The notes under the pieces are model-generated. The model did not search any database and was not told the DNA's origin. It was given only the letters and a program-made list of their open reading frames with translations. A stretch of DNA of 53,467 nucleotides from Bacillota bacterium. GTDB taxonomy: Bacteria > Bacillota > Clostridia > Oscillospirales > Acutalibacteraceae. Below are positions 1 through 53,467 of this stretch, piece after piece. The translations under genes and the position numbers were made by a program. Each line of letters starts with the position of its first letter. Position 1 is the stretch's first letter. Where the stretch lies: positions 1 through 53,467 of the forward strand of contig JAUZPX010000001.1 of assembly GCA_030705695.1 (NCBI GenBank), written 5' to 3'.

Positions 1-1005
1 CTTGTCAACCATTTCTGCAAGACTGTCATTGGTTAGATCTTTTTCTTCAATTATCAAAGCTGCTTCCTCGATAACCATTGCCATTGCATTATGAAATTGA
101 TGATTTTCCGCAACATTAGGCGACGGAATAAGGATAGACGGCTTCCCCGCTGCCTGAAGTTCGCTGAGTGTAATAGCTCCGGCACGAGAAATAACGATGT
201 CGGCAGCCGCCAAACAGGTAGACATATTGTTTATATACTCACGTATATCAAGATTTTTGCAGGACTGCAAATCAATACCGTTTTCTTTTAGTTCCTCTGG
301 AAACCATTTGCCGTATTGCCCGTATGCATGAATGTGCTGGTATTTTTGATCTTTGCCGCTGCGAATTATCAGCCCAAGCATTGCCTCGTTAAACTTCCGT
401 GCACCTAGACTTCCCCCAAATGACAAAATCAATGGGCGGTCGTCAAGCTGTAAAAGTTCACGTGCCTTACCTTTGTCTCCAAAAATAATCTCGCTTCGCA
501 CTGGATTACCGGTAATTACACAGCTACAGTTTTCGGGCAAAAACTTTTTAGCCGCTGGAACTGCAAGCATTATCTTCTTTACATATTTTGCAAGCATTTT
601 TGTTGTAATTCCCGGATAAGCGTTTTGCTCAAGAATTACAGTGGGAATGCCCATCCTTGCTGCTGCTCGAATGACAGGTCCGCTTACATAACCACCTGTA
701 CCAACGCAGATATCCGGCTTAAATTCCGATATAATCTTCTTTGCCTCGGCGCTAGAAGAAAACATTCTTTTTACCGTTACAATATTATCTTTAATTGCTT
801 TAGGTTTAAAACTGCGTTTAAATCCGCTTATTGTAATGCTTTTAAATAAATAGCCAGAGGGAGGAACCAAACGTTCTTCCATACCGCCTTTGCCGCCCAC
901 GTAAAGTATCTGAGCGTCATGTTCTTTACTTTTAATAAAACCGGCAACAGCAAGTGCAGGATTTATATGTCCGCCTGTTCCGCCGCCAGTAAATAAAACT
1001 TTCAT
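1..1005 (-). CDS. murG: MurG glycosyltransferase (lipid II synthesis); the 3' end runs off the left window edge
   Basis: Not in the ORF track because there is no stop in the window. My minus-strand translation from the ATG at 1003-1005 reads MKVLFTGGGTGGHINPALAVAGFIKSKEHDAQILYVGGKGGMEERLVPPSGY, which is the MurG G-loop signature. It follows ftsW in a dcw cluster. Confidence 0.85.
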   Translation of the reverse strand, partial: MKVLFTGGGTGGHINPALAVAGFIKSKEHDAQILYVGGKGGMEERLVPPSGYLFKSITISGFKRSFKPKAIKDNIVTVKRMFSSSAEAKKIISEFKPDICVGTGGYVSGPVIRAAARMGIPTVILEQNAYPGITTKMLAKYVKKIMLAVPAAKKFLPENCSCVITGNPVRSEIIFGDKGKARELLQLDDRPLILSFGGSLGARKFNEAMLGLIIRSGKDQKYQHIHAYGQYGKWFPEELKENGIDLQSCKNLDIREYINNMSTCLAAADIVISRAGAITLSELQAAGKPSILIPSPNVAENHQFHNAMAMVIEEAALIIEEKDLTNDSLAEMVDK

Positions 1006-1078
1006 TAAAATATCATCTGCCTTTCCGACCCGAAAAATAATATCAATTGCATTATACCGAGCCAGTCGGATTTTCTTG

Positions 1079-2410
1079 TTACGTTTTTTCTATATTTGCA
1101 TTTCTTGATATCGACAATATAATTCCCATTTGTACAAGCAGCATTAAAAGCGAGCTGCCTCCTGAACTGAAAAATGGAAGACTTATACCTGTGTTTGGAA
1201 GAAAGTCTGTAATAACAAAAATATTTAGTACGACTTGAAGCCCTACCTGAGCGGTCAAACCCATACCTAAGAGTGCTCCGAATTTATCTTTTGCACGCAT
1301 CGACATTGTAATTCCACGCCAAACAAGCAAACCGAAAACTCCAAGAATAATGATTGCTCCGATAAAACCAAGCTCTTCAACAACAATTGCAAACACGAAA
1401 TCGTTTTGTGGTTCAGGTAAAAATAGAAATTTCTGACGTGACTGTCCGAGTCCCAAACCCCAGAAACCACCCGAACCTATAGCATACAGTGAATTTCTGG
1501 TTTGCCATGTAGTTTGCCACATCTGGTTGGTTGTGTAGGTAAGAGCCTGACCCCAACCGTCCATACGTTCCATGGCATATCCAAGTTTGTTAGTAATCAA
1601 AAGCACAAAAAACACGACTAAAACACCGGCTAAAGCCATTACAAACCAGCGTAGCTTTGTTCCGTACAAGTACATCATAACAGCTGTTAATAGCGTCATG
1701 ATAACAATACCTGAAAAGTGAGGCTCTAACGCCAGAAGTCCGACAGTAGGAACCAATACGGCAAGCGCAGGAAAAACTCCGTAACGGAATGTGCTTGTCT
1801 TATCAAAATATTTTGCTCCCCAATGAGCAAAGAAAAGTATTAGCGCAAATTTTGTAAATTCAGAAGCCTGAAACGTAAACTGCCCCAGATTTATCCATCT
1901 TTTAACCTCTGAATTGCCTGGCCAAAATAAAACGGCTATCAATAATATAAATGATAAGCCAAGGATAGGCATGGCTAATTTGTGAAAGAAATGGTAATCG
2001 AAATATGATATCGCAATCATTGCAATAATTCCGAAAACAGCAAAAATTAACTGACGTTTTAGGTAATAGTAGCTGTCTCCCGTAGTATAGTAAGAGACAG
2101 GTGCACTAGCAGAAAACATCATTATAAGCCCTATGGTTACAAGAATCAGCACTAAAAGGCAAAAAGGAAGGTCAAGCCCCAGGCGTATTGAAAACATTTT
2201 AAATCTCATCTGAGTTTTGCTTAATCTTTTAGATACTTTTCCTGAAAACGCACTTTGAGGAGGTGTTTGAGGTAACCGCCTGTTCACAGTTCGGCCTTGA
2301 GAATTCTGAACGGAACTTCCACTATGTAAACTATAGTTGTTTCTTTCCGGCACAGTATTCCCCCTCTCCGCAATTAATAAAGTTATGTTAGAGACGACTG
2401 TTCGCCCCAT
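1079..2410 (-). CDS. ftsW: SEDS-family peptidoglycan polymerase FtsW/SpoVE/RodA type
   Basis: Polytopic membrane protein of 443 aa with the conserved C-terminal SEDS block (NTGISLPFFSSGGSSLL). It lies between mraY and murG. The first ~70 aa form a non-membrane extension. The best Shine-Dalgarno (GGAGAGGGGG) precedes an in-frame GTG at about 2350, so the true start is uncertain. Confidence 0.85.
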   Translation of the reverse strand: MGRTVVSNITLLIAERGNTVPERNNYSLHSGSSVQNSQGRTVNRRLPQTPPQSAFSGKVSKRLSKTQMRFKMFSIRLGLDLPFCLLVLILVTIGLIMMFSASAPVSYYTTGDSYYYLKRQLIFAVFGIIAMIAISYFDYHFFHKLAMPILGLSFILLIAVLFWPGNSEVKRWINLGQFTFQASEFTKFALILFFAHWGAKYFDKTSTFRYGVFPALAVLVPTVGLLALEPHFSGIVIMTLLTAVMMYLYGTKLRWFVMALAGVLVVFFVLLITNKLGYAMERMDGWGQALTYTTNQMWQTTWQTRNSLYAIGSGGFWGLGLGQSRQKFLFLPEPQNDFVFAIVVEELGFIGAIIILGVFGLLVWRGITMSMRAKDKFGALLGMGLTAQVGLQVVLNIFVITDFLPNTGISLPFFSSGGSSLLMLLVQMGIILSISRNANIEKT

Positions 2411-2429
2411 TTAATTATAAGAATTTTAC

Positions 2430-3464
2430 TTATAATTTATAGTGACCGCCAAATAAAACAATCAGAAACGACGCTATACCCATTACGACAGTAATCATGC
2501 TGAATACAACGGTAACTTTGATTTCCGACCAACCCTTAAGTTCAAAGTGATGATGAATAGGGCTCATCTTAAACAAGCGTTTGCCCTTTGTTGCTTTAAA
2601 ATACAATACTTGTAAAATTACCGAAAACATCTCCATAAGATATACAAGACCAAGCGGTAAAAGCAAAATCGGCATTCTTACCGAAAAAGCCAGCGCACAA
2701 ACGGCACCGCCTAAGAACAGCGAGCCTGTATCGCCCATAAAAACCTTAGCAGGATGGAAATTCCACATAAGGAATCCAAGGCAAGCACCTGCCAGAGCAG
2801 CTGCGCTTATTGCAGCACCCATAGATTGCATTAACCCTGCAATCAACATAAAGAACAGCGCAAAGAAGAAAGTAACCGATCCCAAAAGCCCATCTACGCC
2901 ATCGGTTAAATTAACTGCGTTGACAAGGCCTACAATTAAAAAGATACTAATAATCCAGTAGAAAATTCCTATATCAACATTTCCGATAAAAGGAATAATT
3001 GTATCTGTCCCTTTGCCGAAAAAATACTGTGCAACAAGATATCCTCCGGCAACAATGAATTGAAATATAAGCTTCTGCGTTCCTGTCAACCCGAGATTGC
3101 GCTTTTTCACTACTTTTATATAATCGTCGACAAATCCGATTGCCCCGAATAAAGCCGCCATTAAAATTCCTGTAACTATCTGAATCTGTTGCTGCATTTG
3201 TGCAGATTGAGAAAAATTCAATCCTCCGTAAGAGTAAATAAAATAGGCAGAACTTACACCGCAGATAGTGATAACTGAACCGATAATAAACATCAGTCCG
3301 CCCATTACAGGTGTTCCTTGTTTGCTTTGATGCCATTTTGGTCCTATTTCTCTGATTGTTTGCCCAAAATTTAATTTCCGCAAAAACGGAACAAGCCACT
3401 TACCTAAAAGTGCAGTTATTATAAATGCTGCTACGGCCGCAATAACCGTCCACATTCTATCCAT
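2430..3464 (-). CDS. mraY: Phospho-N-acetylmuramoyl-pentapeptide transferase MraY
   Basis: 344-aa polytopic protein with MraY motifs (NAVNLTDGVDGL, MGDTGSLFLGG, SPIHHHFEL) in a dcw context. Confidence 0.95.
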   Translation of the reverse strand: MDRMWTVIAAVAAFIITALLGKWLVPFLRKLNFGQTIREIGPKWHQSKQGTPVMGGLMFIIGSVITICGVSSAYFIYSYGGLNFSQSAQMQQQIQIVTGILMAALFGAIGFVDDYIKVVKKRNLGLTGTQKLIFQFIVAGGYLVAQYFFGKGTDTIIPFIGNVDIGIFYWIISIFLIVGLVNAVNLTDGVDGLLGSVTFFFALFFMLIAGLMQSMGAAISAAALAGACLGFLMWNFHPAKVFMGDTGSLFLGGAVCALAFSVRMPILLLPLGLVYLMEMFSVILQVLYFKATKGKRLFKMSPIHHHFELKGWSEIKVTVVFSMITVVMGIASFLIVLFGGHYKL

Positions 3465-3535
3465 TATTTTATCCTCTCGCTTAAAATTGTAATATGTACT
3501 TTCCTTACATGCAACTGCAAAGATTTTCCAATAAA

Positions 3536-4126
3536 TTATATTGCATTTATTCCGTCTATCATATCACTCATTGAAACTCCTGAAATAAGTAAAGCCCCTG
3601 CAATTGCAAGTGTTGTATCTACTGTCAGGCGGCTATCTCTGGGAATACGAATTCTTCCTATTATCCCTGTGCCAAGAATCTCGAATTTAAGCACATCTGA
3701 AAGCTCTTGAATATTTTTAGCAGTAAGATCCGCTTCAATTTCAGATACTGCATATTTTATAACCTCAACATTTTCGGGTAATGCTTCTCTGTTAAACGGG
3801 ATAACAGCCTTATCATATTTATGAAGATCAGACATATAATCAGATTTTGAACTATCAATGATAACAAGCGTTTTATCGTAAATATCCTCAGGTATTTTGG
3901 CATTTTCACCGCAGGTTACTATAAAGCCATCATCATCGTTATACTTTGAAAAATCCAGCAATGAAATATCTCCTGCTGTTTGTGCTTTAAAACCGCAACG
4001 ATTCAAAACAAACGTAAGTGAGTCACAAACAACAGATGAAAACGTCTGTGCACCGCTGACATATATTATTTTTAATTTAGTTTTTATATTAACCATTTGA
4101 TGCACAAGCCTTTCTATTTTAACCAA
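3536..4126 (-). CDS. Mur-ligase middle-domain-like protein, truncated and with a degenerate P-loop
   Basis: 196 aa in the murE/murF slot between the PBP gene and mraY. The layout resembles a Mur ligase central domain, but IYVSGAQTFSS replaces the GxxGKT/S P-loop. The N- and C-terminal Mur ligase domains are absent. Confidence 0.45.
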   Translation of the reverse strand: MVKIERLVHQMVNIKTKLKIIYVSGAQTFSSVVCDSLTFVLNRCGFKAQTAGDISLLDFSKYNDDDGFIVTCGENAKIPEDIYDKTLVIIDSSKSDYMSDLHKYDKAVIPFNREALPENVEVIKYAVSEIEADLTAKNIQELSDVLKFEILGTGIIGRIRIPRDSRLTVDTTLAIAGALLISGVSMSDMIDGINAI

Positions 4127-4138
4127 ACAAACTATTTA

Positions 4139-6400
4139 CTATCTTACAATATCTTCAGAATCATCTGAACTGCTGTTTGCAAAGGAAATGCTAATAACCG
4201 TTCCTGGGCTGACTAAAGTACCCTGCTCTATGTCTTGAGTAACAGAGGTATTTCCGCCCGAGGAACTTGCTCCTGAAATACATACATTTAAATCATACAT
4301 AGAAGCAATTCTGTTTACCTCAGTCATACTAAGCCCCGTAAGTTTCGGTACAGAAACTTGCTCGCCTGCACTCTTTGAATCGGTAAATAGGACGACTGTT
4401 CCGTTCTTCGGAACTGAAGCTCCGCTTTCTGGAATTTGGCGAACAACCTTATCACCTGAGCCTTTCACGATTGATGTCAATCCTGAGTTCTGAATCGAGT
4501 TTTTCGCCTTAGCAACAGAGTCACCGACATAGCTATCTGCTTTAATATCAAGGTTTGACAGCTCTTCAGCAGTATACTGCGGTTCAATATGCAAATATGG
4601 AAGAATTTCCTTCATGCACTGACCAAACACAGGAGCAGCAACCATACTTCCATAATAAGCACCGCTAGTTGGTGTATCGAAATAAACCAGAAGTGCAACT
4701 TGTGGTTTTTCTGCTGGGCAGAATCCGCAGAATGAAGAAATATAGTCTTCAATATCGGGTCCTTGCAAGTGATCTTTCTTTTCTGTTGTACCTGTTTTAC
4801 CAGCTACATGATATCCTGCAACATATCCGTTTCTTGCACCACCTGTCGTTGCATTTGTTTGAAGCATAGAACGGAGCTGAGCGGCAACATCCGATGAAAT
4901 AACCTGACGTTTTACTTTTGGCTCGGTAGCTTTAACCACATTGCCGTTACTGTCTAAAACTTTTGAAACAACATATGGCTGTACCAAATTACCGCCGTTT
5001 GCTACGGAAGAAATGGCTGTTATCAATTGGATAGGTGTAATTGAAAAGTTTTGACCGAAAGAGGCACAAGCCAAGTCGACAGCATCCATATAGCCTTCAG
5101 GCTCATTGTCGTGTTTGAAGAAAATATCTTCGCTTTCGCCGGGCAGGTCAATCCCTGTTTTTTGTGTAAAGCCAAATGCTTGAAAATATTTGTAAAAGCG
5201 AGCCGCCCCGATTGATTTTCCGATAGTCATAAATGCAGGGTTACAAGAATTACAAAGAGCCTTCAAAAAATTTTGTGTCCCATGGCCACTTGTATTCGAA
5301 CAGTGAATAACAACTCCCGGTGCGGGAGATAGCGAACCGGTACAAGTATAGTGCCATTTGTCGTCAACTACTTTTTCTTGCAACGCCATTGATGATGTTA
5401 TGATTTTAAAAACAGACCCCGGGTAGTAAGTATCGCTGATGGCTTTGTTACGCCACTGCTTTAATTGTGCCGCGGCAATTGCATTAGATTGTTGCGCAAC
5501 AGGCAATTTTTTGATTGCGGAAGCCGTAGCAGAGTCTGCAATATCAAAAGGATGGTTCGGATCAAATCCGCCCTCAACAGCCATGCCCAAAATAGCCCCT
5601 GTATTTACATTCATCATAATGGCAACGGCTCTGTTAATAACTTTATCTTTAACGATTTCTTGCTGTACGTATTTTTCAAGAATATGCTGAATTGTCTCGT
5701 CAATTGTCAAAACAACGCTATCGCCCTGCTGTGCAGGAACAAGCTGTTCGTAATTATAAGGCATATCCATTCCATTGGCGTTTTTAGCCGTTATAATCCT
5801 ACCGGATTTCCCTGTTAAATAATCGTTGTACTGATACTCAACACCTGCAAGACCTTGATCGTCACTGCCTGTAAAACCAAGTACTGCCGAAGCAAAATTC
5901 CCATATGGGTAATATCTCTTATAGTCTTGAATTAATTCAATTACATTACTAATTCCGTCTTCTTTTTCAATCTTATCTATAAATTTAAGTATTTTGTCTC
6001 TGGCATCGCTTTCAATTCTTCGTTTTACTATTTCAAAATAGTTATTTTTCTTTGCATGAGCCAAAACATCGGCAACGCTCATGCCAAGAATAGGAGCCAA
6101 TCCATCGGCGACAATTTGCCTTTGGGTGTCGTTTTTAAAATAGGCAGGTGCGAAAACAACCTGCCACACAGTAGCGCTTTGAGCTAAAACTTTGCCGTTA
6201 GTATCATAGATGGTTCCACGGCACGCACTTATGGTTGTGTCTTTTAACTGCTGCTCTACGGCTTTTTCACTTAGAACACTTCCTTGTGCAAGAGACAAGT
6301 AACCAAGCCGACAGATTGCCGCACCAAATCCCGTAACAAGGATAATGCTTAATAAAATTGCTGCTCTTTGTCTGAAACGCTGCTTGTTTCCTTTTGCCAT
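4139..6400 (-). CDS. Class B penicillin-binding protein (FtsI/PBP2B/SpoVD family) with two C-terminal PASTA-like repeats
   Basis: 753 aa with an N-terminal TM anchor and the transpeptidase motifs SVFK and KTGTT. Two PASTA-like repeats occupy the last ~130 aa. It is in the dcw position after ftsL. Confidence 0.9.
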   Translation of the reverse strand: MAKGNKQRFRQRAAILLSIILVTGFGAAICRLGYLSLAQGSVLSEKAVEQQLKDTTISACRGTIYDTNGKVLAQSATVWQVVFAPAYFKNDTQRQIVADGLAPILGMSVADVLAHAKKNNYFEIVKRRIESDARDKILKFIDKIEKEDGISNVIELIQDYKRYYPYGNFASAVLGFTGSDDQGLAGVEYQYNDYLTGKSGRIITAKNANGMDMPYNYEQLVPAQQGDSVVLTIDETIQHILEKYVQQEIVKDKVINRAVAIMMNVNTGAILGMAVEGGFDPNHPFDIADSATASAIKKLPVAQQSNAIAAAQLKQWRNKAISDTYYPGSVFKIITSSMALQEKVVDDKWHYTCTGSLSPAPGVVIHCSNTSGHGTQNFLKALCNSCNPAFMTIGKSIGAARFYKYFQAFGFTQKTGIDLPGESEDIFFKHDNEPEGYMDAVDLACASFGQNFSITPIQLITAISSVANGGNLVQPYVVSKVLDSNGNVVKATEPKVKRQVISSDVAAQLRSMLQTNATTGGARNGYVAGYHVAGKTGTTEKKDHLQGPDIEDYISSFCGFCPAEKPQVALLVYFDTPTSGAYYGSMVAAPVFGQCMKEILPYLHIEPQYTAEELSNLDIKADSYVGDSVAKAKNSIQNSGLTSIVKGSGDKVVRQIPESGASVPKNGTVVLFTDSKSAGEQVSVPKLTGLSMTEVNRIASMYDLNVCISGASSSGGNTSVTQDIEQGTLVSPGTVISISFANSSSDDSEDIVR

Positions 6401-6512
6401 ATTAAGCGGGTGCCTCTTTTCTTTGATTACTTTATGTGCAAAACGAGAGCTAAGATATTATCATCTCAACTCTCTTTTGTTCCCATACATACTTATTACA
6501 AAGCAATTGCGG

Positions 6513-7025
6513 TTATGACCAAAAACTATCAATCGCTTTTTTTAGGGTTTCAAAAAAACCATCGGGCTTTTTATCTACAACCTCCGCCTTGTCACCATGG
6601 GACAAGCTGATGAATTCCTTTTGATAGTTTTGCGCCTGACTCATTCCGAGTTTATCGCTTGCGTATTTTTCGATTACTGATGTGGAGTATTTTGATTCAA
6701 GTTTCATCTTTGTTTGTGTATAAAGGCTTTGATCGTCGCTTAAAACTTTTTGTGCGGAATCGATTTTTGCATTAATTTCCGTTAGCTGTGCCTGACCTTG
6801 AACAATTGAGCCTACGACTGCCGTAATAATAATCGCACAGAAAAAACCTACAAACAGTTTTACAGGGTTATGATGCCTGCGCTGTATTTTTTCAAGTTTT
6901 TCTTTCGGAAGCTTAATGATTTCGCCTTTTTTATTAGGTCGTGCGGACGGATTCTTTTTGGGACTTGCCGGAACGGCACTGCTTTCAAACAGCGAAAGAT
7001 CATACATTCTTTCAGTTGATGCCAT
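6513..7025 (-). CDS. ftsL: FtsL-like bitopic cell-division protein
   Basis: 170 aa with a single TM segment (LFVGFFCAIIITAVVGSIV) followed by a coiled-coil-like segment. It has the canonical position between rsmH and the PBP gene. The sequence itself is not diagnostic. Confidence 0.55.
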   Translation of the reverse strand: MASTERMYDLSLFESSAVPASPKKNPSARPNKKGEIIKLPKEKLEKIQRRHHNPVKLFVGFFCAIIITAVVGSIVQGQAQLTEINAKIDSAQKVLSDDQSLYTQTKMKLESKYSTSVIEKYASDKLGMSQAQNYQKEFISLSHGDKAEVVDKKPDGFFETLKKAIDSFWS

Positions 7026-7096
7026 TATGCTCCCCCATTTCCAAATCGTCTAACCAAGTGTCAGACAAATAAAAGCAATTACGCTTCATTGCGTTT

Positions 7097-8026
7097 TTAT
7101 TCGTTTTTTATTTTCTCGCATACCCTTAGTTTTGCACTGCGGCTTCTGGAATTTTCCTCAAGCTCCTGCTCTGAAGCCTCAAGTGGTTTACGGTTAACTA
7201 GTTTTGCTCTCGGTGTCTTTCCGCATACGCAAATTGGAAAATCCGCCGGGCAAGTACAGCCTGTACACCACTGAGCCATACGCTGCTTCACCATTCTGTC
7301 CTCAAGTGAATGAAAAGTGATGACCGCCAGCCTGCCGCCGACATTCAAAAGATTAAAGGCTTTGTCAAGCCCTTCTGACAAACTGTCCAGTTCGCCATTA
7401 ACGGCAATTCGTAATGCCTGAAATGTTTTTCGTGCAGGATGACCTTCTCGTCTTACACGCTGCGGAACGGCTGTTTTAATAATTTCCGCCAATTGAAATG
7501 TCGTTTCGATTTTTTGATTTTCACGGTTTTTTACTATCGCATTAGCAATACTGCCTGCATATTTTTCTTCGCCGTAATTGCGAATGATATTAACTAATTC
7601 AAAATAGGAAAGTGAATTTACCATATCGGCTGCTGAAATGCCATCTTGACTCATCCGCATATCAAGCGGAGCATCTTTATGAAATGAAAATCCACGATCT
7701 GCTTCGTCAAGCTGATGAGATGAAACTCCGATGTCCAGAAGCACTCCGTCAACTTTTTCAATTCCAACTGAATCGAGTAGCTTGTCCATATTTTTAAAAT
7801 TACCTTGAACGACTGTTGCTTTACTTTTTGGCAGCCGTTCCTGCAAAATTTTAATTGCATCAGGGTCTTGATCAATACAAATTAGTTTTCCTGTTGTGAG
7901 CTTTTCGACAATTACCTTTGAATGACCTCCGCCGCCTGCCGTGCCGTCAACATAAATTCCGCTTGGAATAATGTGAAGTCCTTCTATTGTCTCTTTAAGG
8001 AGCACAGGGATATGAGAAAATTCCAC
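7097..8026 (-). CDS. rsmH: 16S rRNA (cytosine1402-N4)-methyltransferase RsmH
   Basis: The N-terminus HIPVLLKETIEGL...YVDGTAGGGGHS is the RsmH/MraW signature. It follows mraZ. Confidence 0.95.
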   Translation of the reverse strand: MEFSHIPVLLKETIEGLHIIPSGIYVDGTAGGGGHSKVIVEKLTTGKLICIDQDPDAIKILQERLPKSKATVVQGNFKNMDKLLDSVGIEKVDGVLLDIGVSSHQLDEADRGFSFHKDAPLDMRMSQDGISAADMVNSLSYFELVNIIRNYGEEKYAGSIANAIVKNRENQKIETTFQLAEIIKTAVPQRVRREGHPARKTFQALRIAVNGELDSLSEGLDKAFNLLNVGGRLAVITFHSLEDRMVKQRMAQWCTGCTCPADFPICVCGKTPRAKLVNRKPLEASEQELEENSRSRSAKLRVCEKIKNE

Positions 8027-8094
8027 CTTGTCTCCCCTTCTTCATATGCTTTATATATTTAAGTTTAAGATTTTTTAATGCTTGTCCAAATTTA

Positions 8095-8514
8095 TCATAG
8101 TTCAAGTAAGCTCATAGCCTCGAGCATTGGATCTTCCGGTTGCTCTTTAAATTTGCTGTCCCAAGTTGCGGCATCCCAAATTTCAGCACGTTCGCCTGAA
8201 CCAATAATATAAACCTCTTTTTCAAGATGTGCATATTGCCTTAGCGGTTCAGGAATTGAAATTCGTCCTTGAGCATTAGGCTCTACTTCAGCTGCTCCCG
8301 AAAAGAAAATACGTTGCAGCCATCTTGCCTTTGAAATAGGCATGGCGCAAATTTTTTCTTTAAGTTTGTTCCATTGATCACACGAAAGAATAAACAAACA
8401 TCCGTCAGTTCCCTGAGTGATATAGCAAAGCTCGCCAAAATCCTCTCGGAATGATGACGGAATAATCACTCTGCCTTTGGCATCAATATTATGTTGGTGT
8501 TTTCCAATTAACAT
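8095..8514 (-). CDS. mraZ: Division/cell-wall cluster transcriptional regulator MraZ
   Basis: It contains two SpoVT/AbrB-like repeats (DAKGRVIIP and NAQGRISIP). The track ORF begins at GTG 8529, but the ATG at 8514 (MLIGKHQHNIDAKGR) fits the usual MraZ N-terminus. Confidence 0.9.
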   Translation of the reverse strand: MLIGKHQHNIDAKGRVIIPSSFREDFGELCYITQGTDGCLFILSCDQWNKLKEKICAMPISKARWLQRIFFSGAAEVEPNAQGRISIPEPLRQYAHLEKEVYIIGSGERAEIWDAATWDSKFKEQPEDPMLEAMSLLEL

Positions 8515-8545
8515 TTGACACACCCACACTCAAAAACGATTTTTC

Positions 8546-8585
8546 GTGCTCCTTTGTGACACTTTGTGCTACATCGTGCCACTTT
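8546..8585 (-). promoter_or_regulatory. Array of four 10-bp-phased direct repeats matching MraZ boxes
   Basis: The minus strand reads AAAGTGGCAC GATGTAGCAC AAAGTGTCAC AAAGGAGCAC, immediately downstream of the predicted -10. The AAAGTG[G/T] core is the consensus reported for MraZ operators in Mollicutes/Firmicutes. Confidence 0.65.
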
Positions 8586-8594
8586 GTTGTCATA

Positions 8595-8623
8595 ATTATA
8601 TTCCTTTGATTCAAAAAATGCAA
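8595..8623 (-). promoter_or_regulatory. Sigma-A-type promoter of the mraZ/dcw operon
   Basis: Minus strand: TTGCAT, a 17-nt spacer, then TATAAT. Confidence 0.6.
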
Positions 8624-8679
8624 GATATATTTTCATTTAAAAAATTAACATAAAAGCGTGAAAATCGGCTAAAAAAAGC

Positions 8680-8720
8680 AAAAAAATAGCACGGACACAT
8701 TTGATAGTGTTACCGTGCTA
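8680..8720 (-). terminator. Intrinsic terminator after the 8815-9270 gene
   Basis: Minus-strand hairpin AGCACGG...CCGTGCT followed by ATTTTTTTGCTTTTTTT. Confidence 0.6.
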
Positions 8721-8814
8721 AATCATCTACAATATATTGTACTATGCAAGATTAAAATAATTTTTTAATAAAAATATTAAATTTTTGTTACTATTGCCGA
8801 AAGATAAGACGAAA

Positions 8815-9270
8815 TCAGTTGCGCTGGGAAGATTTCAAGCTTTGACGTGTTTTCTTAATCTCGTTAAGCTGATTTGTAATGAGCTCATCGGTGCGTCGCA
8901 TAATGTCATCAATATAATCGTTAGCTGCTTTACGCATCTCTGCCGATTTCATTTTTGCGTCGTTCATAATTTCCTGACTCTGTGTTTGAGCAAGACGTAC
9001 AATCTCGCTTTGATTGATCATTGCTTTTCTGCGTGCTTCCGCATTACGAATGATCTCCTCTGCTTCCTGTTTTGCTTCAGAAACAATCTGTGCTCTGTCG
9101 GCAACAATTGCCTTAGCCTGGCGAAGTTCTGCCGGTAATGCACCTTGGATTTCATCGACGATGTTAAGAACACGTCCTGTGTCGATAACGCTTTTCCCCC
9201 CTGTTAAGGGTAAGTTTTTTGCATCACTGATCACATTTTGCAATTCATTAATTAAATCTTCAACTCTCAT
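8815..9270 (-). CDS. Coiled-coil protein of the family often annotated ATPase / V-ATPase subunit H-like
   Basis: Highly helical and charged sequence (AELRQAKAIVADRAQIVSEAKQEAEEIIRNAEARRKAM). A good SD (AGGGAG) precedes the ATG at 9270, so the longer track ORF (to 9342) is probably over-extended. Confidence 0.5.
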   Translation of the reverse strand: MRVEDLINELQNVISDAKNLPLTGGKSVIDTGRVLNIVDEIQGALPAELRQAKAIVADRAQIVSEAKQEAEEIIRNAEARRKAMINQSEIVRLAQTQSQEIMNDAKMKSAEMRKAANDYIDDIMRRTDELITNQLNEIKKTRQSLKSSQRN

Positions 9271-9367
9271 CCTAAATCTCCCTCTAACAAAAAAATTTGA
9301 ACATTCCATTTCCATTAACAGCGGCAAGCCGCTAAATTCCATATTATATACAGACTACAGACAAAAT

Positions 9368-9850
9368 CTATTGCTTATTTAATCTTGCCAAAATTTCGTC
9401 ATGAATGCACGTAGGGACAAAGTTACTTATATCACCTTTAAGCGACGCAACCTGCTTAACTATACTGGAACTTAAATACATATACTCGGAATTACAAGTT
9501 AAAAAAACCGTTTCCAAGTCGGGGTTTAACTTTTTATTTGTAAGCGCCATCATGAATTCATATTCAAAGTCGGAAAGAGCCCTAAGGCCTTTCACAACAG
9601 CCACAGCATTCTTTTCTCTTGCATATTCTGCCAAAAGTCCTTTAAATCCGACAATTTCGAGATTGTGCAATTCCTTTGTTGATTCCTCAATAAAACGAAT
9701 TCTCTCTTCAAGGGAAAAGCACGGAGTTTTTTCAAGATTGCTGAGCACTGCAACTATTACATGATCAAACATTTTGGAAGCACGTGTAATAATATCTAAA
9801 TGGCCCAGCGTTATCGGATCAAAGCTGCCGGGGCAAATTACAGTTTTCAA
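9368..9850 (-). CDS. coaD: Phosphopantetheine adenylyltransferase CoaD
   Basis: N-terminal CPGSFDPITLGHLDII nucleotidyltransferase motif, 160 aa, paired with rsmD as in many Firmicutes. Confidence 0.95.
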   Translation of the reverse strand: MKTVICPGSFDPITLGHLDIITRASKMFDHVIVAVLSNLEKTPCFSLEERIRFIEESTKELHNLEIVGFKGLLAEYAREKNAVAVVKGLRALSDFEYEFMMALTNKKLNPDLETVFLTCNSEYMYLSSSIVKQVASLKGDISNFVPTCIHDEILARLNKQ

Positions 9851-9875
9851 ATGACTCTCTCCTTATTTTCAGAAG

Positions 9876-10430
9876 CTATTCATTATCTAAAAAGCTTCTG
9901 TGGCAATAAGTTACTATTTTTATTTTACCATAGTGATACTCTCTGTCAAGCATAAATTCATTTATTTCTAGTGGTAAATTATCGTTTCTTGACGTTTCAC
10001 ATAAAATAATGCCGCTTATTTGCATATGATTTGCCACATCAGGCAAAACTTTTTGCAAGATTCCCGTATTGTATGGCGGATCTAAAAATGCTATGTCAAA
10101 TTTACCGTTATTTTGCCTTAAAAAGTCAAGTGAATTAATTTGCAAGACTTTTGCATTTTTAATAAGTCCGGTAAAATTCAAGTTCTTCTTTATTATTTCT
10201 ATCGATTTATAATTAGAATCCACAAATACGCTTTCCGCTGCACCACGGCTTAGAGCTTCAATGCCCATTTGTCCGCTGCCCGCAAAAAGATCGAGAAAGC
10301 GCCTGCCCTCAGTTTGAAATTGAATCATGCTGAAAACCGCCTCTTTGACACGGTCAGTTGTCGGGCGTACATCGTCCCCCTCAAGTGTTTTAAGACGTTT
10401 TCCGCGAGCTAAGCCTGTAATGACACGCAT
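9876..10430 (-). CDS. rsmD: 16S rRNA (guanine966-N2)-methyltransferase RsmD
   Basis: MRVITG..RG..L......VRPTTDRVKEAVF N-terminus and the DPPY motif (FLDPPYN). Confidence 0.9.
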   Translation of the reverse strand: MRVITGLARGKRLKTLEGDDVRPTTDRVKEAVFSMIQFQTEGRRFLDLFAGSGQMGIEALSRGAAESVFVDSNYKSIEIIKKNLNFTGLIKNAKVLQINSLDFLRQNNGKFDIAFLDPPYNTGILQKVLPDVANHMQISGIILCETSRNDNLPLEINEFMLDREYHYGKIKIVTYCHRSFLDNE

Positions 10431-10506
10431 ATGATTTCTCCTTGATTTTTAATCTTAATTAGTATTATAATTCGGATTTGTCTTTAATTAATTCCTGCAA
10501 TAAATT

Positions 10507-12348
10507 TTAAACATTTTCTTTATTATTATGAAAATATTTATAAACAGCCTTAGCCGTATATTTGTTCATTGTCGGAGCGCCTTCCAATTCTTTTAATTCT
10601 GCTTCGCTAATCCGCTTTACAGTTTTAAAATATTTTAAAAGCGCTTTGGCACGTGTTGCGCCGATGCCATCAATCTCTGTAAGAGAGCTTGAAAAAGCTG
10701 ATTTACTTCGTTTTTGGCGGTGGTAGCCGATTGCAAATCTATGAACTTCATCTTGAATGTTTGAAATAAAAGTAAAAACCCGACGTTTTGAATTGATGAC
10801 AATTTCTCCGCCATCCGACGCAATAGCCCGAGTATGGTGTCTGCTGTCTTTAACCATACCGAAAAGCGGAACGTTGATTCCTTTTGCTTCCAAAACAGGC
10901 TTTACAGCAGTTATCTGCCCCTTGCCTCCATCAAGCAAAATTAAATCGGGTAGTCTTCCAAAGCCTTCACCGCTTTCCTTATGCTTTTTGTATTCTTCAA
11001 AGCGGCGTGTCAGAACCTCATTCATAGAAGCATAATCATCCTGCCCTTGAAAGCTTTTTATTTTAAATTTACGGTATGCTGATTTAAGCGGACGGCTGTT
11101 CTCATACACTACCATACCTGCTACATTTTCGCTCCCGGAAGTATTTGAAATATCGTAGGCTTCAATATATTCGGGGATTTTTAATAATCCCAACACCTCT
11201 TTCAGTTCTTCCAAAACTGAAAGCTCTTTCCCTGTAACGCCTTTTGTCTGAGCAATACGTTCGGCTGCATTGTTTTTACACATAGCCACAAGTTCTGCCT
11301 GCTCTCCTCGCTGAGGAATTGTCAGACGAACTTTGTGATGCGCTTTTTCAGAAAGCCAGCTCGCAAGCACTTCTGCATCTTGAATTTCGCCGTCTAAAGC
11401 TATTATTTTCGGAATATTGTTACGCATAGAATAGTAACGGGAAATAAACTCGCTGCGAGCTTCGGAGATCTCGCCGACATCGTCAATAATGAAATCTTCA
11501 CGGTCAGTCAGACGCCCTCCGTTAAAACGAAACACCTCAAAACAGCCACCGGAACTGTCACCAGAAAAAGCAATTATATCTTGCTCTTTTACCGCAGCCG
11601 AAACAGTTTTCTGTTTTTGGCTCATTTTTTTAATCATGCTTATTCTGTCACGAATCTTTGCGGCATGCTCATATTCCATATTTTCTGCTGCCTGCTCCAT
11701 CTTCTTTTGCAATCCGCTTAGTGATGCGTTGCCGCCTGCTTTCAGAAAATCAATAGCGTCATCTACATATTCGTTGTATTCTTTCAACGTCATTTTGCCT
11801 CGGCACGGCGCACAGCATTGTTTAATATGATAATTAAGGCACGGACGGCCTTTACCGAAATCCTGAGGAAACCTACGTGTACAGTCAGGCAACTTAAAGA
11901 TTTTTTTAGCTTCATCGAGTGAATTTCTAACATAGAATGAACTTGTATACGGTCCTATATATTCGGCTCCGTCGTCTGCTTTTTGAAACACATGACTGAG
12001 TCTTCGCCATGGCTCGTTTGATATCCTTACGTAATTATAACCTTTATCATCTTTAAGTAAAATATTGTATTTAGGCTGATGAAGCTTAATAAGGCTATTT
12101 TCAAGCGCAAGAGCTTCATTTTCGCTGTCTGCGATAATATACTCAAAATCTTCTACATTTTCTACCATGCGGCGGACTTTTTCCTGATGGTTCTTCTGTG
12201 ACCCAAAATATTGGCTAACACGGTTTTTTAGGGCTTTTGCCTTACCGACATAGATAACATTACCGTTTTTATCACGCATGATATACACGCCGGGTGACAG
12301 TGGCAATTTCATGGATTTTTTACGCAATTCCAGGATTTTGGAATTCAT
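10507..12348 (-). CDS. uvrC: Excinuclease ABC subunit C UvrC
   Basis: GIY-YIG block (GVYIMRDKNGNVIYVGKAKALKNRVSQYF), a UVR domain, and a C-terminal HhH (IDGIGATRAKALLKYF). The ATG at 12348 has a GGAGG SD, and the track's 19-aa N-terminal extension is unlikely. Confidence 0.95.
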   Translation of the reverse strand: MNSKILELRKKSMKLPLSPGVYIMRDKNGNVIYVGKAKALKNRVSQYFGSQKNHQEKVRRMVENVEDFEYIIADSENEALALENSLIKLHQPKYNILLKDDKGYNYVRISNEPWRRLSHVFQKADDGAEYIGPYTSSFYVRNSLDEAKKIFKLPDCTRRFPQDFGKGRPCLNYHIKQCCAPCRGKMTLKEYNEYVDDAIDFLKAGGNASLSGLQKKMEQAAENMEYEHAAKIRDRISMIKKMSQKQKTVSAAVKEQDIIAFSGDSSGGCFEVFRFNGGRLTDREDFIIDDVGEISEARSEFISRYYSMRNNIPKIIALDGEIQDAEVLASWLSEKAHHKVRLTIPQRGEQAELVAMCKNNAAERIAQTKGVTGKELSVLEELKEVLGLLKIPEYIEAYDISNTSGSENVAGMVVYENSRPLKSAYRKFKIKSFQGQDDYASMNEVLTRRFEEYKKHKESGEGFGRLPDLILLDGGKGQITAVKPVLEAKGINVPLFGMVKDSRHHTRAIASDGGEIVINSKRRVFTFISNIQDEVHRFAIGYHRQKRSKSAFSSSLTEIDGIGATRAKALLKYFKTVKRISEAELKELEGAPTMNKYTAKAVYKYFHNNKENV

Positions 12349-12426
12349 TTTGAAACGCCTCCTGTCAGAATAATAGAAAAAAGCACCGACATTCAGACGG
12401 TGCATTGATTAACATATTTTTTTGAA

Positions 12427-12693
12427 TTATTGATCTGTAAAACCTGATTCAATCAACTTTACAAGACCGTTTACGGCTTCTTGTTCATCAGCACCGTCAG
12501 CACTGATTTCAATTGTTGTTCCGCCGACAATTCCCAAAGAGAGAACACCAAGCAAACTTTTTGCGTTGACGCGTCTTTCTTCTTTTTCAACCCAAATCGT
12601 TGACTTATATTCGTTTGCTTTCTGAATAAAAAACGTTGCAGGACGTGCATGTAGTCCAACTTGATTTTGAACATTGACTTGTTTTACAAACAT
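12427..12693 (-). CDS. ptsH: Phosphocarrier protein HPr
   Basis: Both the His15 context (GLHARPA) and the Ser46 context (NAKSLLGV) are present. The likely start is the ATG at 12693 (MFVKQVNV). Confidence 0.9.
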   Translation of the reverse strand: MFVKQVNVQNQVGLHARPATFFIQKANEYKSTIWVEKEERRVNAKSLLGVLSLGIVGGTTIEISADGADEQEAVNGLVKLIESGFTDQ

Positions 12694-12763
12694 TTTTATA
12701 ACCCTCTCAATCGGAATCATTTATTCATATACAGCTTTTAAATAAGAACACTTCTTTGCATAT

Positions 12764-12791
12764 ATTATATCACAATAAAAAAAGCCGTCAA
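12764..12791 (-). promoter_or_regulatory. Sigma-A-type promoter upstream of ptsH
   Basis: Minus strand: TTGACG, a 16-nt spacer, then TATAAT. Confidence 0.5.
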
Positions 12792-12995
12792 TCAATTAAC
12801 CACAAATTCGGATTGATGAACGATTGAGGTCATTTCAACAGGACTGATTATTGTGCATCTTAACTAATAATTTTCTGTTTTTTTGCAAATAATCACTTTA
12901 ATGTTTTATACTGTTAAATTACTAAACTGATTGCGAAAAATTATTATTAAAAATGACAAGTTGAATTTAAAACTGCATTTTGATTTTGAAATTAG

Positions 12996-13703
12996 TTATT
13001 CTTCTTTTTTTGATAAATATGCTTCAAAAAGATCAGGACGATTTTTCTTTGTTCTATTTAAAGATTGTTCAAAACGCCATCTTTGAATATTAGCGTGATG
13101 ACCGGAAGTAAGTACGTCAGGAACTTCTTTGTCTCGCCAAGGGTTCGGGCGAGTATACTGCGGATATTCCAACAGTCCCCCATAATGGCTTTCTTCTTCA
13201 AAACATTCGTCATCTGACAAAACACCAGGAACCATACGACTAATTGCATCTGCCAAAACAAGCATGGGCAGTTCTCCGCCTGTAAGTACGTAGTCTCCGA
13301 TTGAAATTTGCTCGTCCACAAACTCTTCAATCACCCGTTCGTCGACACCCTCATAATGCCCACATAAAATGCAGACATTTTCATGGTTGGCAATTTCCCT
13401 GACTTTATTTTGGGTAAGCGTTTTCCCTTGGGGCGACATATAAATAAAATGCGGACGTTTACCTAACTTTTTGCATATATCTTCAAAACACAGTGCAATC
13501 GGTTCCGCCATTAAAAGCATCCCCATTCCGCCGCCGTAGGGGCAATCATCTACACGATTATGCTTGTCAATAGCATAATCACGATGCTGATGGCAATCAA
13601 TCTCAAGAGCGCCCTTGGTCTGTGCTCTGCCGATAATACTCTCGTTCATGACAGTTTCGCACATTTCTGGGAATAATGTGATTAAATCAATCCTCATCGT
13701 CAA
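12996..13703 (-). CDS. trmD: tRNA (guanine37-N1)-methyltransferase TrmD
   Basis: MRIDLITLFPEM start, YGGGMGM and SIGDYVLTGGE motifs. It overlaps the rimM stop. Confidence 0.95.
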   Translation of the reverse strand: MTMRIDLITLFPEMCETVMNESIIGRAQTKGALEIDCHQHRDYAIDKHNRVDDCPYGGGMGMLLMAEPIALCFEDICKKLGKRPHFIYMSPQGKTLTQNKVREIANHENVCILCGHYEGVDERVIEEFVDEQISIGDYVLTGGELPMLVLADAISRMVPGVLSDDECFEEESHYGGLLEYPQYTRPNPWRDKEVPDVLTSGHHANIQRWRFEQSLNRTKKNRPDLFEAYLSKKEE

Positions 13704-14202
13704 ATATTCCTTTCAACGGACGAATAATCAATTCTTCCTTTTCGATATCGGTAGAGATAATTACATCGGGAATTGCCGGAATATAATACTTCTTGCCATC
13801 AGGTGCCATAACTTCATAAACATCATTGGCACCTGTTTTCAGAACATCGCTTACTTTACCGTAAACTGCCTGAGTATCTGCATCGATAACGGAAAGCCCA
13901 ATAATATCCTGAACAAAAAAAGTTTCTTCGGAAAGTTTTATTTCATCACGATTCATATAAAGAACTTTTCCACGCATCATGTCTGCCTGCTGTACGGTTT
14001 CAATACCGTCAGCTAGAATTATTACAATATTTTTATGTGGACGAGCCTGTTTGATTTTCAAGCAATCTTTCCCGTTATTGAAATATAAAGTTTTAAATTG
14101 GCACAGAAACTCGGGGCTGTCGCACCAAGCTTCCACTCGCATTTCTCCACGGAGTCCGTGGGTAGACACAATTTTACCTATTTCTAAAAATTGTTTTTGC
14201 AT
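13687..14202 (-). CDS. rimM: 16S rRNA processing protein RimM
   Basis: IGKIVSTHGLRGEMRV N-terminal RimM signature plus a PRC-barrel C-terminus. It lies directly upstream of trmD. Confidence 0.9.
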   Translation of the reverse strand: MQKQFLEIGKIVSTHGLRGEMRVEAWCDSPEFLCQFKTLYFNNGKDCLKIKQARPHKNIVIILADGIETVQQADMMRGKVLYMNRDEIKLSEETFFVQDIIGLSVIDADTQAVYGKVSDVLKTGANDVYEVMAPDGKKYYIPAIPDVIISTDIEKEELIIRPLKGIFDDED

Positions 14203-14509
14203 AAAGTTCTCCGTTCATATTTTCAAACAATTATTATATGATTTTGTTATTTTAATAAAATATTAAATCCACAGTATTCTTTACGTTTTATCGCAAATTA
14301 TTTTAGCACAATTTGCACGACAGTAGCAATCATTTTATTTGCAGTTTACCATAAAAAGTATAAAATCTATAAAATTTCTAAAATAGTTAGATTTTAGGTT
14401 GTAGAATTGCAAAAAAATATATATAATATAGGTTGAACTATTTTTTAATAAAATTAAAGTTATTTTCGTGTGTTTATAAAAGATTAACGATTTGTAAAGG
14501 GGAATATTC

Positions 14510-15523
14510 ATGTTTTCATTTTCGAAAGACATCGGCATCGATTTAGGTACTGCTAATACCCTTGTTTTCATGAAAGGCAAAGGTATCGTTATGCGTGAGC
14601 CATCGGTCGTTGCGGTTGACCTGCGCACCGAAACCGTTTTGGCAGTCGGCTCTCAGGCAAAAGAAATGATCGGCAGAACACCTGGGTCTATTGTAGCTGT
14701 TCGCCCGTTAAAAGACGGCGTTATTGCTAACTTTAATATAACATCTACAATGCTGAAGCACTTCATTCGCAAGGCGGTAAAAGCAAATTTCTTTAATCGC
14801 CCAAGAATTGTCATTTGTATTCCTTCAGGCGTTACCGACGTAGAGCGCAGAGCCGTTGAAGATGCTGCACGTCAAGCAGGCGGTAGAGACGTTGAGCTTA
14901 TTGAAGAACCAATGGCAGCAGCAATAGGAGCAGGACTTCCTGTAGCCGAGCCTGCTGGCAGCATGGTTGTTGATATCGGCGGAGGAACAAGTGAAGTTGC
15001 TGTTATTTCACTGGGCGATATCGTAACGGCCGTTTCCGTACGTGTTGGCGGAGATAAATTCGATGACGCTATTATCACATATGTTAAGAAAAAATTCAAT
15101 CTTCTTATCGGTGAGCGCACTGCTGAAGATGTTAAAATCCAAATCGGATCAGCATTCCCTTATGCAGATGAGCAAAGCATGACCATGAAGGGCAGAAACC
15201 TTATGGACGGCTTGCCGAAAGACATTGTGATTACTGCCGAGGAAGTAAGAGATGCGCTTGCAGATCCGCTGGCAATTATTGTTGACGCTATAATTAACAC
15301 ACTCGAGAAAACACCTCCTGAACTTTCGGCAGACATTATTGACCACGGTATAATGCTTACAGGCGGCGGTGCATTGCTTCGTGGCTTGGATATGCTTATT
15401 TCGCAGGAAACAGGTATGCCTGTTCATATTGCTGAACGTCCTTTGGATTGCGTTGTTGATGGCACCGGCAAACGCCTTGAACTGACAATGCCTGACGAAT
15501 ATTACCGTTCAAGAAGAAGATAA
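14510..15523 (+). CDS. mreB: Rod-shape-determining actin homologue MreB
   Basis: [13 protein letters not shown] phosphate-1 motif and [15 protein letters not shown]. It is followed by mreC and mreD. Confidence 0.95.
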
Positions 15524-15577
15524 AGAGCAATTTGCTACTAATTTGATTTTTTCACGAAAGGTGATGAATCACCGTTA

Positions 15578-16480
15578 ATGAGCGATTTTTTTAAAAGTGT
15601 TGGTTTTAAAATTCTAATGGGGGTTATCAGCCTTCTTTTAGTTCTTATTGTTATTTCCGCTGCAACGGGTGTCCCGATTCTTGCAAACGTAGCAGGATTT
15701 ATTACTTCACCGCTGAATTCAGCATCTGCCAATGCCGTGAAAAATCTTGATGCAACTAAAAAATCGGCTGCCGAACTTCAAGCTGAAAACGACAAACTTG
15801 AAAGCCAAATTGAAACTTTACGAACACAGCTTGTTGATTATTACAATCTTAAACAGGAAAATGTACGTCTTTGGAAATATTACGACATCAAAGTTAAAAA
15901 TCCAAGCTACGACATGATGCCTGCGGCTGTTATACGTCGTGATCCTAATGAAAATTTCTATTCTTTTACTGCTGATAAAGGGCTTTTAGCAGGTGTAAGC
16001 GTTAACGACCCCGTTATTACTGAAAACGGATTAATCGGTTGGGTGGATAAAGTCGGAACAACAACCTGCACAGTAAAAACCATTTTGTCACCAGATACAA
16101 AAGTAGGCGTTATTGATAAAAATTCCCGTGACAGCGGTGTAATAAGCGGCGGTACTAAATACGCTGATCAAAACAAAACCATGATGACACAGATTTCTGC
16201 AAAAAATACAATTAAACCTGGTGATATCGTTACCACAACTGGTATTGGCGGTATTTATCCGCCAAACATAATCGTTGGAGAAGTCAGCGAATTGAAATAT
16301 AACGATTTCGACACTTCTCTTTACGCTGTAATCAAGCCATATGAAGACGTTAAAAATGTCAAAGACGTCGTTATTATTACAGGATTTACAGGTCAGGGAG
16401 AAATCTCAATAAAGAATCCGCTTTCTACCGTATCTCCGACACAACCGTCAACAACTCCTGCAACGGGGGCAACGCAGTAA
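15578..16480 (+). CDS. mreC: Rod-shape-determining protein MreC
   Basis: N-terminal TM, a coiled coil (ELQAENDKLESQIETLRTQL), then a beta-rich domain with the GIGGIYPPNIIVGEV motif. Confidence 0.85.
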   Translation: MSDFFKSVGFKILMGVISLLLVLIVISAATGVPILANVAGFITSPLNSASANAVKNLDATKKSAAELQAENDKLESQIETLRTQLVDYYNLKQENVRLWKYYDIKVKNPSYDMMPAAVIRRDPNENFYSFTADKGLLAGVSVNDPVITENGLIGWVDKVGTTTCTVKTILSPDTKVGVIDKNSRDSGVISGGTKYADQNKTMMTQISAKNTIKPGDIVTTTGIGGIYPPNIIVGEVSELKYNDFDTSLYAVIKPYEDVKNVKDVVIITGFTGQGEISIKNPLSTVSPTQPSTTPATGATQ

Positions 16481-16992
16481 TGGAAAGAAGATATTCTGCA
16501 ATTCGTTATCTGGCGTATATTATTGAAATAATTGTTTTTTACAGTCTGAGCAGTACTCCTGGACTCATCCCGAATATTTTTGGCGGAGCTCCAATTTTTC
16601 TTTTGCCTATTGCAATTACGATAGCTGTGTTTGAAAATGAAATTTCGGGAATGTTTATAGGATTATTCTGCGGTATCCTACTGGATGTTTGCGGAAGCTA
16701 TTCCCAAGGCTTTTTTGCAATAACTCTGGCAATTTTATGTTTCTTCTTGGGATTCTTAAGCGATAATTACATAAAAATTAAATTTCTAACTATTATTTTT
16801 ACAGCTGTTTTAATTATTGTTGTTCTGCTTTCTTTACATTTCTTTTTCTTCTTTGTTTTGCAGGACTACAGCGACAGCGGATGGTTTTTTATGCAGCATT
16901 ATCTTTCTAGGATTATCTGCACAATTGCGGTAACTCCTATCATTTATTTTTTAAACAAACTTCTTGCGGAAAATATAAGGGAACAAGCATAA
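16480..16992 (+). CDS. mreD: Rod-shape-determining protein MreD
   Basis: 170-aa polytopic membrane protein whose start overlaps the mreC stop (ATGA-type coupling). The call rests on position and topology. Confidence 0.7.
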   Translation: MERRYSAIRYLAYIIEIIVFYSLSSTPGLIPNIFGGAPIFLLPIAITIAVFENEISGMFIGLFCGILLDVCGSYSQGFFAITLAILCFFLGFLSDNYIKIKFLTIIFTAVLIIVVLLSLHFFFFFVLQDYSDSGWFFMQHYLSRIICTIAVTPIIYFLNKLLAENIREQA

Positions 16993-17058
16993 TTTGTTTT
17001 AGCTTATAAAATTCTAAAGCCCTTAACCGACAACTCATTTTTTCTTTACAAAAATATG

Positions 17059-17091
17059 CCGGGAGAGTGCTTGCTCTCCCGTTTGTTTTTT
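17059..17091 (+). terminator. Intrinsic terminator after mreD
   Basis: CCGGGAGAG-TGCTTG-CTCTCCCG hairpin followed by TTTGTTTTTT. Confidence 0.7.
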
Positions 17092-17107
17092 GAGTTAATT
17101 CCTAGCT

Positions 17108-19192
17108 TTGAAAGGATTAGGCACTTTTATGGAAAATCAAGTTTCACACAATCGTTTACGAACAGTCATTTGCCTTGTCCTGATAATGGCAATTTTTACA
17201 ACATTTACAGCAAGGCTTTATGATTGGCAGATTACTCAATCGTCAAAATACCGCTCTGTAGCTGAAGCGTCAACCGGATATACAGTAAAAACCGATGCTA
17301 CCCGCGGTGAGATCCTTGATCGCAACGGCGCTTCGCTTGCCGTAAACGTAACGGGATATAAAATCGTGCTTAATAAACTGTATCTTGAAAGCGGAATTGA
17401 AAATCAGGTCATTGCACGGCTTATTGATCTTCTCGAAACCAGAAATGAAAAATGGGTTGATAATTTACCTATTAAACTTGATAGCAATGGGCATTTTTCT
17501 TTTATCAGCAATAAAAAAGATGAAATTGCAACTTTAGAAGGAAAAGATATGTTGAATATGAATTCTTATTCAACTGCCGATCAATGTATGGACAAGCTTA
17601 TTGCCCGTTATGGCGTAAAGGAATTTAACGACAAAAAGAAAAATCGTGACATTGCAAGCGTTCGCTATAATATGGAACTTTCTGGATATAATAACGAAAC
17701 ACCATATACATTTGCAACAGGTATCAGCCAGGACATGGTTGCTATTGTTTCGGAAAATTGCCAGGCAATCCCAGGAGTTGAGGTCCAAACCTCTATGATT
17801 CGTACCGATGAAAACGGTTCGTTAGCTCCGAATATTATAGGCACCACGGGATCTATAAGCGCAGATGAATATGCTCAGCTTAGCTCAAAAGGCTACGGAC
17901 TTAACGATACAGTCGGAAAAAGCGGCATTGAGGCTGCATTTGAAAGCTACCTAAGAGGTACTCCAGGCAGTGAAATTGTTGAAAGAACACCTGGAGGTTC
18001 AGTAATAAATACTTCAAGTATTCAAAATGCAAAACCTGGCGATACAGTTTATCTTACACTAGATTCAAAGCTTCAGGAAGTTGCCAACAAAGCGCTGAAA
18101 ACCAACATTGAAAAAGCCCGTGCCGCAGGATCTGCCGCTTGTGCCGCTACAGGAGGAAAACATCTTGGTGAAGACTGCCATGCAGGTGCTGTTGTAATGC
18201 TAAATGTAAAAGATTTTTCCGTTCTTGCCGCTGCAAGTTATCCAAGCTATGATTTGCAAAAATACACTTCCGACGATCAGTACTGTGAAGCTATAAACAA
18301 CGATAAAACTGCCCCGCTTTTTGACAGAGCATTTATAGGAAGCTTTGCACCTGGCTCAGTTTTTAAACCGATGGTTGCATTGGCTGCATTGCAAGAGCAT
18401 GTAATTACTCCAAATACGACTTATGATTGCGAGGGCGTTTACAAATATCCTACCAATTCATCATTCAAAGTATATTGCTGGGATCACAGCGGTCACGGCT
18501 ATTTGGATTTATACGGAGCAATAGCACAATCGTGCGACGTTTACTTTGCAAATGTCGGTATGCGTCTGGGAATTAGCTCAATGTATCAATATGCCGAGCG
18601 CTTTGGGCTTGGTGAAAAAACAGGCGTGGAAATCCCCGAATCCGTAGGTACCCTTGCAGGACGTGACAGCCAGAATTGGCAGGGCGGTAACGTAATTTCC
18701 GCTGCTATCGGTCAGTCAGACAACGCATTTACTCCTGCACAACTCGCTACTTACGTAGCTACTATAGCTAATAACGGCATACGATTAAAAACTCATTTGG
18801 TAAGCAAAATTACCGATTATACCCGTAAAAAAACAATAGTATATAATGACCCGAACAAGCCCGAAATTATAGGTACTACAGGCATTTCATCATCTAACCT
18901 TAAAGCTGTACAAGATGCAATGAGAGAAGACGTAACAAGCGAAAAAGGCACGGCATACAGCGCATTTGGAAACTATGGTATAGCAATTGCTTCAAAAACA
19001 GGAACAGCAGAAAATGATAGCGGAAGCGATCACACCACTTTCATCTGCTATGCCCCATATGATCATCCTCAGGTTGCCATCGCTGTTGTTTTGGAGCATG
19101 GAGCAAAGGGAACCTACTCTATGGGTGTAGCAAAAGCACTTTTGGATGAATATTTTAAATCCCAGCTGTCAAAATCTTCAACAAACCATTAA
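17108..19192 (+). CDS. mrdA: Class B penicillin-binding protein 2 (elongation-type transpeptidase)
   Basis: N-terminal TM, an SVFKP (SxxK) motif, and KTGTA. It follows mreBCD. The start could be TTG 17108 or ATG 17129. Confidence 0.85.
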   Translation: MKGLGTFMENQVSHNRLRTVICLVLIMAIFTTFTARLYDWQITQSSKYRSVAEASTGYTVKTDATRGEILDRNGASLAVNVTGYKIVLNKLYLESGIENQVIARLIDLLETRNEKWVDNLPIKLDSNGHFSFISNKKDEIATLEGKDMLNMNSYSTADQCMDKLIARYGVKEFNDKKKNRDIASVRYNMELSGYNNETPYTFATGISQDMVAIVSENCQAIPGVEVQTSMIRTDENGSLAPNIIGTTGSISADEYAQLSSKGYGLNDTVGKSGIEAAFESYLRGTPGSEIVERTPGGSVINTSSIQNAKPGDTVYLTLDSKLQEVANKALKTNIEKARAAGSAACAATGGKHLGEDCHAGAVVMLNVKDFSVLAAASYPSYDLQKYTSDDQYCEAINNDKTAPLFDRAFIGSFAPGSVFKPMVALAALQEHVITPNTTYDCEGVYKYPTNSSFKVYCWDHSGHGYLDLYGAIAQSCDVYFANVGMRLGISSMYQYAERFGLGEKTGVEIPESVGTLAGRDSQNWQGGNVISAAIGQSDNAFTPAQLATYVATIANNGIRLKTHLVSKITDYTRKKTIVYNDPNKPEIIGTTGISSSNLKAVQDAMREDVTSEKGTAYSAFGNYGIAIASKTGTAENDSGSDHTTFICYAPYDHPQVAIAVVLEHGAKGTYSMGVAKALLDEYFKSQLSKSSTNH

Positions 19193-19294
19193 TTTTGGTA
19201 GCTTTCGAAAACTTACTTTCGACTTATTTGCATTTTTTGTATAAAATGCACAAAATATCTTGTTTTTTTTCTCGGGGGAAATTTTCAAAATACT

Positions 19295-19323
19295 TTGACG
19301 AACGTTCCAAAATGTGTTAAAAT
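19295..19323 (+). promoter_or_regulatory. Sigma-A-type promoter upstream of minD
   Basis: TTGACG, a 17-nt spacer, then TAAAAT. Confidence 0.55.
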
Positions 19324-19343
19324 ATCTAACAAGAGGTAAAAAT

Positions 19344-20081
19344 ATGGGGAAAGTAATAGTTATTGCATCAGGCAAAGGCGGTACAGGTAAATCAACTGTG
19401 ACAGTCGGTTTGGGTTTAAGCCTTGTCAGGAATAAGAAAAAAGTCCTTCTTGTTGACTGTGACAGCGGTATGCGCGGGCTTGACATCATGCTTGGAATTG
19501 AGAAAAAATTAGTTTTCGATATTTCCGATCTCGTCAGCGGTGCCTGCAATATCGATTCTGCTGTCTATCCATGCCCCGATATCAATAACCTTTCTCTTAT
19601 AGCAGCTCCTCTTAACGCTCATGATGAACTAAGTCCTTTTGTGTTTAAAAAACTGATTGACAGCCTTCGCGAAAATTACGACTATATCATCATTGATTCT
19701 CCCGGCGGTGTCGGTAAAGGTTTTGAAGTTAGTTTTTTCCCGGCAGACGCTGCTATTATAGTTTCAAATGCAGAACCCACAAGTTTGCGTGGCTGTGTAA
19801 ATGTAAAAAGAAAATTGCTTAACCACGACTTTAAAGATATTCGTCTTGTAATAAATCGTTTTTCCAAAGCAAAGTTTATTAAGATGGGTTTTTACGAAGA
19901 CTTGGACAATGTTATTGACGTTGCCGAAACACAGCTTATCGGCATAATTCCTGATGATATTAAAACAGCTTCAATGATTCAAAAGGGTCATCCAAACGAT
20001 GTAAAATCTTCAGCTTTTGAAAATCTTGCAAAAAGGGTTCAAGGACAGAATGTTCCTTTAAATTTGAAAATACTTAAATAA
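19344..20081 (+). CDS. minD: MinD-family septum-site-determining ATPase
   Basis: Deviant Walker A SGKGGTGKST and MinD-like blocks (LLVDCDSGMRGLDIMLG, IIIDSPGG). The ATG at 19344 has an SD (AGAGG). No minC or minE is adjacent. Confidence 0.8.
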   Translation: MGKVIVIASGKGGTGKSTVTVGLGLSLVRNKKKVLLVDCDSGMRGLDIMLGIEKKLVFDISDLVSGACNIDSAVYPCPDINNLSLIAAPLNAHDELSPFVFKKLIDSLRENYDYIIIDSPGGVGKGFEVSFFPADAAIIVSNAEPTSLRGCVNVKRKLLNHDFKDIRLVINRFSKAKFIKMGFYEDLDNVIDVAETQLIGIIPDDIKTASMIQKGHPNDVKSSAFENLAKRVQGQNVPLNLKILK

Positions 20082-20118
20082 TTAATTCACATACATATTC
20101 TATTTTGGAGGGTTCAAC

Positions 20119-20514
20119 GTGAATATTGCTTTAATTGCTCACGACGAAAAGAAAGAACTGATGGTTCAATTCTGTATAGCCTATTGCGGTATACTGAGCA
20201 GACAAAACCTATGTGCTACAGGTACCACAGGTAAAATGGTTGCCGAAGCTACAGGGCTTGAAATTAAACGTTTTCTTGCCGGTGCTCAGGGAGGAGATCA
20301 ACAAATTTCCGCAAGAATTTCCTGTAATGAAATCGATATGCTTCTGTTTTTCCGTGTTCCGAACAATCCAAAGCCAAATGAGCCAAATGATATGGATCTT
20401 TTGCGGCTTTGCGATATGTACAACATTCCGTTTGCAACAAATATTGCGACAGCAGAAGTACTTATTCACGGTCTTGAACGAGGCGATCTCGACTGGCGTA
20501 ACTATATGCGCTAA
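20119..20514 (+). CDS. mgsA: Methylglyoxal synthase
   Basis: IALIAHDEKKELM....ATGTTG motif, about 130 aa, GTG start with a GGAGG SD. Confidence 0.9.
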   Translation: MNIALIAHDEKKELMVQFCIAYCGILSRQNLCATGTTGKMVAEATGLEIKRFLAGAQGGDQQISARISCNEIDMLLFFRVPNNPKPNEPNDMDLLRLCDMYNIPFATNIATAEVLIHGLERGDLDWRNYMR

Positions 20515-20707
20515 AATTCAAATAAAATCACAACAGCCGGAGCTCTTTTGGGTTCCGGCTGTTTAGCAAGGGTTTTTCTAATGTTAATCTATAATTATTG
20601 AATTACTTCAAAAAGGGATTCATCTTCGAGTGACTCCCTTTACTTTTTACCGATAAACTCTTATAATTAATAAATATATTGTTGATCAAACTCCGGAGGA
20701 AATATAA

Positions 20708-22015
20708 ATGGCGATTATTACAAGAAAAATCAAAGGCACAGAGGATGTTTTGCCAAGCGACAGCTACAAATGGCAATTCGTTGAAGACATTATGCGCAAA
20801 GAAGCCTCTGTTTTCGGATATAAAGAGATAAGGACGCCTGTTTTTGAGCACACGGAACTGTTCAGCCGCGGTGTTGGCGAGACAACAGATGTGGTTCAAA
20901 AAGAGATGTACACTTTCAGCACAAAAGGCGACGATTCAATCACACTGCGCCCTGAGGGTACGGCAGGTGCGGCAAGAGCATTTCTTGAACATGGGCTTTA
21001 TAACGATGGCTTACCGATAAAAGCCTATTATTTTACTTCATGCTACAGATATGAAAAACCTCAGGCAGGACGTCAGCGTGAATTTCACCAATTTGGGCTT
21101 GAAATCTTCGGAACAGCTGCTCCGTCAGCTGATGCAGAACTTATCTCAATTGGAAAAGCAATCTTTGACAGACTTAATATAAAAAACTTACAGCTTGAAA
21201 TTAATTCGATCGGCTGCCCTACTTGCAGAGCCGAATATCAGAAAGCTTTAATTGAATATTTTAATCAATACAAAGAAGAGCTTTGCCCTACTTGCTTAGC
21301 TCGCCTTGAACGTAATCCTATGAGACTCCTCGATTGCAAAAGTCCTGTTTGCTCGAAAATCGCCGAGAGTGCACCAACTGTGCTTGAATATATATGCAAC
21401 GACTGCAAGGTGCATTTTGAAGCCGTCAAAAAATATCTTGATTCACTGAAAATCGAGTACAAAATTAATCCAAAAATCGTTCGTGGACTTGATTACTACA
21501 CACGTACGGTGTTTGAGTTTGTTTCTCAAGATATAGGCGCTCAGGGAACAGTTTGCGGCGGCGGCCGTTATGACGGACTCATTGAAGAGCTTGGAGGAAC
21601 ACATACTCCGTCACTTGGCTTTGGGCTTGGCATGGAACGGCTTCTTTTGCTTATGGAAAAGCAAGGGATTGAAATCCCGTTGCCGCCATCTTGCGATATT
21701 TACATTGCAGGACTTGGCGAACAGGCAGAGCTGAAAGCTTTTGACCTTATAAAACAAATCCGTCAGTCATCGCTTATTGCCGAGGGTGACATTGCAGGAA
21801 AAGGTTTGAAGGCACAAATGAAATATGCCGATAAAATTAAGGCAAAATTCAGTATGGTTATCGGCGATGAAGAGCTTATTAAAAATGAAGCAACCATGAA
21901 AAACATGCAAACAGGCGAGAAGACAACTGTCCGCCTGGACGAACAGTTCTTCAGCGATTTCTTTGCTGCATATATTGAAAATGATTCAAAATCTTTACTT
22001 GATATGATTAAATGA
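20708..22015 (+). CDS. hisS: Histidine--tRNA ligase
   Basis: Class II motifs, including LRPEGTAG and the GGGRYD motif-3 region. Confidence 0.95.
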   Translation: MAIITRKIKGTEDVLPSDSYKWQFVEDIMRKEASVFGYKEIRTPVFEHTELFSRGVGETTDVVQKEMYTFSTKGDDSITLRPEGTAGAARAFLEHGLYNDGLPIKAYYFTSCYRYEKPQAGRQREFHQFGLEIFGTAAPSADAELISIGKAIFDRLNIKNLQLEINSIGCPTCRAEYQKALIEYFNQYKEELCPTCLARLERNPMRLLDCKSPVCSKIAESAPTVLEYICNDCKVHFEAVKKYLDSLKIEYKINPKIVRGLDYYTRTVFEFVSQDIGAQGTVCGGGRYDGLIEELGGTHTPSLGFGLGMERLLLLMEKQGIEIPLPPSCDIYIAGLGEQAELKAFDLIKQIRQSSLIAEGDIAGKGLKAQMKYADKIKAKFSMVIGDEELIKNEATMKNMQTGEKTTVRLDEQFFSDFFAAYIENDSKSLLDMIK

Positions 22016-22040
22016 TAAGACAAAAAGGAATGACAAAACA

Positions 22041-23819
22041 ATGGCAGAGCTTTTTTCAGGCTTAAAACGAACAAATTATTGCGGAGACCTGCGAATTTCC
22101 GATGCAGGCAAAACCGTTACCGTATGTGGTTGGGTACAGCGTCAGCGTAATTTAGGACAGCTGATCTTCATTGATTTACGCGACAGAGCGGGAATCCTGC
22201 AACTTGCTTTTGACGAAAATACAGAAAAATCGATATTTTCAAAAGCAGCCACTGTCCGCAGTGAATATGTCCTTGGCGTAGTCGGAGTAGTACAGGAGCG
22301 CAGTGCAAAAAACAAAGATATACCGACAGGTGATATTGAAATTAAAGTTACTGAACTTAGAATCCTTGGCGAAAGCGAAACGCCGCCTTTTGAAATTGTT
22401 GAAAACTGCAACACAGGCGAGGCTTCCCGCCTTAAATACCGCTATCTTGACTTGCGCCGTCCAGATTTACAGCGCAATATTCTGCTTCGTCATAAAATAG
22501 CAAAATCTACCCGTGACTATTTCGATGAGCAGGGCTTTATTGAAATTGAAACTCCTATGCTTATTCGCTCTACTCCTGAAGGCGCTAGGGATTTCCTTGT
22601 CCCGTCAAGAATTCATAAAGGAAGTTTTTATGCGCTGCCTCAATCGCCTCAGCTTTATAAGCAGCTAAGTATGGTAGCAGGCTTTGACCGTTATATGCAG
22701 ATTGCACGCTGCTTCCGTGATGAAGATTTACGTGCTGACAGGCAGCCTGAATTTACTCAGATTGACCTTGAAATGTCCTTTGTAGACATGGATGACGTTT
22801 TGGAAATTGTTGAAGGATATATGGTGCGTGTATTTAAGGATGCGCTGAATATTGACATTCCCGTTCCGTTCCCACGATTAAAATATGATGAAGTAATGTC
22901 ACGTTTTGGATCCGATAAACCTGACACACGTTTTGAAATGGAACTTTATGATATCTCAAATGCTGTTAAAAACAGCGAGTTTGTTGTTTTCAAAAGCGCT
23001 TTAAGTGGCGAAGGCTCTGTTCGCGGTATTACCGCCAAAAATGCCGCCAATATTTATACGAGAAAAGAAATAGACAAGCTCACGGAGTTTATAAAAGGCA
23101 TAGGCGCAAAAGGTCTTGCATGGATACGCTTGACAGACGAGGGGATTTCCTCTAGCTTTGCAAAGTTTATGACAGACGATGAGATGAATGAAATCGTTAA
23201 ACTTGCTGGCGCAGAAACAGGCGACGTTGTATTTATTGTTGCCGACTCGAATAATCACACAGTTTTGTCAACGCTTGGCGCATTGCGCTGCGAGGTTGCA
23301 AAAAAGCTTGACATTATCAAAGAAGGCTATAATCCGCTTTGGGTTGTTGAATTCCCGTTTTTCGAGAAAAACCCCGAAACAGGCAACTGGGATGCTATGC
23401 ATCATCCATTTACTTCACCAACCGACGAAAGCCTGAAAATACTTGAGCAGGATAAAAGCAAAGTTTATGCAAAAGCTTATGACCTTGTGCTTAATGGCAT
23501 TGAACTTTCATCGGGCTCTATTCGTATAACAAACCCCGAACTTCAAAAGAGAATGTTCAGCCTACTTGGATTTAGCGAAGAAGAGGCATACCAGAAATTC
23601 GGCTTCTTGCTTGACGCGTTTAAATTCGGTGCTCCTCCTCACGGCGGAATGGGTATCGGACTTGACAGGCTTGTCATGCAGATGATCGGTGCGCCTACAC
23701 TTCGCGACGTTGTGGCATTCCCGAAAATTCAAAACGCCAGCGAACTCATGACCTCCGCACCCAGCGAGGTTGATATACAACAGCTAAACGATTTGGGAAT
23801 ACAAATCATTACTGAATAA
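22041..23819 (+). CDS. aspS: Aspartate--tRNA ligase
   Basis: OB-fold N-terminus (FIDLRDRAGILQ), QPEFTQIDLEMSF, and GGMGIGLDRLVM. Bacterial-type length of 592 aa with the GAD insertion. Confidence 0.95.
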   Translation: MAELFSGLKRTNYCGDLRISDAGKTVTVCGWVQRQRNLGQLIFIDLRDRAGILQLAFDENTEKSIFSKAATVRSEYVLGVVGVVQERSAKNKDIPTGDIEIKVTELRILGESETPPFEIVENCNTGEASRLKYRYLDLRRPDLQRNILLRHKIAKSTRDYFDEQGFIEIETPMLIRSTPEGARDFLVPSRIHKGSFYALPQSPQLYKQLSMVAGFDRYMQIARCFRDEDLRADRQPEFTQIDLEMSFVDMDDVLEIVEGYMVRVFKDALNIDIPVPFPRLKYDEVMSRFGSDKPDTRFEMELYDISNAVKNSEFVVFKSALSGEGSVRGITAKNAANIYTRKEIDKLTEFIKGIGAKGLAWIRLTDEGISSSFAKFMTDDEMNEIVKLAGAETGDVVFIVADSNNHTVLSTLGALRCEVAKKLDIIKEGYNPLWVVEFPFFEKNPETGNWDAMHHPFTSPTDESLKILEQDKSKVYAKAYDLVLNGIELSSGSIRITNPELQKRMFSLLGFSEEEAYQKFGFLLDAFKFGAPPHGGMGIGLDRLVMQMIGAPTLRDVVAFPKIQNASELMTSAPSEVDIQQLNDLGIQIITE

Positions 23820-23833
23820 TTTATTATCTTTAT

Positions 23834-23872
23834 AAAAAGGACTGCAATCAAAACGATTACAGTCCTTTATTG
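23834..23872. terminator. Bidirectional hairpin terminator between convergent aspS and the phage-like cluster
   Basis: AAAGGACTGCAATC-AAAAC-GATTACAGTCCTTT, flanked by an A-run on the left and a T-run on the right. Confidence 0.65.
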
Positions 23873-23890
23873 TATAATTATTATTTATTT

Positions 23891-24367
23891 TCAGCTCACC
23901 CGAAATGTCACAAGCACAGAAAGATGAGCTGGAACGAACTTACTAATTTCACTTGTAATCCATTCTTTTTGCTGACTTGTAAACGAACCGATGCAATCCA
24001 CATGAATAGAATTGTTTGAGTACGATTCATATATTTCATACTGTATTCCAAGTGAAGCAAGCGTTTTATTAAAGCCATCGACTGTGAAATCATTTGTGGT
24101 AATCGAAAGCCTATCCGTAATCATTTGGCGACGCTTATCGATATTCAAATCATCCCTTACGCAGCCATAAATACGTTCTCTGTTGCGGATTCCGTAGTCA
24201 ACTGCGGTCGCAACGAACATCTCACGCTGAATTTCATCAAGCTCACTGTAAAATACATCTAAAGCACATGCAAACGCCTGCAATTCTTTATAATCTGTTT
24301 GAGTTGCCGACAAATTATACAATGCCATCGGCGACAAAACAGCAATCATGGAACTAAGGCTACTCAT
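23891..24367 (-). CDS. Baseplate wedge protein, P2 gpI / Mu gp48 / XkdU (DUF2313)-like
   Basis: 158 aa immediately after Baseplate J with an ATGA start/stop overlap. Size and position are typical of the gpI-like partner of gpJ. Confidence 0.6.
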   Translation of the reverse strand: MSSLSSMIAVLSPMALYNLSATQTDYKELQAFACALDVFYSELDEIQREMFVATAVDYGIRNRERIYGCVRDDLNIDKRRQMITDRLSITTNDFTVDGFNKTLASLGIQYEIYESYSNNSIHVDCIGSFTSQQKEWITSEISKFVPAHLSVLVTFRVS

Positions 24368-25437
24368 GATGATGCTCCTTCTTCTATTGCCTGAACTGAA
24401 ACAAGCATCGGAAATGTAGTTGAATCAAGCACGATATTTTGCATATATTCCGTATAAAAAGTGTAATGAGCAACGCCGTCAACTTGATGAAGAACGTCGC
24501 CAAGGTCAGAAAGATATATTGTTTCTCCAATGCCGACAGTCTTTGCATATTCACTAAGAGCTGCTTCACAATCGCTTATTACTGTTGCAGAATCATAGCC
24601 TGTTTTTTCTTTTATGGTTACAACAACACTAATATTTATTCCCTTTGCAGAAAAAACACGAACATCAACGTTTACTTCACGTTGACTGCTTAAATATTGC
24701 TGTACTTGTGCAACCAAATCGCTTGAGGCTTCTTGACCTTTTTCGCAAATGTACACATCAACAGTTCCTACACCTCTTGCACGAGGCACCACACCTGCCG
24801 AAAAAACGCCAGAAATCTTCATTGCTTCCTCTTTATAGTAGGCAATATTTGAACCGTTTGAGATGTTTTGATAACTGTTCAAAACTCGCTTGCGAAAGTC
24901 GTAATCATCTTCTGCATCTGTTCCACCTGCCGTCGGCGAAGAATTATTGACACTGTTTACTCCTGTTGGCGGAGTTACCATAACGGTTATGGTACTTGCT
25001 GCCACATTGCCGCTAACACCGCCATCCGCTGCAATTATTGGAACATTTATTCCGACTGTACCAGAAGCAATTACTGCATCTTTTGTTGTAACAAAACGAA
25101 TTGGATTAATTCCATTTGTTGCAACAACTGTACCCGACGGAATAGAAATATCATTGTTAGATGATGTATTAATAGAAAATGTTACTTCACCTGTGGCGCA
25201 AATGGCGGTTTTTCTGGTTAATCCACGCTGTTCTCCGTGATAATCCAGTTGGATTCCCGTAGCTGTTTCAGGAAACATCTGATTTTTCAGCCAATCGACG
25301 TTGGCTCCTGCACTAAATATTTCTCCTGCCAGTAATTTGATTTTTATCCCGATATCAGATGCATCATCGGCATCATATCCTGCCAGTTCTTTAAAATTGT
25401 CTTTCATTCTTTGTAAAATCGTATCGTAACTATCCAT
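24364..25437 (-). CDS. Baseplate J-like protein (P2 gpJ / Mu gp47 / XkdT)
   Basis: 357 aa. The N-terminus (ILQRMKDNFKELAGYDADDASDIG...LAGEIFSAGANVDWLKNQMFPETATGIQLDYHGEQRGLTRK) follows the Baseplate_J pattern. Confidence 0.8.
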   Translation of the reverse strand: MDSYDTILQRMKDNFKELAGYDADDASDIGIKIKLLAGEIFSAGANVDWLKNQMFPETATGIQLDYHGEQRGLTRKTAICATGEVTFSINTSSNNDISIPSGTVVATNGINPIRFVTTKDAVIASGTVGINVPIIAADGGVSGNVAASTITVMVTPPTGVNSVNNSSPTAGGTDAEDDYDFRKRVLNSYQNISNGSNIAYYKEEAMKISGVFSAGVVPRARGVGTVDVYICEKGQEASSDLVAQVQQYLSSQREVNVDVRVFSAKGINISVVVTIKEKTGYDSATVISDCEAALSEYAKTVGIGETIYLSDLGDVLHQVDGVAHYTFYTEYMQNIVLDSTTFPMLVSVQAIEEGASS

Positions 25438-25780
25438 GAATTATCACCTGTACTTCCCCTGTTTGTTTTTTATATGTTACCGAAACATTTAAAAGGATCG
25501 ATTTATCTGCTTGAAGCTCCGATGATGTTACAGAAGCTTCCACACCAGTAAGATTTATTACAGCTTCTTTCACGAGCATATCGGCACGTTCCTTTAGAAG
25601 ATCTGTTGTACGGCTTAATGTAAAGAACTCATTGCCGAAATCGGGCGCATAAACAAAACTTCCCTTTTGCACACCAAGACAGATACGAACCCGTTGCAAA
25701 ATCTCGTCAAAGCCACCGATTAAATAAGGCTTACCACCGGAATCAATCTCATACTGCCCATTATTTATTTTTGTATCCAA
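25430..25780 (-). CDS. gp25 / gpW / XkdS-like baseplate wedge protein
   Basis: 116 aa directly upstream of Baseplate J with an overlapping stop/start. TTG start with an AGGAGG SD. The motif layout (LQRVRICLGVQKGSFVYAPDFG) is like the GPW_gp25 family. Confidence 0.65.
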   Translation of the reverse strand: MDTKINNGQYEIDSGGKPYLIGGFDEILQRVRICLGVQKGSFVYAPDFGNEFFTLSRTTDLLKERADMLVKEAVINLTGVEASVTSSELQADKSILLNVSVTYKKQTGEVQVIIHG

Positions 25781-25791
25781 TTAGATTCCTC

Positions 25792-26124
25792 CTAAAACGT
25801 CTTGCCGTTAATAAGCACACTGCCGTCATTTTTTAAAATGATTGAAGCTCCTCCGCTTGAAAAAAGCATCAGCTCACCAGCAGCCAGGTTTTTGTCCTTC
25901 ATTGTAACACCAAGGCAGACTTCCCCACTTGAAAGCGGCAGAACTACAGAATTTTCTCCTGTCGGCGGTATATATGCAATCCCAAACGGCACTACAACAG
26001 GAAGAGAACGATATTCCTTTGAGGCATCAATAAAAACTTGTCCTTCCCCTGCACTTGTAACTCCGCCAATATCTGCTGATTGAGGTTTCTTTGTATTTTG
26101 CGCCATATATTTAGGTAGCCACAT
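25792..26124 (-). CDS. Baseplate spike/plug protein, gpV / Mu gp45 / XkdR-like (small OB-fold)
   Basis: 110 aa between the hub and gpW-like genes. The C-terminus (GELMLFSSGGASIILKNDGSVLINGKTF) resembles the gpV/gp45 family tail. Confidence 0.55.
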   Translation of the reverse strand: MWLPKYMAQNTKKPQSADIGGVTSAGEGQVFIDASKEYRSLPVVVPFGIAYIPPTGENSVVLPLSSGEVCLGVTMKDKNLAAGELMLFSSGGASIILKNDGSVLINGKTF

Positions 26125-27070
26125 AAGAAGATTCCGCCTTTCTTACAAGATGTATCGTCGTTTTTTCTTGATTTTGGTTTAATATATACTCAATTTTATT
26201 AACATACAGGTTTTCGTTTTGATAATCTGTGCTGTCCTCTAGCACAGCCTTTGAGCCAAGGCAGTTAACAATCATGCAAGGGCAAACGATAGTTAAATCA
26301 AAGCTGTCCTCATTACCGATATCCATGATTTTATCAGCTGTTTGAATCATTCCGTAATTATCGCCGACAGCATTCAGATAGCGCTTTCTTTTTACGCCTC
26401 TGGTAACTGCATCTTTATTAAAAACAGAAAAAGTATAGCCGCTTTTTAAATCTGTACGAACAAGAACCTGAGAAATTAATTTATTACGTTTTATGCTTAC
26501 GTTGGAAATAAAATATTGAATTTCGCTACCGTTGTTATTAAACAAAACAGCATTTTTTTGGGCGCTTTCTGAAACATCAACCATACCGTTTTCTGTGATT
26601 CTTGGGGTAGTATTTAGAAAATTCTTACAAAAGCTGTTTAACACATACCACTCTGTAACACCCTTTGTAACACTTAAAGTGCCTTCGGAGGCAGGCTTAT
26701 CGCTTATAAAGCCTGCAAGCCCGTAATCACGAATATGTCTGTCAAAGATCACTTCGATTGTAGGATTAATGTAATTTTGCGGCAGCGCTTCATTATCTAA
26801 AAGAAGCGCTGCCAAACTTCTTGCAACCACCTTTACAAAACTGCCGCTAATGGCGCTTGCCATATCCTGCTCGTCCACAATTCCCGTGAAAACAGTTGTA
26901 TCACCGTCTGAAACAGTAAGCATTTGCAGCTCTGGCAATGCGATTTCCGTTGGGAACAGCGCAGTTAACATATCGGCAGGGACATCTGTTTCTTTTTGAA
27001 TTATTAAACTTGAAGGCGTCGAAAGCGTTATGGTATCTCCGTTTGCAGTTATTGCACTGTAACTCAGCAT
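26111..27070 (-). CDS. Baseplate hub protein, P2 gpD / Mu gp44 / XkdQ-like
   Basis: 319 aa between the LysM protein and the spike, the canonical hub position. The assignment rests on gene order and size, not on a diagnostic motif. Confidence 0.5.
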   Translation of the reverse strand: MLSYSAITANGDTITLSTPSSLIIQKETDVPADMLTALFPTEIALPELQMLTVSDGDTTVFTGIVDEQDMASAISGSFVKVVARSLAALLLDNEALPQNYINPTIEVIFDRHIRDYGLAGFISDKPASEGTLSVTKGVTEWYVLNSFCKNFLNTTPRITENGMVDVSESAQKNAVLFNNNGSEIQYFISNVSIKRNKLISQVLVRTDLKSGYTFSVFNKDAVTRGVKRKRYLNAVGDNYGMIQTADKIMDIGNEDSFDLTIVCPCMIVNCLGSKAVLEDSTDYQNENLYVNKIEYILNQNQEKTTIHLVRKAESSYVAT

Positions 27071-27585
27071 ATTGTCACGCTTTCCCCCACGACAATTTCG
27101 TTAGGGCGCCTGATATTTGGATTTAACTGCAAAAGTTTTTCTACCGTTGTTTCATATTTGTTGGCAATGGTAAAAAGCGTTTCTCCGTCTGTTGCAATAT
27201 GAACGATTTTTTCGCTCTCTTCCTGAAAAGATGTTTTCATGTCCTCACGAAAAGTAAAGGAATACTGTACAAGATTCGGCGCAGGGACGCCGATAACAGA
27301 AAGACCGGAAAACACAGCAACAAACGGATTTGTGTTCGGAATTGATAAAATTCCCGTCCGTTTTTCTTCATAGAGTTTACGCAAAATATTATATTGAATA
27401 AATGCGTCATCTCCAAAAAGCTCGCCTTCACCTGTAATAACACGGTCTTTTTGCCCAAAATCCTGTAAAACTGAAATTCCGTTTGGCAAGTTAATTTCCG
27501 CCAGGTTTTTTCCGTCGGATATTTTAATTGTTTTGGGGTTATAGCGCCAAGTATATCCGCAAAAACGCATAGAAGCTAAATTCAT
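27064..27585 (-). CDS. LysM-domain tail/baseplate protein (XkdP / P2 gpX / Mu gp43-like position)
   Basis: Clear C-terminal LysM (HIATDGETLFTIANKYETTVEKLLQLNPNIRRPNEIVVGESVTI). The N-terminal ~120 aa is an unassigned beta-rich domain. Start and stop are both translationally coupled to the neighbouring genes. Confidence 0.7.
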   Translation of the reverse strand: MNLASMRFCGYTWRYNPKTIKISDGKNLAEINLPNGISVLQDFGQKDRVITGEGELFGDDAFIQYNILRKLYEEKRTGILSIPNTNPFVAVFSGLSVIGVPAPNLVQYSFTFREDMKTSFQEESEKIVHIATDGETLFTIANKYETTVEKLLQLNPNIRRPNEIVVGESVTIC

Positions 27586-27749
27586 CGTGCGCTTGCCTCC
27601 TGTTCTTCCGTAAGAGGGCTTGAGTAGCGTCGCAAATCACGTTCGAAAGCTTCGGAAAAGCTTTCAGCGGAAATTGACATATCACTTAACAAATTAAAAT
27701 GAGATTTTTCAAAATTATTTTGAGATGTCTGATCAATTTTAATTTCCAT
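27582..27749 (-). CDS. 55-aa hypothetical protein in the tail chaperone/tape-measure slot
   Basis: Below the ORF-track cutoff. My translation is MEIKIDQTSQNNFEKSHFNLLSDMSISAESFSEAFERDLRRYSSPLTEEQEASAR. Its ATG overlaps the upstream stop (TAATG) and its TGA overlaps the LysM gene's ATG (ATGA), which argues it is translated. Confidence 0.5.
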   Translation of the reverse strand: MEIKIDQTSQNNFEKSHFNLLSDMSISAESFSEAFERDLRRYSSPLTEEQEASAR

Positions 27750-28546
27750 TATGCCCCTCCCAAGGTTTTTGTTTTTGCCAGAATGGTTACGGTATCTGTA
27801 ATTTCATCTGTCAATCGTGAATTTATATCAATCGTATTACAGCCGCTGAATGTGATTTGATTTCCTTTAAAATCTACCGTCAAGTCAAAATCCGTTATAC
27901 TTGTAAAGTCATATGTAAAATCCATTGATTTTACATCAAACGTTATTTCATACTGATTATTCTGCATAACAAAACCGACAGGTCCGCTTTCGCCGAATGC
28001 CTGAATATCATACGCGGCTCTTATGGTTTTTATCTGAAAACTGTAAGCTTTTACGGCCGATTTACCCGGTATTGATATTAAAACACCAGCATTGCTTCCG
28101 CTGTTCGGGTTAACAAAGTTTACAGTAAGTGTTGTTAGAAAAGCATCGGCTTCGTGGTGATATGTAGTTTTGGATATATTAAATTCTTTAATGTTATACG
28201 ATTCAATTCGGTGATTTTTAAGTGCGTTTATTATATTCTCGGCAGCAGTAAATGTGCAGTCTTTTCCAAGTTTCGACGGGGAATAAATATTAAACTCAAT
28301 ATTGATCTTATCGGTGTCGCTGTCTTCAAATCCACTGATATACATATCACGAATATTCATAGTAACAGTCAATACTTTTAACGGATTCGGTGAAGGAAAG
28401 TTAGCGTAACCGTATCTAAGTTCCGAGAAACCAAGCTCTGAACTTGAAAATCCCGAAAAAAAAGTATAAAGCCCGCTTAAAATATTTGTAAAACTCACTG
28501 AGATATCACCGTGCTTTCCGAAATATACTTTTCTAAAATCGCCCAA
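27749..28546 (-). CDS. Hypothetical two-part protein in the tail-terminator/tube slot
   Basis: 265 aa from a TTG at 28546. A GTG at 28498 overlaps the upstream stop (GTGA) and is the more likely start, giving 249 aa. No sheath or tube motif is recognisable by eye. It is beta-rich and sits after the head-completion genes. Confidence 0.45.
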   Translation of the reverse strand: MGDFRKVYFGKHGDISVSFTNILSGLYTFFSGFSSSELGFSELRYGYANFPSPNPLKVLTVTMNIRDMYISGFEDSDTDKINIEFNIYSPSKLGKDCTFTAAENIINALKNHRIESYNIKEFNISKTTYHHEADAFLTTLTVNFVNPNSGSNAGVLISIPGKSAVKAYSFQIKTIRAAYDIQAFGESGPVGFVMQNNQYEITFDVKSMDFTYDFTSITDFDLTVDFKGNQITFSGCNTIDINSRLTDEITDTVTILAKTKTLGGA

Positions 28547-28854
28547 ATATAAACTATTTTATCTTTTACAACAAACGTATCTGCATTTTTAATGCAATAC
28601 TTAAATTCACCGCAAGTAATAACGGCTTCCTTTGTACATTGATCGAGCCTTATTTTAGGGCTTCCTATATATAAATAGTTGTTTTTGCTGTAATATCCCA
28701 ACGGCATATAATCGTTAAATTCACTTGACAGGTTTTTATAGCGCAAAGGTTCTATGAATGCTTTTCCGTTTGCAACAATTTTCTCCTGATCAGAAACAGA
28801 AATATTGCTGCCGTATTTATATAATATTTTTTGAAACTGACTGGGTAATTCCAT
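28495..28854 (-). CDS. Head-closure / head-tail adaptor protein (SPP1 gp16-like position)
   Basis: 119 aa with a TAATG overlap to the upstream gene. Size and position are typical of a head-completion beta-barrel protein. Confidence 0.5.
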   Translation of the reverse strand: MELPSQFQKILYKYGSNISVSDQEKIVANGKAFIEPLRYKNLSSEFNDYMPLGYYSKNNYLYIGSPKIRLDQCTKEAVITCGEFKYCIKNADTFVVKDKIVYIWAILEKYISESTVISQ

Positions 28855-29231
28855 TAAATCACCCGCCTGAACATAAAATTAACGTCATCAATTAATAAAT
28901 CTGCAACATCTGCTTTTGCCCGCTGCCAGATCTGCTCGGCTGCCTCTACAGACAAGCCAGAGGTTTCCATTGAAACATCGCCGACTTTTACGTTTTCAGG
29001 GGCGCCGCCGCCCTGATACAGGCAATACCTGTAATAACTCAGAGCGGCTGCGGCTGCGTTTAGGCGGCTAACATCTTCCGGCAAAATTGTTTCATTCCTT
29101 AATCTGCGTTGAATAAAATCCATAGCCTCTTTACAAATGGGGGACCATTGAGAGGTTTCCACAGGATCAAGGCCGGAAATAAGAACAAATCGATTCATTA
29201 CATCTTTAAAATTCAAGCCGCCACCTCCCAA
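28854..29231 (-). CDS. Head-tail connector protein (gp6-like position)
   Basis: About 120-125 aa directly after the major capsid gene. The best SD (GGAGGTGG) serves the in-frame TTG at about 29216 rather than 29231. Confidence 0.5.
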   Translation of the reverse strand: MGGGGLNFKDVMNRFVLISGLDPVETSQWSPICKEAMDFIQRRLRNETILPEDVSRLNAAAAALSYYRYCLYQGGGAPENVKVGDVSMETSGLSVEAAEQIWQRAKADVADLLIDDVNFMFRRVI

Positions 29232-29233
29232 AC

Positions 29234-30244
29234 TTAAAATGTTAGCTTCAGAGAAGCGTCGTTAAAGATTTTACCGAAACCTGAAATCACACTGATAGTA
29301 GCTCTTTCAAGCTGTCTGTCGATAAGCTTGTCAGAATCGAGCAAAATATCTCCTGCCTGTACCATTTCAAGAGCACAAGAACTGTCAAGTCCGATAATCG
29401 TATTACCTGGTATGCTTGGAACATGAAGTAACGATGCACCCATAGGAGTAATCATTTTGCCTGTACCCTGGAAGTTTAAGCCTGCAAGTGAGTCTTTCAT
29501 CTCTGGCATGCTTAAAAGTGTTTGAACTACAGATGTCGGAGCCAACAAAGTATTCAGCTCATAAGGAGCAAGGCTGCCCCAGAGTTTTAAAAGATCATTG
29601 TAAGTTACGGTACCCGGTGTTGCAGTTGTTATCGCAGCACAAGGATTTCCGTTACCGTCACCGTTTAACAAAACATTTACAGCATCGCCAAGCTGTGTTC
29701 TTGCCATTTGTGCGCCGATCTGGCGAAGTGTGACTGTAAATAAATCAAGACGTTGGAAACGCAATGCTTCATATGAAGAAACAAGCATTCTTCCGTGTTT
29801 TTGCAGATTAACAAGGTTATCCTGCATTTTAATCATAATCTGCGGAATTGCTGCTGACTCTTTTACAGGCTTCAGGGATTTTTCGCTTTGAGAAGCTACT
29901 GTTGTAATGCTGCGGTAATCCATACCGTTAATATTTGTTACTGTAGCGACAATTTGCGGAAGCATATCGGCATTTGTCATTCCCTGATAAACAGCTCTTC
30001 TTACATACTCAGGGAACAGTGCTGAACTGCTTGTATTTTGAAAAAATTTCTCTACAGTATCGCTTCCGATACCATTTACTTTTATATTAAAACGCTTTAA
30101 CTGACGCTCGTAAGCATCAAGACCGCCAAGAGGAGTGCTTTCGTAGTTTTCACTCGGGTCAAGTTCTTCCAGTACATTGGTAAGGCTTTTTCCGTTAATA
30201 TTGTACATACCTTTTTCCAATGTAATTGTTTCGTAATTTGCCAT
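29234..30244 (-). CDS. Major capsid protein (HK97-fold, lambda E-like arrangement)
   Basis: 336 aa with a strong SD (AGGAGG). It is preceded by a ~110-aa decoration-like gene and a protease/scaffold gene, which is the canonical head-module order. Confidence 0.7.
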   Translation of the reverse strand: MANYETITLEKGMYNINGKSLTNVLEELDPSENYESTPLGGLDAYERQLKRFNIKVNGIGSDTVEKFFQNTSSSALFPEYVRRAVYQGMTNADMLPQIVATVTNINGMDYRSITTVASQSEKSLKPVKESAAIPQIMIKMQDNLVNLQKHGRMLVSSYEALRFQRLDLFTVTLRQIGAQMARTQLGDAVNVLLNGDGNGNPCAAITTATPGTVTYNDLLKLWGSLAPYELNTLLAPTSVVQTLLSMPEMKDSLAGLNFQGTGKMITPMGASLLHVPSIPGNTIIGLDSSCALEMVQAGDILLDSDKLIDRQLERATISVISGFGKIFNDASLKLTF

Positions 30245-30261
30245 TATTTTTTCCTCCTAAA

Positions 30262-30600
30262 TTAAAGAATAAATCCGACATTGCCGTTTGTAACATCAAG
30301 AACAAGCAGCTTTCTGCCTTTTGTTGCGTCGGCTTTTACTTTCCCGCCGGCAGCAGCACAGAGGTTTTGGTAACCTACATTAACAGTACCGCTCATTGGA
30401 ACTGAAACATAACCTCCAAGCTGTACAGAAGCATATCCGTTTGATACACTGACAGCTATACCGCAAATGTCATCTCCGTCACCGCTTGGTGATACAGTGC
30501 CATTATCTGTTACTTTAACAGGTACGCCTGCACAGGTAAGACTTGAATCGGCAGAAAAAGTAACTATTCTTTCCCCATAGCCTAAAAATGAAATATTCAT
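30262..30600 (-). CDS. DUF2190-like head decoration/cement protein
   Basis: 112 aa, Gly/Val-rich beta protein immediately upstream of the capsid gene, as for lambda gpD / DUF2190 proteins. Confidence 0.5.
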   Translation of the reverse strand: MNISFLGYGERIVTFSADSSLTCAGVPVKVTDNGTVSPSGDGDDICGIAVSVSNGYASVQLGGYVSVPMSGTVNVGYQNLCAAAGGKVKADATKGRKLLVLDVTNGNVGFIL

Positions 30601-30619
30601 ATCCTAATTTCCTTTCAAA

Positions 30620-31600
30620 TTAAATTCGAAATTCGTTGTTTTTTGTTAATTGTTTTTGTTCTTGCTTATGAGCGTTAATCTGAGGTCTTGGTGGAAGAAA
30701 ATCAGCTGATTTTGCCTCATATGCCTTTTTAAATTCTTTCAGCTCATCAATGTTTAGCTTATCGGTAACGCTTTCAATAGTTTTTTTCGTTATCTCAGGC
30801 TGAACAATTGCGCTTAAACGAATAACCTCGTTTTGCAGCTCATTTTTATAGGCTTGTCCGTCTTTCGCAAGATTTTGCAATTCGGCAATTTCTGCTGCAA
30901 GTGCTTTTGCTTCTTCGCTGTTAAAAGAAACTGCCGACGAACCGCCCAGTTTTTTCATAATATCCGTCAATTTGATATCCTCCTTAAAAAATTCAAATTG
31001 CTTTATGACGCCTGCCGCACGTTGAGCAGGAACCGCCACAAATGACCATTCATAGGCATCAATGGGTTCGCTTAAAACCGTATGGCAAATGCCGTCTTTA
31101 TATGTTTTTCCTTTTTGATGCCCGCAGGAACCTTTCTTCATATCGGCACCGCAAACGGAACAAGTGAATTTCTGTACGCTACAGCCTACACTAACTTCCT
31201 TTTGCATACCTGAATCAATACTTAAAATAAAGTCCTCATTCTTTTTCGAACGCGGCAAATATGCTTTTGCCGTTAATCGAAAATAGTCATCTCCGCTTTG
31301 GGTTTTCTTGTTTTCAATAGCTTCAACAAAGCAGTCGTAAATCCTTGCGGTTTGATTTTCAGCTTTTGCTTCGTGGTCGAACACACCTGTTTTCCCTAAG
31401 AAAAGCTTTTGCAGCGCAAACAAGGCTTCCACCGAAAACCTCTCGAAATCCCTATCGATATCGTTGTCGCACAACACGACAGAGAACGTATAAACTTCAT
31501 CTGCTGACAATACCCGACGAGTATATTGATTAATAAGTTCCAAATCTTTTTCAGTAACTTGACTGTTCTCTGCACTTTTTAAAATTTCTGCTGTTTTCAC
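30620..31600 (-). CDS. HK97-type prohead protease fused to a coiled-coil scaffold domain
   Basis: The N-terminal half has an S78-like layout (FDHEAK...G.QKEVSVGCS) with an embedded CxxC...CxH zinc-ribbon-like insert (CSVCGADMKKGSCGH). The C-terminal ~120 aa is helical and charged, as in scaffolds. A GTGA overlap joins it to the portal stop. Confidence 0.6.
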   Translation of the reverse strand: MKTAEILKSAENSQVTEKDLELINQYTRRVLSADEVYTFSVVLCDNDIDRDFERFSVEALFALQKLFLGKTGVFDHEAKAENQTARIYDCFVEAIENKKTQSGDDYFRLTAKAYLPRSKKNEDFILSIDSGMQKEVSVGCSVQKFTCSVCGADMKKGSCGHQKGKTYKDGICHTVLSEPIDAYEWSFVAVPAQRAAGVIKQFEFFKEDIKLTDIMKKLGGSSAVSFNSEEAKALAAEIAELQNLAKDGQAYKNELQNEVIRLSAIVQPEITKKTIESVTDKLNIDELKEFKKAYEAKSADFLPPRPQINAHKQEQKQLTKNNEFRI

Positions 31601-32763
31601 TGATTCACCTCCGTCATTTGAGCCTCAAGTTGAGACGCTTTTGCGTTTAAATATCTTGCGTTTGCCAAACCGACCTCGTCCTGAAGATTAATGTTGTTCC
31701 ATTTGATTTCAAAGTCATCGTCCTTACCGTTAAGGCGCAACCACATGGAACAGATTTTTCCGATTGTCTGATTTAACAAACTTCTGTAATATTCCAGCTC
31801 GCTTGTTAAGATGTCTGATTGCTGTGAGGACATTCTTTCGCTACTTGACCAAGAAAGCCCAAGCAAAAACGGAGGAATACCGAATTTTGAGACAATTTGC
31901 TCTAAAATTTGGCGAACAGGTACTTCGCTGTCAAGAACCTGATTATCCGCACCGATAACTTTAATTGATACATCTCCGACTGCTACAAAATCATTGACTC
32001 TGCCAAAATCATTACGCATTGCTTTACTCCATTCGGTGGCAATCTGTGTAGCACGCTCTTTTGAATAAGCCTGCGCACTGACATCGTCGCCAGGATTGTA
32101 AGTAACAGCAAAACGCACATTACCAATACGTTCCCAGTTTGAACCGATACTGTTGAAAATCTTTAAGAGAACAGAGCTGACAAAAGGTAACCCCTTTAAC
32201 AGCGATGTTCCGTAGATTCCGCCCGGTTCAGGATTTAGCATAGTCGTTAAAATCAGCGTAGGAAAAGGAACAGGTTCGCTTTGCCCGAAAGCATTGTATC
32301 GGCAGATCTGTGCTTTTAACGGAGAATCTGTCGGCAAAATCTCAACATCCTCAAGCGATGCATTATAGAGCGCCGCGATTGTTGTGTTGTCACTTGACAA
32401 TACAATCTCGCCGACAGCCGTTCCAAAAGTTAACATCTGGTCAAAATATGTATACAAAAACTGTAAAATTCCTTGTCCGCAAGCTCCAACCTGTACGGTT
32501 CTTAAAAATTGATTCAACAAAGTCTGTGTGTTTTCATCATCACAAACGATATTAAAATCTCCAATTAGCCTAACAATTTTCCCGATAGCCGCATCAATAA
32601 TTGGTACAGCTTCTCTAAGAGTTTTATACAGGCAGATTTCAGCCTGACATAAAGGAACATATCTGTTTAAGACGGTAAAAGGATGCTGACTCATTGACCC
32701 CGAGGATACCGTTTGTACGGTAGAATCCACATCCTGTTGCTTAGGTTTTTTAAAAAATCCCAC
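31597..32763 (-). CDS. Portal protein
   Basis: 388 aa between the large terminase and the protease/scaffold. GTG start with an AAGGAGG SD. Confidence 0.65.
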   Translation of the reverse strand: MGFFKKPKQQDVDSTVQTVSSGSMSQHPFTVLNRYVPLCQAEICLYKTLREAVPIIDAAIGKIVRLIGDFNIVCDDENTQTLLNQFLRTVQVGACGQGILQFLYTYFDQMLTFGTAVGEIVLSSDNTTIAALYNASLEDVEILPTDSPLKAQICRYNAFGQSEPVPFPTLILTTMLNPEPGGIYGTSLLKGLPFVSSVLLKIFNSIGSNWERIGNVRFAVTYNPGDDVSAQAYSKERATQIATEWSKAMRNDFGRVNDFVAVGDVSIKVIGADNQVLDSEVPVRQILEQIVSKFGIPPFLLGLSWSSSERMSSQQSDILTSELEYYRSLLNQTIGKICSMWLRLNGKDDDFEIKWNNINLQDEVGLANARYLNAKASQLEAQMTEVNQ

Positions 32764-32833
32764 AGCCTCACCTCCTTCTTTTTATAGGGCAATCAAAAGC
32801 CTCGAACAAAATTGTCCGAATGGGATATCAGCT

Positions 32834-34111
32834 TTACGATTGTCCCGTTCTTTCTGCGGCAATGGCTACAATACCATCGTCGCTTCTGTTTGCAATGGTC
32901 GTAACAAAATAGCGGATATCGTCCATTGCATGATCGTTTTCTTTTAAGGGCATGTCCCTGTCACCTTTTTCCGCATAGCGATAAAGAGAAAACTCCCTCA
33001 TGCTGTCAAGGCAAGTGTTACAAATGTTTACCCTGCCATCTTTCAATGCTGAACTTACTTTGCGGATACCGTCCTGAACATTGTTTTTTGCAGGAATTAC
33101 CGTAAATCGCCCCTGCCGCCTGATAACCTCAATAAAGCTTGCTGCTGACGGATCCACCGTTACAATCTTGACGGCATGGTTTCCTGCCAGAATGCAAAGT
33201 GCTTTATAATGTTCTTCATCAGTTTTTTGATATCCTTCTTTACGGGAATCAAAGTAATATTCTTTTAGACGGTACCATTTTCCGCTTTTCTTTCCCCACA
33301 AACCGAAAGAAGCGGGGTTAACGGTTCCATAATCGCATGAAATGGCATACTCGCTGCACTTCCCTTTGGGAACAGCACAAAATTTTTCTTCTGTCATAAA
33401 GGAATAAACAACGCCCTCTGCCGCAACCCATTCTCCCTCGACAAAGCGTCGATAAAATGCGCCTGAATACAGAGATTTATAGCGGCACAGCATTTCTTCC
33501 GAAAGAGACGGATTATCCTCCATTTTGAAATGAAGATAATGTGCATTTTTTTGCTTTGCTCCTAAAATCCATTCCTGACGAAACCAATGCTGAGGAAACT
33601 CAGGATTACAGTTAAACCAAAACTTTGAACCGCTTACCGAACATCTTGCTACCGCCTGCTCCACAAAAGAGCGAGGCATAAGTGCAACTTCATCGAAAAG
33701 GCAGCCTGCAAGAGTCATACCCTGTATAAGAGCCGCCGAACCTTCATGCTGTCCACCAAACAGATAAAAGCGATTACTGTTTTCACCGTAAGATACCTCT
33801 AAGACATTCTCAGAAAGCTTTTCACAAACCAAAAAACCAAGCTCTTTTAAAATAGGTGTAAGCGGTATTACAACATTTCGTCTTAACGACCTAATTGTCT
33901 TTCCGCAAAGTCCAAAGCTTTTGCCGTTAAACTCATAAAGCGCCCACGAGAAAAAAGAAATCCCCATGCAAACGGTTTTTCCGCTTCGCACAGCGCCGTC
34001 ACAAATAATAGCGTCACGGCCGGCATGTTTGCTCTGACCATACCACCAAGTAAAGGCACTGATTTGTTTCTTCGAAAAAACTTCAAACTGCATCGCTTTC
34101 CGGCTCAACAT
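32834..34111 (-). CDS. Terminase large subunit (PBSX/XtmB-like)
   Basis: Walker A (CDGAVRSGKT), Walker B-like (CLFDEVALM), and a C-terminal nuclease block (ENDHAMDDIRYFV). Confidence 0.9.
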   Translation of the reverse strand: MLSRKAMQFEVFSKKQISAFTWWYGQSKHAGRDAIICDGAVRSGKTVCMGISFFSWALYEFNGKSFGLCGKTIRSLRRNVVIPLTPILKELGFLVCEKLSENVLEVSYGENSNRFYLFGGQHEGSAALIQGMTLAGCLFDEVALMPRSFVEQAVARCSVSGSKFWFNCNPEFPQHWFRQEWILGAKQKNAHYLHFKMEDNPSLSEEMLCRYKSLYSGAFYRRFVEGEWVAAEGVVYSFMTEEKFCAVPKGKCSEYAISCDYGTVNPASFGLWGKKSGKWYRLKEYYFDSRKEGYQKTDEEHYKALCILAGNHAVKIVTVDPSAASFIEVIRRQGRFTVIPAKNNVQDGIRKVSSALKDGRVNICNTCLDSMREFSLYRYAEKGDRDMPLKENDHAMDDIRYFVTTIANRSDDGIVAIAAERTGQS

Positions 34112-34538
34112 TATTTTTTTGCAGAGCCTCCACCCCTTCTCTCAGAGCTTTATAAAAAGACGGTTCGCCTTTTTTCTCTTGCTCTGATTCGGTTGTTTCG
34201 AGTTTTTCAAGAGCTTTCATGCGATCAAAAAATTTCATTTCAATGATTCTTCCGTTTTGCCCCTTTACCTGTGAAACATTAAATAAATCCATATGCATTA
34301 GCTCTTCATCGCTCATATTCTCGCTGCACATAGCTCTAATACAATCGGAAATGCTGCCAAATGCCAGTTTCTTATATCCGTCAATAACCTGGTCTCGGAG
34401 CGTTTTTTCGCTCTCTTCCAAAAAAGCCAAAACCTCCTTTCTCGAAACCCGTAACAATAAGAAAAGCCGCCTCCCCAGACGGTTGCCTTCTTTTGCTCGG
34501 TTCTCGGTAATTCTAAGCTCAGAAATTACAAAGGACAC
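34083..34538 (-). CDS. Terminase small subunit, C-terminal (oligomerisation) part only; start uncertain
   Basis: The C-terminal two thirds resemble the Terminase_2 core (LAFGSISD..., IEMKFFDRMKALEKL). No N-terminal HTH of the GYS..A type is visible. The GTG at 34538 lacks an SD, while an internal AAGGAGG precedes a TTG at about 34404. The gene overlaps the large terminase start by 29 nt. Confidence 0.55.
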   Translation of the reverse strand: MSFVISELRITENRAKEGNRLGRRLFLLLRVSRKEVLAFLEESEKTLRDQVIDGYKKLAFGSISDCIRAMCSENMSDEELMHMDLFNVSQVKGQNGRIIEMKFFDRMKALEKLETTESEQEKKGEPSFYKALREGVEALQKNNVEPESDAV

Positions 34539-34553
34539 CGAAACAGAGCTTTT

Positions 34554-34575
34554 AATTGCATTTTTATATGCAATT
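34554..34575. promoter_or_regulatory. Perfect 8-bp inverted repeat upstream of the phage-like cluster (operator or hairpin)
   Basis: AATTGCAT-TTTTAT-ATGCAATT, followed on the plus strand by ATTTTTT. It lies 16 nt upstream of the annotated terminase small subunit start. Confidence 0.35.
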
Positions 34576-34649
34576 ATTTTTTAAATTTGAAATTTTGAGT
34601 AAAATAAATTAATATATAGTTAATTACAATCTATGAAAGCTGTGATATT

Positions 34650-35156
34650 TTGAATCGCATTAAAAAAGAATTCTATCAAAATTCCGCCGTTGATTTAGCA
34701 CCTGCATTGTTAGGCAAATTACTTTGCCGAAATATTGAAGGCGAAATATATAAGCATCGTGTTACCGAAACCGAATGTTATTTTGGTGAAAGCGATACCG
34801 CCTGCCATGCTCACAAAGGAAAAACAGAACGCACAAAAATCCTCTATGAAGAGGGCGGTATTGCATATATTTATCTTTGCTACGGAATACACAGTCTTTT
34901 AAACATCGTCACGGGTGAAAAAGGATTCCCGCAGGCAGTACTGATTCGAGGAATCGAAGGCTATATTGGTCCTGGGCGACTAACAAAGCATCTGCAAATA
35001 GACAGAAATTTAAACGGAGAAGATTTAGTTTTTTCAAAAAAACTATGGCTTGAAGATGACGGATTCACACCGCATTATAAAGTTTCAAAACGTGTAGGCA
35101 TCGACTACGCCTCAGAAGAAGACAGAAACAGACCCTGGAGATTTATTGTTGATTAG
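34650..35156 (+). CDS. mpg: DNA-3-methyladenine glycosylase (Mpg/AAG family)
   Basis: FY......VA..LLGK.L N-terminus, ETE.Y....D.A.HA, and AYIYLCYGIH motifs typical of the family. TTG start. Confidence 0.85.
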   Translation: MNRIKKEFYQNSAVDLAPALLGKLLCRNIEGEIYKHRVTETECYFGESDTACHAHKGKTERTKILYEEGGIAYIYLCYGIHSLLNIVTGEKGFPQAVLIRGIEGYIGPGRLTKHLQIDRNLNGEDLVFSKKLWLEDDGFTPHYKVSKRVGIDYASEEDRNRPWRFIVD

Positions 35157-35250
35157 ATAATAATAAGGTTGTTCACATAACACTTCAGCTTTTCATATTA
35201 TGAATTACATCTGATTATAGATGCCGATTTGAATAAAGGGGTGAAATGAA

Positions 35251-35640
35251 GTGGGAAATGAATGCAATTGCAAAAATAACGGTGGACCATGTGAATGCCG
35301 CATTGCAGAAAACATGCGAGAAACAAGACGTAAACAAGAAGAAGAGCGTCGCGAAATTCAAAGATTGGCCGCTGAACAGCGCAAAGCAAAAATGCTTGAA
35401 AAAAAGCGTGAGGAAGAAAAACGCCGCCTGGCAGGCTTGCTCGCAAACTGTGAAGGCTGCAAAGATATTCAAAAAGGCCATGCTGTTGCCTGTGAAGGTT
35501 TGAAAGACGTCCGTGCAGGTTTAAATATTCTTTTTTCCGGCCATGAACGTTTGGGTACACAGAAAATCCGAGAGGGTTTAAAAGATATTGAGAAAGGTTT
35601 GTGCGACATCGACGAAGGATATCGTGATCTCTGCTGTTGA
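35251..35640 (+). CDS. Small Cys-rich, highly charged hypothetical protein
   Basis: 129 aa with N-terminal CNC...CEC, a central Arg/Glu/Lys coiled-coil-like stretch, repeated GLKD(I/V) motifs and a C-terminal CC. It ends 37 nt before a strong terminator. A competing ATG frame at 35246 (85 aa) cannot be excluded. Confidence 0.45.
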   Translation: MGNECNCKNNGGPCECRIAENMRETRRKQEEERREIQRLAAEQRKAKMLEKKREEEKRRLAGLLANCEGCKDIQKGHAVACEGLKDVRAGLNILFSGHERLGTQKIREGLKDIEKGLCDIDEGYRDLCC

Positions 35641-35676
35641 ATCACTCATCTCATAAATAACGTTATTTTAAAAATG

Positions 35677-35745
35677 AAAAGCACCTGCATTGCTTACGGA
35701 CAAGACAATGTCTTGCCATAACAATACAGGTGCTTATTTTATTAT
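35677..35745. terminator. Bidirectional terminator between the Cys-rich gene and trpB2
   Basis: Long hairpin AAAGCACCTG...CAGGTGCTT with T-runs on both strands. Confidence 0.65.
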
Positions 35746-35789
35746 TTTTTAAACGTTACTTAAAAATTACGCCACATAAAACGAATTTA

Positions 35790-37160
35790 TTATTCCATAA
35801 TTTTCGGCAGAGAGTTAAACCCTGGTACTAAATCTTCATCTGTAGGGATATAATCGTTCATTTTTCCTTCTAAGAACGATGTATATGCGGTCATATCGAA
35901 ATAGCCTGTTCCGGTAAGTCCAAATAGGATAGTTTTGGCTTCACCTGATTCTCTGCATTTGATCGCTTCATCAATTGCAGCTTTAATCGCATGAGAAGAT
36001 TCAGGAGCTGGCAGAATAGTTTCGATTTTTGCAAACATCGTTGCTGCTTCAAAAACATCTGTCTGATTTGCGGAAGTTGCCTCAAGGTAGCCGTCATGAT
36101 ATAGCTTTGACAATATTGGTGACATACCGTGATAACGTAATCCGCCTGCATGGTTAGAAGAAGGAATGAATCCGCTACCCAAAGTATACATTTTTGCGAG
36201 AGGTGTTGCTTTACCTGTATCGCAGAAGTCGTAAGCGTATTTTCCTCTTGTAAGTGATGGACAAGAAGCAGGTTCGACAGCAACAAGTCTCGGATTTGAT
36301 TTTCCTGTGATTTTATCGGCTGCAAACGGAGCAATCAATCCTCCCAAATTCGAGCCGCCTCCTGCACATCCGATTACGATGTCAGGATATTCATGCAAAA
36401 TCTCCATAGCTTTTTTTGCTTCCAAGCCGATAACTGACTGATGAAGCAGAACTTGATTCAAAACAGAGCCAAGTACATAGCGATATCCCGGGGTTGTTAC
36501 GGCTTTTTCCGTAGCTTCAGAAATAGCACAGCCAAGGCTTCCTGTTGTATCGGGATGCTCTTGCAAAATTGCACGGCCTACATTGGTTGTCATACTTGGG
36601 CTTGGGATAACCTCAGCACCAAAAGTCTGCATAACGGCGCGGCGATATGGTTTTTGTTCGTAAGAACATTTAACCATAAAAACAGTAAGCGGTAAATTAT
36701 AGTAAGCACATGCTTCAGATAATGCCGTACCCCATTGACCAGCTCCCGTTTCGGTGCAAAGCCCTTTTATTCCCTGCTCTTTAGCGTAATAAGCCTGTGC
36801 AATAGCAGAATTCAGCTTATGACTGCCAGATGTATTATTGCCCTCAAATTTGTAATAGATTTTTGCCGGTGTTTTAAGAGCTTTTTCAAGATTGTATGCA
36901 CGAATCAATGGTGCTGGACGGTAAATCTTGTACATTTCCAAAATTCCCTCAGGGATATCAATGAAACGTGTTGTAGCATCGAGCTCCTGTTTAACAAGCT
37001 CTTCACAGAAAATGGGTGACAAATCATCTGTAGTTACAGGCTTGTGAGTACCTGGATGTAAGAGCGGATCAGGCTGCTCTTTCATATCTGCACGCAGATT
37101 GTACCATTGTCTCGGAATCTGATCCTCCGATAAATAAAAACGGTAAGGTATTTTTGCCAT
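35790..37160 (-). CDS. trpB: TrpB2-type tryptophan synthase beta-chain-like PLP enzyme
   Basis: 456 aa, longer than TrpB1. It has the PLP-lysine context (NNTSGSHKLNSA), GGGSN, and a TrpB2-type N-terminal extension (PYRFYLSEDQIPRQWYN). There is no adjacent trpA. Confidence 0.85.
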   Translation of the reverse strand: MAKIPYRFYLSEDQIPRQWYNLRADMKEQPDPLLHPGTHKPVTTDDLSPIFCEELVKQELDATTRFIDIPEGILEMYKIYRPAPLIRAYNLEKALKTPAKIYYKFEGNNTSGSHKLNSAIAQAYYAKEQGIKGLCTETGAGQWGTALSEACAYYNLPLTVFMVKCSYEQKPYRRAVMQTFGAEVIPSPSMTTNVGRAILQEHPDTTGSLGCAISEATEKAVTTPGYRYVLGSVLNQVLLHQSVIGLEAKKAMEILHEYPDIVIGCAGGGSNLGGLIAPFAADKITGKSNPRLVAVEPASCPSLTRGKYAYDFCDTGKATPLAKMYTLGSGFIPSSNHAGGLRYHGMSPILSKLYHDGYLEATSANQTDVFEAATMFAKIETILPAPESSHAIKAAIDEAIKCRESGEAKTILFGLTGTGYFDMTAYTSFLEGKMNDYIPTDEDLVPGFNSLPKIME

Positions 37161-37194
37161 ATAATAAAACCCCTTTCAACAAAAAATTTCAATT

Positions 37195-37467
37195 TAAAAA
37201 TAAAAAAACCCTTGTCCACTAATCGGGACAAGAGCTACTCCTGCGGTACCACCCAAATTGACTGTATAAACAGTCCACTTGCTCCACATACGATTATATG
37301 CGCTTCCTTGATAACGGGTGAAGATCCCGGCTTCGCTACTTTAATAATTTCACGTTGCCCTCATAAGTCCATTCTTTGCATCTTTGCTTACCGCACTTTC
37401 AGCACCGGCGGCTCTCTAAAAAGCATCTGTTGCAAATACTACTCTTAATCACAGGTTTATCTTATTT
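37195..37467 (-). promoter_or_regulatory. T-box riboswitch leader (probable Trp specifier) with terminator/antiterminator
   Basis: The minus strand contains the conserved T-box sequence AATTTGGGTGGTACCGCAGGAG (37239-37259). It is followed by the terminator CTTGTCC-CGATTAGT-GGACAAG plus a T-run. AGAGAG and GCTGAAAG stem-I elements lie upstream, and GAAUGGA provides a candidate UGG specifier. Confidence 0.8.
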
Positions 37468-37473
37468 AGTGTT

Positions 37474-37502
37474 ATTATATGCCCGCATTTTCGGTTTGTC
37501 AA
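37474..37502 (-). promoter_or_regulatory. Consensus sigma-A promoter driving the T-box leader
   Basis: Minus strand: TTGACA, a 17-nt spacer, then TATAAT. The -35 overlaps the spmB stop codon. Confidence 0.65.
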
Positions 37503-38023
37503 CCCCCAAAAAATAATTTTACAGAAAGTACTGCCATAACAGCACTCGCAAAATCAGCTAAAAGTGCCGCTGGGATTGTATGTCGTATTTTTTTCACCCC
37601 TGCAGACCCATAATATACTGCAATAGCATAAAACGTAGTTTCTGAAGAACCCGAAATTACACTCGCCATCATCCCCACAGTACTGTCAGGGCCGTGATCT
37701 TTTAAAATTTGATTCAATAAAGCAGTCGATCCGCTACCTGATATCGGACGCATAATTGCCATTGGCAAAATTTCTGCGGGAAAACCTAAGCTTTGCGCCA
37801 CAGGCATAAGAGAATTTGTTATTAAGTCCAATGCTCCCGATGCTTTCAGCATACTTACTGCTGTGATAAGTCCGATAAGTGCTCCTGCCATCATATAAGT
37901 TGCTTTAAGCCCCTGCTTTGCACCGCTTAAAAAAGCGTCAAAAACAGGGACCTTTTTTATAAACCCAAAAATAATTATAATAAAAATAACGGCAGGAATT
38001 ATGTAATTTCCTATCTTATCCAT
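37499..38023 (-). CDS. spmB: Spore maturation protein B
   Basis: 174-aa polytopic membrane protein overlapping and following spmA. Nucleoside-recognition-domain-like sequence. Confidence 0.8.
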   Translation of the reverse strand: MDKIGNYIIPAVIFIIIIFGFIKKVPVFDAFLSGAKQGLKATYMMAGALIGLITAVSMLKASGALDLITNSLMPVAQSLGFPAEILPMAIMRPISGSGSTALLNQILKDHGPDSTVGMMASVISGSSETTFYAIAVYYGSAGVKKIRHTIPAALLADFASAVMAVLSVKLFFGG

Positions 38024-38600
38024 GTTTCTCCCTACCTTCTAAAAGCTTTGCCGTTAAGATACCAATAAAAAGTCCAAAAATCGAACTAAGCCAAATACAC
38101 GGCAAAATATCTAAAGGAGAAGCAGACCCGTAGCTTTTTCTCAACACAGAAATAAAAGTGGGAATTAGCTGTATTGATGCAGTATTAAGCACTACAAACA
38201 TAACCATGCTGTTGTTTGCTACACCTTTATTAGGATTATTTTCCTCCATTCTTCGCATAGCTTCAAGCCCCAGTGGAGTAGCAGCATTTCCAAGCCCAAG
38301 AAAATTCGCAGTCACATTACTGCATATGGCATGCATTGTTTTGCAATCTTTTGCATATTCAGGGAAGATTCGTTTTAACAATGGTGACAAAATTTTTGCC
38401 AACATACTTGTGACCCCTCCCTGCTCAGCTATGTTCATAAGCCCGGTCCACAAGCACATCATACCTAACATGGTGATAAGCAGGTCAACAGCGGATTTAG
38501 CGCCATCCAGAGCCGCTTGCGACACTGCTTCTACTCTGCCGGTAAACACAGCACACACTATGCTTATAAGCATAATTCCACCCCAGATATAGTTCATCAT
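38016..38600 (-). CDS. spmA: Spore maturation protein A
   Basis: MMNYIWGGIMLISI N-terminus and a Gate/nucleoside-recognition domain, in the spmA-spmB pair arrangement. Confidence 0.8.
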   Translation of the reverse strand: MMNYIWGGIMLISIVCAVFTGRVEAVSQAALDGAKSAVDLLITMLGMMCLWTGLMNIAEQGGVTSMLAKILSPLLKRIFPEYAKDCKTMHAICSNVTANFLGLGNAATPLGLEAMRRMEENNPNKGVANNSMVMFVVLNTASIQLIPTFISVLRKSYGSASPLDILPCIWLSSIFGLFIGILTAKLLEGREKHG

Positions 38601-38750
38601 AATTTATCACCTCAACAATGTAATTTGGTGCTTGCGTTATTTTGCACTTTGATTAATTAGTAATTTACTTGTGTTTTTACATAAATGTTTCAAACAATTT
38701 ATTTCTAAACTGTCGATATAGAAACTTTTATATAACAATATATAGAAGTG

Positions 38751-38779
38751 TTGACAAATCTGGCGCTATTTGGTAAAAT
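38751..38779 (+). promoter_or_regulatory. Sigma-A-type promoter of the AbrB-like gene
   Basis: TTGACA, a 17-nt spacer, then TAAAAT. Confidence 0.6.
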
Positions 38780-38835
38780 ATACATGTTCTTATCAAATGG
38801 TAAATAGGAAATTGAACAAAAAGGAGGTTAAAAAA

Positions 38836-39081
38836 ATGAAACCGTCGGGTTTCCTTGTCACGATCGATAAACTTGGAAGAATTGTAATTCCGGCGCCTTT
38901 GCGCAAGACATATCAGTTAGAAAAATTCGATAATGTCGAATTGTTCAATGATGAAAACGGCATATTAATGCGTAAATATCAACCGTGTTGCATTTTTTGC
39001 GGTAATGCTGAAAATCTTCGTACCTTTAAAGGTAACAACATTTGCGGCGACTGCATCAAGGAAATGTCAGAATCCAAGTAA
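38836..39081 (+). CDS. AbrB/SpoVT-domain transcriptional regulator with a C-terminal zinc-ribbon-like tail
   Basis: The ATG at 38836 has an AAGGAGG SD. It contains a SpoVT-AbrB looped-hinge motif (IDKLGRIVIPAPLRK) followed by CCIFCG...CGDC. Confidence 0.75.
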   Translation: MKPSGFLVTIDKLGRIVIPAPLRKTYQLEKFDNVELFNDENGILMRKYQPCCIFCGNAENLRTFKGNNICGDCIKEMSESK

Positions 39082-39121
39082 TCTGCAATAAAATATATGC
39101 ACAATAGGACAATACATATAC

Positions 39122-39167
39122 AAAACCTCCCGATAATTTGGTCGGGAGGTTTTGTATATTTTTTTTA
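39122..39167 (+). terminator. Intrinsic terminator after the AbrB-like gene
   Basis: AAACCTCCCGA-TAATTTGG-TCGGGAGGTTT followed by a T-run. Confidence 0.75.
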
Positions 39168-39257
39168 ATTTATTTATATTATCTTTGTAATGTCTATTTT
39201 CAACCGTATTGAACGCAAAATGTTTTTTCTCAATATAATGCTGTAGGAGGTGTTTTT

Positions 39258-39467
39258 ATGATTTGCCCAAACACACTTGTAGCCTCAATTACAGGCATTG
39301 CGGTAGCACTCTCTGAAGGTCACAGTTCAGATGATATTGCATTGATGGGAGCTGCTTTTTCACAGCTTGGAGATACACTAACAACAATATCAATTGCCAA
39401 AGAACGTTGTGAAAAAGAAGAAAAAGACAAAATATCAGAAAACTGTTCATCCAAGCACAAAAAATAA
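39258..39467 (+). CDS. Small hypothetical protein (69 aa)
   Basis: AGGAGG SD at good spacing. Hydrophobic/amphipathic N-terminal half (AFSQLGDTLTTISIA) and a charged Cys-containing tail. Confidence 0.5.
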   Translation: MICPNTLVASITGIAVALSEGHSSDDIALMGAAFSQLGDTLTTISIAKERCEKEEKDKISENCSSKHKK

Positions 39468-39505
39468 AAAGTCAGTTATATAATTAATAAAATATAATTA
39501 ATTCT

Positions 39506-40375
39506 TTAGATAACATTAAGAAATAAAGGATCCTTCACCGCCCAGCTGTCATATGTTTTATTCCACATATCATTTGGAATCGGAAATGTCTGAATTCCAT
39601 GTTTCTCGGTATTTTTCATAACTTCATTTAAAAATGCAAAGTTATAATCTTTACCATCCTTCACAGAGCGAAGCAAAAGCGAAAGCCAAATTTTAGAATA
39701 TCCGTCTTTTAATGCCGCTTTACATGCTTTTTGAAGCTCCGAAAAATCATATTGAATTTCACGCATTTCAAATTTCAAACCATCAGCATTGTATCGAATA
39801 ATTATATATTGGGCGGTGGTGTTTCCGCAGTAACTTACACCAACAGAACCTGGATTTAAAATAATTTTTTCGCCGACATATTTAAGCATCGGGCGGTGCG
39901 TGTGTCCGCAAATCAACAATTTTTCCGAAATTGCCCCTGTACATCTCATCATCAAATCCACGTCATGTTCATAAATTGCTTCAGACATGTCAAACGGTGA
40001 GCCATGTACCATGCGAATAGAGAAATCCTCATCAATATCAAGCGAAATTTGCTCCGGCATAGACTGAATGTAACTTAATTCCTTTGGCTTAAGCAGCCTA
40101 AATGCAGCTGCGTGTGATGAAAACTGATCATAAATTTCCCAATCATTTCCAAAAGAGTCTTTAGCGTTTTCAATTAAAAGTTGTTCTCGGTTACCCTTAA
40201 TTACATAAGGAGTAAGTTCTTGTAATGTTTGCAGAATTTCATTAATTTCAGGGAAATCAGTAATATGGTCGCCTGCAACCAATATTTTATCAATATTTTT
40301 ATTTTGTATATCATTTAAAACGGCATTTAATGCAGGTAAATTCCCATGAATATCGGATAAAACTGCAATGTTCAT
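39506..40375 (-). CDS. Calcineurin-like metallophosphoesterase with an extra C-terminal domain
   Basis: MNIAVLSDIHGN, AGDH, GNRE and GHTH motifs. The ATG at 40375 has an SD (AAGGGGA), and the track's 13-aa extension is unlikely. Confidence 0.8.
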   Translation of the reverse strand: MNIAVLSDIHGNLPALNAVLNDIQNKNIDKILVAGDHITDFPEINEILQTLQELTPYVIKGNREQLLIENAKDSFGNDWEIYDQFSSHAAAFRLLKPKELSYIQSMPEQISLDIDEDFSIRMVHGSPFDMSEAIYEHDVDLMMRCTGAISEKLLICGHTHRPMLKYVGEKIILNPGSVGVSYCGNTTAQYIIIRYNADGLKFEMREIQYDFSELQKACKAALKDGYSKIWLSLLLRSVKDGKDYNFAFLNEVMKNTEKHGIQTFPIPNDMWNKTYDSWAVKDPLFLNVI

Positions 40376-40714
40376 TTGCAAATCCCCTTTGTTTATCTTC
40401 ATAAATAATATCACACGTAAAGAAAAACCGCAACGAAATTACATTAAAAAACAATATATGCGACCTTTCAAAACGCGTTAAGCTTGTACACATATATATG
40501 AATAATTTTATAAAAAAATCAATATTTGGAAATATAATAATAACCTTGTTTTTAATTTGTACAAAAACGAAATATTTACTTGTTAAATCTGCACAAATTA
40601 TTCATATGAACTTGAAATTGACTTGAAAAATAAAAACAAAGAGAGTATAATATGGTCACTGAAGTGTGAATAATTAGTAACTTCGGAAAAATCAATTTTT
40701 AGGAGGACATATCA

Positions 40715-41554
40715 ATGGTAAAAAAACTTGTTAGCGTAATGTTAGTTTTAGGACTTCTTTGCGCAATGGGTTGTACTGCAATGCTGACAAGCAACGCTGC
40801 TGCCACAACTGCTACAACCCCAAAACTTTCCGGTCAAACATTTACTTACTATTTTGAAGCTCCGGCTAACTGGACTTCAAAAGGACAAACAATTGCATGT
40901 TATTATTGGGCACCGATTCAAACGTCAAGTACTGGATTTGATAATAAAGTTGGCGCTTGGCCAGGCGATCCAATGACAAAAGTATCAAATGTTCCAGGTC
41001 ATGATGACATTTGGACCTGCACTTTGCCTATAGAAGTTAACGTAATTATCTTTAACAACCTAGGCAATGCTGTTACTGCTCAAAATGCTACTGACCCTAA
41101 ATATACTGATTCAACTTACGATCATCAAACAGTAAACATCAAAAACACAGGAAATGATCCTGATAATGACATCGGTTACTCTGCAGACAAAGATGATGTT
41201 AGCTACAATTCAAATTACCCGAACGGCCTAGCAAATTTTGATAACATGATTTATGTTATACCTACCAGTACTTCTCAATCAACCAATCCTTACAGCGGTG
41301 CTGTCCAGGAAGCAGGCGATTGGAAATATTTTAACCCGACAACAGGTGAAATCAGCTTTGATTCGAGCATTTTGAAAAATGTTCCGACAACAGCCGCTAC
41401 AACAGTTGCTACAATAGCCGCAACTGACAAATCCGCTACAGATAATACACCAGTAAAAACTGGCGATAGCGCAGTTGCTGTTATCGCAACAGTTACTCTC
41501 CTTGTTTTAGTAGCCGGTGCTGTTGTATTTGCTCGCAAGAGAGTTCAAGAATAA
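40715..41554 (+). CDS. Secreted cell-surface protein with a putative carbohydrate-binding module and a C-terminal sorting-signal-like anchor
   Basis: It has a signal peptide and a Trp/Tyr-rich beta domain (YYWAP...GAWPGDPMTKV). The C-terminus has VKTGD, then a hydrophobic helix, then a basic tail (ARKRVQE), resembling a sortase signal. The CBM assignment is tentative. Confidence 0.5.
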   Translation: MVKKLVSVMLVLGLLCAMGCTAMLTSNAAATTATTPKLSGQTFTYYFEAPANWTSKGQTIACYYWAPIQTSSTGFDNKVGAWPGDPMTKVSNVPGHDDIWTCTLPIEVNVIIFNNLGNAVTAQNATDPKYTDSTYDHQTVNIKNTGNDPDNDIGYSADKDDVSYNSNYPNGLANFDNMIYVIPTSTSQSTNPYSGAVQEAGDWKYFNPTTGEISFDSSILKNVPTTAATTVATIAATDKSATDNTPVKTGDSAVAVIATVTLLVLVAGAVVFARKRVQE

Positions 41555-41587
41555 TCTAATTTTAGATTAATTAATACATGAACTACG

Positions 41588-41620
41588 ATTCCCGCTTTCA
41601 ATTGAAAGCGGGAATTTTTT
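41588..41620 (+). terminator. Intrinsic terminator after the surface-protein gene
   Basis: TTCCCGCTTTC-AATT-GAAAGCGGGAA followed by TTTTTT. Confidence 0.8.
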
Positions 41621-41683
41621 AACTAAATATGCAATTAAAAAACAAAAACCCAATACATGTTAAGTATCGGGTTTAAAATTTAT

Positions 41684-41759
41684 TGGAGCGGATGACGAGG
41701 CTCGAACTCGCTACCTCCACCTTGGCAAGGTGGCGCTCTACCAGATGAGCTACATCCGC
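41684..41759 (-). tRNA. tRNA-Gly (anticodon GCC), CCA encoded
   Basis: The minus strand reads GCGGATGTAGCTCATCTGGTAGAGCGCCACCTTGCCAAGGTGGAGGTAGCGAGTTCGAGCCTCGTCATCCGCTCCA. It folds as a cloverleaf with a 7-bp acceptor stem, GCTC/GAGC D stem, CCACC/GGTGG anticodon stem, TTGCCAA loop and a TTCGAGC T-loop. Confidence 0.95.
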
Positions 41760-41771
41760 AAACTGCTTAAT

Positions 41772-41800
41772 ATTATACTTTGAAAAAGTTTAGAAGTCAA
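41772..41800 (-). promoter_or_regulatory. Sigma-A-type promoter of tRNA-Gly
   Basis: Minus strand: TTGACT, a 17-nt spacer, then TATAAT, ending about 12 nt upstream of the tRNA 5' end. Confidence 0.6.
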
Positions 41801-41913
41801 TATTTATATCTGTAAAATTTTTCGGTCAACTATATAGCGAAATTATATTAATTGTGTTATAATCTTAGCGTATTTATTAACTTTAGACACAAGCAAAGCA
41901 GGGGGGCAAAAAC

Positions 41914-42909
41914 ATGGGAATTAAAATAAATTTAGGCGCATGGAACAGTGTTTTTGCTGTTCCCGCACAAGTTGTAGATAATGATTTAAAATTGGCAGGA
42001 ACATTTCAGTTGAAAGTCCTATTGTATTTGTTGCGTCATAGCGGTGAATCCATTTCCGCCGAGGATATCAGCAAATCTCTTTCCATACCTGTCAATGATG
42101 TAAAAGATTCTCTTTTGTTTTGGGTGCAGCGTGAGCTAATAACGATGTCAGAGGACATTCTGCTTCCTGCAGAGACAAAAAAAACAGTAATAACTTTTGA
42201 CAAAGAACAAACTATATCTTCTGCTGAAATTCATTCAGATATAGAACACAAAACAAATAAAATCAGATTGCCCGTGCGACCTCAACGACCGGAACCTGAT
42301 TTCGTTGCAAAGCGTATGAGTGAATCAGAAGAATTAAGCTTTTTAATGCAAGAAGCACAAATAATATTAGGACGTCTAATTTCAAACGGAGAAATCTCAA
42401 CTCTGCTTATGCTTCACGATAACGACGGACTCCCGGTAGATGTTATATTGATGCTTCTTGAATTTTGCAAATCTAAAGGCAAAAAGAACATGGCATATAT
42501 TGAAAAGGTTGGCATTGGCTGGGCAGAAAGCGAAATCTTTACGGTTCAAAAAGCAGAGGAAAAAATCCGAGAAATAAATAAAAATCAAGACACCTCAAAT
42601 AAAGTCAATCGACTCTTTGGAATTTCCACATCGGGTGCTCCTACTAAAAATCAAATTGAATGCGCCAATCGTTGGGTAAATATCTGGGGTTACAGCGATG
42701 ATATGCTTTTAGAGGCATATGAACGCTGTATTGAATCAAAAGGCGAATACAAACTAAGCTATATTGACGGAATCATTAAAAAATGGCAGTCAAAAGGTAT
42801 TTTTACAGTTGAAGATCTAGAGGCTTCCAAGCAAAAAAAGGTTTCAAAACAAGTACAAGAAACCTCATACGATATTGAAGAATACGAATCAAGTAGTATA
42901 TTTGATTAG
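41914..42909 (+). CDS. DnaD-domain replication initiation / helicase-loading protein (B. subtilis DnaB/DnaD-like)
   Basis: N-terminal winged-helix-like region and two DnaB_2/DnaD-type repeats (MAYIEKVGIGWAESEI and SYIDGIIKKWQSKGI). It is followed by a dnaI-like gene. Confidence 0.75.
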   Translation: MGIKINLGAWNSVFAVPAQVVDNDLKLAGTFQLKVLLYLLRHSGESISAEDISKSLSIPVNDVKDSLLFWVQRELITMSEDILLPAETKKTVITFDKEQTISSAEIHSDIEHKTNKIRLPVRPQRPEPDFVAKRMSESEELSFLMQEAQIILGRLISNGEISTLLMLHDNDGLPVDVILMLLEFCKSKGKKNMAYIEKVGIGWAESEIFTVQKAEEKIREINKNQDTSNKVNRLFGISTSGAPTKNQIECANRWVNIWGYSDDMLLEAYERCIESKGEYKLSYIDGIIKKWQSKGIFTVEDLEASKQKKVSKQVQETSYDIEEYESSSIFD

Positions 42910-42941
42910 TTTGCCCGAATTTTGGTGTATAGGAGGCTCTC

Positions 42942-43937
42942 ATGGGATATAGCAAAGAAATTATGGATAAAGCACAGCAAGTACTTGAAAATCGCCGTAA
43001 TCGAGCCGAAAATGAAATTATTAACAGAAAAGAGAAACTTACATTAAAAGCTTCTAGGATTTCAATCATTGAAAATGAACTTAATTCCACTGCAATAAAA
43101 GCAGGTCGTGCTGTCCTTGGCGGCGGAGATGTAAAACAGCAATTGCAGCACTTACAAGAAACTAATACACAGCTTTTGAACGAGCAAGCACAAATATTAA
43201 GCACTTTCGATCTTCCGTCAGATTATTTTGAGCCAAAGTATTTTTGTGAAGTTTGCAGTGATAAAGGTTATGTAGAAAAAAATAATCAAACAGTTATGTG
43301 CTCTTGCCTGCGAGATTTATTGAAGGCTATCGCCTGTGAAGAACTCAATAAGCTATCGCCTCTTTCTCTTTCATCATTTGATACATTTTCTCTTGAATTT
43401 TATTCCAAAACATCAATAAGTGACAACACTGTTTCTTCATACAAACGTATGGAAGACATTTTTCACTTTTGTAAAGACTATGCAGCGAATTTCACGCCAA
43501 ATTCCAAAAGCCTTTTGTTCCAGGGCGCAACTGGTATAGGTAAAACCCATCTGTCACTTGCAATTGCAAGAGCAGTTATTAATAAAGGATACGGCGTTGT
43601 ATATGTTTCGGCTCCCGATATTCTCTCGAAACTTGAAAAAGAACATTTCTCCTATCGAAACGAAGAGCAAAGCGAAGGTATGTTAACTAATTGCGATTTA
43701 CTAATTTTAGATGACCTAGGTACTGAATTTTCTACGCAATTTTCAAGTGCTGCCGTCCATAATATTTTAAACAAGCGGTTGCTTTTGAATAAGCCTACTA
43801 TCATAAGCACAAACCTAACAATACAAGAGATGGAGAAATTTTACTCAGCTCGTTTTGTATCTCGAATAATCGGAAATCACCTGCGTCTGCAATTTCTGGG
43901 TAATGATGTCCGCCAGAAAAAAAGATTAATAAAATAA
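42942..43937 (+). CDS. dnaI: Helicase loader DnaI/DnaC-family AAA+ ATPase
   Basis: N-terminal Cys cluster (CEVCSDKGYV...CSC), Walker A (GATGIGKTHL), and Walker B (LLILDDLG). Confidence 0.85.
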   Translation: MGYSKEIMDKAQQVLENRRNRAENEIINRKEKLTLKASRISIIENELNSTAIKAGRAVLGGGDVKQQLQHLQETNTQLLNEQAQILSTFDLPSDYFEPKYFCEVCSDKGYVEKNNQTVMCSCLRDLLKAIACEELNKLSPLSLSSFDTFSLEFYSKTSISDNTVSSYKRMEDIFHFCKDYAANFTPNSKSLLFQGATGIGKTHLSLAIARAVINKGYGVVYVSAPDILSKLEKEHFSYRNEEQSEGMLTNCDLLILDDLGTEFSTQFSSAAVHNILNKRLLLNKPTIISTNLTIQEMEKFYSARFVSRIIGNHLRLQFLGNDVRQKKRLIK

Positions 43938-43942
43938 ACTAC

Positions 43943-43978
43943 GCCGCCGACAGGTCATAAGACTGTCGGCGGCTTTTT
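43943..43978 (+). terminator. Intrinsic terminator after dnaI
   Basis: GCCGCCGACAG-GTCATAAGA-CTGTCGGCGGC followed by TTTTT. Confidence 0.8.
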
Positions 43979-43991
43979 ACATCCGAGTTTA

Positions 43992-44318
43992 TTACAGACG
44001 CATTTCTTTTCTCATGAAATCCAACGTGCTGTCAAGTTTCATAAGAAGAATAAGCTCCTTCTTAATAATCGTGTTTAACATTTCTTTTATTGATTCATTA
44101 ACTGCAAGTAGCTTTTCAACATCTACAGGGCGTTTTTTAGGTCCGCAATTTTCCTCGATTTCTTCATCGGTTTCCTCTCCAAAATAATGAGCACCCAAAA
44201 CTGCCTCTAGTTTTTCACTTTCAGCTTCAATGATACGTGCCAATGCGAGCTCCTCTGTGCCGATTGATTTTAAAATCAAGGCTAAAGACTCACAAGTGTT
44301 TTTATTGCATTCGTACAT
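43992..44318 (-). CDS. Small acidic hypothetical protein (108 aa)
   Basis: Helical sequence with an EELALARIIEAESEKLEAVLG motif of a kind seen in small Clostridia/Bacilli proteins of unknown function. SD: AGGGTGG. Confidence 0.5.
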   Translation of the reverse strand: MYECNKNTCESLALILKSIGTEELALARIIEAESEKLEAVLGAHYFGEETDEEIEENCGPKKRPVDVEKLLAVNESIKEMLNTIIKKELILLMKLDSTLDFMRKEMRL

Positions 44319-44474
44319 TTTTCTACCACCCTTCTCTTACTTTGTGACGATAGTCACACTTCATTTTATTCAAAAAAATTTGAGTGTGACAGCGATTATT
44401 CTGCATATATCAAAAAATAAATACCATGGTGTAGCCAAACAATCATCTTTTCATATAATGATATAGAGAATTTT

Positions 44475-44633
44475 TATAGTCGATTAACTTGAAAACTGAG
44501 CTTGGATTTGCAAGGCGATTTTTTGATGCGCAAGGCGGAGGAGGATGGAATCCTTTCGGATTCCGACGAGGACAACACAGCGCAGAGAAAAATTGTCCGC
44601 TAAGGCGGACAGTTTTTAGGTTAATTGGCTATA
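44475..44633 (+). mobile_element. MITE-like repeat, copy A (about 159 nt with ~21-30-nt terminal inverted repeats)
   Basis: Left end TATAGTCGATTAACTTGAAAA; right end reverse complement TATAGCCAATTAACCTAAAAA. It has an internal GGAATCC-TTTC-GGATTCC hairpin and is about 90% identical to copy B at 49267-49426. Confidence 0.75.
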
Positions 44634-44665
44634 AACCTCAATATCATGATAAAGAAGGAGTTACT

Positions 44666-45781
44666 ATGGCAAGAATAATTATTGACCCCGGTCATACAGG
44701 CGGATATAATGTAGGAGTTTGCCCCGGATATTTCGAAGGCAACACAATGATGAAGCTTGCGCTCCATTTGCGTGACGCTCTGAAAGCTCGAGGAGCTGAT
44801 GTTACCCTTACACGAACTAACGATACTCAGAATCCTACGCTTTCTCAGCGCGGACAAATGGCTTCCGATGCTGATTTGTTTATTTCCCTTCACTCTGACG
44901 ATTCTGATAACCCAAACATTCGCGGAGTTACCTCATATATTTCAGTAAAGCAACCTGAAACTCGTCCGTTTGCAACAGAAATCGGAGAAGCAGTTGCAAA
45001 AGTTATGGGCAACCAATTTAGAGGTACTATCGCACGTCCTTCAACGACAACACCAAATACCGATTATCTTGGCGTTTTACGTTCTGCCGTTGCTGCAGGT
45101 GCTAAAAATGCTTTTTTGATTGAACACGGATTCCACTCAAATATGCAGGACTGCTTGTTCTTATCAAAAGACGAAAACTTAGAAAAAATTGCAAACGCAG
45201 AAGCTGACGTGATTGCAAATCATTTCAAGCTTTCGGGCAATTCAAAAACAACTGCAAAAACTGTTATGCAAGCTACTGATGATTCCGATGATATTGCAGT
45301 AATTGCACCAACTGTTTCTGAGGCTGTATCTGAACCTGTTGATGAAACTATAAATGAGCAGGTTTCTTCTGAAACAGAGCCCGATATTACTACTACCGAA
45401 ATGCCGACAGAGGATCCCGAGCCTGTCGTCCCGGCTGTTGAACGAAACAATGTCGCTTCATCGGATAAGGATGACCAATCCGACTTAATTAACTTCATGA
45501 GATCTTCAAGACCTTCTAAACCGGAACGTCCAACAAAACCTCTTCCACCATCTCATCAACCTCCAAGACCAATTCCTCCTATAATTGTCGCACCAAATCC
45601 CTCATGTCCCGCTTGCCCTGCCTGCCGCTTCTATTACACGGTTCAACCAAGTGATTCTTTATATAACATAGGGCATAAGTTCGGGGTACCATGGCAAGAT
45701 ATAGCCAGAGCAAACGGTATTATTTCACCATTTTCTTTAACAACAGGTTCAAAAATCATCATACCTCTTCCTACAGAATAA
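44666..45781 (+). CDS. N-acetylmuramoyl-L-alanine amidase (Amidase_3) with an acidic/Pro-rich linker and a C-terminal LysM
   Basis: The ATG at 44666 has an AAGGAG SD. It contains IIIDPGHTGG, LFISLHSD and EHGFHSN motifs and a C-terminal LysM (YYTVQPSDSLYNIGHKFGVPWQDIARANGI). The track ORF start at 44489 is read-through of the repeat element. Confidence 0.85.
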   Translation: MARIIIDPGHTGGYNVGVCPGYFEGNTMMKLALHLRDALKARGADVTLTRTNDTQNPTLSQRGQMASDADLFISLHSDDSDNPNIRGVTSYISVKQPETRPFATEIGEAVAKVMGNQFRGTIARPSTTTPNTDYLGVLRSAVAAGAKNAFLIEHGFHSNMQDCLFLSKDENLEKIANAEADVIANHFKLSGNSKTTAKTVMQATDDSDDIAVIAPTVSEAVSEPVDETINEQVSSETEPDITTTEMPTEDPEPVVPAVERNNVASSDKDDQSDLINFMRSSRPSKPERPTKPLPPSHQPPRPIPPIIVAPNPSCPACPACRFYYTVQPSDSLYNIGHKFGVPWQDIARANGIISPFSLTTGSKIIIPLPTE

Positions 45782-45793
45782 ATTTTAATTATA

Positions 45794-45838
45794 AAAAACC
45801 GAGGCGATAAAATGTCGCCTCGGTTTGCTTTATTTTTC
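45794..45838. terminator. Bidirectional terminator between the amidase gene and rpe
   Basis: AAAAACCGAGGCGA-TAAAAT-GTCGCCTCGGTTT with flanking A- and T-runs. Confidence 0.75.
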
Positions 45839-45841
45839 GAT

Positions 45842-46501
45842 TTATGAATTTTTCAGTGCAATTGCTTTTAGCTCCATAATTGCAGCAGTCGCATTTTCAG
45901 CTTTAAATACCCCAGTACCTGAAACAAAAACATCTGCACCTGCTTCAGCCGCGTCACCTATGGTTTTCGCATTGATACCACCATCTACCTGTACAAGAAT
46001 TTCCAGCCCCCGACGTTTGGCTTCTTCTTTGATTTCGTTAATCTTCGGAAGCATATCTTCCATAAATGATTGACCACCAAAACCGGGTTCAACCGTCATA
46101 ACAAGAACCATATAAATATCTTCAAGGTAAGGAAACACCGCACTTGCCGGAGTTTTCGGCTTAATCACAAGCCCCGGCTTACAATTTCTTGATTTAATCT
46201 TTTCAATCGTCTTTTTAATATCCGACTTGGCTTCAACATGAAAGGTAATAATATCCGCACCGGCATCGCAAAAATCATCAATATATTTTAACGGATGTTC
46301 AATCATCAAATGTACATCAAACGGTAAATCCGAGATTGCACGCACACTTTTAATAATCGGCGCCCCAAATGTAATGTTAGGTACAAAATGACCATCCATA
46401 ATATCCATATGAAGCCAATCCGCTTTTGCTTCTGTCATTCTCTTAGCTTCCTGCCCCATTTTTGAAAAATCACAAGAAAGCATTGACGGCGCAATTTTCA
46501 T
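45842..46501 (-). CDS. rpe: Ribulose-phosphate 3-epimerase
   Basis: IAPSMLSCDF...LHMDIMDGHFVPNITFG and VMTVEPGFGGQ motifs. Confidence 0.95.
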   Translation of the reverse strand: MKIAPSMLSCDFSKMGQEAKRMTEAKADWLHMDIMDGHFVPNITFGAPIIKSVRAISDLPFDVHLMIEHPLKYIDDFCDAGADIITFHVEAKSDIKKTIEKIKSRNCKPGLVIKPKTPASAVFPYLEDIYMVLVMTVEPGFGGQSFMEDMLPKINEIKEEAKRRGLEILVQVDGGINAKTIGDAAEAGADVFVSGTGVFKAENATAAIMELKAIALKNS

Positions 46502-46564
46502 GAAAAATCTCCTAGTCTGAATTTTTCTAAATTCTTAATTAATATTTATTAGTTTTGAGGCTTT

Positions 46565-49219
46565 TTACGGCAACTGAATCATTGGTGCTACAAGAGATGC
46601 AAAAGCCCAAAGTGCCATATAACCAAATAACTCAATGTCGCCTAAATGACTTATGTTTGAATTAAATGCAATAAGAATAACAAATAACAACCCAATAATC
46701 ACAGCAATCAATTGAATGATAATAACAATAGACGTGTTGCTCCTCATTTTCACACAACCTGAAATCACACGTAAAAGCGATGTAATCTTCCCTTTTGTAA
46801 CTATATATGCTTTATCTTCTTCGGTTCTTTGCGTCATAACTTCTTCACAAGCATTTCCAAGCCCTGTTGGAAGAACTTTAACACTACGGAAAAAGATACC
46901 GAAATCCTTTGCTATTTGCTCTCCTGTGATATTGCAATCCGTTGTTCTCACAAGCAGGCTCAATCCGTTATATTCGGCACGCTGACATTCACGAACAACA
47001 TAGAGATTTGCTCTGTAAGTCACTGAAAAAACCGCTATAAGCTGACCTGAATGAGCGAGGAAAACCGTCTGTTTTCCTTCTTTTTTGTTTAACTTTTCAA
47101 GATTTGAGTCAGGTACTTCAACACCATAGGAATCCAAAAGATTACGAGTGCCAATAAGAACACGTTCTCCTGCAATCCATCCAACAAGCCCCAATGTATC
47201 TTCGTACATTACGCTTTCAACTTTGGGCAATAAACTTTTATTTTTTTCAATAATATCGTCAAAAACCATAACCATTGGGTTGCCGGCTTCTTTCATAATT
47301 GCAGCCGCTGCCAACATAGATTCTTCTATTCTTACTGAATTAAATGTTTTAACGTTATTTAAAATTATTGAACCTTTAGGATACAACTCACGGCTATCCA
47401 TCATCACAGCAGTGGCAGCACCGAATTGCTTTACACTTGGAAATCCCGTAAGCATAGCGCCAGAAGTCAGGGTCTTTTTGCATAAACGGCGCATAGATGC
47501 ATTGACAGAAAGCAAACTGCCGGCAGGTACAGAAACCGCTGCAACAACTGCGGCAATAGAAACAGCGCCAAAAACATCCTTGTTTATTACACCGTAAACA
47601 ATACCAACAACAAGTGACAATGTTGCAGTAATCGGGGCAATTTTAGCCGCCAATTCTTCACTTGGATCCGGAGCATAAGATATTTTTAAGAAATTCTTGA
47701 AAAATCCGCTTCTCTGCTGATAAACTATAATCGGATTTTCTACCGTCGTCCCGCTTATCATTTTGCGTGCAATATCGTCTTTTTCATAGATTTTTGCAGC
47801 AGATTTCTCTCCCTTTGAAGATAAAAACTTAAAGTTATCTCTTACACGATTTACTAAAAACATTTTTCCCAATGAATTCAAGAAAAATGCAAAAATAGCC
47901 AACAAGCCGAAAAGATGTAATTGTGTCTGATAAAACGGCAACGGTGAAAACAATGAAATAATAGACTGAAAAAACGCCAAAACTCCAAGAACTGCCACAG
48001 AAGTGTCGGAGTTTCCTTTGAATTTTCTAAGCTTGCTCAACCCATTAATTACTGTCATGCTGCAAATAGCCATGGCCACAAGAATTAATGCAAAATTAAT
48101 AAAGCAAAAAATTATTGCATCCGAACTTGAATTCATATTATCAGCATTCAAATTTGAACGATGCGAAATATTAACAATAAGCGAACCCAAAAGTAAAATC
48201 GTTAAAACAGTATTGCGAAAAAAGATTTTTTTAATGTTTGAACCAATTTCATTCATTACAGAACGAGAATCCTCAGGCTTTTCATAATCCTCAAGAGTTA
48301 CCGTTTTTTCATAATTGTTTTGCTTTGCAACATGTTCTTCCTCTTCGCCGTTGTTTGCAAACATTCTGAAAATTCCATTGAGAACTGATTTAGCCAAAGG
48401 CTGTTTCTCTTCAGAATCCACTGTAACAATTTCCTCTTTTTCCTGAGGAATATTTCGCTTGCTGTCTGTTGTTATATAAACATGCTTGATTTTTTTATAT
48501 GTTTTGTATTCTTCCCTAACGACTTGAGAGAACTTTCCTGCTTTTACGTTAAGAATGTTGACGTCGCTGTCATGAACATATATAGGCACCTTAGAATCGG
48601 CAGACACATCGCTGATTACTGGTTCAGGCTTTCCAAAACGCTTTTCATAACTTGAAAGCACATCATCTTGACCTAGCTGCCCAGCAAAATCGAAAGTCGG
48701 TTCCAACTGAGGTTTGTCCTCATTTATGACATTTGGTTTCGGTTCTGTTTTTGGTTTGTCAAGATCCAATGGAGCCTGATTAATCAGCCTTGGTTCTTTG
48801 CTTTTATTGCTGAATATTTCCTCCATTGGTTTCTCTTTTGCTTTTTTATGACGTTCTTTAGAAACCCCGAAATATTCTTTAAATTCCTTTTCATCCTGCT
48901 CTTTTTCTCTTCGTGCCTTTTCTCTTAAAGCCTTTTCCTTTAGCGCAATCTCTTGTCGCTCTTTCTCAAGGCGTTCTTCTTCAACACGCTGCTGTTCACG
49001 AAGAGCTTGTTCGATTCGCTCTTTTACTTGCAGTTCTTCTTCTTGTTTTGCTTTTTGTTCTTGCTCTAAACGTTCTTTTTCAAGGCATTCCTGTTCAAAC
49101 TTCTCTTTTTCAAGACGTTCCTGCTCCAGGCGCTCTTTTTCTTTGAGGTCTTTGTAATGCAACTCTCTGGATTCTTTTAAAATTGCATCGATTTCCGTTT
49201 CTCTTTTATTATCGCCCAT
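46565..49219 (-). CDS. Membrane protein homologous to P1B-type ATPases but lacking all catalytic motifs, with an N-terminal charged repeat domain
   Basis: 884 aa. Residues ~20-118 are E/K/R/L/Q repeats, followed by about 8 TM segments. A P-type-like cytoplasmic domain carries DSREL in place of DKTGT, VPA in place of CPC, TTDC in place of TGDN, and VTKGKITS in place of GDGxNDAP. Confidence 0.6.
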   Translation of the reverse strand: MGDNKRETEIDAILKESRELHYKDLKEKERLEQERLEKEKFEQECLEKERLEQEQKAKQEEELQVKERIEQALREQQRVEEERLEKERQEIALKEKALREKARREKEQDEKEFKEYFGVSKERHKKAKEKPMEEIFSNKSKEPRLINQAPLDLDKPKTEPKPNVINEDKPQLEPTFDFAGQLGQDDVLSSYEKRFGKPEPVISDVSADSKVPIYVHDSDVNILNVKAGKFSQVVREEYKTYKKIKHVYITTDSKRNIPQEKEEIVTVDSEEKQPLAKSVLNGIFRMFANNGEEEEHVAKQNNYEKTVTLEDYEKPEDSRSVMNEIGSNIKKIFFRNTVLTILLLGSLIVNISHRSNLNADNMNSSSDAIIFCFINFALILVAMAICSMTVINGLSKLRKFKGNSDTSVAVLGVLAFFQSIISLFSPLPFYQTQLHLFGLLAIFAFFLNSLGKMFLVNRVRDNFKFLSSKGEKSAAKIYEKDDIARKMISGTTVENPIIVYQQRSGFFKNFLKISYAPDPSEELAAKIAPITATLSLVVGIVYGVINKDVFGAVSIAAVVAAVSVPAGSLLSVNASMRRLCKKTLTSGAMLTGFPSVKQFGAATAVMMDSRELYPKGSIILNNVKTFNSVRIEESMLAAAAIMKEAGNPMVMVFDDIIEKNKSLLPKVESVMYEDTLGLVGWIAGERVLIGTRNLLDSYGVEVPDSNLEKLNKKEGKQTVFLAHSGQLIAVFSVTYRANLYVVRECQRAEYNGLSLLVRTTDCNITGEQIAKDFGIFFRSVKVLPTGLGNACEEVMTQRTEEDKAYIVTKGKITSLLRVISGCVKMRSNTSIVIIIQLIAVIIGLLFVILIAFNSNISHLGDIELFGYMALWAFASLVAPMIQLP
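48868..49153 (-). repeat. Low-complexity coding repeats (KERLEQE-type) within the 46565-49219 gene
   Basis: The translation reads KEKERLEQERLEKEKFEQECLEKERLEQEQKAKQEEELQVKERIEQALREQQRVEEERLEKERQEIALKEKALREKARREKEQDEKE. Confidence 0.7.
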
Positions 49220-49266
49220 AAAAGTGCATTCTCCCCTTTCGGCAAAACACCTTAATTTTTGAAAAT

Positions 49267-49426
49267 TATAGTCGATTAACTTGAAAAGTGTACTTGGATT
49301 TGCGAGGCAATTTTTTGATGCGCAAGGCGGAGTAGGATGGAATCCTGTCGGATTCCGACGAGGACAACACAGCGCAACAGAAAATTGACCGCTAAGGCTG
49401 TACAGTTTTTAGGTTAATTGACTATA
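49267..49426 (+). mobile_element. MITE-like repeat, copy B (about 160 nt)
   Basis: Same orientation as copy A, with ends TATAGTCGATTAACTTGAAAA / TATAGTCAATTAACCTAAAAA. It differs from copy A by about 14 substitutions and one 1-nt indel. The hairpin loop differs (TGTC versus TTTC) while the stems are kept. Its right end supplies the last 5 codons and the stop of rlmB. Confidence 0.75.
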
Positions 49427-50176
49427 TGTGCGCTGATAAGCAAACTCATAAAGCAAAATACCTGCAGCAACAGAAGCATTAAGTGAATTTATATTTCCTT
49501 TAAGCGGAAGCGATAAAACAATATCGCATTTTTCTTTAATCAGGCGGCCGATACCTTTTCCTTCATTTCCGATAACAACAGCAGCAGCGCCTTTTAAATC
49601 GCATTTTTTATAATCTTCTCCGCCCATATCGGCTCCATAGATCCAAACGCCTTTTTTCTTAAGTTCATCGATTGTACTGGCTAAATTAGTTACTCTTACA
49701 ACAGGCATATATGCTAAGGCACCAGCAGATGCCTTATAAACTGTAAAAGTTAAGCCAGCACCATGACGCTTTAGAATAATAACTCCATGAGCACCTGCAC
49801 ATTCTGCCGTCCTAATAATTGCACCTAAATTATGCGGATCCTCGATTTCATCAAGAATCACAATAAGAGGTGGTTCATTTTTTTCGGCAGCTTTGGCAAA
49901 AATATCGTCAATAGAGGAATATTCAGCGTATGCGCAAACTGCAATCACGCCTTGATGCGACCCATGATTGCACATAAAGTCTAGCTTTTTTGTATCGACT
50001 TCTTTTATCGGAATACCTTTTTCTTTGGCTTTCGCAAGAAGTACGGAAAGCGATCCTTTTGTACTGCCCCTGGCAATCAAAATAGAATCAATATTACGTC
50101 CGCTTTTAAACGCTTCCGTAACACAATTTCTTCCGATAATAATATCCTGAAAGGAACGCTCTTGTTTTTCCTCCAT
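49409..50176 (-). CDS. rlmB: 23S rRNA (guanosine-2'-O)-methyltransferase RlmB (SpoU/TrmH family)
   Basis: N-terminal SpoU_sub_bind-like region and SPOUT motifs (LDEIEDPHNLGAIIRTAECAG, VIGNEGKGI, SLNASVAAGILLYE). The ATG at 50176 has an SD (AAAGGG), and the upstream AT-rich extension in the track is unlikely. Confidence 0.85.
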   Translation of the reverse strand: MEEKQERSFQDIIIGRNCVTEAFKSGRNIDSILIARGSTKGSLSVLLAKAKEKGIPIKEVDTKKLDFMCNHGSHQGVIAVCAYAEYSSIDDIFAKAAEKNEPPLIVILDEIEDPHNLGAIIRTAECAGAHGVIILKRHGAGLTFTVYKASAGALAYMPVVRVTNLASTIDELKKKGVWIYGADMGGEDYKKCDLKGAAAVVIGNEGKGIGRLIKEKCDIVLSLPLKGNINSLNASVAAGILLYEFAYQRTYSQLT

Positions 50177-50271
50177 ATTGTACCCTTTCGCTATAAAAAC
50201 ATTTTTATATATTAAATATTGTATCATATTATAGCGAATAAAAAAACATTTTTTTAATTTTTTATAAAAAA

Positions 50272-50805
50272 TCATCGAATTCCGTAATGTCCTGTAACAG
50301 CATCACGAAACAGCCCGATTTGAGGCGGAGCTACCGAAAAGCAAATGTACATTGCCAAGAAAAGCACAAGCAAAAAAAGCGATAGCACAAAAAAATCGTC
50401 AATATTTTTAAAATTTATAATAATCTTATAAGACGACATATATGCCGCTGCTACTGCAATAGAAATAAAGATCATTTCAACAACGAACGAAATACTGCCA
50501 ACAATAGAAGTATAAAGGCTTAAACATGAAACAGAAATAATAATAAAAACATAAAGCGAAAGTATCTTTGACACAACAAAGTGTCTAAACGGAAGTCTCA
50601 TACGTGCATATGTAATAACTGTCCAAAACAGATATGGCATTGCAAAGATTTTAACATGTTCCCAAATGCTTTCATTAACACTTCCAAATAAAATACTCCA
50701 CATTGCTTTATTTGAAAAGCCGTAGGAGAAATGCAGTATAATACCTAAAAACAGCGTTACAAAAAATCCGATTTTCTCCATTTTTTTAAGATGATTGTAT
50801 GACAA
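50272..50805 (-). CDS. Polytopic membrane protein of unknown function
   Basis: 177 aa with about 5 TM helices and a NESIWEHVKIF motif. TTG start with a GGGGAGGG SD. Confidence 0.55.
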   Translation of the reverse strand: MSYNHLKKMEKIGFFVTLFLGIILHFSYGFSNKAMWSILFGSVNESIWEHVKIFAMPYLFWTVITYARMRLPFRHFVVSKILSLYVFIIISVSCLSLYTSIVGSISFVVEMIFISIAVAAAYMSSYKIIINFKNIDDFFVLSLFLLVLFLAMYICFSVAPPQIGLFRDAVTGHYGIR

Positions 50806-50943
50806 AAAAATCCCTCCCCAAAATATTAGGAAGGCTTAATAGTTGATTAACTTAAAAAGCCGCTTCCTCACAAAAATATATGAGAAAGCAGGCTTAATTA
50901 TTTTGTTAATAATATCTATTGATAAAACAATATAGGATTTTAG

Positions 50944-51204
50944 CTAAACATATAAAAGCAATGCACTTATAATTGCACCAACCACTGCTGCAGCGCCTAA
51001 TCGTAAAAACCAGTATAAAAACATACTGCTTTTCTTTAAACATGATGGCGATTGCATATCATTTAGCACTTGTTTTGCTTCCCGTTCTAACACGGCACGC
51101 TGTACCCCTGCATATTCAGGCCGTACCACAAGCAATGCACGTTCATAATACATATTTCCAGTATCAATAATTTCAATAATTTGACGATTTATTCCTCGAA
51201 CCAA
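50944..51204 (-). CDS. Small C-terminally membrane-anchored hypothetical protein
   Basis: 86 aa with a soluble N-terminal ~55 aa (MVRGINRQIIEIIDTGNMYYERALL) and a single C-terminal TM segment. Confidence 0.5.
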   Translation of the reverse strand: MVRGINRQIIEIIDTGNMYYERALLVVRPEYAGVQRAVLEREAKQVLNDMQSPSCLKKSSMFLYWFLRLGAAAVVGAIISALLLYV

Positions 51205-51532
51205 AACAATTCACATCCTTTCTTGTTTCCTGTTAATTATTGGCATTTTTAATTACATTTATTCAATCGTCCTAGTACCATATTATTCATTTAAAGAATT
51301 ATACGTGACGTAAATTGTTTTTTCGGAAGATTTATGTGGAAAACTATGTGGAAACCATCAAAAGATTTTGCTTAAATTGTGTTATTTAGTCTCAAAACTT
51401 TCAATATAGAAAAAAATGTTTTCAACAATGGCAAGAATTAGCAAATTAAAAAAATAACAAATGGTATTTAGATTGAAAAATTTATCGTAATGATTTAACA
51501 AAAAAAATAGCCGAGCATTATGCTCGGCTTAA

Positions 51533-52063
51533 TTAATAATATATTTGATTTAAAAACTGTACGGATAAAAAACCGCATATCAATCCTAGTAACATTCCAA
51601 CGATAACATCTGTTAAATAATGCACTCGCAAATATAAACGAGAAAATCCTATAAGAGTCGCATAAATTAATACAGGTATTGCAATGTATAAGGGACATTT
51701 TAGCATTACTGCCGCTGCAATAGAAAAACTTGCGGCTGTATGGCCCGAGGGAAAAGAATAGTATCTTGGATGTTTTACTATCATATCTTCTTCTTGAATA
51801 TAATGGCTTGGCCGTGTTCTGCATACAATATGCTTAATAATCACTTCCCCGATTATATGTACCAGAGCCATAGCAATAATCAGATTGATTCCTGTCCGTT
51901 GCCATTTTGATACAAAAAGGAAAGGTAAGATAAATAAAATCCATACTAATCCGTTGTTACCGGATTTTGAAATATAAATCATTATTTGATTTCTTCGTTT
52001 TGAATAAAGCTTTGGAATAGCAGCGATTACTCGCTCATCAATACTCAGAATCCTTTGAAACAT
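51533..52063 (-). CDS. PAP2-family phosphatase (undecaprenyl-diphosphatase/BcrC-like)
   Basis: Acid-phosphatase motifs are present: KHIVCRTRP, FPSGHTA and SRLYLRVHYLTDV. Confidence 0.85.
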   Translation of the reverse strand: MFQRILSIDERVIAAIPKLYSKRRNQIMIYISKSGNNGLVWILFILPFLFVSKWQRTGINLIIAMALVHIIGEVIIKHIVCRTRPSHYIQEEDMIVKHPRYYSFPSGHTAASFSIAAAVMLKCPLYIAIPVLIYATLIGFSRLYLRVHYLTDVIVGMLLGLICGFLSVQFLNQIYY

Positions 52064-52203
52064 TGGCTTCTCTCCAAAAACAATTAACTTTATACTCAGC
52101 TTAACTCACTATTTGAGTAAATTATATCACAGTTTTTTAAGAAAAGGTAGAGTTTTTCAGAAATTTGCTTTTTCTATGTCATATTAAAATTTACCATAAA
52201 AAT

Positions 52204-53232
52204 TTAAAAACAGCGACCGTTTGCTTTTTTTTCACAGTTAGCTTTATTGCAACGATAGCAAATTTCATTTTTTAAAGGCTGACTATTGAAATATTCATTT
52301 AGATTTTCAATTGTAACTTTTGCAATTTCGTTCAGTGCTTCTTCTGTTAAAAACGCTTGATGAGATGTAATAATAACATTCGGCAAGGAAATAAGCATGG
52401 CGAGGGTATCATCGCGAATAATCTCATTTGAAAAGTCTTCAAAAAAGACCTCGGACTCTTCCTCATAAACATCAAGAGCAGCACCGCCGATTTTACCGCT
52501 TTTTAAATTTTTTAAAAGCGCTTCACTGTCAATCAAAGCTCCGCGAGATGTGTTAATCAAATAAACATTATCCTTCATTTTTCCAATAGATTCTTCGTTT
52601 ATTATATGGTAAGTATCTTTCGTAAGCGGGCAATGCAAAGAAATAATGTCCGACTTTGAAAAAAGCTCGTCCAATCCAACATATTGAACATCAATTTTTG
52701 CAGGATAAGGGTCATACGCCAAAACATTCATGCCGAAACCTTTGCAAATCTCAATGAAAATTTGTCCGATTTTTCCTGTACCGATTACTCCGATAGTTTT
52801 ACCAAAGAGGTCAAAACCTGTGAGCCCGTTTAAGCTAAAATTAAAATCACGTGTACGGTGTGTAGCACGATGTAGCTTTCTGTTTACCGCCAAAAGCAGT
52901 GCCATTGCGTGCTCTGCCACTGCATGGGGTGAGTACGCCGGTACTGTAACAACATGAACTTTATTAAGCGCTGCCTCAAAATCAACATTGTTATATCCTG
53001 CACAACGCAAAGCAATTATTTTTATACCAAGCTCACTCAAAATATCAATCGTTTCTTTGCTAATTACATCATTTACAAATGCACAAACAGCATCACAGCC
53101 TTTTGCCATATAAGCGGTATCGGGATTAAGCCGATATTCAATATACTTAATATTGAAATCATTTTGCTCTTTTAAGTCGTCAAAGCCTTTTTTGTCATAT
53201 GGCTTCGTATCAAAAAAAGCAATTTTTTTCAT
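52204..53232 (-). CDS. ldhA: D-isomer-specific 2-hydroxyacid dehydrogenase (D-lactate dehydrogenase-like)
   Basis: MKIAFFDTKPYD start, NAD-binding GVIGTGKIGQ, and a catalytic R...E...H layout (NTSRGALID, SHQAFLT). The C-terminal ~20 aa form an extra Cys-rich tail. Confidence 0.8.
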   Translation of the reverse strand: MKKIAFFDTKPYDKKGFDDLKEQNDFNIKYIEYRLNPDTAYMAKGCDAVCAFVNDVISKETIDILSELGIKIIALRCAGYNNVDFEAALNKVHVVTVPAYSPHAVAEHAMALLLAVNRKLHRATHRTRDFNFSLNGLTGFDLFGKTIGVIGTGKIGQIFIEICKGFGMNVLAYDPYPAKIDVQYVGLDELFSKSDIISLHCPLTKDTYHIINEESIGKMKDNVYLINTSRGALIDSEALLKNLKSGKIGGAALDVYEEESEVFFEDFSNEIIRDDTLAMLISLPNVIITSHQAFLTEEALNEIAKVTIENLNEYFNSQPLKNEICYRCNKANCEKKANGRCF

Positions 53233-53246
53233 AGAATCACATCTTT

Positions 53247-53467
53247 CTACTCAGATACGAAATGCACAAGGTGCGCAATACCCGGAATGCTTTCCCCCTG
53301 CTGGCAGGATGTTGGCGACATAAGCGCTCCTGTTGCTACAAAAAGTATACTTTTTAATTTACCATTTTGCAAGTCATTTAATATATATGAACATAAAACA
53401 CTCGCACCGCATCCACATCCAGAACCACCTGCATGTGTATCCTGCTCTTTGAGGTCAAAAATCAATA
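53247..53467 (-). CDS. spoVAD: Stage V sporulation protein AD (C-terminal part; the 5' end lies beyond the right window edge)
   Basis: HAGGSGCGCGASVL and ILFVATGALMSPTS are characteristic of the thiolase-like SpoVAD C-terminus. Confidence 0.8.
   Translation of the reverse strand, partial: LIFDLKEQDTHAGGSGCGCGASVLCSYILNDLQNGKLKSILFVATGALMSPTSCQQGESIPGIAHLVHFVSE

Follow-up and report, generated by a model that had tools for sequence, protein, structure and literature searches.

The gene-transfer agent (GTA) of Faecalibacterium prausnitzii, FpGTA, has been shown experimentally to form 40-nm particles with about 8.5 kb of host DNA (Borodovich et al. 2026, PMC12946183); according to that paper, neither Gemmiger nor Subdoligranulum yielded homologues of it. 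Its operon I holds 10 ORFs, among them tail genes of podovirus type; a second locus carries the accessory genes (baseplate, fibre, RBP, holin, endolysin). PBSX (Bacillus subtilis xkd) is a defective phage that has been domesticated and fills its heads with host DNA (PMC12946183). It measures about 28 kb. RcGTA and other alphaproteobacterial GTAs are compact, chromosome-fixed head-tail clusters, vertically inherited under purifying selection, with a siphovirus-type tail that includes a tape measure, a TerS without DNA-binding domain and unlinked accessory genes. Capsid-forming PICIs (cf-PICIs) combine a small set of packaging genes (TerS, TerL, portal, protease, MCP, connectors) with an integrase, a replication module, regulators and att sites, and have no baseplate.

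The locus that we compare with these systems lies at 23891-34538 of a 53,467-nt stretch (hereafter the window: Bacillota bacterium, Acutalibacteraceae; GCA_030705695.1, JAUZPX010000001.1, positions 1-53,467, forward strand). As a first-pass annotation had described, it consists of 16 co-directional minus-strand ORFs on 10.6 kb between the housekeeping genes aspS and mpg (Table 1); all 16 are open and translationally coupled, and each of the overlap junctions claimed earlier (GTGA, TAATG, ATGA and others) was found in the sequence. Further observations of that annotation were reproduced: the GC content of the element matches its flanks, no att-like direct repeats bracket it, and genes for a sheath, long tape measure, fibre, holin/endolysin, integrase, repressor or phage replication were found neither in the element nor in its immediate flanks. 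Lysis, fibre and regulator genes were likewise not found anywhere in the 53-kb window. The hairpin where the gp48 and aspS genes converge, GGACTGTAATC-GTTTT-GATTGCAGTCC-TTTTT (read by eye from the sequence, not called by pattern scan), is likely a bidirectional terminator that marks the 3' end of the operon. We found no published description of the element in the literature.

Table 1. Features of the element and its surroundings (window coordinates).
Feature	Position	Strand	Basis or remark
aspS	22041-23819	+	flanking housekeeping gene
Terminator, 11-bp hairpin + T-run	23834..23865	-	between convergent gp48 and aspS genes
Mu gp48 / P2 gpI-like wedge, short form	23891..24367	-	Phage_Mu_Gp48 6.7e-12
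Baseplate J wedge protein	24364..25437	-	Baseplate_J 6.7e-55
gp25-like wedge ('sheath initiator')	25430..25780	-	PF10934 1.6e-7; phrog_120 1.5e-8
Small central spike, Mu gp45-like (weak)	25792..26124	-	9ki1_V E 0.038; phrog_25991 3e-11
Baseplate hub, Mu gp44 type	26111..27070	-	family profile vs PDB
LysM-domain tail/baseplate protein (XkdP/gpX position)	27064..27585	-	LysM 5.2e-10
o10, vestigial tape measure, 55 aa	27582..27749	-	C-terminal motif ERDxRRY...EEEEA alone conserved
o09, tail terminator (N half) + tail-tube (C half) fusion	27749..28498	-	split/fused forms; sheath position; fold matches
o08, neck protein 2 (head-closure or stopper by position)	28495..28854	-	family in 153 loci
o07, neck protein 1 (head-tail adaptor by position)	28854..29216	-	family in 155 loci
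Major capsid protein (MCP), HK97 fold	29234..30244	-	Phage_capsid_4 4.5e-14; phrog_3922 5e-91
Small head protein, decoration or minor capsid	30262..30600	-	phrog_4588 4e-16; weak XM1_gp53 match
o04, prohead protease + helical scaffold fusion (probable, weak)	30620..31600	-	phrog_16951; residue pattern
Portal	31597..32763	-	phrog_30703 1.1e-134; weak Phage_portal match
TerL (large terminase)	32834..34111	-	Terminase_6N 5.7e-14; phrog_2 1.4e-43
TerS (small terminase), oligomerisation core only	34083..34538	-	Pfam Terminase_2; family HMM
Dyad TTGCAT-N6-ATGCAA	34556..34573		upstream of terS
mpg	34650-35156	+	flanking housekeeping gene

Like FpGTA, the element is a phage-derived operon close to 10.5 kb in size, from gut Oscillospirales and without replication or integration genes. 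FpGTA particles show no tail or only a very short one, and a very short tail is also predicted for the present element; the TerS of FpGTA, like that of the window copy, lacks an obvious DNA-binding domain. In contrast to FpGTA, and as far as the two can be compared by description, the single operon of 16 ORFs also holds the whole Mu/PBSX-type baseplate. The gene order of its tail module is that of PBSX and of the annotated Fusobacterium phage phiHugo (neck, tail completion, sheath, XkdM tube, chaperone, tape measure, LysM, hub, spike, gp25-like, J, gp48-like), except that sheath, chaperone and long tape measure are missing, as are fibre, lysis cassette and regulators, and that terminator and tube are fused relative to PBSX. 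With RcGTA it shares the compact, vertically inherited cluster under purifying selection, presumably the unlinked position of accessory genes, a capsid match among HK97 folds and, in the window copy, the TerS without DNA-binding domain; however, the two are unrelated in lineage and origin and differ in tail type, and most relatives of the present element retain the TerS HTH. The packaging module resembles that of cf-PICIs, but the element has none of their integration, replication and regulatory functions and does possess a baseplate. The earlier reading that it is neither a normal prophage, nor a tailocin, nor a cf-PICI is upheld.

The initial role calls were sound for TerL, portal, MCP, LysM protein, hub, gp25-like, Baseplate_J and gp48-like proteins, and are weaker for TerS, the gp45-like spike and the decoration protein, whose matching family phrog_4588 is annotated 'virion structural protein'. 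Foldseek returned 69 matches (E<=1e-3) to HK97-fold capsids for the AF2 model of the MCP, the best being the capsid of the cf-PICI EcCI2 and others including the RcGTA capsid; this model and that of o09 are both of low confidence (pLDDT 61.6 and 57.4). The protease-scaffold fusion proposed for o04 is probable but weak and, as with the roles of o07 and o08 below, a guess from gene position. The protein matches phrog_16951 (function unknown) at 5.7e-100 and a head-maturation-protease PHROG at E about 4e-4; no Pfam match was obtained in 20 family members. Its N-terminal part has invariant residues (H76, S137/S186, C147/C150/C159/H161), and its C-terminal part gave chance-level PDB matches (E 0.3-1), all of them helical proteins.

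Among the baseplate genes, the hub family profile matches PDB 3d37 (8.6e-11), 3cdd (3.5e-6) and 1wru, which is Mu gp44 (2.4e-3), and the top PDB match of the spike family profile is a 'baseplate puncturing device gp45' (9ki1_V). The PF10934 match of the gp25-like protein scores 31.8 bits, below the cut-off of 32.9. The gp48-like protein of the window (~158 aa) lacks a C-terminal extension: all 28 short forms come from loci without a 155-aa 17th gene and 46 long forms from loci with it, so that the short form and this gene never co-occur.

The two proteins following the capsid, o07 (likely starting at TTG 29216, giving 120 aa) and o08, had been called head-completion proteins; these roles are guesses from position, homologues of known function being undetectable and Pfam and PDB homology absent in both (dN/dS 0.17 and 0.18). 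The next two ORFs had been left unassigned, and the locus had been described as having no obvious tube and as a head plus baseplate without a tail. This picture has to be revised. For o09, whose true start is GTG 28498 (249 aa; 265 aa in the ORF list), several observations identify a fusion of tail terminator and tail tube: ~57 loci encode the halves as separate genes of ~145 and ~125 aa, and ~20 have them fused; in two relatives, L025 and L002, the homologues of the halves directly flank a Phage_sheath_1/1C gene; the low-confidence model matches tail tube, Hcp and terminator proteins; and the top match of the C-half HMM is the XkdM tube of phiHugo (E 0.028). The 26-aa core motif of o10 forms the C-terminus of proteins of 183 aa (L002) and 94 aa (L025) that occupy the tape-measure position of these sheath-bearing relatives, which identifies o10 (dN/dS 0.21) as the C-terminal stub of a tape-measure protein. 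Because a terminator-tube protein and a tape-measure stub are encoded in addition to the neck, the particle would have a tail. A sheath gene is rare (2 of 168 loci). The encoded architecture is that of an ultra-short tail, derived from that of a myovirus through loss of sheath and tape measure and probably only one or two tube rings long.

The 5' end of the operon is atypical in the window. The dyad upstream of terS, present as a single copy in the window, occurs in 53 loci, once in each and invariably a short distance 5' of terS, and is the family's conserved operator-like site. A GGTATAGGTGAGAGG-type box, usually ~19 nt downstream of the dyad, is displaced, and the canonical leader is absent, so that the window copy could be poorly expressed. 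TerS likely starts at TTG 34421, after the Shine-Dalgarno sequence AAGGAGG; its Pfam match covers profile positions 55-125 only, and the family HMM core aligns with residues 40-139. The N-terminal HTH DNA-binding domain, found in 102 of 122 relatives, is absent. The statement that no ORF is frameshifted or truncated is therefore correct as far as the reading frames are concerned, but not for this domain.

Relatives of the MCP comprise at least 8000 clusters and occur on 426 IMG/VR contigs; the compact operon occurs in no fewer than 597 species genomes of GTDB (Oscillospirales), the carriers, Ruminococcus sp. JE7B6 among them, being gut and rumen Ruminococcus-like species of Acutalibacteraceae and Ruminococcaceae. 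Separately, we noted that 'Bacteriophage sp.' records from human faecal samples are bacterial chromosome with the element, a circumstantial observation; these contigs may stem from purified VLPs or from whole-community DNA.

The loss of the TerS domain and the displaced promoter box, together with the missing lysis, fibre and regulatory genes and a missing or shortened gene in 8 of 94 complete relatives, would fit a decaying prophage remnant, i.e. a PBSX-like myophage reduced by internal deletion and now without function in this genome. We consider this improbable: the same compact gene set, in conserved order across the whole operon, recurs in more than 160 loci; of the 94 complete loci, 86 are intact; purifying selection acts on all 17 gene families (median dN/dS 0.06-0.21); and the ORFs of the window are all open and translationally coupled. 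Relatives are flanked by housekeeping genes, with spmAB-gerA / element / mfd as a recurrent context, and no integrase, att repeats or full-length prophage was found at the site in the relatives examined. A full-length prophage there is what the first-pass annotation had named as speaking against its view of a maintained, domesticated, GTA-like locus; with conserved synteny and low dN/dS instead of presence/absence with att scars, this view gains support. All this argues that the element is domesticated and not decaying.

Alternatively, the element might be a mainly self-packaging satellite with its own head and baseplate, which depends on a helper phage in the same host for sheath, fibres, lysis and induction signals. 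Its satellite-like size, the cf-PICI capsid as best structural match, a gp25-like 'sheath initiator' kept under selection despite no encoded sheath, and the HTH-bearing TerS of most relatives, suggestive of sequence-specific packaging, are compatible with such a lifestyle. It is nevertheless unlikely, given that integrase, excisionase, a replication/regulatory module and att repeats are lacking, that different species share the chromosomal context, with correlated divergence of element and flanks (rho 0.64), and that a long tail of helper type could not be accommodated with the terminator-tube fusion and a tape-measure stub of 50 aa.

A domesticated particle may also serve a role other than gene transfer, as a bacteriocin-like or cell-wall-targeting device or in connection with sporulation and mother-cell lysis. 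PBSX kills without DNA injection. Spore genes (gerA, spmA/spmB, SASP) are frequent neighbours of the element, and release through mother-cell lysis would make lysis genes unnecessary; the PBSX precedent has also been raised for FpGTA (PMC12946183). We regard such a role as rather unlikely: strong purifying selection maintains the full terminase-portal machine (dN/dS 0.08 for TerL, 0.09 for the portal), which argues that DNA filling matters, and with no sheath encoded in the locus a contractile killing mechanism would be lacking.

We therefore moderately favour a domesticated, chromosomally fixed, phage-derived operon for a myovirus-derived, short-tailed DNA-packaging particle that takes up host DNA in a GTA-like manner. 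From the genes we infer that TerS, TerL, portal, the protease-scaffold candidate, the small head protein and the capsid would make a complete packaging head, filled by the terminase in headful fashion, and that the neck proteins, the terminator-tube fusion and the tape-measure remnant would connect portal and baseplate in a small particle, podovirus-like in shape and myovirus in ancestry. The baseplate, of the full Mu/PBSX type (LysM, gp44-like hub, gp45-like spike, gp25-like, J-like, gp48-like), would, together with its LysM protein, attach the particle to the Gram-positive wall; other sites in the genome would have to provide for release and regulation and for any receptor-binding protein. 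Because its TerS has lost the HTH domain, packaging in the window copy is expected to be sequence-independent and thus to take up host DNA, as in a GTA; this does not extend to the family, since 102 of 122 relatives keep the domain. Faecal VLPs are reported to contain host fragments of 4.6-8.9 kb from Ruminococcaceae and Oscillospiraceae, packaged in a GTA-like way, and for several taxa the loci behind it have not been assigned (PMC12946183). The element described here, by its gene content, is a strong candidate for a gene-transfer agent, whose particles would package and may transfer DNA of their hosts.

In one translationally coupled operon, the locus encodes a complete head of the headful-packaging type, a neck, a terminator-tube protein, a tape-measure stub and a Mu/PBSX-type baseplate. 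Its 16 open reading frames all lie on the minus strand, read in one direction, and fill the interval between aspS and mpg. The overlap junctions quoted in the first-pass annotation are all present in the sequence, among them the GTGA overlap at which the gene o09 starts (GTG 28498, 249 aa); o07, one of the two neck genes, probably starts at TTG 29216. That annotation had further described a base composition like that of the surroundings and a lack of direct repeats, and indeed the GC content of the element equals that of its flanks and no direct repeats were found bracketing it. The observation itself is real, and the element is not an ordinary one. No known RNA was detected within it by Rfam.

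Features of the operon and of its surroundings in the window (E-values in the last column are from profile searches)
Feature	Position	Strand	Evidence or remark
mreBCD, PBP, minD, mgsA			housekeeping genes; upstream side of the element in the plus-strand reading
hisS-aspS	20708-23819	+	neighbour on one side of the element
operon of 16 ORFs	23891-34538	-	the element
TerL		-	Terminase_6N 5.7e-14; phrog_2 1.4e-43 (Pfam, PHROG searches)
portal		-	phrog_30703 1.1e-134 (PHROG search)
major capsid protein (MCP), HK97-type		-	Phage_capsid_4 4.5e-14; phrog_3922 5e-91 (Pfam, PHROG searches)
o09	27749-28498	-	terminator-tube fusion (moderate confidence)
o10	27582-27749	-	best read as a vestigial tape measure
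LysM protein		-	LysM 5.2e-10
gp25-like 'sheath initiator'		-	1.6e-7; 31.8 bits, just below the Pfam cut-off of 32.9
Baseplate_J protein		-	6.7e-55
Mu gp48-like protein		-	6.7e-12
mpg	34650-35156	+	neighbour on the other side of the element
PLP enzyme behind T-box, two spmA/B-like 'Gate' genes, CBM26 protein, dnaB/dnaI-like, Amidase_3-LysM			downstream side of the element in the plus-strand reading
PLP-dependent enzyme gene	35790-37160		preceded by the T-box leader
T-box leader	37221-37461	-	123 bits; ordinary host feature
CBM26 starch-binding protein	40715-41554	+	
tRNA gene	41687-41759	-	ordinary host feature
Amidase_3-LysM cell-wall hydrolase	44489-45781	+	about 10 kb from the element

The core of a baseplate module of the Mu/P2/PBSX type is present, with gp44-like, gp45-like, gp25-like, Baseplate J and gp48/gpI-like proteins. 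The hub o12 is of the Mu gp44 type (its family profile matches PDB entries 3d37 with 8.6e-11 and 1wru with 2.4e-3), and the weak member of the set is the spike o13, whose family profile has its best match in the Mu gp45 puncturing device (E 0.038). Profiles of the protease-scaffold candidate o04, of the neck proteins o07 and o08 and of a 155-aa seventeenth gene found in relatives had no significant match among PDB sequences or in Pfam. The AF2 model of the MCP was built from an alignment of low diversity and reached a pLDDT of 57.4, so that its fold matches are supportive, not decisive, and silent on the T number.

The first-pass annotation had seen a head and a baseplate with no tail, a description that has to be replaced by that of a minimal tail, made up of o09 as a terminator-tube fusion and o10 as a tape-measure stub. 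When 168 related loci (numbered here with the prefix L) were searched iteratively with HMMs, o09 was seen to correspond to a pair of neighbouring genes (about 145 and 125 aa) in some 57 of them and to a single fused gene in some 20, the window included. At two loci, L025 (a MAG from the Hadza gut) and L002 (GenBank MT835769), a gene of 348 or 357 aa that matches Phage_sheath_1 and Phage_sheath_1C lies exactly between the N-type and the C-type homologue of o09; the genes beside it were recognised with HMM E-values of 3e-35 and 2e-7 (N type) and 6e-31 and 8e-33 (C type). In the annotation of phiHugo, a Fusobacterium myophage, a tail-completion/terminator gene is followed by the sheath and then by the tube, which is the order of a contractile tail. 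The AF2 model of o09 (5-sequence alignment, pLDDT 61.6) has Foldseek matches that are nearly all of one kind, namely the neck of phage 812, the tubes of Mu and T5 and T6SS Hcp, and further the AFP and PVC tubes, lambda gpU, SPP1 gp17 and the tube of a Halogranum virus, all with weak E-values (at best 4.8e-3 in PDB and, in BFVD, 2e-5); these matches, too, support the assignment but do not decide it. The HMM of the C-terminal half has the XkdM tube as its top match in phiHugo (E 0.028). We therefore hold with moderate confidence, given the pLDDT of the model, that the tube and the terminator of a myovirus module are present as o09. The family evolves so rapidly that no named tube family comes within reach of sequence searches: a single-sequence, word-indexed protein search finds o09 itself only, an 18-sequence profile finds 5 proteins, and an exhaustive HMMER search only 31.

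The second tail gene, o10, is only 55 aa long, and a long tape-measure protein was not found in the element. Its only conserved part is one 26-residue motif, DAErlSEiLERDSRRYsraLtEEeEA, and two longer proteins, of 183 aa in L002 and of 94 aa in L025, carry this motif at their C-terminal end. Since the genes of both proteins directly precede the LysM gene, a place taken in phiHugo by the 622-aa tape measure, o10 is best read as a vestigial tape measure. As a rule, tape measures set roughly 1.5 Å of tail per residue, so that a stub of about 50 residues would leave room for only one or two tube rings.

Judged from its genes, the tail appears to be that of a myovirus minus the sheath, the chaperone and nearly all of the tape measure, and the element descends from a sheath-bearing type of ancestor. 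A sheath gene is absent from the window and from 166 of the 168 loci; only L025 and L002 have one. The gp25-like protein is probably kept for a structural role in the wedge and not for nucleating a sheath. Alternatively, a sheath gene may be encoded elsewhere, unlinked to the element. Nearest-neighbour identities did not place the sheath-bearing L025 as either basal or nested. Under the reading of a reduced myoviral tail, the loci form a natural series of reduction that starts at a contractile tail and ends at a particle almost without a tail: sheath with a 183-aa tape measure, sheath with 94 aa, no sheath with about 50 aa, terminator-tube fusion, and finally no tube. Such a series is useful for defining the minimal needs of tail assembly and of DNA delivery through a Gram-positive wall. 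At its far end, o09 is absent from the L047 group and L069. In L047, L055, L109, L110 and L069 the interval between the MCP and LysM genes spans only about 0.8-0.9 kb, o09 is missing and the small terminase subunit (TerS) has no helix-turn-helix (HTH); these loci may represent an even more reduced form of the particle.

The 3' end of the operon varies likewise. In 52 loci the gene for the Mu gp48-like protein, the last one of the operon, is followed by the 155-aa seventeenth gene (e.g. L004, 16450-16917), which occurs only where the gp48-like protein is longer by about 30 aa at its C terminus (46 loci versus 0). This restriction suggests an accessory protein that would dock on gp48 and might be receptor-binding or fibre-like. 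The window lacks the gene and shows the regular form with a short gp48, shared by 28 loci, the complete genome of Ruminococcus sp. JE7B6 among them; its 3' end is therefore not truncated.

At the 5' end, TerS of the window aligns with Terminase_2 over the C-terminal two thirds of the profile only; its probable start is TTG 34421, preceded by the Shine-Dalgarno sequence AAGGAGG. A conserved HTH of the Terminase_2 type (K-LT-REK-FC...GN..EAA..AGY) opens the TerS of 102 of 122 relatives; the window and a few other lineages (the L047 group, L069 and L002) do not have it. Loss of the DNA-binding domain of TerS is reported for GTA terminases in a passage of PMC12946183 that cites earlier work. In L056 an in-frame TAG lies within the HTH. 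In many relatives (L074, L082, L078, L052 and the L121 group) the HTH-encoding beginning of terS has no ATG, GTG or TTG; instead, ATA or ATC stands 6-8 nt behind a strong Shine-Dalgarno sequence, GGAGGTG. This arrangement points to a non-canonical start codon, which would hold TerS at a low level.

A dyad, TTGCAT-N6-ATGCAA, is found upstream of terS in 53 loci, in exactly one copy each (e.g. L004, 5665-5682), and other lineages have TTGACC-N6-GGTCAA or CTTGAC-N7-GTCAAG in its place. A T-run comes after the dyad, and a GGTATAGGTGAGAGG-type box stands about 19 nt further on. With its centre near -41.5 relative to a -10-like TATAGG, the dyad looks like the site of a class-II activator; alternatively, dyad and T-run could be read as a hairpin with its T-run. 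The window has kept the dyad (34556-34573), and its nearest box-like sequence is degenerate and lies about 100 nt downstream. Expression of this copy is uncertain because of the displaced promoter element. A leader hairpin after the conserved box was found in a subset of loci only (8 of 19 with z < -1.5) and is therefore not claimed as a feature of the family; scans for consensus promoters and terminators stayed at chance level.

The family is widespread. Relatives of the MCP form at least 8000 clusters at 90% identity, the best being 64-72% identical to that of the window, and an exact look-up in the contig index found no identical copy. These best relatives come mostly from MAGs of Ruminococcus, Acutalibacteraceae and Oscillospiraceae, on bacterial contigs that reach 734 kb. 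With one genome scanned per GTDB species, at least 597 carriers were found; cultured ones among them are Ruminococcus sp. JE7B6, Hydrogeniiclostridium mannosilyticum and Faecalispora jeddahensis. In IMG/VR there are 426 contigs, and many of them, at about 10-11 kb, have the size of the element. A 346-aa MCP homologue, 60-62% identical, occurs in an entirely different gene context on three IMG/VR contigs of 56-109 kb from sample 3300045988 (L153, L164 and L165); on L153 a 196-aa protease-only homologue is present as well. The three contigs may belong to a true phage sharing the capsid lineage.

The 16 families keep the same order in nearly every locus, the element measures about 11 kb at every one, and 86 of the 94 loci with both ends have full-length ORFs for all 14 scored families. 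Median dN/dS (Nei-Gojobori, 11 independent pairs) ranges from 0.06 for the MCP to 0.21 for o10, and was below 0.5 in every comparison, those of the gp25-like protein and of the two halves of o09 among them. The first-pass annotation had proposed to set conserved synteny and low dN/dS against att scars, and the outcome speaks for a maintained, domesticated locus: the element is retained long-term in the host lineage under purifying selection and is not a sporadic, decaying one. The non-synonymous divergence of the elements correlates with that of their flanks (Spearman 0.64, 273 non-independent pairs), but with outliers in which similar flanks surround very different elements, and inheritance is therefore mostly vertical with some replacement. 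In the pairs L039/L016 and L082/L041 flank dN is 0.07-0.08 and element dN about 0.36, which suggests occasional replacement by recombination at a fixed chromosomal site.

This site is chromosomal throughout: housekeeping genes flank the element in more than 80 relatives. The recurrent context has spmA/spmB-like genes and gerA upstream of the element and two conserved genes and mfd downstream. The window retains the spm-like genes upstream and has aspS-hisS downstream, an arrangement it shares on that side with L080. The CBM26 protein hints at an amylolytic, R. bromii-like host, and the Amidase_3-LysM hydrolase could be an enzyme of sporulation or autolysis. Two records filed as 'Bacteriophage sp.' are likewise bacterial chromosome: L001 (MT835952.1), with gerA and host genes upstream of the element, and L003 (MT835508.1, 46.7 kb), with genes for SecY, RpoA, RnfC, NrdD and ABC transporters. 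The latter has only the head-and-neck half of the element, from terS to the terminator, and no baseplate genes.

Functions for mobility, replication and lysis are absent from the locus. Pfam and PHROG scans of the 16 ORFs and their flanks found no integrase, repressor or lysis cassette in the window, and no integrase was found in the flanks of the relatives' loci. An integrated prophage, intact or internally deleted, is not supported, given the missing integrase and flanking repeats and the same element of about 11 kb at every locus. Likewise not supported are a capsid-forming PICI or other satellite (integrase, replication and regulatory modules are lacking, and a baseplate is present) and a tailocin, as terminase, portal and MCP are present and conserved. 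As in gene transfer agents (GTAs), we find a chromosomal, phage-derived cluster of structural and packaging genes without genes for replication, integration or control of lysogeny. In contrast to PBSX, it has no sheath, long tape measure, fibre, lysis genes or regulators; from RcGTA it differs in tail type and lineage, and from cf-PICIs in the lack of integrase, replication genes and regulators and in having a baseplate. The element is best filed as a new architectural variant among GTA-like domesticated phages.

The closest published system is FpGTA of Faecalibacterium prausnitzii, with a 10.5-kb operon of ten ORFs that includes podovirus-type tail genes, a separate 5.5-kb operon for baseplate, fibre, RBP, holin and endolysin, and 40-nm particles containing about 8.5 kb of host DNA (PMC12946183). 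The present element is set apart from FpGTA, by published gene count and annotation, through another gene number and a myovirus-type baseplate inside the same operon. Full-text literature searches found no description of it, and so far it has only been flagged as 'viral' by pipelines, in IMG/VR UViGs, GenBank 'Bacteriophage sp.' records and PHROG families.

We consider it very probable that the operon is a selectively maintained, particle-forming one with a minimal tail of myoviral descent. Its proteins would assemble into a small particle with the baseplate almost directly on the portal, host DNA would be packaged in it, and the LysM protein and the baseplate would attach it to the wall; release would take place through lysis functions encoded elsewhere or through lysis of the mother cell. 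That the element acts as a GTA has, in our view, an even chance of being right. Packaging of random host DNA, in pieces too small to hold the entire cluster, would have circumstantial support from two sides: GTA-like packaging for which the loci were not identified is reported from Gemmiger, CAG-115, Onthomonas and Ruminococcus callidus, the latter with 4.6-kb fragments (PMC12946183), and bacterial contigs with the element have been deposited as 'Bacteriophage sp.' from human faecal samples. According to a 2019 preprint, R. bromii and F. prausnitzii are among the genomes that recur in VLP preparations. We suggest only tentatively that the element is the agent behind some of the published but unassigned packaging signals. 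No link to R. callidus or R. bromii by species name was found: the clusters are called 'Ruminococcus sp.' only, and the genome scan covered the best 80 loci. A comparably speculative proposal is that the operon family is an undescribed, independently evolved GTA of Ruminococcus/Acutalibacteraceae lineages, the first to derive from a contractile-tailed phage by loss of sheath and tape measure, and the source of some of the small-fragment packaging in human faecal VLPs (e.g. the R. callidus fragments and the recurrent R. bromii 'contamination' of viromes).

If active, the element would provide a concrete locus to set against GTA-like packaging signals in faecal viromes, and would explain both the recurrent DNA of carrier bacteria in purified VLP preparations and the chromosome fragments filed as 'phage' contigs. 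It would then be a very widespread vehicle of gene exchange among the fibre- and starch-degrading Firmicutes of gut and rumen, present in at least 597 species-level genomes.

Follow-up and report, generated by a model that had tools for sequence, protein, structure and literature searches.

A conserved 16-gene phage-like cluster of Oscillospirales with a probable minimal tail between neck and baseplate

Introduction

In PBSX and Mu, the slot between the head-completion genes and the genes for the LysM protein and hub is filled with genes for a terminator, sheath, tube and chaperones and for a tape measure whose length runs from several hundred residues to over 1000. The locus described here has two short open reading frames in that slot. 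Do they encode a tail that works, or are they what is left of one? From the evidence presented below it is likely that the interval is a working minimal tail, and that the cluster in which it lies is a domesticated chromosomal GTA-like element widespread in Oscillospirales. The baseplate is probably joined to the head almost directly, through a terminator-tube protein and a tape-measure remnant.

The gene cluster

The window, meaning the whole stretch of DNA that was analysed, consists of 53,467 nt (contig JAUZPX010000001.1 of assembly GCA_030705695.1, positions 1 to 53,467, forward strand) from a member of the Acutalibacteraceae (Oscillospirales). It contains a cluster of 16 structural genes, all of them intact, which occupies 10.6 kb from 34538 to 23891 on the minus strand. 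The features, in the order of transcription, are as follows.

34083..34538, minus strand: small terminase-like gene of 151 aa, with which the cluster begins (Pfam Terminase_2, weak, E=0.002)
32834..34111, minus strand: large terminase, 425 aa (Terminase_6N 6e-14; phrog_2 1e-43)
31597..32763, minus strand: portal, 388 aa (phrog_30703 1e-134)
30620..31600, minus strand: protease/scaffold-like protein, 326 aa (phrog_16951 6e-100; weak match to a head maturation protease family)
30262..30600, minus strand: 112-aa head protein with no assigned role, in a position between scaffold and capsid that is kept in most relatives
29234..30244, minus strand: HK97-type major capsid protein, 336 aa (PF25209 5e-14; phrog_3922 5e-91; TIGR01554)
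28854..29231, minus strand: g125, first neck protein, putative head-tail adaptor by position (family of about 120 aa, kept in relatives)
28495..28854, minus strand: g119, second neck protein, putative stopper or head-closure protein by position (conserved family, motif FIQPLRY)
28109..28498, minus strand: g249 N-terminal domain, aa 1-130, predicted tail-terminator fold (AF2 model and Foldseek)
27752..28087, minus strand: g249 C-terminal domain, aa 138-249, tail-tube protein (profile, tblastn and Foldseek; phrog_27038 1e-7)
27582..27749, minus strand: g55, candidate tape-measure remnant, C-terminal module only (motif, position and dN/dS)
27624..27644, minus strand: ERDLRRY, core of the conserved tape-measure C-terminal motif (motif match inside g55)
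27064..27585, minus strand: LysM173, baseplate protein with a C-terminal LysM domain (PF01476 5e-10; phrog_184 baseplate hub)
26111..27070, minus strand: baseplate hub, 319 aa (phrog_177 baseplate hub 1e-6; conserved position)
25792..26124, minus strand: 110-aa baseplate protein in the spike position (phrog_25991 3e-11)
25430..25780, minus strand: gp25-like wedge protein, or 'sheath initiator' (PF10934 2e-7; phrog_120)
24364..25437, minus strand: Baseplate J wedge protein, 357 aa (PF04865 7e-55)
23891..24367, minus strand: Mu gp48-like wedge protein, 158 aa, last cluster gene in the window (PF10076 7e-12)

The wedge core and hub of a contractile-type tail are thus present (PF10934, PF04865, PF10076 and phrog_177). 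The small terminase-like gene is placed directly upstream of the large terminase, a position that is kept in relatives. LysM173, which also has a weak DNA_circ_N match (E=0.013), occupies the position of XkdP and Mu gp43. The 112-aa head protein gave no match in family searches. By position, g125 is a probable head-tail adaptor and g119 a probable stopper or head-closure protein; searches of Pfam, PHROGs, NCBIfam and PDB profiles found no match for g125, and Pfam, PHROGs and NCBIfam assign no name to g119. The 110-aa protein may be the spike, by position and by analogy with Mu gp45.

Neither the ORFs of the 53-kb window nor the Pfam scan revealed a sheath, a chaperone or a long tape measure, and all remaining window ORFs that were scanned are housekeeping genes. 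The gp48-like gene is convergent with one of these, aspS, which ends at 23819. Genes for integration, replication, lysis and lysogeny are absent from the cluster and from its flanks within the window. A fibre-like gene of about 155 aa lies 3' of the cluster in about half of the relatives and is absent from the whole window (tblastn and HMM), so that the window copy may be incomplete. A scan of the cluster for promoters and terminators gave results at chance level only.

The interval between the neck and LysM genes

The initial annotation reported that only two ORFs separate the head-completion genes from the LysM and hub genes. This is indeed the case: g249 and the 55-aa ORF are alone between g119 on one side and the LysM and hub genes on the other. 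The larger ORF was listed as 27749-28546, with a TTG start and 265 aa, and had been suspected of starting instead at the GTG at 28498. It is from this GTG that 14 fused homologues align, giving a protein of 249 aa (27749-28498). The overlaps between stop and start codons that had been described are all present. The GTG of g249 overlaps the g119 stop as GTGA; the ATG of g55 shares one base with the g249 TAA (TAATG) and is preceded by GGAGGGG 5 nt upstream; and the TGA of g55 overlaps the ATG of the LysM gene (ATGA), with AGGAGG 10 nt upstream of that ATG.

A check proposed at the outset was to compare orthologous loci. The end of the capsid gene and the start of the LysM gene are 1649 nt apart in the window. 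Most relatives are close to this figure: about 55 of the 70 related genome loci fall within 1.54-1.8 kb, and 39 of the 50 from IMG/VR within 1.48-1.85 kb. The short interval is therefore conserved.

The g249 protein

g249 belongs to no named family of Pfam, PHROGs or NCBIfam, and when 25-26 members of its family were scanned singly against Pfam they produced chance matches only. In Foldseek the predicted model of the whole chain (pLDDT 76.5, pTM 0.70) finds terminators, proteins of the tube and Hcp type, and chains with tandem tube domains, T5 pb6 among them. The model for residues 1-134 has a pLDDT of 77 and a pTM of 0.75; both models rest on shallow alignments of 7-11 sequences.

The suggestion that the N-terminal half is terminator-like is borne out by these predictions. 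Foldseek returned 39 matches at E<=1e-3 for this half, nearly all of them neck, terminator or collar chains. They include the monocin cap, lambda gpU, the collars of pyocin R2 and diffocin, the Mu terminator and the RcGTA chain 6tba_4A, with E 6e-6 to 1e-3 and TM 0.5-0.67 for terminators and caps. In sheath-bearing relatives the homologue of this half is a single gene between the stopper and the sheath (for example in L014). At the level of sequence, g249 and the 25-member N-gene family gave no terminator match in Pfam, NCBIfam or PDB. Searching PDB with profiles of the N-gene (A4), mini (A7), g119 (A8) and g125 (A9) families produced chance matches only, to a de novo protein, an FMN transferase, ribosomal protein L22 and phosducin.

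The C-terminal half had been described as tube-like, and here the agreement extends to sequence. Its family profile (A5) matches the tail tube of phage 812 (8q01_A) with E=2.9e-8. It also matches, weakly, the tube gp56 of phiCD508 and a protein related to XkdM. By tblastn the C-terminal half matches the tube gene of L001, which lies 3' of the sheath gene, at 2e-8. Foldseek likewise finds tube and Hcp proteins.

Both halves are full-length domains, homologous to complete genes rather than to fragments. The protein joins what most relatives encode as two genes: in 48 of 71 classified loci the halves are separate, as genes of about 145 and 125 aa. A length criterion calls the fused form in 15 of the 71, spread over at least five clades of the capsid-protein tree, although at least two of these calls (L028 and L051) look misassigned. 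Further terminator-tube fusions occur in P0002, P0003 and P0008-P0011. A different fusion is seen in L046, L069 and L077, where a stopper-like homologue of g119 is joined directly to the tube domain.

The protein evolves fast: at loci with a capsid identity of about 68-70%, the fused proteins share only 23-26% identity with it. A word-indexed homology search found one protein with g249 as the query and four with a 13-member alignment; further homologues came from an exhaustive HMMER search. No relatives of g249 were found in a metagenome scan.

The g55 protein

The initial annotation proposed the 55-aa protein as a minimal tape measure. This gains support from a shared motif: ERDxRRY..EExE in g55 corresponds to the C-terminal end of the proteins of 94-197 aa that occupy the tape-measure position in sheath-bearing relatives. 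Over 66 loci the consensus of the motif is S-E-x-[LF]-E-[RQ]-D-[SA]-R-R-Y-x-R-x-[LF]-x-E-E-E-E, and in the six-frame translation of the window the pattern E[RQ][DE]xRR[YF] has one match, at g55. Position agrees, g55 being directly between g249 and the LysM gene, where a tape-measure gene is expected. The ORF that carries the motif ends at the start of the LysM gene in 66 of 70 loci.

The pairwise E-value between g55 and the longer proteins in the tape-measure position is only 0.009, and neither has a match among tape measures that are curated or of solved structure. In Pfam, PHROGs and NCBIfam g55 likewise falls into no named family. However small, it has a canonical Shine-Dalgarno site, and its homologue in L167 was called as a gene by an independent pipeline. 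No ORF for a frameshifted chaperone pair is present between g249 and g55, and chaperone-sized ORFs occur in sheath-bearing relatives only. On the basis of sequence comparison, g55 is a candidate for the surviving C-terminal module of a tape measure.

Relatives and selection

A related capsid protein is present in at least 566 GTDB species genomes, all of them Oscillospirales-type taxa, and on at least 388 IMG/VR contigs, where provirus calls of 10.1-11.8 kb coincide with the cluster. Relatives that bear a sheath are rare (L001, L014, L084, L159 and L163). These have a Pfam-confirmed sheath (PF04984/PF17482), along with tube and chaperone genes and a protein of 94-197 aa in the tape-measure position, so that even here the presumed tape measures are very short. 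Among carriers with a strain name, Ruminococcus sp. JE7B6 (CP162391) and Ruminococcus sp. JL13D9 (CP162392) are sheathless, Hydrogeniiclostridium mannosilyticum ASD2818 has no tube gene, and Acetanaerobacterium elongatum CGMCC 1.5012 bears a sheath. At the other extreme, L004, L076, L079 and L080 have head and neck genes only, and L029 and L043 have neither a terminator nor a tube gene. The living relatives can be arranged in a graded series: sheath with a 94-197-aa tape measure; terminator and tube as separate genes; terminator and tube fused; a stopper-tube fusion; and no tube.

Purifying selection acts on the terminator, tube and mini genes (the last being the g55 family). The terminator, tube and fused genes have dN/dS values of 0.04-0.31, a range into which the mini gene also falls in five of six close pairs. 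In those five pairs the mini gene has values of 0.14-0.29, and in the sixth, which is more diverged, 0.49. The neck genes have similar values.

The surroundings of the cluster are chromosomal. In the window spmA/spmB are upstream of it, as they are in only 11 of 57 loci, and a GerA gene adjoins it in L002 and L167. The closest relative is L167, which shares the upstream PALP gene with the window at 80% identity and has no integrase, replication, lysis or regulatory genes in or beside the cluster. Faecal virus-like-particle (VLP) records named 'Bacteriophage sp.' that contain the cluster also carry SecY, NrdD, GerA and SpoU genes. Host genes on contigs from such preparations could indirectly reflect packaged host DNA.

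A proposed stub tail

On the basis of these observations, we hypothesise that g249 and g55 build a stub about two rings tall. A single tube ring would be capped at once by the terminator ring to which it is covalently attached. Because a tube subunit with its own terminator presumably cannot be stacked upon, the stub would stop at one tube ring; and because a helix of 55 residues at 1.5 A per residue would measure about 8 nm, against rings of 4 nm, its total height would be about two rings. With a fused terminator and a 55-aa tape measure, we infer that g249 does not polymerise into a tube of several rings. The tape-measure motif of g55 would dock in the hub. The stub would link the neck (g125 and g119) to a complete Mu/PBSX-type baseplate made of the LysM protein, hub, spike-position protein, gp25-like protein, Baseplate J and gp48-like protein. 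With the sheath missing, nothing in the proposed particle would contract. The particles may package host DNA.

Such a predicted particle would look tailless or podovirus-like, though built from the parts of a contractile tail. The two loci that have neither terminator nor tube (L029 and L043) imply that the stub may be dispensable, or that those copies are defective.

Comparison with known systems

The baseplate genes follow the order of PBSX (Bacillus subtilis xkd) and Mu gp43-gp48, namely LysM (XkdP-like), hub, small protein, gp25-like, Baseplate J and gp48/XkdU-like. PBSX is also a chromosomal phage-like element of a Firmicute, and it packages host DNA. Unlike PBSX and Mu, the cluster has no sheath or chaperone, its terminator and tube are one protein, and its candidate tape measure has 55 aa.

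The terminator domain (g249 aa 1-134) shares its fold with lambda gpU, the Mu terminator and the pyocin and diffocin collars at TM 0.5-0.67, but has no sequence-level match to them and is joined covalently to a tube domain. T5 pb6 and the P74-26 tail tube protein, found with the whole chain in Foldseek, also have two domains of the tube superfamily per chain. These are tube-tube duplications that form long tubes, whereas g249 is a terminator plus a tube and should cap itself after one ring.

Like the RcGTA-type GTAs of Alphaproteobacteria, the locus is a core-chromosome head-tail cluster with no integrase or replication genes and is conserved at the level of the order. One chain of the RcGTA virion (6tba_4A) was also matched by the fold of the N-terminal half of g249. 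The tail of RcGTA, however, is of the siphovirus type, its tube and tape measure are ordinary, and it has no gp25/J/gp48 wedge. The cf-PICI satellites are similar in being small chromosomal elements with their own terminase, portal, capsid and connectors and no full tail. They carry integrase and regulation genes and use the tails of helpers; the present cluster has no such genes and encodes its own baseplate.

The GTA of Faecalibacterium, FpGTA, also comes from a gut member of Oscillospirales and has a structural operon of about 10.5 kb without replication genes (PMC12946183). Its particles measure about 40 nm, and no tail can be seen on them (Borodovich et al. 2026, PMC12946183). FpGTA was considered as an identity for the cluster and rejected, since it has another capsid family and a tail nozzle. 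It has an N4-gp56-type capsid, a Prp protease and a podovirus tail nozzle, with baseplate, fibre and lysis genes in a second operon; here the capsid is HK97-type (TIGR01554) and a contractile-type baseplate is encoded in the same operon.

Nature of the element

The locus is a chromosomal structural cluster without integration, replication or lysogeny genes, flanked by housekeeping genes both in the window and in L167. This fits a chromosomal GTA-like cluster rather than a phage.

The initial annotation gave as its alternative a deletion scar that fused gene remnants. In the form considered here, a decaying prophage recently lost its tail module and kept two welded, functionless ORFs. The existence of sheath-bearing relatives implies an earlier loss of tail genes; in the window the fibre-like terminal gene is missing, and there are no integrase or lysis genes nearby. 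As history the idea is sound: a short contractile tail probably lost its sheath, its chaperones and the greater part of its tape measure by deletion. As a description of the present locus it fails, because the architecture is conserved and selected. All 16 window genes are intact, the halves of g249 are full-length domains, fusions have originated repeatedly, dN/dS is 0.04-0.31, and intact ORFs of the same size recur with the short interval in different species, in most of the genome and IMG/VR loci counted above. At the level of the family the scar is already contradicted, and we regard it as extremely improbable. A functional interval might still be only part of a tail, with a sheath, tube polymer and longer tape measure supplied in trans by a second locus or a helper phage, as in split GTA loci and capsid-forming PICIs. 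FpGTA is split between two loci 125 kb apart (PMC12946183), some relatives of the present cluster consist of head and neck genes only, the gp25-like 'sheath initiator' is retained, and the visible genome is 53 kb only, leaving room for a sheath or second tube gene elsewhere. However, a tape measure sets tail length and the one in the canonical position has about 45-55 aa; a terminator fused to every tube subunit is presumably incompatible with more rings, and such fusions recur; and where relatives have a sheath, it is encoded at this very position, together with the tube, chaperones and tape measure, and not elsewhere. Supply in trans is therefore unlikely.

The element could also be a small phage or satellite that is infectious and not domesticated, its short tail being merely unusual, as might be supposed from homologues filed in GenBank as 'Bacteriophage sp.' from faecal VLP and in IMG/VR, and from the PHROG families of the portal and capsid protein. 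Those 'phage' records, however, hold SecY, NrdD, GerA and SpoU genes, and the IMG/VR entries are provirus calls of 10-11 kb with the same extent as the cluster. The chromosomal neighbours are common to relatives, and integrase, replication, lysis and regulatory genes are absent in and beside the cluster in both the window and L167, which makes a phage very unlikely. A conserved particle with a purpose other than gene transfer (bacteriocin-like, surface-binding or linked to sporulation) is also very improbable. Its attraction is that the cluster adjoins spmA/spmB in 12 genomes and a GerA gene in L002 and L167, and that the LysM domain binds peptidoglycan. Against this, the terminase, portal and full capsid module are under selection, implying DNA packaging, and packaging of host DNA has been reported for these bacterial families (PMC12946183).

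Literature searches found no description of the stub-tail architecture. GTA-like packaging of host DNA fragments of 4-9 kb, and tailless 40-nm particles, have been reported for Ruminococcaceae and Oscillospiraceae, with GTA-like packaging also in Ruminococcus and related genera, and a GTA locus was identified only in Faecalibacterium (PMC12946183). We tentatively suggest that the cluster could represent an undescribed, widespread GTA family of gut and rumen Oscillospirales. Its members would be 'podoviruses by reduction', in which a myovirus baseplate is held on the neck by a self-capping terminator-tube ring, with a tape-measure remnant of about 50 residues as the template. The family may account for the GTA-like packaging of 4-6 kb, without an assigned locus, in Ruminococcus callidus, CAG-115 and related taxa.

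Implications

Tail morphotype (myo-, sipho- or podovirus) is usually taken as a deep and stable trait. This family appears to record the reduction of a contractile tail to a baseplate on a neck, with the intermediates still present in living genomes. Its tape measures, with lengths of about 45, 94-123 and 160-197 residues, provide a natural experiment on the ruler at the low end of its range. It also gives a handle on how DNA leaves a capsid through a baseplate that does not contract. If host DNA is packaged, this would be a second, independent GTA lineage of the human and ruminant gut. The family is a concrete candidate for the published GTA-like signals that have no assigned locus. A particle of 16 genes, comprising a head and a baseplate, is also an attractive chassis for engineering.

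The family further provides a handle on the role of the gp25/J/gp48 wedge where there is no sheath. The gp25-like 'sheath initiator' is kept although the sheath is missing, and its retention is explicable, if short of proof, because gp25 is a core protein of the wedge.

Gene organisation of the cluster

An unbroken series of 16 tightly packed ORFs runs on the minus strand from 34538 to 23891. Most of them could be named by family scans (marked f):

34083-34538 (-), small terminase-like gene (f)
32834-34111 (-), large terminase (f)
31597-32763 (-), portal (f)
30620-31600 (-), protease/scaffold-like protein (f)
30262-30600 (-), 112-residue protein
29234-30244 (-), HK97-type major capsid protein (f)
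28854-29231 (-), g125, neck protein of about 120 residues, no family name
28495-28854 (-), g119, neck protein of about 120 residues, no family name
27749-28498 (-), g249, 249 residues, GTG start; GTGA overlap with the g119 stop
27582-27749 (-), g55, 55 residues; TAATG and ATGA overlaps with its two neighbours
27064-27585 (-), LysM protein, LysM173 (f)
26111-27070 (-), hub (f)
25792-26124 (-), g110, 110 residues
25430-25780 (-), gp25-like 'sheath initiator' (f)
24364-25437 (-), Baseplate J (f)
23891-24367 (-), Mu gp48-like protein (f)

As described in the initial annotation, two ORFs fill the slot from g119 to the LysM gene: a larger one, with its GTG at 28498, and one of 55 residues. Both overlap their neighbours. 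GGAGGGG lies upstream of the g55 ATG, and AGGAGG upstream of that of the LysM gene. No gene for a sheath, a chaperone or a long tape measure was found within the whole 53-kb window. The cluster contains a LysM domain (peptidoglycan binding) and no recognisable hydrolase.

g249 joins a terminator domain to a tube domain

Word-indexed homology searches with g249 gave no relatives. Exhaustive HMMER searches identified three full-length relatives (245-279 residues, 24-26% identity) and four proteins of about 125 residues that match residues 131-247 only. The AF2 model of the whole protein, built like the others on a shallow alignment, has two domains (pLDDT 76.5, pTM 0.70). Foldseek against the PDB matched it to tail tube/Hcp proteins, tail terminators and tandem tube-domain proteins such as T5 pb6, and the BFVD viral structure library gave a result in agreement. 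When the N-terminal half (residues 1-134) was modelled alone (pLDDT 77, pTM 0.75), its structural matches were almost exclusively terminator, cap and collar proteins: the monocin cap, the E217 gateway protein, lambda gpU, the Mu terminator, the pyocin R2 and diffocin collars, the T1 and T5 terminators, and the RcGTA virion chain 6tba_4A. The family profile of the C-terminal half matches the phage 812 tail tube protein in sequence (E=2.9e-8). On the basis of these two sets of matches, g249 is a fusion of a terminator domain and a tube domain, the arrangement that had been suggested speculatively from the sequence.

g55 as a probable remnant of a tape measure

In nearly all relatives an ORF terminates at the LysM start codon; in the related locus L167 this mini gene (51 residues) was annotated by an independent gene caller. 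In 66 of 70 loci the mini ORF has the C-terminal motif S-E-x-[LF]-E-[RQ]-D-[SA]-R-R-Y-x-R-x-[LF]-x-E-E-E-E. The version in the window is SEAFERDLRRYSSPLTEEQE, and its ERDLRRY core is the sole match of its kind in the six-frame translation of the window. Longer proteins that occupy the tape-measure slot in sheath-bearing relatives end, at their very C-terminus, in the same motif, namely those of L001 (183 residues), L014 (about 94), L084 and L159 (123), and L154, L158 and L163 (160-197). Because the motif is common to both, g55 most plausibly represents the C-terminal module that is left of a tape measure. g55 matched none of the solved or curated tape measures, and the link is therefore drawn from position and from the motif common to the proteins of 94-197 residues, which together favour the earlier suggestion of a minimal tape measure.

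It is worth adding that in three sheath-bearing IMG/VR loci (L154, L158, L164) the head genes are permuted, with the capsid gene ahead of those for portal and scaffold. The tape measures of these loci have 160-167 residues (possibly 287 in L164) and end in RRDSRR[FY]DGG.

Distribution and probable reduction of the tail module

A capsid-protein profile detected relatives in at least 566 GTDB species genomes and at least 388 IMG/VR contigs. The 80 loci kept all come from Ruminococcus, Ruminococcaceae, Acutalibacteraceae, Oscillospiraceae and allied Clostridia; isolates among them are Ruminococcus sp. JE7B6, Hydrogeniiclostridium mannosilyticum, Acetanaerobacterium elongatum and Faecalispora jeddahensis. 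The family is common enough in cultured gut and rumen bacteria for direct testing.

The capsid gene lies 1649 nt from the LysM gene in the window. Comparison of orthologous loci, which the initial annotation had proposed as a check, was carried out on 70 genome loci and 50 IMG/VR loci, and the short interval of about 1.5-1.85 kb is conserved in about 55 of the former (1.54-1.8 kb) and 39 of the latter (1.48-1.85 kb). Distances of 3.5 kb or more, accompanied by a sheath gene (Pfam-confirmed where tested), occur in three and five loci respectively, and distances of 0.8-1.4 kb in a handful of genome loci and six IMG/VR loci (0.8-1.13 kb). The usual interval has five ORFs: a g125-like gene, a g119-like gene, an N gene of about 145 residues homologous to the N-terminal half of g249, a C gene of about 125 residues homologous to its C-terminal half, and a mini gene of about 45 residues.

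By a length criterion, 15 of 71 classified loci have the N and C genes joined into one, as they are in the window; at least two of the 15 (L028, L051) look misassigned. The fusions fall in at least five separate clades of the capsid-protein tree, and the closest relatives, L167, L166 and L006, have them too. The fused protein of L167 (9001-9840) is about 24% identical to g249, set against 70.5% for the capsid protein and 80% for the neighbouring host PALP gene, which is also present upstream. g249 is the fastest-evolving gene of the cluster, still with a dN/dS of about 0.15-0.2 in close pairs.

Forms more reduced than that of the window were also seen. L046, L069 and L077 have a g119-like neck protein fused straight to a tube domain, and L029 and L043, one of them the isolate H. 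mannosilyticum, lack both terminator and tube genes, with two neck genes and a 51-60-residue ORF before the LysM gene. In these last two the stub may be dispensable, or some copies may be defective.

The short interval had alternatively been attributed to a deletion scar that fused gene remnants. In closely related pairs of loci, dN/dS for terminator, tube and fused genes is 0.04-0.31, on a par with the neighbouring neck genes; for the mini gene it is 0.14-0.29 in five pairs and 0.49 in a sixth, more diverged pair. These low values, and the recurrence of the short interval in relatives, exclude a recent deletion scar at the level of the family. The proposal survives only for the history of the locus: sheath, chaperones and most of the tape measure were probably lost from a contractile tail that was already very short.

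Proposed working of the stub

For a helical tape measure the length is about 1.5 Å per residue, and each ring of the tube adds about 4 nm. The 55 residues of g55 would then specify about 8 nm, or about two rings, and the 94-197 residues of the sheath-bearing relatives about 14-30 nm. A tube subunit carrying its own terminator domain would form one tube ring and then be self-capped, so that no further rings could be stacked. That the genes were fused independently in several clades implies a fixed terminator-to-tube stoichiometry of 1:1, and hence a single tube ring is most likely.

From the capsid outwards, the stack would consist of portal, g125 (adaptor) and g119 (stopper), both assigned by position, terminator ring, tube ring, LysM173 with the hub, g110 in the spike position, and six wedges built from gp25-like, J and gp48-like proteins. 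The tape-measure motif would lie within the lumen of LysM173/hub. The gp25-like protein would be kept as a core wedge component rather than because of a sheath. With no sheath there would be no contraction, and DNA exit and wall passage would proceed as in a short-tailed particle.

Nature of the element

Integrase, replication, regulatory and lysis genes were found neither in nor adjoining the cluster, in the window or in L167. The surroundings are core genes, and the rest of the window is all housekeeping: dcw and mre genes, PBPs, minD, hisS, aspS, uvrC, trmD, rimM, dnaB/dnaI-like genes, spmA/spmB, a PALP enzyme and a methylpurine glycosylase. In the window spmA/spmB lie upstream of the cluster, as they do in 11 of 57 loci. 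Proviruses called in IMG/VR, 10.1-11.8 kb long, correspond to the cluster. Contigs filed in GenBank as 'Bacteriophage sp.', obtained from virus-like particles (VLPs) of faeces, carry it together with SecY, NrdD, GerA, SpoU and ABC-transporter genes, which fits packaged host DNA, or contamination. Two 'UNVERIFIED: Bacteriophage sp.' records, L002 (MT835952, 8464-14840) and L004 (MT835508, 7825-44423), are bacterial chromosome segments, with GerA, SpoU methylase, SecY, NrdD, ABC transporters, fucosidase and MCRA hydratase around the cluster.

GTA-like packaging of 4-9-kb host fragments has been reported in Ruminococcaceae, Oscillospiraceae and Christensenellaceae, with 40-nm Faecalibacterium particles lacking visible tails and a gene transfer agent (GTA) locus, FpGTA, identified in Faecalibacterium only (PMC12946183; Borodovich et al., 2026). 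In FpGTA the capsid protein is of the N4-gp56 type, the protease is Prp, a tail nozzle is present, and baseplate, fibre and lysis genes form an operon of their own, whereas the window cluster has an HK97-type capsid protein and a contractile-type baseplate inside the same operon. Membership of the FpGTA lineage was rejected on these differences in capsid type, tail nozzle and operon layout. The best reading is that the cluster represents a putative second, independent GTA-like family: a phage-derived particle, predicted from its genes, whose contractile-type tail is reduced to a stub. Further tail genes might conceivably lie at a second locus outside the 53-kb window.

A literature search gave no description of this architecture or element family; its components are already in databases as PHROG families, IMG/VR entries and unannotated GenBank virome contigs. 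A specialist would find the self-capping terminator-tube fusion, the tape measure of about 50 residues and the surviving reduction series surprising.

Four loci, L004 (22055-27504), L076, L079 and L080, have head and neck genes only, in three cases together with a terminator-like gene of about 145-155 residues. Next come host genes on the opposite strand, and a baseplate module is lacking. These could be split loci, as in FpGTA, or capsid-only elements.

Other ORFs

A conserved gene for a fibre-like protein of about 155 residues lies some 140 nt beyond the downstream end of the gp48-like gene in L167 and in about 20 of 39 relatives (carriers include L006, L008, L009 and L017). The protein has no Pfam match, begins MASTNKTxNLGLxxWxxxDxPxRxDFxxDNxxID, and resembles a short fibre or a receptor-binding protein whose N-terminus would attach to the baseplate. 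tblastn and HMM searches found no copy anywhere in the window (1-53467), where aspS abuts the cluster instead; the gene may be located elsewhere, or this copy of the cluster may not be complete.

A 120-residue ORF with no family match (35198-35560, minus strand) lies between the methylpurine glycosylase and PALP genes, about 660 nt upstream of the small terminase gene, and no homologue was detected by tblastn in the related loci. An 884-residue ORF without a Pfam match (46565-49219, minus strand) adjoins a SpoU rRNA methylase gene (49409-50275, minus strand), and L002 (10590-14168) has a like pairing of SpoU with a 916-residue ORF, also without a Pfam match. This looks like a conserved host gene pair near the element. 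Finally, a 279-residue protein at 40715-41554 (plus strand) carries a CBM26 starch-binding module. Taken with spmA/spmB and the GC content (about 39%), this hints that the host is an amylolytic spore former resembling Ruminococcus bromii.
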